Shown here in pieces: positions 1 through 25,684 of a stretch of DNA of 25,684 nucleotides. How positions within the stretch are numbered: position 1 is the first letter of the stretch; each line of letters opens with the position of its first letter. The notes under the pieces were generated by a model. It ran no database searches. It was not told the DNA's origin and was given only the letters and a program-made list of their open reading frames with translations. The DNA lies in contig JAYODI010000027.1 of assembly GCA_038279365.1 (NCBI GenBank), positions 36,021-61,704 on the forward strand, read 5' to 3'. The stretch is from Candidatus Latescibacterota bacterium. GTDB taxonomy: Bacteria; Latescibacterota; UBA2968. A program made the translations under genes and the position numbers.

Positions 1-12
1 TCGTCCATTCAC

Positions 13-1176
13 CTACAAATATGCCGTCGATCCATCGGGTTTCATCACCGCTTTGCGTTCCCAATGTACATATTCATTGTTGCTAAGAGATGCCTCATCT
101 ACTTCCACACCCCATCCAGGTCTATCGGGGCGCAGGTCCAAATAGCCATTTTTAGGCAAATAAGGATCATCAAGCCAATACAAATTGTCATTGGGTTTGG
201 GTACGTGATATTCCAAAATCTCAAAATTGGGCGTGGCCGCACAAAAATGTACATTTACTGCCGTGGCCAAGGGACCCATCGGGTTGTGCGGAGCCACCGT
301 TACATAATGCGCTTCGGCAATGGCCGCAATCTTGCGCATTTCCAATAAGCCCCCACAAGCACACACATCGGGCTGAACCACATCGGCTCCATCTTTCGAC
401 AACAAATCCAAAAACTCAAAACGCGTGTACAAACACTCACCCGTAGCAAGTGGCACACGCATTTGTAACCGCAACTTAGCCCACGCATCACTGTTTTCGG
501 GGCGCAATGGCTCTTCGTAAAAAAGCGGGTCAAACGGAGCAAGTGCATTGGCCAATTGCAATGCCCTTATCGGAGAAAAAATCTTAGCATGTGGATCAAA
601 AGCCACGTCCCAATCGTCATCTATATTTTCGCGCAATGTCTCAAAATACTTCGCCGCCACATCACACACCCGCCCCCAACGATTTGCATCTGGATTGATC
701 TTAAACGGTGATGTCTTAAATGCCGTAAATCCATATTCTTCATTTAACTGTTTGGCTTGTTCTGCGGCCTCTTTGCCATCTTTTCCACCAACAGAGCGAT
801 ACACCTTCACCCGATCTCTCACCGCACCGCCCAACAACTTATAAACTGGCAAGCCCACAGCACGCCCAGAAATATCCCACAAAGCCTGGTCCAATGCTGA
901 CATTGCAGCCAAACCCACACCCCCTGGTGGAAACCGAAACTGTTGGAACAACTTCAACATAATGTATTCAATGCGTGTGGGATCCTCACCTTTGATCAAC
1001 TCAAAGATATAATCCACCACAGGTGCAAGGGCCAAATCGGGGCCATGACTATATGCTTCACCCCAACCACCAATCCCCTCATCGGTTTCAACCTTAATAA
1101 GGGCACGTGGGCGTTTGTTCACCGTCTCGCCGGGGCGTTTGCCTGTCATCACGGTTTTAATGGCCACAATTTTCAT
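13..1176 (-). CDS. Mandelate racemase/muconate lactonizing enzyme family protein, galactonate-dehydratase-like acid sugar dehydratase
   Basis: N-terminal MKIVAIKT...VETDEGIGGWGE; ALDQALWDI.G..VGLPVYKLLGG; metal ligands FDPH/YEEP/TGE; QPD, APHNP, ILEY; DgoD-like C-terminal DGS tail. Start moved to ATG 1176 because the family begins at MKI; the ORF-track GTG 1212 lies inside a hairpin. Confidence 0.88.
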   Translation of the reverse strand: MKIVAIKTVMTGKRPGETVNKRPRALIKVETDEGIGGWGEAYSHGPDLALAPVVDYIFELIKGEDPTRIEYIMLKLFQQFRFPPGGVGLAAMSALDQALWDISGRAVGLPVYKLLGGAVRDRVKVYRSVGGKDGKEAAEQAKQLNEEYGFTAFKTSPFKINPDANRWGRVCDVAAKYFETLRENIDDDWDVAFDPHAKIFSPIRALQLANALAPFDPLFYEEPLRPENSDAWAKLRLQMRVPLATGECLYTRFEFLDLLSKDGADVVQPDVCACGGLLEMRKIAAIAEAHYVTVAPHNPMGPLATAVNVHFCAATPNFEILEYHVPKPNDNLYWLDDPYLPKNGYLDLRPDRPGWGVEVDEASLSNNEYVHWERKAVMKPDGSTAYL

Positions 1177-1187
1177 AACAAAAATCC

Positions 1188-1229
1188 AAAGAAAAAAAGG
1201 AAGAAGAAACACATCTCTCTCCTTCCTTT
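1188..1229 (-). terminator. Intrinsic terminator-like hairpin with U tract between the SDR and enolase genes
   Basis: Minus strand AAAGGAAGGAGA-(10 nt)-TCTTCTTCCTTT followed by TTTTCTTT; 12-bp stem with one G-U pair, about 20 nt after the SDR stop. Confidence 0.6.
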
Positions 1230-1250
1230 GATCTTAAAAATACACATTAT

Positions 1251-1982
1251 TTATGCAAAATCTTCGGCATTATCGACGGGCGAATAACCAATCTCCTCAC
1301 GTGCATTTTGAATATCCCAATAAGCACGTTTGTTGCCCGAAATACCAAAATAAATCGCAAACCCGATCTTATCGGAAGCGTCAATGCTGCGCCACGTGAG
1401 TTGCACGGTATCTTTATAAGAAAGCCACGTTGACAAAATGCGATCACTCTTGCGGTTTTGCACAGAAGACACGGGCTGAAAAGAACCAATGCGCAAACAA
1501 ATGACCGACAACCCATGTGCATCCCAATAATACCGCCCCAAAGCTTCGTCATAAGCTTTGCTTGCTCCATAAAAGCTATCAGGGCGCACAGGCATATCCC
1601 ACGTGGTATAAATAGGGCCTTTGATTTCATACATCCCCGTAACATGATTCGTGCTGGCCAAAATAACCCGCTTTACACCTTTGCGCTTACACGCCTCATA
1701 AATGCTATATGTGCCTCGAATATTGGCCTCAACCGTATCTTCAAACGATGCCCCCCCCGATGGGTTACCTGCCATATGCACCACCACATCTATGCCATCC
1801 ACAGCTTCTTCCATCTTCTCCAAATCGGTAATATTGCCCACCATAATTTCTTCATTGTATCGCTGATCCAAAACCGTTCGGTTATACAACACACGCAAAT
1901 CGTACCGTTCATGCAAACCATCCACCAGCACCTGCCCAATACGACCCGCAGCACCTGTAATCAACACTTTCTTTTTTTCCAA
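1251..1982 (-). CDS. NAD(P)-dependent epimerase/dehydratase family (extended SDR), uronate dehydrogenase-like
   Basis: TGAAGRIG Rossmann motif, ASTNH, PDSFYGASK (YxxxK), LRIGS, WLS..D, YSPVDNAE tail as in Udh; TTG start preceded by GGGAGG. Confidence 0.85.
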   Translation of the reverse strand: MEKKKVLITGAAGRIGQVLVDGLHERYDLRVLYNRTVLDQRYNEEIMVGNITDLEKMEEAVDGIDVVVHMAGNPSGGASFEDTVEANIRGTYSIYEACKRKGVKRVILASTNHVTGMYEIKGPIYTTWDMPVRPDSFYGASKAYDEALGRYYWDAHGLSVICLRIGSFQPVSSVQNRKSDRILSTWLSYKDTVQLTWRSIDASDKIGFAIYFGISGNKRAYWDIQNAREEIGYSPVDNAEDFA

Positions 1983-2071
1983 AACAAACCTCCCTATATA
2001 GTCACCGAAAACCTTTCGGCATCAAAAAGCACTTCTCCACAAATATCTGAAATATCTATGGTTAAAATGAT

Positions 2072-3163
2072 CTACTGGTTTAAAGGGAACACAAACACAT
2101 CCGATGTGCCACAACGATCTGATGTAAAATCAATATAATTGCCAGGTGGCGAAATAGACGGGTGTACATGAATCGTTTGGTCTTGTATATAACTCGTATT
2201 GGGCCAACACAACACTTCACCTTCACCCGTTTTTAAATCTATACGCCACAATTCATTATCTCCTTCACACTGCACATCTGAAATAATAAATGAATTGCCA
2301 CGATCAATAGACGAATGTCCCAAACGACGCTCTGTGCTGATAAAGTGTTCTTGCCAATCTTCTCCATTGCGGTTGATCGAACAAATGGCCCCAGGAAGAG
2401 TACCTGGCACACTTTTTCTGTGAAAATACAACCGATCACCTGCAAAATCCCAATACTCGTGCGTGGCTCGAAAACCATAAGGCATGGTCAAAAAAGGCCG
2501 AGATACGCCTTTTTCCACATCCAAAACCCACGTACGAGCGCGCTTCTCCATAGGCAAAGACATATCATTTTGTGTATCGGGACCAGGGTCAAATGTGACC
2601 AAGTTGGAATCACCTGGGCAAATTTGCGCATGACTCAATTTGCCATCCCATTCGAAGATCTCGTGAAATTCTCCCGTTGCCACAAACCCAAACGCCAATA
2701 TTGTTTTGTCCGTTCCAGAATCATAAGCCACCACCACACGGTCATCATTACCCGACAATGCCACAGGTGCACCAGATGGTGTACTTGGGATCTTACCTTC
2801 AAAATCAATCACCACCCGATCTTTCCCTGTTGCCACATCCACAGCATAAACCCGCCACCCTGCAGTATACAATGCCTCACGTCCGTTGCGTGCCATACCA
2901 AACGAAATGGGGCGATAATCTGCCACATCGCTCAACTGCCCCAATTCGCCACTTTCCAAATGCGCACGATACAGTTGAAAATTTCCTGTGCGATTGGAAG
3001 AAAAAATGACATATTGTTCATCTGCTGTAAAAGCTTCTACTTCTTGATAACAACTGCAATTAACCGCATCACCTTGTGTCATTTGCCAAACGGTCTTACC
3101 CGTTTGCACATCGGTTTCTACCTGTTTTTCACTTGGCAAAATTTTAAGCACATCGGCCTCCAT
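2072..3163 (-). CDS. Oligogalacturonate lyase-like (PL22/TolB-like) beta-propeller protein
   Basis: N-terminal D..TG..V.Q.T, FSSNRTG..QLY, His motifs SHAQ, THEYW, GHS, and C-terminal HVHPSISP.G..I.FTSD typical of Ogl-type propellers; no signal peptide. Confidence 0.7.
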   Translation of the reverse strand: MEADVLKILPSEKQVETDVQTGKTVWQMTQGDAVNCSCYQEVEAFTADEQYVIFSSNRTGNFQLYRAHLESGELGQLSDVADYRPISFGMARNGREALYTAGWRVYAVDVATGKDRVVIDFEGKIPSTPSGAPVALSGNDDRVVVAYDSGTDKTILAFGFVATGEFHEIFEWDGKLSHAQICPGDSNLVTFDPGPDTQNDMSLPMEKRARTWVLDVEKGVSRPFLTMPYGFRATHEYWDFAGDRLYFHRKSVPGTLPGAICSINRNGEDWQEHFISTERRLGHSSIDRGNSFIISDVQCEGDNELWRIDLKTGEGEVLCWPNTSYIQDQTIHVHPSISPPGNYIDFTSDRCGTSDVFVFPLNQ

Positions 3164-3230
3164 CCCATTAAGTTCGTAAGCGGTTACTAAAATCGTGCTT
3201 TATAGGGTTGGTGTCAATTGATAAAAATCA

Positions 3231-3317
3231 GTCACAGGTCACAGGTCATTGGCATGAAACCAAGAGATTGTCAATTACAAGGTTTTTGTTTTGACCTGAG
3301 ACTTGTAAACCTGTAAC
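3231..3317. repeat. Inverted pair of short heptamer tandem repeats (GTCACAG)n ... (CTGTRAC-like)n in a divergent intergenic region
   Basis: gtcacag-gtcacag-gtca at 3231-3248 and tgac-ctgagac-ttgtaaac-ctgtaac at 3292-3317; 3238-3248 pairs with 3292-3302 at 10/11. Confidence 0.55.
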
Positions 3318-3348
3318 AAACACCACTCATCGCCTCTGAGGAGCCGTT

Positions 3349-5385
3349 ATGTCCAAATCCCCCCTCAAACTGCCCAAAAACTTTAGCCCCACCACCAACA
3401 TGATCGCCCGCCCAGAAGGTGACAAAATTTATCATGCACCCCGTGCCGCTTTCGAACTGGCCTACACCCTACTCACCAACGGCCATATAGACGACATCGC
3501 ACAAGCCGAAAAAACAATTGCTGCCGCCTTAAAGGGCCAAGAAACACGCACAGGTGACCCGCACTTGGGCAACTTTTTATGGGAAGCAGAAGATGACGCT
3601 GTAGAAGACCTCAATGCCGTACAATTTTGTCTTTTCCAACTTGTACCTATCATGATTCAATATGGCACCCATCTCTCCCAAGACCTCCAAAAATCCTGTC
3701 AAAAAGCCATTCGTTTAGGCCTCGAAGAAATAGCCCGAATAGATGTACACCCACGCTACACCAACATTGTTATCAAAGACATCACCAACACCATTCTCGG
3801 TGGCGAATACTTACAAGACGATGCATTTAAAAAAAGAGGCTACGACAAATTTCACCGCTGGATGGCCTATACAGATCGCTCGGGTTGCCCATATGAATTC
3901 AACAGTCCAGGATATGCCGGTGTGGCCCTTCGGGTACTCAGTCGCCTCATTCTGCTCACACAAAACCAAACCATTCAAACACGCGCAGAAATCATGCGTG
4001 CACGCATTGGCCTAAGTGCCACCCTTCACATTCACCCAAGTACAGGCCGATGGGCAGGCCCTTTTAGTCGGGCTTATCGTGCCACTGCCGCGTGTGATGC
4101 AGAGCGAGAACTGCACCAAGTAAGAGATTGGCTCACCACCGGTATTCTCCCTCGTTGGATCGCCAACGCCTTGGCCAATCGCCCCGAAAAAATGGACCTC
4201 GTCGAAACCGCCGATGCCGACAACACCATCGTCCTATCAACCCACCACAGCCCTTCATTTTCACTTGGTGTATCCACGCAAGAGCTCACCAGCCAATCCA
4301 ATCGTTTCATTGCTGGCCAATCCAATTGCTTCATCGTACAACACACCACCCACGATGAAAACACAGGTGTCATTTATTCGCGCTATGTACTCAACGAACA
4401 TTGGTTAGGCGACTTTCGTCCTACCCCAGCACGCTCCAACATGGGTCTGCTCTTTGAAGAAGGTCAGTTCCACGGCGTACAACACAATAACCGCGCCATT
4501 TGCCTCTATGCACCGCGTGCTTTGGGGGCTTGGGAAACCTGCCACAGTGCCAAAGCCGTTATCGCCTGGCATCGCAAAGAGCATGTCACCCACATTTGGC
4601 TCAATGGAAAACCCGTTACGACCAGTCCCACATCTATCCCCCAAAACAGTACCCTTGTCGTACAAAGTGGCAACATTCTAACCGCCATTCGCCCACTTGC
4701 AAACACAGACCTTGGGCGCAATGCCCCTGTTCACCTCATTGAGCGCGACGGCCACCTCTGCCTCGAAATTTACAATTACAAAGGCCCCGAAAAAACATTC
4801 TGGGAACAAGCACATCCTGGTTCCTTTTACCAAGGCCAACCCCAATGTGGATTTTATGCCGAAATTGCCGAAACCACCGATTGGCCCAACCCACTCGACT
4901 TTTCAAAAGCTGTTGCCACGGGCGAGCTCAAAGACCACGCCGACCCGCGTGTCACCTTCGATGAAGGTGTTGAGCGATCTTGGTCGGTCGAATATACCCG
5001 CAACAACGAAACCTTAGGCATCGAAATCGAACTCATGGAATGGCAACTCAAACGCCGCTGGACGCACCAGGGCGACCTGGGCACCCCCATGCTCGATTCG
5101 CCAGTTGCCAAACAATCGCGTGATGGACATATTGAAATAGGTAACACCACCCTCACCTGTGGCCAACACCCAGCCTGGCTCTTCACCTGCCCCAGCACCA
5201 ATACCTATGTCGCTGCCTATCACGGCCCAACTCCCGCACCACTCACACTTACACTACCCAATGGCAAAGTCGAAATTTCATCGCTCACCTCAGGCCTCCT
5301 CATTTGGCAAGATGGCAAAGTCACCATCAACGCCTTAGACCTGGCCAATGAACCTATCATCATTGGCGGCGAACGCATCATATAA
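3349..5385 (+). CDS. Hypothetical 678-aa protein, probable alpha/alpha-toroid plus beta-sandwich, distant polysaccharide-lyase/heparinase-like
   Basis: Long ORF with GAGGAG RBS 5 nt before ATG; helical N-half with YTNI and YEFNSPGY motifs, beta-rich C-half. CDS is secure, function is inferred. Confidence 0.6.
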   Translation: MSKSPLKLPKNFSPTTNMIARPEGDKIYHAPRAAFELAYTLLTNGHIDDIAQAEKTIAAALKGQETRTGDPHLGNFLWEAEDDAVEDLNAVQFCLFQLVPIMIQYGTHLSQDLQKSCQKAIRLGLEEIARIDVHPRYTNIVIKDITNTILGGEYLQDDAFKKRGYDKFHRWMAYTDRSGCPYEFNSPGYAGVALRVLSRLILLTQNQTIQTRAEIMRARIGLSATLHIHPSTGRWAGPFSRAYRATAACDAERELHQVRDWLTTGILPRWIANALANRPEKMDLVETADADNTIVLSTHHSPSFSLGVSTQELTSQSNRFIAGQSNCFIVQHTTHDENTGVIYSRYVLNEHWLGDFRPTPARSNMGLLFEEGQFHGVQHNNRAICLYAPRALGAWETCHSAKAVIAWHRKEHVTHIWLNGKPVTTSPTSIPQNSTLVVQSGNILTAIRPLANTDLGRNAPVHLIERDGHLCLEIYNYKGPEKTFWEQAHPGSFYQGQPQCGFYAEIAETTDWPNPLDFSKAVATGELKDHADPRVTFDEGVERSWSVEYTRNNETLGIEIELMEWQLKRRWTHQGDLGTPMLDSPVAKQSRDGHIEIGNTTLTCGQHPAWLFTCPSTNTYVAAYHGPTPAPLTLTLPNGKVEISSLTSGLLIWQDGKVTINALDLANEPIIIGGERII

Positions 5386-5394
5386 AGGTTATCC

Positions 5395-5736
5395 ATGCCC
5401 ACATTTTGGCAAACGCTCGACACGTTTATCGAAACCTCAAAAATTGTCATTGATCGCCCCAAAGGATCGCCACACCCACGCTACCCAAACATCATCTACC
5501 CGCTCGACTACGGCTACCTAGAAAACACAACCGGCGGCGACGGCGACGGCATAGACATCTGGCTCGGATCCTTGACCAATCACATATTCGACGCCATTGT
5601 CTGCTCTGCCGATCAATACAAACGCGATGCCGAAATCAAGATCCTCTTAGGATGCACTGCCAAAGAAAAAGAAATCATTATCCATTTCCTCACCCACTAC
5701 GAGGTGGGTGCCATACTCATAGAGCGCCCAAAGTGA
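5395..5736 (+). CDS. Short inorganic pyrophosphatase family (family I-like) protein
   Basis: IDRPKGS, IYPLDYGYL..T, GDGDGID motif, D.E.K; 9 nt after the upstream stop. Confidence 0.8.
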   Translation: MPTFWQTLDTFIETSKIVIDRPKGSPHPRYPNIIYPLDYGYLENTTGGDGDGIDIWLGSLTNHIFDAIVCSADQYKRDAEIKILLGCTAKEKEIIIHFLTHYEVGAILIERPK

Positions 5737-5883
5737 TCTCCCTTTCCAAATGTGGCAGATAAGGGGGACCATCTTGTTTAATCTCTCACCACCAACAAGA
5801 GCCCTTCTTTGCCTCTTAATTTATATCTCTAAGAAAGAAGTCGTCGAAAACACAATCACTAAAAACCAAACCGAATAACAAAG

Positions 5884-6666
5884 TTGGAGCCAATTCAAAT
5901 GCAACCACAAGACCCCATCCTCAACGAAACCGAAGTTGAATACTTTCGTCGCAATGGTTACATCATTCGCACAGACCTCCTTACAGACGAAGAAATACAA
6001 GTATTCACCACCCTTTTTGACAACGATCGCGAACAATACAAATTTCGCTGGCACCCTTATGGTTATCACCAACACGCCAACTACGATGCCCTTGTCACCA
6101 CACCAGCTTTTGACAACGTGGTGCGCCACCCCAAAATTCTCTCTGCCGTTGAGCAACTTATGGGTGGCCCTGTTTGTTTTGGTGAAATTGGTGCCCGTTA
6201 TATGGCCCCTTTCAAGGGTAATCTTCATCAAAGTTGGCACCGCGACCGCCCCCATTGGAACGATCACCCACTCAGAATGGACTACATCCAATTGATGCTC
6301 TACCTCACCGACGTTCATGCCGAAACCCATTGTTTCTCACTCTCGCCCGAATCCATTCACGAGCCCATACTCAAAGACAACGACGCACAAATCAAACGCA
6401 GTGGCATCTCCGACATTCACGGCCCAGCAGGTACGGTGTGCCTCTTCAATGTTTCGGTGCTGCACACCGCCACCACACGCCCCACAGACAAAGATCGCAA
6501 AACCTTACAAATCTATTACGGCCACCGAGATCGCAAATACTTAGCCAACGACTCTGTCATTCCTCCCTTATTTTGGCGTGATCACAAAGACCCTGAAGCA
6601 CGTGCCTTTTATGGCAACCTCAACGAAGTCACCCAAATTTATATGCGTGCTTTTGGAGACAAATAA
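5884..6666 (+). CDS. Phytanoyl-CoA dioxygenase (PhyH) family Fe(II)/2-oxoglutarate dioxygenase
   Basis: FRRNGYII, HP.IL..VEQLMG, WHRD (HxD), GPAGTV.LF....LH (distal His), downstream Arg. Start may instead be ATG 5899, which follows GGAG. Confidence 0.85.
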   Translation: MEPIQMQPQDPILNETEVEYFRRNGYIIRTDLLTDEEIQVFTTLFDNDREQYKFRWHPYGYHQHANYDALVTTPAFDNVVRHPKILSAVEQLMGGPVCFGEIGARYMAPFKGNLHQSWHRDRPHWNDHPLRMDYIQLMLYLTDVHAETHCFSLSPESIHEPILKDNDAQIKRSGISDIHGPAGTVCLFNVSVLHTATTRPTDKDRKTLQIYYGHRDRKYLANDSVIPPLFWRDHKDPEARAFYGNLNEVTQIYMRAFGDK

Positions 6667-6721
6667 CCTCTTATACAAAAATCCGAACCTCATACCTGAT
6701 CATTGAAATAGAAAGGCTTTT

Positions 6722-7444
6722 ATGTCCGAAAAAAAACACATCCTCATCACCGGTGGTGCAGGTTTTGTTGCAGGCATGCTCCGCGAACACTGGGGCAACA
6801 CATACAACCTGCGTCTGGCCGACATCAACCCCGTCGAAAACCTATCTGCCCACGAAACCTTTGTCAAACTCGACATCACCAAACTCGATGAATTTCGCAG
6901 TGCGTGTGAAGGCATACACACCGTCATTCATTTGGCCGCCGACAGAAGCCCCAGTGCCGACTTTTACAAAACCTTACTCGATCTCAACATTATCGGCACC
7001 TACAACGCCTTCCACGCCGCACACGAGGCCGGCTGTAAACGCCTCATCTTTGCCAGTTCGGTCAATGCCATATTGGGCTACAAAGGCAAAACACCCGTTG
7101 AATGGGATGTGCCCATTTTCCCGACCAATGTTTATGGTGCCACCAAATGCTGGGGCGAAGCCTTAGGGCGCGTTTATTCCGAAACCCACAACCTCTCCAG
7201 CATTTGTGTGCGCTTGGGCAGCCCACGTTTTGACCCCAATGAAACCTATGACCCAGACAAACCCAGTATGCTCATCAGTCCCAGAGACACCGCCCAACTT
7301 TTTGAAAAATGTGTCGAAGTTGCAAACACACCTTTTGCTATTGTGCATGGTGTATCCAACAACAAAATCAACTGGATGGGCTTAGAAGAAACCAGCCAAA
7401 TTTTGGGATATCACCCACAAGATGGCACCGCCTTACAATCCTAA
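6722..7444 (+). CDS. NAD-dependent epimerase/dehydratase family (extended SDR), uronate dehydrogenase-like
   Basis: TGGAGFVA, RLADI, IHLAA, FASSVNA, VYGATK, VRLG, ISPRD, LGYHPQD; AAAGG upstream. Confidence 0.85.
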   Translation: MSEKKHILITGGAGFVAGMLREHWGNTYNLRLADINPVENLSAHETFVKLDITKLDEFRSACEGIHTVIHLAADRSPSADFYKTLLDLNIIGTYNAFHAAHEAGCKRLIFASSVNAILGYKGKTPVEWDVPIFPTNVYGATKCWGEALGRVYSETHNLSSICVRLGSPRFDPNETYDPDKPSMLISPRDTAQLFEKCVEVANTPFAIVHGVSNNKINWMGLEETSQILGYHPQDGTALQS

Positions 7445-7462
7445 AACAGACGCTAAACCTTG

Positions 7463-7504
7463 AAAAAACCGCTATTTCTCACAACGAGAAACAGCGGTTT
7501 TTTT
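7463..7504 (+). terminator. Intrinsic terminator (potentially bidirectional)
   Basis: aaaaaaccgctatttctc-acaac-gagaaacagcggttttttt: 18-bp stem with one mismatch and T tract, 18 nt after the SDR stop. Confidence 0.85.
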
Positions 7505-7554
7505 AATTTTACAATACGCACAATAGCACTGCACATTATTTCACTAATTAAATC

Positions 7555-7581
7555 TTAAACCATTGTTTTACAATAGTTTAA
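7555..7581. promoter_or_regulatory. Palindromic putative protein-binding site upstream of the sigma factor promoter
   Basis: ttaaaccattgt-ttt-acaatagtttaa, 12-bp arms with one mismatch, ending 15 nt before the -35 box. Confidence 0.45.
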
Positions 7582-7596
7582 AATTTAAGTTTTTTC

Positions 7597-7625
7597 TTGA
7601 CTTCTATACAAATGTGCACTATATT
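7597..7625 (+). promoter_or_regulatory. Sigma-70-type promoter of the sigma factor gene
   Basis: TTGACT (7597-7602), 17-nt spacer, TATATT (7620-7625); both 5/6 consensus, with AT-rich sequence upstream. Confidence 0.7.
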
Positions 7626-7713
7626 TTGGCTATCACATACTGAGGCAAACAAGCAATATAGGGAAGACGATATCATAGGTTAGGGTGCCTCAGAACACCA
7701 TAAGGAGAACAAC

Positions 7714-8577
7714 ATGTTTTCAGACACACGCAAACGGCAACAAATCAGTGAAGAACCCTCTTTGGCCTACTATTACAAAGAGGTCGAAAGACACCCCCAA
7801 CTCACCACAGAACAAGAGCGCGCCCTCACCGCACGCATCACACAAGGTGATGAAAATGCACGAGAAGATCTCGTCAAAGCAAATCTGCGCTTTGTTATTC
7901 ACGTGGCCAAACAATTCCAAAACCAAGGCCTTTCTATGGCCGACCTGATCAACGAAGGCAACATGGGCCTCATCACCGCCGCCCGAAAGTTCAAACCCGA
8001 AAAGGGCTATAAATTTATCACCTATGCCGTTTGGTGGATTCGCCAAAATATTCTCAAAGCACTCGAAGTTCAAACCCGATCCATTCGAATTCCAGCAAAT
8101 GTCATCAACGATCTCAACAAATTGCGCAAGATCGAATCGGGCCTCTCACAACATCTCGAGCGCACACCCGATGTGGAAGAGCTTTCTTACGAATCTGGTA
8201 TTCCTGTTAAAAAAGTACATTACACCTTAGAGTCCATCTACAATACCGTTTCACTGGACAGTCCCGTATACGATGACAATGCCAGCACATATTTACAAGA
8301 AACACTACCAGATACCGAGCATTTACACCCCGAAGATGCATTCATCCAAGACAACATGAACCAAGATGTACACAAAGCGCTGAACAACTTACCCGATAGA
8401 GATCGCCAAATATTGCACCTCTACTTCGGTTTTCACAACGAAGAACAAGCCACCTATCAACAAATTGGCAGTTATCTCGGCGTCAGTCGCGAACGTGTGC
8501 GCCAACTCAAAGAAGATGCCCTCAATCGCTTGCGGCATCCAGCCACCAGTCGCAAATTGGCAACCTATTGCAGTTAA
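7714..8577 (+). CDS. RNA polymerase sigma-70 factor, RpoD/RpoS family, lacking region 1.1
   Basis: Region 1.2 LAYYYKEV...P.LT.EQE; region 2 LVKANLRFV, DLINEGNMGL..A..KF.PEKGYKF.TYAVWWIRQ; region 3 SLDSP; region 4 IG..LGVSRERVRQ; TAAGGAG RBS. Confidence 0.93.
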   Translation: MFSDTRKRQQISEEPSLAYYYKEVERHPQLTTEQERALTARITQGDENAREDLVKANLRFVIHVAKQFQNQGLSMADLINEGNMGLITAARKFKPEKGYKFITYAVWWIRQNILKALEVQTRSIRIPANVINDLNKLRKIESGLSQHLERTPDVEELSYESGIPVKKVHYTLESIYNTVSLDSPVYDDNASTYLQETLPDTEHLHPEDAFIQDNMNQDVHKALNNLPDRDRQILHLYFGFHNEEQATYQQIGSYLGVSRERVRQLKEDALNRLRHPATSRKLATYCS

Positions 8578-8594
8578 ACTTGCTCCGTCACATC

Positions 8595-8645
8595 AAATGC
8601 AAAAAAAGAGGCAAAACGCTATGTTTTGCCTCTTTTTTTGCATTT
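8595..8645 (+). terminator. Intrinsic terminator, perfect 23-bp inverted repeat
   Basis: aaatgcaaaaaaagaggcaaaac-gctat-gttttgcctctttttttgcattt, 17 nt after the sigma stop. Confidence 0.9.
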
Positions 8646-8732
8646 ATCCTTGCCTAATGGCCCAAAATCGCACAATATATAGCATACCCATTCAAAAAAG
8701 ATTCATTTTAGAAAATTAGAAAAGGCATCCGT

Positions 8733-9557
8733 ATGAAAATTATCATCTTAGCAACCTTGGGCGCACTCGTTTTACTCGGTGTGGGTGTGTACATTATTTG
8801 GAATTTTTCAGAACGCATTAAAATTGAAAAGCGCACCTATTTCCGCCTCGAAGACCGTTGGTTCTACGGCTTTTTGGGCTACACATCTATCACCGTCACC
8901 ATTTTCTTAATCTTGGTATTACAAACATCACTTACCCAACAAGAAAAAATATTGATCAACACCCAAACACGCTTCCAAGATGAAATGAGTGCCTTTCGCG
9001 ATCGCCTCAGCGAACAGACCGACAAATTATACGGCCAACTCAATGAAAAGGCCCAACTCACAGGTTCAGAAATTGAAGTCCGCGGCAAACTCCGCAATGA
9101 AATGGACCAACACAGGCGTACCCAAGAAGAACTCGACATCGCAAAAGATGCGCTCAACAAAACACAAACGCTCTTTCAATCTACCTATCGCGCTTATGTA
9201 GACAGCCTCAACACCGAGCGTGCGCTACACACGTCCACACAAAATCGTTTGGATCGCGAAATACGCATTCATGCAGAGGCAAGATCAGACCGCGACAAAA
9301 GTTTGCAAAATCTTAGCAAAGCCGAAGAACGCCTCCGTCTGCAAGACCGTCAACTCAAAGACTTAAACACCCTTTTGGATCGGGCACAAGCCAATGCCAA
9401 ACGTGCACAAGAAATCTCAGAACAAGCGGCCAAGCGATTGCTTCAAAAGGCCGATGAACACCAGCAAGGTCTCATGACCATTCAGGCCGCCACAGACACC
9501 ATTTATAAAAAAATAATGAAACACCCGCGTATACCCGAGCCCGAAGCCGAAAAGTAA
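8733..9557 (+). CDS. Membrane-anchored coiled-coil protein (two N-terminal TM segments), unknown function
   Basis: Hydrophobic segments at about residues 3-24 and 44-63, then about 200 aa of Q/E/K/R/L-rich heptad-like helix; AAAAGG upstream. Confidence 0.75.
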   Translation: MKIIILATLGALVLLGVGVYIIWNFSERIKIEKRTYFRLEDRWFYGFLGYTSITVTIFLILVLQTSLTQQEKILINTQTRFQDEMSAFRDRLSEQTDKLYGQLNEKAQLTGSEIEVRGKLRNEMDQHRRTQEELDIAKDALNKTQTLFQSTYRAYVDSLNTERALHTSTQNRLDREIRIHAEARSDRDKSLQNLSKAEERLRLQDRQLKDLNTLLDRAQANAKRAQEISEQAAKRLLQKADEHQQGLMTIQAATDTIYKKIMKHPRIPEPEAEK

Positions 9558-9569
9558 AACAAATTTCCC

Positions 9570-9598
9570 TTGATTGCCCATCCTTTTGCGCGTATCTT
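9570..9598 (+). promoter_or_regulatory. Possible sigma-70-type promoter
   Basis: TTGATT (9570-9575), 17 nt, TATCTT (9593-9598), about 50 nt upstream of GTG 9648. Confidence 0.4.
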
Positions 9599-9647
9599 AC
9601 ACGCCAATTACTCAAAGTCTTTTACCGTTTGAATTTTGGAGGTTCCA

Positions 9648-10478
9648 GTGGAAAACAACAGGCGCATCATTTTGGTCGTCGGTGCCGCCGCCGTCGTGCT
9701 TGCCATTATATTATACATTGCATTTTTACCAGAAGGAGAAGGTCCACTCCAAGAAAGCAACCCACGTGTTGCCCAATTGGAACAAGAAGTGGAGCTTTAT
9801 ACTTCGCAAATAGATTCGATGAATGCCGTTTTTGATGCACTCAACAACCGTTTTGATTTGGTGCGCACCCAAATGGACAGCGCCAGGGCGTCCAACAAAG
9901 TCTTGCTGGCCTCTTTACACCGCGTTACACGGGAAATGAACGAGTACAAACGGCTTTATAAAGAACAAAGCACCCTCAACGATCAATTGCGTACAGAAAT
10001 TACCAATGTCAAAACCGAGCGTGATCGGGCCCTCACACAAGCGCAAGTGTTAAAAACCGCCGTTGACAGCCTCAATAACGAATTGTACAACCAAACCATC
10101 AGCCTCACCCGCCTCGAATCCACACTTGAAGAGGCATTGGGTGAAAGCAAAGACCTTAAAAAAACTGTCAACTCTGTGTTGGTTTATGTGGGAACAGAAG
10201 ACGAACTCAAACAACAAGGCTACCTCAACACATCGCGTTTCATTCGCAAAAATTATAAAGTAGCCGGTTTCCCAGATTTAGATAACGCCAAAGTCCTCCG
10301 CATTCCTGTTGGTGAAACCTTTACCTTACAAGGTGAGCTAAAAGAATTGTGTGACCGCCACGGCAAATTGGGCAAAGGCGACGAATTTGAACTCAGCACA
10401 GGCGCACAAGGGCAATCCATCATCTCCTTCACCGATGAGCTTTTAGTGGGGCAACGTATTCTCGCCGTCATTAAGTAA
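9648..10478 (+). CDS. Single-pass membrane coiled-coil protein with C-terminal beta domain, resembling the Bacteroidota Cbp1-like family
   Basis: GGAGG 5 nt before GTG 9648; NNRR plus hydrophobic TM, long coiled coil with IDS.N/VDSLN, then NSVLVYVGTEDELKQQGYL motif and a beta-rich C-terminus. Confidence 0.65.
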   Translation: MENNRRIILVVGAAAVVLAIILYIAFLPEGEGPLQESNPRVAQLEQEVELYTSQIDSMNAVFDALNNRFDLVRTQMDSARASNKVLLASLHRVTREMNEYKRLYKEQSTLNDQLRTEITNVKTERDRALTQAQVLKTAVDSLNNELYNQTISLTRLESTLEEALGESKDLKKTVNSVLVYVGTEDELKQQGYLNTSRFIRKNYKVAGFPDLDNAKVLRIPVGETFTLQGELKELCDRHGKLGKGDEFELSTGAQGQSIISFTDELLVGQRILAVIK

Positions 10479-10491
10479 AACCAGATTATCC

Positions 10492-10534
10492 AAATAAAAA
10501 AGCCCAGAGCGTAACGCTCTGGGCTTTTTTATTT
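10492..10534. terminator. Bidirectional intrinsic terminator between convergent genes
   Basis: aaataaaaaagcccagagcg-taa-cgctctgggcttttttattt, perfect 20-bp stem with A/T tracts on both sides. Confidence 0.92.
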
Positions 10535-10558
10535 ATGAGACATCTCTTAAGCACATCC

Positions 10559-10981
10559 TCACCACAAATGCACAAACACTGCCGGTCTTACCTTCTGTCC
10601 TGTAGGAGCCGTCGATAACAGAGAATCGGCATATGCCGCATCATTCACCATTTGCTCCCGACTGCCCCCTTTTAAAAAGAGATGCAAGTTGCGGTCGGGT
10701 TGTGCCACCAAACCATCCACCGTTTTTTGCAGCTCACCCGGCTGCAACATCCGCTTTACCGAACGGCCATCCTCCGAAAACCCCAACCCTTTTGGGGTAT
10801 AAACAATCACCACATCTCCCTCATCAGGGTCATGGTGATGAACACGCCACACGGGTTGCGACACATTCAATATCATAATGCCCAAACACAACATCAACAT
10901 CATAATACCCAAAAACAGCTCTTTGCTCACATCGTGTTCTTCGGCATCAGAAGTTGCGCGTTGCAAAAAACGCCCACGCAT
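10559..10981 (-). CDS. Atypical ExbD/TolR-like single-pass membrane protein
   Basis: ATG 10981 overlaps the upstream TAA (TAATG) with GGAGG RBS; basic N-terminus MRGRFLQR, acidic stretch, TM LFLGIMMLMLCLGIMIL, small alpha/beta domain (ELQK.V..L...PDRNLHL.LKG); directly follows an ExbB-like gene. Confidence 0.6.
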   Translation of the reverse strand: MRGRFLQRATSDAEEHDVSKELFLGIMMLMLCLGIMILNVSQPVWRVHHHDPDEGDVVIVYTPKGLGFSEDGRSVKRMLQPGELQKTVDGLVAQPDRNLHLFLKGGSREQMVNDAAYADSLLSTAPTGQKVRPAVFVHLW

Positions 10982-11799
10982 TACCCTTGCCTCCCATCCA
11001 GTGCCGATTCGCGCATCGCCAGCCATTTGCGTTCCAAATCAGCCATGCGCCCCAACAACACATCAAAGGTTTTGCGCAAAGGCAAATACGTAAGCAACGC
11101 AACCAATGTGGTCTGAAATGCCAACACCAAACCGCCAGCCATATCGCGTAAAACTTTAAATGTTTCGGTGGCTTCGTCCAAATTGGTCAATCCTTCGGCC
11201 ATCAATAAAATACCACACACTGTGCCCAAATATCCATAAAAAGGAATACGCGTCAATGCACGTTGCCCAGCAAACAATCGGTCACCCAACACCACCATCA
11301 AGTCATCCAACGCTTCATCATCACGCGCTTTCAAATCGGCGTATCCATCGCGGCTTTGTCGCAACATGTCCACATGTTGCACCCGCAATATGGTTAAGGT
11401 GTTTTTTTGGTTTTTCTTATTGTTTTCCATCAAGGCCTGATCTTCACGGTCTAAACGCAACCACACATGAACCAACAACATCACATGCGTCATTGTCGCA
11501 GCCAAAATAAGCACATAAGACATCCGCCCGATCCATTCTACCCACCCAGCACCACCTGGGGCAAACAAATAATAATATATGATAATCCCCGCAACACCAG
11601 CACCTGCCAAACCCCCAGCAACAGCCCCAATCAGATTGCCATATTCACTTGGCAAACCATATTGCTTTTCATAACTACAAATCACCTCCATGCGTTGCAT
11701 CAAAATCAACGCACCCGCCATCGCACAAACAGCCCAAAACAACACCGAAGACAACAATTCTATCCCACTCAATGTAATTCTCCCCAAAAAACTACGCAT
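10981..11799 (-). CDS. MotA/TolQ/ExbB proton channel family protein with extra N-terminal TM helices
   Basis: IPFYGYLGTVCGIL and GGLVLAFQTTLVAL match the family P..G.LGTV.G and G...A..TT signatures; three additional hydrophobic helices. Start is ATG 11799 or TTG 11811, both overlapping the upstream gene's end. Confidence 0.8.
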   Translation of the reverse strand: MRSFLGRITLSGIELLSSVLFWAVCAMAGALILMQRMEVICSYEKQYGLPSEYGNLIGAVAGGLAGAGVAGIIIYYYLFAPGGAGWVEWIGRMSYVLILAATMTHVMLLVHVWLRLDREDQALMENNKKNQKNTLTILRVQHVDMLRQSRDGYADLKARDDEALDDLMVVLGDRLFAGQRALTRIPFYGYLGTVCGILLMAEGLTNLDEATETFKVLRDMAGGLVLAFQTTLVALLTYLPLRKTFDVLLGRMADLERKWLAMRESALDGRQG

Positions 11800-13033
11800 C
11801 ACGCCGAACAATACTTTTCCAGTTTAAAATAACATATAGCACATAAATACCCAAAATAACCGTAGGGATGAGCAACCCCAACCGCGCATGACGTCCAAAA
11901 CCACCACCACCCGCGTTCCCCACCCCACCTTCACCTTCAAGGTTTGAAGTTCCCGACACGCCTTTTTTACCGTCACTTTGTCCTTTTTCTTTTGCAATTC
12001 CTCGGTCTTCTGGTGGTTTGTAATCTTGCGTGCGATCGCCCTGATCACCCGATGTGGCAATCAAACCGCCATCCGTCAAATTTGCTGCCACCTCTCCTTT
12101 TAGCAAACGTTTGTCAGGATAAATCAACACCTGTTGTTCAGCTGGCAAGTCTTGCGACCAATGGCGCACCTTTTCCGAAATTGGCTCCGACATCGCTTCC
12201 TTTAAAGGCCCAGCTTTCCCCAATGTCAAACCAACCGACCGAACACTTTGCCCCAAAAATGTTGGAATAGGCATCTGCGCATCGGGGGAAGCCTTCAGCT
12301 CATTCAACAACGTTTCACGACGGGCTTGCAAAATCGAAAGCTGTTTGATAAAGTCATGATAATTCATTTCACGCTTTTGTGATCGCTCGGGGGCGCCTGT
12401 ATCCGTGGCTTGGGCAACAGCGTTTTGAACCGCCGCCTGGTCAAATGTGACAGCCACTTCTACAACACCAAAAACACGTGTGCCCCAAATGGGTTCGGCA
12501 CCAGGAATATCAGGTGATGCATGTGCATACGTGATGGCGATCGCCTGCCCTTCCGCCGATGTCCAACGGTCATTAGAAACCACCACCGGATACAAGGTGC
12601 CTTGCCCATCTCGCAAATACAAACCACACAAAAAACCACTCTCAACCCAATCGGTATCCCAACAACGTGCGCGAATTTGATTTTGTGCCTTTAAGTATAA
12701 ATCGGGCACAACCACTTCAACTGGCGTTAAGCGCGTCTCTCCCACCACAAAGTCATTCAGCCACACACGCGCCTCATCATCGGCCCAAAAAATCATTACC
12801 AAAGACATACCCTCAGGCACAATGCGCTCAGACCGTCCTTCTGGCAACGTGGGTTTTTGAAGCACCTCATCATCCACCTGATGCATTGCACGCACCAAAC
12901 TGTCAATGCCAGCCGACACCAGGTTATATTCACGCCGAAGCGCAAAAAGGGCTTCATCGGCAGCCATGACAGACCCAAAAGAATGCATCGTCACAACACC
13001 CATCAGAAACACGAATCGAATCCATTTATACAT
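11792..13033 (-). CDS. Secreted, C-terminally membrane-anchored protein with lectin/galactose-binding-like beta-sandwich
   Basis: Start at ATG 13033 gives a signal peptide (MYKWIRFVFLMGVV...VMA/AD); WADDEARVWLN...NQIRARC...GFLCGL...VVSNDRW pattern; short coiled coils; Gly-rich linker, TM and basic tail. The ORF-track extension to 13273 overlaps the upstream gene. Confidence 0.65.
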   Translation of the reverse strand: MYKWIRFVFLMGVVTMHSFGSVMAADEALFALRREYNLVSAGIDSLVRAMHQVDDEVLQKPTLPEGRSERIVPEGMSLVMIFWADDEARVWLNDFVVGETRLTPVEVVVPDLYLKAQNQIRARCWDTDWVESGFLCGLYLRDGQGTLYPVVVSNDRWTSAEGQAIAITYAHASPDIPGAEPIWGTRVFGVVEVAVTFDQAAVQNAVAQATDTGAPERSQKREMNYHDFIKQLSILQARRETLLNELKASPDAQMPIPTFLGQSVRSVGLTLGKAGPLKEAMSEPISEKVRHWSQDLPAEQQVLIYPDKRLLKGEVAANLTDGGLIATSGDQGDRTQDYKPPEDRGIAKEKGQSDGKKGVSGTSNLEGEGGVGNAGGGGFGRHARLGLLIPTVILGIYVLYVILNWKSIVRRDA

Positions 13034-13082
13034 AGAGAGATTGGTTTTCACTATAAGAACTATCAAGACACAGCAATGTGAT

Positions 13083-14207
13083 TTAATAATCTGCAAAAGA
13101 ACCATCATCTTCATGCCAAAACATACCACGCAACCGATGGGTATCATCTCGAAGTGCTTCAATGTCAGCATCATCCATATCCACACCCAAACCCGGTTCG
13201 GTGGGCAATTCGATAAAACCATCTTTAAAAACCAAAGGCGTTTTAAAAAGCCCTTCACCTCGCCGATGACCACCTTCGCAGATCAACATGTTTGGCACAG
13301 TAGCCATCACATGCACCGATGCCGCCACACCAATGGGTCCTGCCGCATTGTGCGGTGCAACTGCCATATTGTGAATCTCGGCCATGCCCGCTATCTTTTT
13401 CAACTCCAACATCCCGCCACAGTGGCGAATATCGGGTTGTAAAATGGCGCACATTTCTCGTTCAATCAATTCTCGAAAGCCCCAACGTGTCAAATGCCGT
13501 TCACCCGTTGCAATGGGCACCGTAGTCGATTGCGACAACCCCAACAACGCTTCATTGTTTTCGGGGTGACAAGGTTCCTCGGCAAATAGAGGACGCAACG
13601 GTTCCAATTCTTTAACAAAAATACGCGCCATCGTCGGGCTCAACCGCCGATGCAAATCCACCGCAATATCCACATCGTCCCCCACAGCCTCTCTCACCGC
13701 TGCCACACGCGACACCATAAAGTCAATGGTCTTGGGTGTGTCCACAAACCGCACGGGTCGAGGCGTGGCCCCCATTTTCACCGCCTTAAAACCCTGTGCT
13801 ACGGCCTTCTTTGCGTTTTCTGCACATTCTTCAGGCGTTGTACCCCCTGTGCCCGTATAAACCCGAATCCGGTCGCGCACCTTCCCACCCAACAACTGCC
13901 ATACAGGCATGCCTACCTTTTTCCCAAACACATCCCACATGGCCATCTCAATACCGCTTAAAGCCCCCACCAACACCGGCATGCTTCGGCTGTAACTCGA
14001 CCGATACATTGCTTGCCAATGGTCTTCAATTTGCAGCGGGTCTTTGCCCACCAAATAGGTGGCCATATCATCTACGGCCTGAGCCACAACGCGCCAATGC
14101 TCATAATTCATCGGCTCGCCATATCCGGTAATGCCTTCATCGGTAAACATCTTCAACACCATCGCCCGACCCTGAATGGGTATTGTTTCAAATCCTGTAA
14201 TTTTCAT
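13083..14207 (-). CDS. dgoD: Galactonate dehydratase-like enzyme (enolase superfamily, mandelate racemase subgroup)
   Basis: MKIT..ET, TDEGITGYGEP, SGIEMAMWD..GK..GMPVWQLLGGKVRDRIRVY, GFKAVKM, VDLH, AEEP, TGER, QPD, APHN, C-terminal WHEDDGSFADY; AAAAGGA RBS. Substrate is uncertain. Confidence 0.75.
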   Translation of the reverse strand: MKITGFETIPIQGRAMVLKMFTDEGITGYGEPMNYEHWRVVAQAVDDMATYLVGKDPLQIEDHWQAMYRSSYSRSMPVLVGALSGIEMAMWDVFGKKVGMPVWQLLGGKVRDRIRVYTGTGGTTPEECAENAKKAVAQGFKAVKMGATPRPVRFVDTPKTIDFMVSRVAAVREAVGDDVDIAVDLHRRLSPTMARIFVKELEPLRPLFAEEPCHPENNEALLGLSQSTTVPIATGERHLTRWGFRELIEREMCAILQPDIRHCGGMLELKKIAGMAEIHNMAVAPHNAAGPIGVAASVHVMATVPNMLICEGGHRRGEGLFKTPLVFKDGFIELPTEPGLGVDMDDADIEALRDDTHRLRGMFWHEDDGSFADY

Positions 14208-14289
14208 ATCAATAATCCTTTTGAAACCACGAATAAACGCAGATACAAATATGTGTGTCCATCAGTATCATCTGGGATCACAGGTGATC

Positions 14290-15171
14290 TTATTTTTGAG
14301 CATAATTCTTTTGAGCCTCTTGAATCACTTTGGCAATTTCACCAGCAAACCGAATTTGGCTGTCATCTTCAGGCGCATATCCAATCACCTTTCGGGCATT
14401 GTCAATACTCCAAAAACGGTGAGTGTTGCCACTGATGCCAAAGAACACTTGAAACGGTATGCCATTTTCATCTTCAATGTTTTCTGTTTCAATGCTCTTA
14501 ATCACCATCTGTGCCAAATCGCGCCCACTAAAATATGCCCCCAACTCGCGGTGCATTTTCTTTAAACCACTCAGTGCCACCCCAGGTGTCGGCTCTGCCG
14601 ATTGGCCGTCCATAATATTGTCTCGGGGTGCTCCAATGCGAATGTGTACATTTTCCAACCGCTTGCCATCGTTGTTTTTACCCGTTGCAAAAACAAACCC
14701 CAAATGTTCATACGTCGATTTTGCCCAACCATAAAAATTATCCGACAATGGCAACATGTCCGTTGTCGCAAAATCCAGTTTGTCATCCCAAATCAAGCGT
14801 TCATAAAAATCACATGCATGATTTGAACTCATCACAACCAAGCGTTTTACACCCTCCTCCACGCATGTTTGAAAAACATTATAACACATGCGCACATTGT
14901 CCGACTCTTTCCAATAGTCGGTATGATGCCAATCCACAGTACCTTTAAACCCACTGTGTACAACCGCATCTGCACCCTTAAAATGATGCCGATACGCATC
15001 TCGGCTTGCATTTGTCAAATCAACTATTTGTACACCGTCTATTTCTTCACCCGCACTGTTGGCCGTTCTCACATCCAGCAACACCAAATCATATTTTTCG
15101 CGCAACTGTTTCAACATCCGCCCCACCACATATCCCGAAGCTCCAGTAACCACCACTTTTTTCTTTGCCAT
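14290..15171 (-). CDS. NAD-dependent epimerase/dehydratase family (extended SDR), tandem paralog 2
   Basis: TGASGYV, LLDV, SSNHA, SDNFYGWAK, RIGAPR, GISGNTH.FW.I.NARKVIGY.PEDDS; AAAAGGA RBS. Confidence 0.85.
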   Translation of the reverse strand: MAKKKVVVTGASGYVVGRMLKQLREKYDLVLLDVRTANSAGEEIDGVQIVDLTNASRDAYRHHFKGADAVVHSGFKGTVDWHHTDYWKESDNVRMCYNVFQTCVEEGVKRLVVMSSNHACDFYERLIWDDKLDFATTDMLPLSDNFYGWAKSTYEHLGFVFATGKNNDGKRLENVHIRIGAPRDNIMDGQSAEPTPGVALSGLKKMHRELGAYFSGRDLAQMVIKSIETENIEDENGIPFQVFFGISGNTHRFWSIDNARKVIGYAPEDDSQIRFAGEIAKVIQEAQKNYAQK

Positions 15172-15222
15172 AAGTGAAATCCTTTTGTCTATGCTAAAAA
15201 TCCACGTATCTCATCGACACAT

Positions 15223-16077
15223 CTATTCTTTTGAATACGTCTCTTGTGCTTCCAAAATAACTTTCGAAATCTTATCGGCAAACTTGATCTGACTGTCGTC
15301 TTCAGGTTCATAACCAATCACTTTTCGCGCATTGGAAATCGTCCAAAAGTTATGCGTGTTGCCGCTGATGCCATAAAAGATCTGAAATGGCACACCATGT
15401 TTGTTGTCAATATTCTCTGTCTCAATACTTTTTACCACCAACTGCACCTGATCGCGCACACTCAAATAAGCCCCCAAACCACGATGCATGCGTTTTAATT
15501 CATCCGCACGGGCACGATCGATATCCGATTCTCGTGGCCCTCCCACACGCAGTTGTACATTCTCAAGCCGTTTGCCCCCATTCATTAACCCCGTCGCAAA
15601 CGTAAACCCAAGCAATTCATACGATGCTTTGGCCCAGCCATAATAGTTGTCCGACAAAGGATAATCATCGGGCGTTACAAATTCTTTTTTGCCTGCCCAA
15701 ATTAAATTTTCATAAAAATCTGCGGCATGGTTGGAGCTGATCACCACCGCGCGTGGCACACCTTCTTCAATGCACGTTTGATACACGTTAAACGCCATAT
15801 CCACATTGTTCATCTCGGCTTCAAACCGCTCCGAAGGATCTTTGGCTCGCGTAAAACCACAATGCACCACCGCATCTTGTCCTTTAAAGTATTTGCGATA
15901 CTGATCGCGATCTTTATGCAACAAATCAACTACAATTGCCCCTTCTACTTCCACACCCTCACGATTTGTCGTTTTCACATCCAAAATCGTCACATCATAT
16001 CGCTCGCGCAGCGCAGGCAACATGCGCCCTGCCACATAACCCGTTCCGCCCGTAATCAACACCTTCTTTTTGGCCAT
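15223..16077 (-). CDS. NAD-dependent epimerase/dehydratase family (extended SDR), tandem paralog 1
   Basis: TGGTGYV, ILDV, SSNHA, SDNYYGWAK, RVGGPR, same C-terminal block as its neighbour; GAAGGAG RBS. Confidence 0.85.
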   Translation of the reverse strand: MAKKKVLITGGTGYVAGRMLPALRERYDVTILDVKTTNREGVEVEGAIVVDLLHKDRDQYRKYFKGQDAVVHCGFTRAKDPSERFEAEMNNVDMAFNVYQTCIEEGVPRAVVISSNHAADFYENLIWAGKKEFVTPDDYPLSDNYYGWAKASYELLGFTFATGLMNGGKRLENVQLRVGGPRESDIDRARADELKRMHRGLGAYLSVRDQVQLVVKSIETENIDNKHGVPFQIFYGISGNTHNFWTISNARKVIGYEPEDDSQIKFADKISKVILEAQETYSKE

Positions 16078-16106
16078 TCATCTCTCCTTCATACCGACAA
16101 TTGTCT

Positions 16107-16865
16107 CTATAATGGAAAAGGTTTCTCTGTCTTCGCAAAATTACCAAATCGATCCTCACCCCGAAGCAATATCGGTTGCCACGCCTGTTTGATCGAATTC
16201 AAATTGACTTGTTTTGCATATGGCGGAATATACCGAACCGTAAGCGCACAACGCCGGCGGGTAGAACGATTGGGATTACTGGCATGAAACAACTGGCCAT
16301 CATGCACAGACATTTGACCCGCTTTTAATATCACATCAATCGCCGAGCGATCATCCACCAATTCGTCGGGAATTTCTTGATTGATGCTCAGCAAATTCCC
16401 TTCACGCTTCGATTTGTCGTGGGTGGCAATGCCGTTTTTATGCGATTTAGGAATAAACCGCATACATCCATTTTCCACATCGGCATCGTCAATCGCAATC
16501 CAGGCCGTATGTGCAATAGGCGGTTCCAACCCCCAATAAGTGATGTCTTGATGCCATGCCACAAATGCCTTGGCTTCTGGGTCTGCATACTTACAAAAAA
16601 AGTGCGTCGACAAAAGCATCACATCTTCACCCATCAAGGCCTGCATCACATCCAGCACCCGCTTGTCCGTAGCCAGTTGCCAAATAAATGCTTCATCAAA
16701 ATGACGGGCTTGCAAACCAACCTGACATTTCTCTTTGCCTTCGCGTTTTTCCAACGCATCAAAAGCATCGCGATACGCTTTAATTTCTGCATCGCTAAAC
16801 ACATTCACTGGGCTCACAAAACCCTGTTCTTCATACGTTTCTTTTAATGACGTCACAACAGCCAT
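16107..16865 (-). CDS. Phytanoyl-CoA dioxygenase (PhyH) family Fe(II)/2-oxoglutarate dioxygenase
   Basis: YEEQGFVSP, VAWHQD.TYW, TAWIAIDDA..ENGCM.FIP.SH, LKAGQMS.H....FHAS.PNRS.RRR; AAAGGA RBS. Confidence 0.92.
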   Translation of the reverse strand: MAVVTSLKETYEEQGFVSPVNVFSDAEIKAYRDAFDALEKREGKEKCQVGLQARHFDEAFIWQLATDKRVLDVMQALMGEDVMLLSTHFFCKYADPEAKAFVAWHQDITYWGLEPPIAHTAWIAIDDADVENGCMRFIPKSHKNGIATHDKSKREGNLLSINQEIPDELVDDRSAIDVILKAGQMSVHDGQLFHASNPNRSTRRRCALTVRYIPPYAKQVNLNSIKQAWQPILLRGEDRFGNFAKTEKPFPL

Positions 16866-17077
16866 AACCTTATCCTTTCAAAAAGTTGCTCATAAACCTT
16901 GTGGGTATAAAACTATGTGGAATCATCACCCAACGCAACCGCTTTTCAATGCCATAATCTTTCTGCTTCCATCTCACCATTTTCAAATATATCTTGTATC
17001 ACACATCGTTCATATTTATCTATGTGTACCTTCTGTTTATTTATCGTCGCATTTCAATTTTAATTTTTGGAGTTTTC

Positions 17078-18193
17078 ATGAAAATCACCGATATCACAGC
17101 CATTGTACTGCGCTTGCCCCATGTAACTGCCGATTGTGATGGCACACAAGACACCTGCCTCATTCGCATAGACACCGATGAAAACATAACGGGTTGGGGC
17201 GAAGTTGATTCATGTCCATCAGTGGTAAAAGCCATCATAGATGCCCCCCTCTCACACCAAATCTGCAATGGCATGGCCAATGCCTTGCATGGGCAAGATC
17301 CACTATCTATAGATGTGTGCATGCAAAAACTTGATCAAGCCGCCAACTATTATGGCCGCACAGCAGTAGGCGCTCATGCGATGGCTGGTATCAACATTGC
17401 CCTCTGGGATATCGCAGGGAAAACCCACAATTGCCCCATTTACCAACTTTTTGGAGGGCCGCATAAAACAAAATTCCGCGCCTATTGCTCCATCCTGTTT
17501 GGAAATACCCCACAAGAAACAGGAGAACGGGCGCGGAAACATGCCGATTTGGGTTTTACGGCCATTAAGTTTGGTTGGGGGCCGATGGGGCAAAGCGAAA
17601 AAAACGATATCGCCTTGGTGCACGAAGCCAGAAAAGGCGCGGGCGACAACATCGACATACTCATTGATGCAGGGCAGGTCTGGAATTGGAAAACAGCGCT
17701 CAAACGCGCCCATCAATTTCTCGAATACCGCCCCTTTTTGCTCGAAGAACCCCTACACCCCGAAGACGTTTCAGGTTATGCCCACCTCACCGCCGAAAGT
17801 CCATTGCCCATCGCTACGGGTGAAGCAGAAGCGCGTTATATCGACTTCGAGCGCCTCATCACCCAAGGCGGTTTGGATTGGATTCAGCCCGACCCAGGGC
17901 GGTGTGGCATTTCCAACTTTGTCGAAGCCGGGCGCATGGCCTATCGCCACCATCGTAAAGTGGTTAACCACAGTTTCAAAAGTGGCATCACCATCGCCGC
18001 ATCTCTCCACGCTTTGGCAGCCGTTCCCCACGGAGACATATTCGAATATTGTATGGCCGACTCACCCCTTCGCCACGACCTCACACACGAATCATTCAAC
18101 ATCGACCACGAAGGTTATGTTCATGTGCCCAACGCACCAGGCCTTGGTGTGACCATCAACCAAGATACCATAGACAAATACCGCGTGGCATAA
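17078..18193 (+). CDS. Mandelate racemase/muconate lactonizing enzyme family protein
   Basis: Start at ATG 17078 after GGAG (MKITDI); IDTDE.ITGWGE, INIALWDIAGK, GFTAIKFGW, IDAG/LEEP/TGE ligands, QPD, NHSF, FEY, PGLGV. Confidence 0.9.
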   Translation: MKITDITAIVLRLPHVTADCDGTQDTCLIRIDTDENITGWGEVDSCPSVVKAIIDAPLSHQICNGMANALHGQDPLSIDVCMQKLDQAANYYGRTAVGAHAMAGINIALWDIAGKTHNCPIYQLFGGPHKTKFRAYCSILFGNTPQETGERARKHADLGFTAIKFGWGPMGQSEKNDIALVHEARKGAGDNIDILIDAGQVWNWKTALKRAHQFLEYRPFLLEEPLHPEDVSGYAHLTAESPLPIATGEAEARYIDFERLITQGGLDWIQPDPGRCGISNFVEAGRMAYRHHRKVVNHSFKSGITIAASLHALAAVPHGDIFEYCMADSPLRHDLTHESFNIDHEGYVHVPNAPGLGVTINQDTIDKYRVA

Positions 18194-18200
18194 CCAAATG

Positions 18201-19277
18201 TTACTCCAAAAAACCACGCACACCGTCGCCCTTACCTGCCACAGGACGGTGAATCACAACGTGTTGTCCATCGTTCACACCTGCTTGATAGGCATCTGTC
18301 ATACGCACACCACCACCTTGCCGGGTTTGTACATTGGGGTTCAGATATCGAAAATAGGTCTGCAACTGTGCATCGCCTTTCCAAATCAGTGCCTGCGTTT
18401 TGGCCAGCGATTGTGTTTGTGATTCCAATTTCTGATAAAATCCAGCCAATACCCCAGCAAAATATCGCTGGCGTTCCCGATTGTTTTTGACGTTTTGTGT
18501 CAGGCGATAGGTTTGCCACAACTCATCCAACACGCGTATCAAATAGTCATAAACATAAACAGCCATATCCAAATTTTCGGGTGTACCAAACACTTGCATC
18601 ACGGTTCCCAGCTGATCGCGATGCACATCATAGCTTTGTACCCAAAGTACTTCCACAAAAAAGAACCGACCCAAAAGCGACCCCAGCCAAAGTTCAGCCG
18701 ACGTATGTCTGCCCTTTACGTCACCTAAGCATCGCATTTCAAACCGGCGTTCCCGATCCAATGCCACCAAATCGATGTTGTATTTCATCAGCAATTGATG
18801 TGCTTTTTGCATAGCCGCTTGTGCTTCGTGTTCATTGGGGCTATTGGCCAACGAAAGCACTTTTTGTAACAAATGCAAAATGCGATCATCTTCCGTAACT
18901 TCAACCATCAAATCATCTGCACTTGCACGCGCCTTTGCGCTACATCGCAATTTTTCACACGCCAAATGAAAAGACGCACCATGCGGGTCTTCATCGTGAA
19001 CCTGAAGCACTTCATCCACATATTGGTGCGCCATCTCATGTCGCAAGGTGTCCATCACAGACAACCACGCATCGCGCTGAACGTGTACATCCGAAATCAC
19101 CAACGTGCGTCGTTCACGTTGCCAATGCCCCAATGTGGTTCTCCCCTCACCCAAACGAATGACGGGCAACCGCATCGCATCATTTAAATAAAGCGTATTA
19201 TAATGCTGCCACCACATCACCAACTTGCGTGTCCAAGCGGCGCGCAAGTCGGCAAGAAGTGCATCATTTTGTGTCAT
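18201..19277 (-). CDS. SprT-like zinc metalloprotease domain fused to DUF2786-type domain
   Basis: LG.W, TLRHEMAHQ (HExxH) and PHG..F...C as in SprT; KVLSLA.SPNEHEAQAAM.KA..LL.KYNI is a DUF2786-type helix hairpin; C-terminal AY.AG..DG. TAATG overlap with dapF. Confidence 0.8.
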   Translation of the reverse strand: MTQNDALLADLRAAWTRKLVMWWQHYNTLYLNDAMRLPVIRLGEGRTTLGHWQRERRTLVISDVHVQRDAWLSVMDTLRHEMAHQYVDEVLQVHDEDPHGASFHLACEKLRCSAKARASADDLMVEVTEDDRILHLLQKVLSLANSPNEHEAQAAMQKAHQLLMKYNIDLVALDRERRFEMRCLGDVKGRHTSAELWLGSLLGRFFFVEVLWVQSYDVHRDQLGTVMQVFGTPENLDMAVYVYDYLIRVLDELWQTYRLTQNVKNNRERQRYFAGVLAGFYQKLESQTQSLAKTQALIWKGDAQLQTYFRYLNPNVQTRQGGGVRMTDAYQAGVNDGQHVVIHRPVAGKGDGVRGFLE

Positions 19278-20149
19278 TAACCACCTAATTCTCGCACAAA
19301 AGAAGCACTTAATGCTCCGCGCCCCACTTCGGCAACAGGGCCTTGCATGGTGAGGTTAAATTGGTCATCCACATCAATCTTCAAATTACCACCCGGTGCT
19401 TTCACGGTCACCTGAGACTTCACAAGCCCCAACTTAACAGCTGCACTGGCAGCCGCACAAGACGACGAGCCCGAAGCTTGGGTTTCACCGGCACCGCGCT
19501 CCCAAATAAGAATGTAAATTTCTTTTGGGCCTGTTGGTACAGCCAACTGCACATTGATGCGTTTTGGAAAAATCGAATGGTTTTCCAACTCGGGCCCTAA
19601 ACGCAACAAATCTTCACGCGTCCACTTTTGGCCTTTCGGCTTAAACACCACGCAGTGGGGGTTGCCCACACTCACGCCCGTAAACACCAATTTTTCGCCT
19701 GCCGCCGTGATCGGTTGTTCAATCAATTCATCTACTTTCAAAGAGCAAGGCAAAGCCTTGGGTGCAAATGTGGCCTGACCCATCTCTACGGTTGCGGCAC
19801 TGGCATCTCCATGTTTGTCAATGTGCAAATCAATGCTCACCAACCCACCCAACGTATCTACGGTAAATGATTTTTTACGCGTTTTTTTTGTGGCATGTAA
19901 ATACCGTGCAAAAATGCGCAACCCATTGCCAGACTTTTCGGCCTCACTGCCATCGGGGTTCCAAATGCGCAAACCAAAATCGGCCTTTTTTGAATCTTCC
20001 AATGTCAAAATACCGTCGCTGCCCACGCCCCAATTTCGGTCGCAAATGCGTTGAATGCGTTTGGGGGTAAGCTTAAATGTCAGTTCTTTTGGGTCCATCA
20101 CGATATAATCATTCCCCAACCCATGACCTTTAAAAAAACCGTTCTTCAT
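19277..20149 (-). CDS. dapF: Diaminopimelate epimerase, Ser/Ser catalytic variant
   Basis: FFKGHGLGNDY, CDR..GVGSDG, I.NPDGSEAE.SGNG.R, SVGNPHCV, FP.R.NV, WERGAGET.ASGS, PGG.L; GAGGAG RBS before ATG 20149. Confidence 0.88.
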   Translation of the reverse strand: MKNGFFKGHGLGNDYIVMDPKELTFKLTPKRIQRICDRNWGVGSDGILTLEDSKKADFGLRIWNPDGSEAEKSGNGLRIFARYLHATKKTRKKSFTVDTLGGLVSIDLHIDKHGDASAATVEMGQATFAPKALPCSLKVDELIEQPITAAGEKLVFTGVSVGNPHCVVFKPKGQKWTREDLLRLGPELENHSIFPKRINVQLAVPTGPKEIYILIWERGAGETQASGSSSCAAASAAVKLGLVKSQVTVKAPGGNLKIDVDDQFNLTMQGPVAEVGRGALSASFVRELGG

Positions 20150-20210
20150 AATCACTCCTCTATCTTGTTAATTGTATCAACCACCCCAAAACCATCAAAG
20201 GTGACCTGTT

Positions 20211-21182
20211 TCAATCTTTCCACACCAACATCACCGCCATCGTTTCATCCAATCGTTTATACAACAATTCAAATGCATCGGCAGCATCATTAAAATGAAA
20301 CCGATGGGTTACCATCTGATCCGTTCCTATTTTGCCATCCATGAGCAATTGCATCGCCACATCTGCACCAGCAGGGCGTTTTGTTGCATCCAAATACCCA
20401 CCAATTAAACGTTTGCCCTGAATCTTAGAAGAATCCAAAGGCAATGGCTCATCTTCATATAAACCCAAAACTTGCAGCAACCCTCCTCTCGCAACCATAT
20501 CTTGTGCCTGCACAAAGGCCTTTGCCCCTTGCCGACCACCAACCGCTTCAACCACCACATCGGCACCTTTGCCATTTGTTAAGTCTTTTACAGCCTCAAC
20601 CGGGTCACACACTCCTGCATGAATGACCTCATCAGCCCCCAATGCCTTTGCCATATCACATCGCAATTGCAGGGCATCTATTGCAATTACCCGGCACCCC
20701 AACAATGCTTTGGCCACTTGCATACACCCACTGCCCACCAAGCCTTGCCCCAAAATAACCATTGTATCATCGGCAGTTGCACCCGTTTCTTGCATCCACA
20801 AAACAGAGCTGGTTACCAGGGGCCAAAATGTTGCTGCCTCAGCAGAAACCAAGTCGGGCAATGCAATAACAGAAGGCTTGTGTGGTGCATTTGTCACCTC
20901 AATCGCCACAAACTCGGCATGAGGTGCCAAGGCCGCCACACGCTCACCCATCGAAAAGTCATCAACTTGTGATCCAACTTGCACAACAGACCCCGCAAAA
21001 GAATACCCCATCATCTTGGGGTCTATGGCTTCTTCACGGGTATATCGCCGCCAAATTTCAGATCCTCGACTAATGAGCGTGCGTTCTGCACGAAGCAGAA
21101 CTTCACTTTCGCGAATCTCTGGTACAGATATTTCTTCAATTTCAATACGCCCCACACCCTCAGGCTTAATCACGCGTTTCAT
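20211..21182 (-). CDS. Medium-chain dehydrogenase/reductase (zinc-binding ADH superfamily), apparently without zinc ligands
   Basis: GroES-like N-terminus with LISRGSE and MGYS..G.V..VG..V..F..GERV, GQGLVG Rossmann motif, IAID, G.GADVVVEAVG, VTHRF. Confidence 0.85.
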   Translation of the reverse strand: MKRVIKPEGVGRIEIEEISVPEIRESEVLLRAERTLISRGSEIWRRYTREEAIDPKMMGYSFAGSVVQVGSQVDDFSMGERVAALAPHAEFVAIEVTNAPHKPSVIALPDLVSAEAATFWPLVTSSVLWMQETGATADDTMVILGQGLVGSGCMQVAKALLGCRVIAIDALQLRCDMAKALGADEVIHAGVCDPVEAVKDLTNGKGADVVVEAVGGRQGAKAFVQAQDMVARGGLLQVLGLYEDEPLPLDSSKIQGKRLIGGYLDATKRPAGADVAMQLLMDGKIGTDQMVTHRFHFNDAADAFELLYKRLDETMAVMLVWKD

Positions 21183-21207
21183 AAACCCCAAAACCTCTCA
21201 TCATGGA

Positions 21208-23508
21208 TTATATTATGGGCACCATCCAACGTTTTCCTGGGCTCAAAGACACCACCCGCCCATCTATCTCCACCTCGGCAATGCCATTTCCCACATTGGT
21301 AACTCGCATGCCTTTTTCTGATCGTTCTACCTGAATGGATGACGCCTTGTTCAACAACCACGTCTGATCATCCCAGGTCAAGCGCGTTCCTTCACACAAC
21401 ACAACCCGCGGTGTTTTGCGCCCCGTCAATTGTGCAAGCAAAACCTGCCCTTCAAACGTAATGTTTTCCCACGTCACAGCCCCCGGCATATAACTGCTAA
21501 TCAAAACCCACCGTTTTTTGCTGCGCGTTAAAATGATGCCACGCGCACGGTTTGCTGGAGACACATTGGCAACCACCAATTCTTCTGCAACAGGACGGTG
21601 TTTAAATATTTGCAACACCGCACCAAATGTAGAACGCCTCCGAACCCGCCGTCGTGCAACCACCATAGCCGTTTGCGCCTCACTCGGTGCCCCCAAACCC
21701 TCTCCTGCATTGTCATACCCCAACCCCGAAAACACCTCAGTAGGTTTGCGGCTGCCGATCATGGTCAAACGCAAACCCGCATCTTCCTGACGCCAAGTTG
21801 CTCGCCAACCGCCTTCGGGATCTCCTTTGCGCACATCCTGAATCATTTCATAACCATCGGCATCGCCAATGGGTTCTTTGCTGCGATTTCGTTTAAAATC
21901 AGTGCGCAATTGGCCACGACAATGCAACACCCAATCAAATACATGATGCTGCTCACCCGTCATACGATCTAAAAACAATACCGTGCTTTCAGTAAACAAC
22001 ACCGTACGTGACAAGCGCACCCCATTGTAAGCCTCTTCAGCAGAAATTCTTACCACATCAAAATCTTTTCCATTGGCCAATGCTTCCAACTGCCCCGTGC
22101 ATGGATTTTGCGATTTTTGATTCACCAAAAATGTATTGTGTGCAATCGTTTGTTTATACCACTTTTGATAAATTGGAATCCCATATGCCACAGACCCAGG
22201 ATCAGGTGCCAATACTTGACCCGAACCGTATAAAACAAACCCCAACTTATCAGGGTGCCCGTGTCCCCCCCCATGAGGGCCATAATCTAAAGCCAAATAA
22301 TTGGCATCTTCTTTTTTACCCTGGCGCAAATAAACAAAACCCGACCGGTTTAAATGGGTGCTGTGTTCTGTTTCGGGTATCTTTTCGGGTAAGGTAGGAA
22401 TACCATAGAGCAACGCATTTAGATTGTCGCGTTTGTTATCTACCAATGGCCAGGCAAATGACGGATCATTATAACGTGCCAACCCCACTTCATACAAAGG
22501 CGCCGTGTTTTTCAAATGTGGGCCACCCGAGTCATGAAAAGCGGGTAAACTGCCATCGGGCAACATGGCCTGCAAGGGCGCCGAAAACATTCGTTTTAAA
22601 TGAGAATCATACAAATCCAAACCACAATTTTTCAATGCTTCTGTCCATGCAAGCAAGGGGCGCATACCATAAAAATGGTAGCCCCAAGAACCTTCTTTCC
22701 AAAAACCATCCCCCAAAACACCTTGCTTGATCTGAGCCAAAATACCCACATCGCCATCAACGGCAAAAGAGACAAAATCTCGATCACGCAACATCAAACC
22801 CGCAGAACCAATGGCGGCATTGTGCCAACACTGAATATTGTGAATCCCAATATTATGCTTCATAATGAGACGTGTTGCCGGGCGCAACAATTGTTCGCGA
22901 ATGGCCTGATGATCGGCAGGCATAAGCACACCGGCATCGCGAATCAGGTCATAGCCTGCACAAACAGGTATCAACCAAACAGACTCGCCTAAGGTGCCCC
23001 AAGATACTTTGGTCGCCCACTTTGTATCTTCTTGCAAATTGTGGTCCCGAATGGGGTAATACGGGTATTGCTCTGCATAACCCAATAAAATTTGAGCCGC
23101 CTTACGCGCCGCATCGCGCTCCCCAGTTAAAGCATAATAGACACCCAAAGACAAAAGCGCTTGGCTCAACTCTTGATGCACCGCTGTTAATGGTACAGAA
23201 TCCCAGGGTTCTCCCGAATACACACGGTCACACTTAGAGCACTTGTGTTCGGTAGGTGAAACCGTTTCTAAGCGCACACCACAATCTTCACAAGCATACC
23301 AATGTGGCCATTGACCACCCTTTTCTGGAATATCAACCTTGCGTCCAAGCCAATCTTGTGCCTGTTGGGCTAACACATCAAAAGCACCTTTGGCCCAATC
23401 ACATGTTTCAACTTTGGCGTTAATAGATGCCACGTCATCTTCTCGCAGCACCAAACATGGCCCAGCAGCAGCCCCAATCAAATCCGATATTTCGATATTC
23501 ACAGCCAT
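21208..23508 (-). CDS. Heparinase II/III family protein, oligo-alginate lyase (PL17)-like
   Basis: LGESVW, YDLI, IHNIQCW, DGFWKEGS.GYHFY, PDG.LPAFHD, SGFVYLR, YGPHGGGHGHPDKL, PDPG...Y, W.KQT.AHNT..VN; GGAG RBS; no signal peptide. Confidence 0.82.
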   Translation of the reverse strand: MAVNIEISDLIGAAAGPCLVLREDDVASINAKVETCDWAKGAFDVLAQQAQDWLGRKVDIPEKGGQWPHWYACEDCGVRLETVSPTEHKCSKCDRVYSGEPWDSVPLTAVHQELSQALLSLGVYYALTGERDAARKAAQILLGYAEQYPYYPIRDHNLQEDTKWATKVSWGTLGESVWLIPVCAGYDLIRDAGVLMPADHQAIREQLLRPATRLIMKHNIGIHNIQCWHNAAIGSAGLMLRDRDFVSFAVDGDVGILAQIKQGVLGDGFWKEGSWGYHFYGMRPLLAWTEALKNCGLDLYDSHLKRMFSAPLQAMLPDGSLPAFHDSGGPHLKNTAPLYEVGLARYNDPSFAWPLVDNKRDNLNALLYGIPTLPEKIPETEHSTHLNRSGFVYLRQGKKEDANYLALDYGPHGGGHGHPDKLGFVLYGSGQVLAPDPGSVAYGIPIYQKWYKQTIAHNTFLVNQKSQNPCTGQLEALANGKDFDVVRISAEEAYNGVRLSRTVLFTESTVLFLDRMTGEQHHVFDWVLHCRGQLRTDFKRNRSKEPIGDADGYEMIQDVRKGDPEGGWRATWRQEDAGLRLTMIGSRKPTEVFSGLGYDNAGEGLGAPSEAQTAMVVARRRVRRRSTFGAVLQIFKHRPVAEELVVANVSPANRARGIILTRSKKRWVLISSYMPGAVTWENITFEGQVLLAQLTGRKTPRVVLCEGTRLTWDDQTWLLNKASSIQVERSEKGMRVTNVGNGIAEVEIDGRVVSLSPGKRWMVPII

Positions 23509-23520
23509 TGCATCTCCAAG

Positions 23521-24579
23521 CTATCCAGACCACGCCGTCTTAAAAAAACGAAGCCAATTTTCATGCATCACATTTTTAACATCTTCATCAGAATACCCAC
23601 GCTTTTGCAACAACACTGCCACTTTTTGTAAATCGACAATGGTATCCAAATCGTGTGGTGTTTGCTCAGTACCATATCCACCATCCAAATCACTGCCAAT
23701 ACCTGCATGCAATGTGTTTCCAGCCAATTGGCACACATGATCAATATGATCGGCAACAGCCTCTAAACTCACCACTTCGGGTTGGGTCTCTCCTTTAATC
23801 CAATCGGGATACAACATCCAAGCATCCAAGGCCGCGCCAATGACACCACCCCGTTTGATGACTTCTTTAAGTTGCTCATCTGTAAACTGACGTTCTCCTG
23901 GCACCAAAGATCGGCAGTTGTTATGGCTTGCCATAATGGATCCATTAAATATATCCACCGCTTCCCAAAATGCCTGATCGGCCAAATGTGTCACATCCAA
24001 AATCATACCCACCTGATCCATGGCCCGAAGCAAGGCAGGTCCCAAATCGGTTAAGCCACCCACTGTTCCTGTTCCATGAGCATAAGCACTTACACCATAA
24101 TGCGACAAACTCACAATGCGCAACCCGTCGTTCCACCACAGAGGTACTTGCTCGGGTGACACAATGGGGTCGGCCCCTTCCATGCTCAAAATAAAACCCA
24201 ATGGTGCTGCAGCACCGCGTGTGTTCCAATCTTTTAGATGTGCTTCCACCCCAGCCCAATCCGAAATCATGCGTACTTTGCCTTGCCACTCTAAAACCCG
24301 ATAGTAGGCCAGTTGTCCTTGTGCCTTGGCATAAGAAATTTCTTGGCAAGCCGCACCATCAGCTGGGCTATTGGGCCTTGCCGTTCTGGATATAACCGTT
24401 GCTACAGAAAGGCCAACCTCTCCCTTTCGCATCTCTGGAAATGCCGTTGTGCCACGCCCACGCCCTTTTTCGGTCATCCCTTGTTCATGTTCGCGAATCG
24501 CATGAACGGGCATATCCAAATTGCGATCCCAATTCAATGCATTCATCGACAAATCCAAATGAGCATCAATGAGTAACAT
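23521..24579 (-). CDS. Membrane dipeptidase family (peptidase M19) protein
   Basis: IDAHLD, LSMEGAD, GLR..SL.H, GLT.LG..L...M....MILDVTHL, ASHNNCR.L....RQ.TDEQ, DHIDHV, GIGSDLDGG, NWLRF; GGGAGG RBS before ATG 24579. Confidence 0.9.
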   Translation of the reverse strand: MLLIDAHLDLSMNALNWDRNLDMPVHAIREHEQGMTEKGRGRGTTAFPEMRKGEVGLSVATVISRTARPNSPADGAACQEISYAKAQGQLAYYRVLEWQGKVRMISDWAGVEAHLKDWNTRGAAAPLGFILSMEGADPIVSPEQVPLWWNDGLRIVSLSHYGVSAYAHGTGTVGGLTDLGPALLRAMDQVGMILDVTHLADQAFWEAVDIFNGSIMASHNNCRSLVPGERQFTDEQLKEVIKRGGVIGAALDAWMLYPDWIKGETQPEVVSLEAVADHIDHVCQLAGNTLHAGIGSDLDGGYGTEQTPHDLDTIVDLQKVAVLLQKRGYSDEDVKNVMHENWLRFFKTAWSG

Positions 24580-24602
24580 GCAAACCTCCCAACATCTTTC
24601 AA

Positions 24603-25684
24603 TTAACGTCTGTCCAAATTCATGACCCAATCATACATCTTGGCGGCACGCGCTACGGCGTGTGACACATCCTCTTTGACCATCAACCGCTTATCCACCA
24701 AATCCATAGCAGCCAAAGCCACCTTGCCCAAATAGGCGTCTCGGCTTTGATAACGCACAGCAAGAGAACGCCGATCATCTTCATCACGATCATCTTCGGT
24801 TAAAGCAAAAGGAACCCACATGCCAGCCAAACCCGCCAATGCATCAGAAGCACCCATTGCCGATGTGCGATAACGCCACCCCGTAAACGTACCCAATGGC
24901 ACAGAAACCTCAGGCATGCGAATGCCCAACAATTCATTGCCATCTTCATCCACTTGGGGCAACAACACAGGATAAGGGGCACCCATCTCTGGTGGTTCTA
25001 AATCTACAATCCCCTCAGACCATCGATCCCCCCAATTTAAACGCAGAGGCTCACGTATCCGTTTGGGCTGAGAAATATTGGGTATCATAGGCCACTTCAC
25101 ATCCGATAAAGCCACCAATGTGCCATCCGATACTTTCCCATAACAACTTTGTGGCGGTGCATCAACGTCTCTCACCCACTCATCCAAGGCCACCAACAAA
25201 GCACGCAAACCGTATCGAAAGTTGACCGTATTGGGTGGCAAATCAACCGTTCCCACAGGCACATCACCTGGACCATGTTGCGTACTTGCAAAATGGTAAA
25301 TACGCACCGATGGATGAATCTCAACATCTTTTTGACCCAAAATATCAGTATGGGTTAAAGAAGCCCCTCGATTCCAATATTCCGTTGACGTATTGGTATA
25401 AAAAATCTTCGGTGTTACCCCATCACGGTCACACACATCCAACAATCCACCCGATTGCCCAGTAATCGAATCGGTCTGAGACAAATCGTTAAAGGGAAAT
25501 TGCTCTGTGGGATAAAACACATCCGAATGTGCACTTGAATGGCGTGAGGGTTGTGCAAATCGGTGGTTAAATGAACCTTGCCCACCCCCTGCAACATTGG
25601 CCAAAACCCCATCCATCACCTTTCGGCCAGCTTCGTCCTTATTAAATCCTTGATACATCATATGACGCAAAAAACGCCCGCTTT
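24603..25684 (-). CDS. Alpha/beta hydrolase domain-containing protein, 5'-truncated by the window edge
   Basis: Frame is open to the edge and reads (Q)SGRFLRHM.Y.GFN.DE, consistent with the tail of a GxSQSG nucleophile motif; EYW.R.ASL, YHFASTQH, PQVD.DGNE..GIR.P.V.VPLGT.TGW, RSL..RY. Confidence 0.75.
   Translation of the reverse strand, partial: SGRFLRHMMYQGFNKDEAGRKVMDGVLANVAGGGQGSFNHRFAQPSRHSSAHSDVFYPTEQFPFNDLSQTDSITGQSGGLLDVCDRDGVTPKIFYTNTSTEYWNRGASLTHTDILGQKDVEIHPSVRIYHFASTQHGPGDVPVGTVDLPPNTVNFRYGLRALLVALDEWVRDVDAPPQSCYGKVSDGTLVALSDVKWPMIPNISQPKRIREPLRLNWGDRWSEGIVDLEPPEMGAPYPVLLPQVDEDGNELLGIRMPEVSVPLGTFTGWRYRTSAMGASDALAGLAGMWVPFALTEDDRDEDDRRSLAVRYQSRDAYLGKVALAAMDLVDKRLMVKEDVSHAVARAAKMYDWVMNLDRR

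Follow-up and report, generated by a model that had tools for sequence, protein, structure and literature searches.

A conserved three-gene cluster of Latescibacterota encoding a candidate ion-driven motor with a lectin-like partner protein

Introduction

To our knowledge, the outputs known for MotAB-type motors are only flagella, Ton, Tol, gliding/type IX secretion and Zorya. We also know of no studied relative that does not depend on an Asp at one position of the pore helix, the position which is taken by Glu21 in protein C of this study. Each new motor partner revealed another use of membrane potential outside the cytoplasm.

According to one recent account, predicted vWA 'force transducers' are encoded beside tolQR-like motors, and further 5:2-driven systems await discovery (Mol Biol Evol 2025, PMC12204202). 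In another, MotAB relatives called GIT ('generic ion transporter') are described as carrying extra domains, e.g. DUF2341 and DUF3450 (mBio 2025, PMC12505986); the term 'Latescibacter' does not occur in the main text of the latter paper.

In this study a stretch of 25,684 nucleotides from a Candidatus Latescibacterota bacterium (assembly GCA_038279365.1, contig JAYODI010000027.1, positions 36,021 to 61,704), hereafter called the window, was analysed. It contains a trio of genes, A, B and C, for which no published description was found.

Results

Gene organization

Gene A (11792-13033, 413 aa, ATG at 13033-13031, TAG at 11794-11792), gene B (10981-11799, 272 aa, ATG at 11799-11797, TAA at 10983-10981) and gene C (10559-10981, 140 aa, ATG at 10981-10979, TGA at 10561-10559) follow each other on the minus strand, and no internal stop was present in any of the three translated frames. 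A and B overlap by 8 nt (GTGATGCGTAG at 11802-11792, minus strand), and B and C share TAATG at 10983-10979. A bidirectional intrinsic terminator (about 10491-10535, both strands) was revealed by folding, with a hairpin of -32.4 kcal/mol (z = -6.2, not equalled by any of 200 shuffles), though it was absent from the listing of the pattern scan. With an A-run at one end and a T-run at the other, the hairpin can act in both directions and also stop the plus-strand gene that converges on C and ends at 10478; the two genes share it. The gene structure of A-B-C is translational coupling plus terminator. The preliminary description had claimed three minus-strand genes with overlapping stop/start codons and a terminator closing the operon; the former was confirmed by the sequence and the translations, and the latter by the folding.

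No convincing sigma-70 site was found by promoter scan in the 49-nt gap 5' of A. An enolase-family gene lies upstream, across this gap. Parts of A and C are matched exactly by short contigs from four RNA libraries, a weak sign of expression since DNA carry-over is possible, and the interior of B (about 10978-11854) had no contig in the four runs, which is not evidence of absence.

Protein B

Protein B matched Pfam PF01618 (MotA_ExbB) over residues 180-256 with 25.1 bits, only about 2 bits over the gathering cut-off of 22.9 bits; the genome's canonical paralogues reach 107-110 bits. It reached 13-14 bits with the NCBIfam tolQ and exbB equivalogs (cut-offs 206-221), and 11.9-13.8 bits with the equivalogs of ExbB (TIGR02797), TolQ (TIGR02796) and MotP (cut-offs 135-394). 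The Pfam stretch forms a putative two-helix channel core (11032-11262, minus strand; PFYGYLGTVCGILL ... GLVLAFQTTLVALLTYLPL), which could be aligned to residues 138-212 of TolQ (hmmsearch E 0.006; hhalign probability 91.7%, E 7.8e-7). Only the last 80 residues of B were alignable.

The core keeps the P..G..GTV.GI and TT....P signatures of the last two TM helices of TolQ, and P186, G189, G192-T193-V194, G196-I197, T230/T231 and P240 were invariant in 19 sequences, with an overall divergence of about 40-45% across the B family. The Glu of the GIAEAL motif, present in ExbB and TolQ of E. coli and in the ExbB of the same genome, was absent. Four hydropathy segments scoring at least 1.6 were observed, which together with residues 186-205, aligning with TM2 of TolQ, lead to a count of five TM segments. 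In a channel-core tree of 16 rows the B family made one clade (SH-aLRT 96) apart from the four ExbB/TolQ rows, in a tree which is saturated, with branches at the program maximum, and cannot place the family.

Judged by these alignments, B is a very divergent subunit of the MotA/TolQ/ExbB family. The earlier reading of B as a 5-TM ExbB/MotA-like protein is thus supported by the PF01618 match, the TolQ alignment and the hydropathy, and within the limits of the saturated tree B did not cluster with the canonical ExbB/TolQ rows.

Protein C

For protein C, the HD(V/I)SKE motif and the single TM helix occupy residues 16-40 (10862-10936, minus strand) and consist of invariant columns. The TM helix was almost invariant across relatives, and of 108 loci scanned 107 had the TM motif of C, every one of them with HD[VI]SKE. 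Glu21 stands at the position of the canonical essential Asp. This Asp was found in 8 of 8 comparators, which include TolR, ExbD and MotB of E. coli and the ExbD, MotB and ZorB-like proteins of the same genome. When the family was tested for the Asp of ExbD/TolR/MotB B-subunits, Glu21 was found instead in 107 of 107. In C as in the comparators, the acidic residue immediately precedes a run of about 18 hydrophobic residues. Glu21 is one carbon longer than Asp, lies at the membrane edge and adjoins Lys20, and it may or may not serve as a proton shuttle.

Residues 55-140 (10562-10819, minus strand) were modelled as a periplasmic TolR-like alpha/beta domain, with AF2 pLDDT mostly 85-92. Among 48,161 chains the top match of the model was TolR 5by4_A (Z 6.7, rmsd 3.7, 88 aa), a middling value which falls below the caution line of Z 8 given by the tool itself; the match to TolR 2jwk had Z 5.2. 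TolR was third in Foldseek (prob 0.75, E 0.16), and an 'ExbD family' cluster was second (0.93) in a language-model look-up, which is taken as a lead only.

C had no match in Pfam (PF02472 included) or NCBIfam at E<=1, its profile found no ExbD, TolR or MotB chain in the PDB at E<=10, and hhalign with E. coli TolR gave a probability of 0.2%. Among 1.84 billion representatives the profile recovered its own family only, with 12 matches, one of them a full-length cluster and the rest fragments or weak multi-stretch matches. C may resemble ExbD/TolR in layout and modelled fold, not in sequence. Its preliminary label as atypical ExbD-like is supported as far as TolR is the best structural match.

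Protein A

Protein A is exported and C-terminally anchored, and belongs to no Pfam or NCBIfam family at E<=1. Its profile collected 232 relatives, and all of the 120 listed were unnamed or 'hypothetical' and had no Pfam domains. A Sec-type signal peptide was predicted at residues 1-24 (12962-13033, minus strand), with K3, R6, a hydrophobic core (hydropathy segment 7-25) and then VMA|A, and the aligned homologues also have N-terminal hydrophobic stretches. The C-terminal TM anchor lies at residues about 383-405 (11819-11887, minus strand; hydropathy 385-403, score 2.51), appears in the AF2 model as a helix at 381-403, and is followed by a short basic tail.

Between them a lectin/CBM-like beta-sandwich was predicted at residues about 71-200 (12434-12823, minus strand) from the AF2 model and its fold matches. 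This block has pLDDT 74-86 in a model which is poor overall (mean pLDDT only 61.7). In the structure search, the sandwich (residues about 71-177) matched 3w5n_A (Z 8.8, rmsd 3.4, 105 aa), lectin 6kbj_A (Z 8.7) and 2okx_B (Z 8.5), with 13-16% identity over about 100 residues, and these folds are generic. The match to 3w5n had prob 0.96 but E 0.05 in Foldseek. With the whole model of A, only noise-level rows were returned by Foldseek, and no match above 0.78 was present in the ESM Atlas. By sequence, A weakly matched a sugar-binding domain of the GH2 type (E 0.066).

W83, D85, D86, E87, N93, R101, D126, T127, D128, P174, D175 and W183 were invariant in the sandwich, including the two acidic clusters D85 D86 E87 and D126 T127 D128, and the motifs LTLGKA, R-x-LKG and DY-x-PP were conserved near the membrane. 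At the level of the model, the fold of the sandwich is similar to that of a fungal lectin and of sugar-binding domains from GH78 rhamnosidases, which would hint at glycan binding. The signal peptide, lectin/CBM-like sandwich and C-terminal anchor proposed earlier were in keeping with the hydropathy and the structure search. No TonB_C or TolA match to A was found in Pfam, and no such domain was present in the operon, in agreement with the preliminary description. By its signal, which is of the cleavable type, and by its C-terminal anchor, A does not read as a TonB/TolA-type transducer.

Conservation and distribution of the trio

Adjacency and order of A, B and C were preserved in 15 of 15 loci (one being that of the window), and in 14 of 14 and 78 of 80 loci of two further sets, which overlap with the first and with each other in genomes; in both exceptions the contig ends at B. 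The trio is not due to chance, and it was conserved as a unit, with unchanged order in every complete locus examined. It spans two orders of one Latescibacterota class. A was present in 111 and C in 107 of 168 genomes, with a nearly identical phyletic pattern: A in 28/30, 22/22 and 59/76 genomes of families f1, f2 and f4, respectively, and C in 27/30, 21/22 and 58/76, with neither of them in families f5-f14. No other family of the phylum was seen to carry the trio. B was single-copy in 38 of 41 relatives. The genes upstream of the trio differ between the two orders. One genome (G077) has A without detectable B or C, beside an IS200/IS605-type transposase, so the retention of A need not depend on the other two.

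Discussion

A candidate motor coupled to an inverted partner

The best explanation, which we hold with about even confidence, is that B and C form a lineage-specific ion-driven motor (B5C2) to which protein A is coupled. It would belong to the 5:2 superfamily of MotAB, ExbBD, TolQR and ZorAB, and be confined to one class of Latescibacterota. What we infer is the assembly with its stoichiometry, the use of ions, the docking of A, its glycan ligand and the role in the cell. Five copies of B would make a ring in the membrane; the last three TM helices of B would correspond to the three of ExbB/TolQ, with the extra N-terminal TM hairpin outside the ring. Two copies of C would insert their TM helices into the pore of B, and the invariance of this helix and of HD(V/I)SKE is as expected for a pore-lining axle helix. 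Glu21 of C could take up and release the coupling ion against the ring of Thr193, Thr230 and Thr231 of B, and the TolR-like periplasmic domains of C would stand above the ring.

After export by Sec, A would remain anchored to the inner membrane through its C-terminal helix. It would dock, probably through LTLGKA, R-x-LKG and DY-x-PP, on the extra hairpin of B and/or on the periplasmic dimer of C, and present the lectin-like sandwich to the periplasm, so that the motor could pull or turn a head binding glycan or another ligand. A complex prediction with one B, two C and residues 24-413 of A gave a median score of 0.38 and a control with B replaced gave 0.27, which is no verdict either way. The topology of A counts against the motor reading, as it is opposite to that of every motor-coupled transducer known to us. 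As the trio belongs to the single-copy core genes and its flanking genes differ from one order to the other, we favour a housekeeping task in the envelope over the uptake of a single substrate.

A convergent coiled-coil pair as a possible arm

Two plus-strand genes converge on the trio. cc1 (8733-9557, 274 aa) has two N-terminal TM segments and a long coiled coil by hydropathy, and cc2 (9636-10478, 280 aa) has an N-terminal anchor, a periplasmic coiled coil and a C-terminal globular domain; no Pfam family was found for cc1 and no real one for cc2. The preliminary description had named A as the only partner of the motor. This has to be qualified, since cc2 adjoins the trio convergently in 62 and cc1 in 60 of 80 loci, the distant order included.

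By analogy, the pair may supply the missing TolA-like arm, and the trio with cc1 and cc2 would then be a five-protein trans-envelope machine, in which cc2, anchored in the inner membrane in this order and a lipoprotein in the other, would be the TolA-analogue arm across the periplasm and A would be accessory or regulatory. The two are the only genes besides the trio common to loci of both orders, and they stay adjacent to it in most loci although only about 30% identical. The layout of cc2 (anchor, coiled coil, globular C-terminus) is overall like that of TolA. In the other order its N-terminus is a lipobox-type signal, so cc2 is certainly extracytoplasmic there. It was found in 117 of 168 genomes, and it occurs in the class that carries the trio. 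The pair lies, however, on the opposite strand and behind the terminator, and is thus not co-transcribed with the trio. In the 21 species of one genus (g5) cc2 was 0.7-3 Mb away from the trio, it was also present in genera without the trio (g28, 4 of 5; g14, 1 of 2), and a second cc pair lies beside unrelated genes in the same genome. No SHLS-type His was visible in the anchor of cc2. The five-protein machine is considered unlikely, though less so than the other alternatives.

Less likely readings: degenerate relic, extra energiser or defence module

Somewhat less likely again is that B and C descend from a Tol/Ton-type motor as a degenerate relic that is no longer energised, acting as a scaffold or gated channel for A, e.g. 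in envelope sensing or signalling. The replaced Asp of C, the missing GIAEAL Glu of B and the extreme divergence from all characterised motors would agree with such a loss. In contrast, nothing in the system is conserved more strongly than its pore-facing elements, and an acidic residue is retained at the canonical position in C. The invariance of the C helix with HD(V/I)SKE and of the Thr and Pro residues of B, despite the divergence of B, argues for a working catalytic core instead of a relic.

The same genome carries a canonical ExbB-ExbD-ExbD-TonB set, a separate flagellar MotA-MotB-MotB set and a separate ZorA-like and OmpA-like pair. A search for the TolB equivalog gave only PD40-repeat matches, all below the cut-off. 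Since separate canonical sets are present, the trio is an extra system and not their replacement. B and C might be an additional energiser of TonB/TolA-type transducers encoded elsewhere, with A an unrelated neighbour. Several ExbBD sets per genome are common in Ton systems, and TonB_C proteins exist elsewhere in this genome. But both canonical TonB_C genes already adjoin their own ExbB-type genes, B is far under the ExbB/TolQ equivalog cut-offs and C lacks a Pfam ExbD match, and A, which overlaps B, is never apart from it in complete loci; this explanation is improbable.

A Zorya-like anti-phage defence module, which the MotAB-like nature of ZorAB and the separate ZorA-like and OmpA-like pair might suggest, is very improbable, since A, B and C matched no ZorA/ZorB or other motor-related PADLOC model at E<=1 (the only matches, weak and unrelated, were of B with Csx1, at E 0.0055, and of C with CARF7--CARF_RelE, at E 0.0053), an effector-like gene is absent, and the single-copy trio with its class-wide stable synteny is unlike patchy defence islands.

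Possible significance

If B5C2 coupled to A is a motor, it would depart from the known ones in the Glu for Asp, in the extra TM hairpin on the ring subunit and in a partner of inverted topology with a sugar-binding-like head. The trio belongs to the core genes throughout a class of uncultured marine/estuarine bacteria that degrade polysaccharides, and its role could bear on envelope building or glycan handling in this class of Latescibacterota. More tentatively, a new functional class of Glu-coupled 5:2 motors with an inverted-topology lectin-like output, maybe together with a periplasm-spanning coiled-coil lipoprotein pair, might be an envelope machine found throughout this class of Latescibacterota that couples membrane potential to a glycan step. 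With their small size, A, B and C lend themselves to heterologous expression and cryo-EM.

Comparison with known systems

The closest systems are TolQ-TolR and ExbB-ExbD. B shares the PF01618 match with TolQ/ExbB, and likewise the two C-terminal TM helices, their Thr and Pro signature included; its cytoplasmic loop is similarly short and condensed. The predicted layout of C resembles that of TolR/ExbD, with a short cytoplasmic N-terminus, one TM helix and a small alpha/beta periplasmic domain, and the genes are likewise adjacent and translationally coupled. The differences are that TolQ/ExbB have three TM segments where B has five, two extra at the N-terminus, and that TolR/ExbD carry the essential Asp where C carries Glu and show no sequence similarity to C. 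In Tol/Ton the partner is TonB/TolA with an N-terminal SHLS helix, whereas A has a signal peptide and a C-terminal anchor.

The predicted vWA transducers, as they are presented in PMC12204202, are likewise non-TonB/TolA proteins with an adhesive or ligand-binding head, encoded together with a divergent TolQR-like motor. They have either the TolA/TonB topology (N-terminal TM, SHLS/His) or an Asp-bearing pore helix of their own, whereas A of the trio has a lectin-like head and a C-terminal anchor, and the pore helix, with Glu, belongs to a separate ExbD-like protein. GIT systems, following the account in PMC12505986, are a heterogeneous non-flagellar group into which the trio falls; their A subunits have lineage-specific additions, and their B subunits, as in the trio, have no plug, linker or OmpA-like parts. 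In GIT the extra domain is fused to the A subunit, whereas in the trio the sandwich is a separate gene product with no Pfam match, DUF2341 included.

For the head itself, the N-terminal sandwiches of CBM67/GH78 alpha-L-rhamnosidases (3w5n, 2okx) and the Pleurotus ostreatus lectin (6kbj) have a fold resembling that modelled for A. The GH78 rhamnosidases have an enzyme domain, which A does not, and a shared fold is not proof of a shared ligand.

Gene organization and expression

The three genes of the trio, designated A, B and C, were located on the minus strand and translated without stops. Gene A (13033-11792) encoded 413 residues, gene B (11799-10981) 272 residues and gene C (10981-10559) 140 residues. 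A and B overlapped by 8 nt (ATGCGTAG) and B and C by one base (TAATG). The coordinates and motifs of the three-gene operon in the preliminary description, read against this strand and its translations, were all correct. A perfect GC-rich hairpin with an A-run and a T-run at its flanks was found twenty-odd bases past the stop codon of C (-32.4 kcal/mol, z = -6.2), which was equalled by 0 of 200 shuffles. With C on one side and, on the other, a plus-strand gene converging on it and ending at 10478, the hairpin can terminate both.

Short contigs of four metatranscriptome libraries, from four different studies, matched several stretches of the locus at 0-1 differences. They covered A (11855-12080, 12453-12734, 12535-12690 and 12639-12934), C (10563-10742 and 10775-10977) and the two convergent coiled-coil genes downstream of C, cc2 (10152-10484) and cc1 (8808-8958). 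A match in an RNA library is not proof of transcription, and these matches lend weak support to the genes of the locus being real and expressed.

Conservation and distribution

The window's assembly was 6.0 Mb in 199 contigs and 98.5% complete. In named records, relatives of the trio locus were almost all 'Candidatus Latescibacterota' MAGs, with a minority labelled Gemmatimonadota, Planctomycetota or 'bacterium'. Near word-for-word copies of the window stretch occurred in estuary, marine and salt-marsh metagenomes, where nine rows held at least half of the window's words; two of these rows may be the source sample.

Conservation of the three genes together, proposed as a check on the operon, was borne out in relatives. 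A, B and C were adjacent and in the same order in 15/15 fetched loci (one being the window itself) and in all 14 loci from a second order of the class, where A was 34-44%, B 40-47% and C 58-65% identical; among 80 loci from named genomes B and C were present in 80 and A in 78, the contig starting at B in the other two, and these three sets of loci overlap in genomes. In the window's order, 38 of 41 genomes (21 of 22 of high quality) carried a single B.

Within 168 species genomes of the phylum, C was identified in 107 and A in 111. By coded family, these were f1 (A 28/30, C 27/30), f2 (A 22/22, C 21/22), f4 (A 59/76, C 58/76) and f3 (A 1/3, C 0/3), and neither protein was found in f5-f14. Genomes with only one of A and C were few and mostly fragmented assemblies. 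An exception was G077, a relative from a third family assembled in 2 contigs, which had an intact A (locus L156, G077:C1, 2591-6685), an IS200/IS605-type transposase gene at the expected place of B and C, and cc2 and cc1 still downstream; it is a natural 'A-only' variant.

Neighbouring genes

When all ORFs of the 80 loci were clustered, only five gene families were common to both orders, namely the trio and the convergent pair downstream of it. The genes upstream of the trio were not the same. Enolase-superfamily and epimerase genes were present upstream in the window's order (the enolase-family gene in 39/80 loci), and a Na/Ca exchanger and an SDR in the other, joined in 18/36 loci by a TPR protein. 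In these 18 loci the TPR gene (for example L109:1793-2866, plus strand) abutted the start of A. According to the text of a recent paper, TPR genes often accompany TolQR-like motors (PMC12204202).

Neither coiled-coil protein belonged to a Pfam family. The product of cc2 (9636-10478, plus) is anchored at its N-terminus, continues as a coiled coil of ~150 residues and closes with a globular part of ~100, whereas that of cc1 (8733-9557, plus) combines a long coiled coil with two TM segments. They were adjacent to the trio in 62/80 (cc2) and 60/80 (cc1) loci and ~30% identical between the orders. In the other order the N-terminus of cc2 carried lipobox-type signals (...SCG..., ...ACA...) in place of a TM anchor, which puts cc2 outside the cytoplasm as a lipoprotein. 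The pair was distant from the trio in genus g5, cc2 was found in some genera without the trio, and a second cc1/cc2-like pair in the window's own genome, G000 (L149, G000:C198, 4094-5966, minus; cc2 copy 51% identical), adjoined genes for an amino-acid permease and a 5'-nucleotidase-like protein, in a neighbourhood free of motor genes. These observations weaken the link between the pair and the trio, which is suggestive without being obligatory.

Elsewhere the window has the appearance of a glycan-utilisation region containing paralogous modules. Positions 13-7444 and 13083-25670 were dense in repeated genes of sugar-acid and polysaccharide catabolism, including three enolase-superfamily genes, at least four NAD-epimerase/dehydratases, two PhyH dioxygenases and one heparinase II/III-like lyase. 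An odd neighbour amid these metabolic genes was a SprT-like/DUF2786/DUF7168 protein (18201-19277, minus).

Protein B, the proposed ring subunit

B matched Pfam MotA_ExbB over residues 180-256 with 25.1 bits (cut-off 22.9), compared with 107-110 bits for the canonical paralogues of the same genome, and the NCBIfam equivalogs TolQ, ExbB and MotP gave only 12-14 bits against cut-offs of 135-394. A profile of the B family (19 members) matched TolQ chains in the PDB at E 0.006, and aligned to E. coli TolQ 138-215 with an hhalign probability of 91.7% (E 7.8e-7), the aligned stretch of B being its last two TM helices. Positions invariant in the family alignment (P186, G189, G192-T193-V194, G196-I197, T230-T231 and P240) matched the PxxGxxGTVxGI and (A/T)T....P signatures of E. 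coli TolQ/ExbB and of the genome's own ExbB; in the same comparison, the Glu found in the canonical 'GIAEAL' stretch was absent from B.

Four hydropathy segments (15-33, 56-74, 96-114 and 221-241), together with the equivalent of TolQ TM2 at 186-205, give B five TM helices. In the other order the loop behind the first helix is Arg-rich, which points to an N-out topology; helices 3-5 would then be the counterparts of the three ExbB/TolQ helices, and helices 1-2 an added hairpin. A tree of the channel core, also proposed earlier, grouped the B family in a single clade (SH-aLRT 96), leaving the four ExbB/TolQ rows outside it; the tree has 16 rows and is saturated, and this clade is all that it shows.

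Protein C, a putative ExbD/TolR-like subunit

C had no match in Pfam or NCBIfam and none meaningful in PADLOC. Its family profile matched no ExbD, TolR or MotB chain in the PDB at E<=10, the hhalign result with E. coli TolR was null (0.2%), and 1.84 billion representative proteins gave 12 matches at E<=0.001, of which one was a full-length cluster, two were weak multi-stretch matches and the others were fragments from the C family. The AlphaFold model (mean pLDDT 77.8, 85-92 over most of the periplasmic part) showed a small alpha/beta domain behind a long N-terminal helix. Among 48,161 PDB representatives the top match of this model was E. coli TolR 5by4_A (Z 6.7, rmsd 3.7, 88 residues, model 43-140; middling by the tool's yardstick), and H. 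influenzae TolR gave Z 5.2. Foldseek ranked the TolR entry 5by4 third (E 0.16, prob 0.75), and a language-model look-up placed an 'ExbD family' cluster second (0.93), taken as a lead only. For the predicted structure, then, TolR, the one family expected from the gene position of C, ranks top despite middling scores.

C was the most conserved of the three proteins, with 57-94% identity to the window protein in relatives (mean column identity 73%); the corresponding ranges were 39-87% in B and 30-76% in A. Residues 16-39 were nearly invariant, reading HD(V/I)SKE and then LFLGIMMLMLCLGIMILN. The TM motif was present in 107/108 scanned loci, with HD[VI]SKE ahead of it in 107/107, although these loci overlap in genomes and are not independent observations. 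In 8/8 comparators (E. coli TolR, ExbD and MotB, and two ExbD, two MotB and a ZorB-like protein of the window's genome) an Asp stood directly ahead of ~18 hydrophobic residues. Glu21 of C occupied exactly this place, preceded by Lys20 and, one helical turn earlier, Asp17; thus C lacks the defining Asp of the B-subunit families, yet keeps an acidic residue.

Protein A, the proposed lectin-like partner

A matched no Pfam or NCBIfam family at E<=1. A profile search retrieved 232 relatives, and those among the 120 matches listed had 379-445 residues, no Pfam domain and at most the name 'hypothetical protein'. A Sec-type signal at the N-terminus (K3, R6, hydrophobic core, VMA|A) and a strongly hydrophobic helix at 385-403 with a short basic tail indicate that A would be exported and held by its C-terminus.

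The model of A was poor overall (pLDDT 61.7) and reasonable for a beta-sandwich at ~71-200 (74-86). In structure this sandwich came closest to two GH78 rhamnosidases, 3w5n from Streptomyces (chain residues 165-298; Z 8.8, rmsd 3.4, 105 aa) and 2okx from Bacillus (Z 8.5), and to the lectin 6kbj of Pleurotus ostreatus (Z 8.7). A GH2 sugar-binding domain matched the region weakly in sequence (E 0.066). 'Lectin-like' is accordingly a statement at the level of the predicted fold. W83, D85, D86, E87, N93, R101, D126, T127, D128, P174, D175 and W183 were invariant in the sandwich. Further invariant residues lay in short membrane-proximal motifs (LTLGKA, R-x-LKG and DY-x-PP), which precede a low-complexity Gly/Lys stretch and then the anchor.

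Other motors of the genome

Five PF01618 matches were revealed in the genome, gene B among them. One was a canonical ExbB that had two ExbD genes and then a TonB_C protein behind it, with TPR genes on both sides of the set; another was a MotA followed by two tandem MotB in a flagellar cluster (L146, G000:C14, 4184-6648, minus), both paralogues with MotB_plug and OmpA domains; another was an ExbB-like gene after a weak TonB_C protein, with an adjoining ExbD match. Since separate Ton and flagellar MotAB sets exist, the trio is an additional system, neither the Ton system nor the flagellar stator of this organism.

The remaining PF01618 match was a ZorA-like protein (L148, G000:C127, 5914-7900) with a weak MotA_ExbB N-terminus and a coiled coil of ~300 aa. 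The gene after it encoded an OmpA-like protein whose N-terminal helix bears an Asp, and the two make up another non-canonical motor pair in this genome.

Proposed mechanism and comparison with known systems

The trio is a real, conserved and unannotated three-gene system. Of the stator-like operon in the preliminary description, the three-gene observation was confirmed and the interpretation was partly supported; the function and assembly we infer as follows. A 5:2 architecture is established for Tol, Ton and flagellar stator complexes. By homology with these solved complexes, B would form a pentamer around a dimer of C helices, Glu21 of C could cycle between protonated and charged states against the Thr ring of B, and the resulting movement would be passed to the TolR-like domains of C and to A, for which the inverted topology and membrane-proximal motifs of A and the extra hairpin of B hint at a contact site. 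The trio is best filed with the 5:2 ion-driven motors, as one whose ring subunit is divergent, whose ExbD-like axle carries Glu where Asp is usual, and whose partner is of a new type. Because the single-copy trio is kept across the class while its flanks change, we consider a general role in the envelope, for instance to tether, remodel or sense a glycan layer, more probable than the uptake of a single sugar.

The trio was not found in the main-text literature on Latescibacter with ExbB or TolQ, and the text of the 2015 Latescibacteria genome paper gives canonical TonB-ExbB-ExbD only (PMC4454575). The main text of a 2025 mBio survey of MotAB relatives, where 'Latescibacter' is absent, describes a heterogeneous non-flagellar 'GIT' group bearing lineage-specific additions, DUF2341 and DUF3450, of unknown function (PMC12505986). 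In the text of a 2025 MBE paper, vWA-headed transducers were predicted beside tolQR-like motors, and more such systems were said to await discovery (PMC12204202). Those transducers, as described there, keep a TonB-like N-terminal anchor or have an Asp-bearing pore helix of their own, whereas in the trio A is anchored by its C-terminus.
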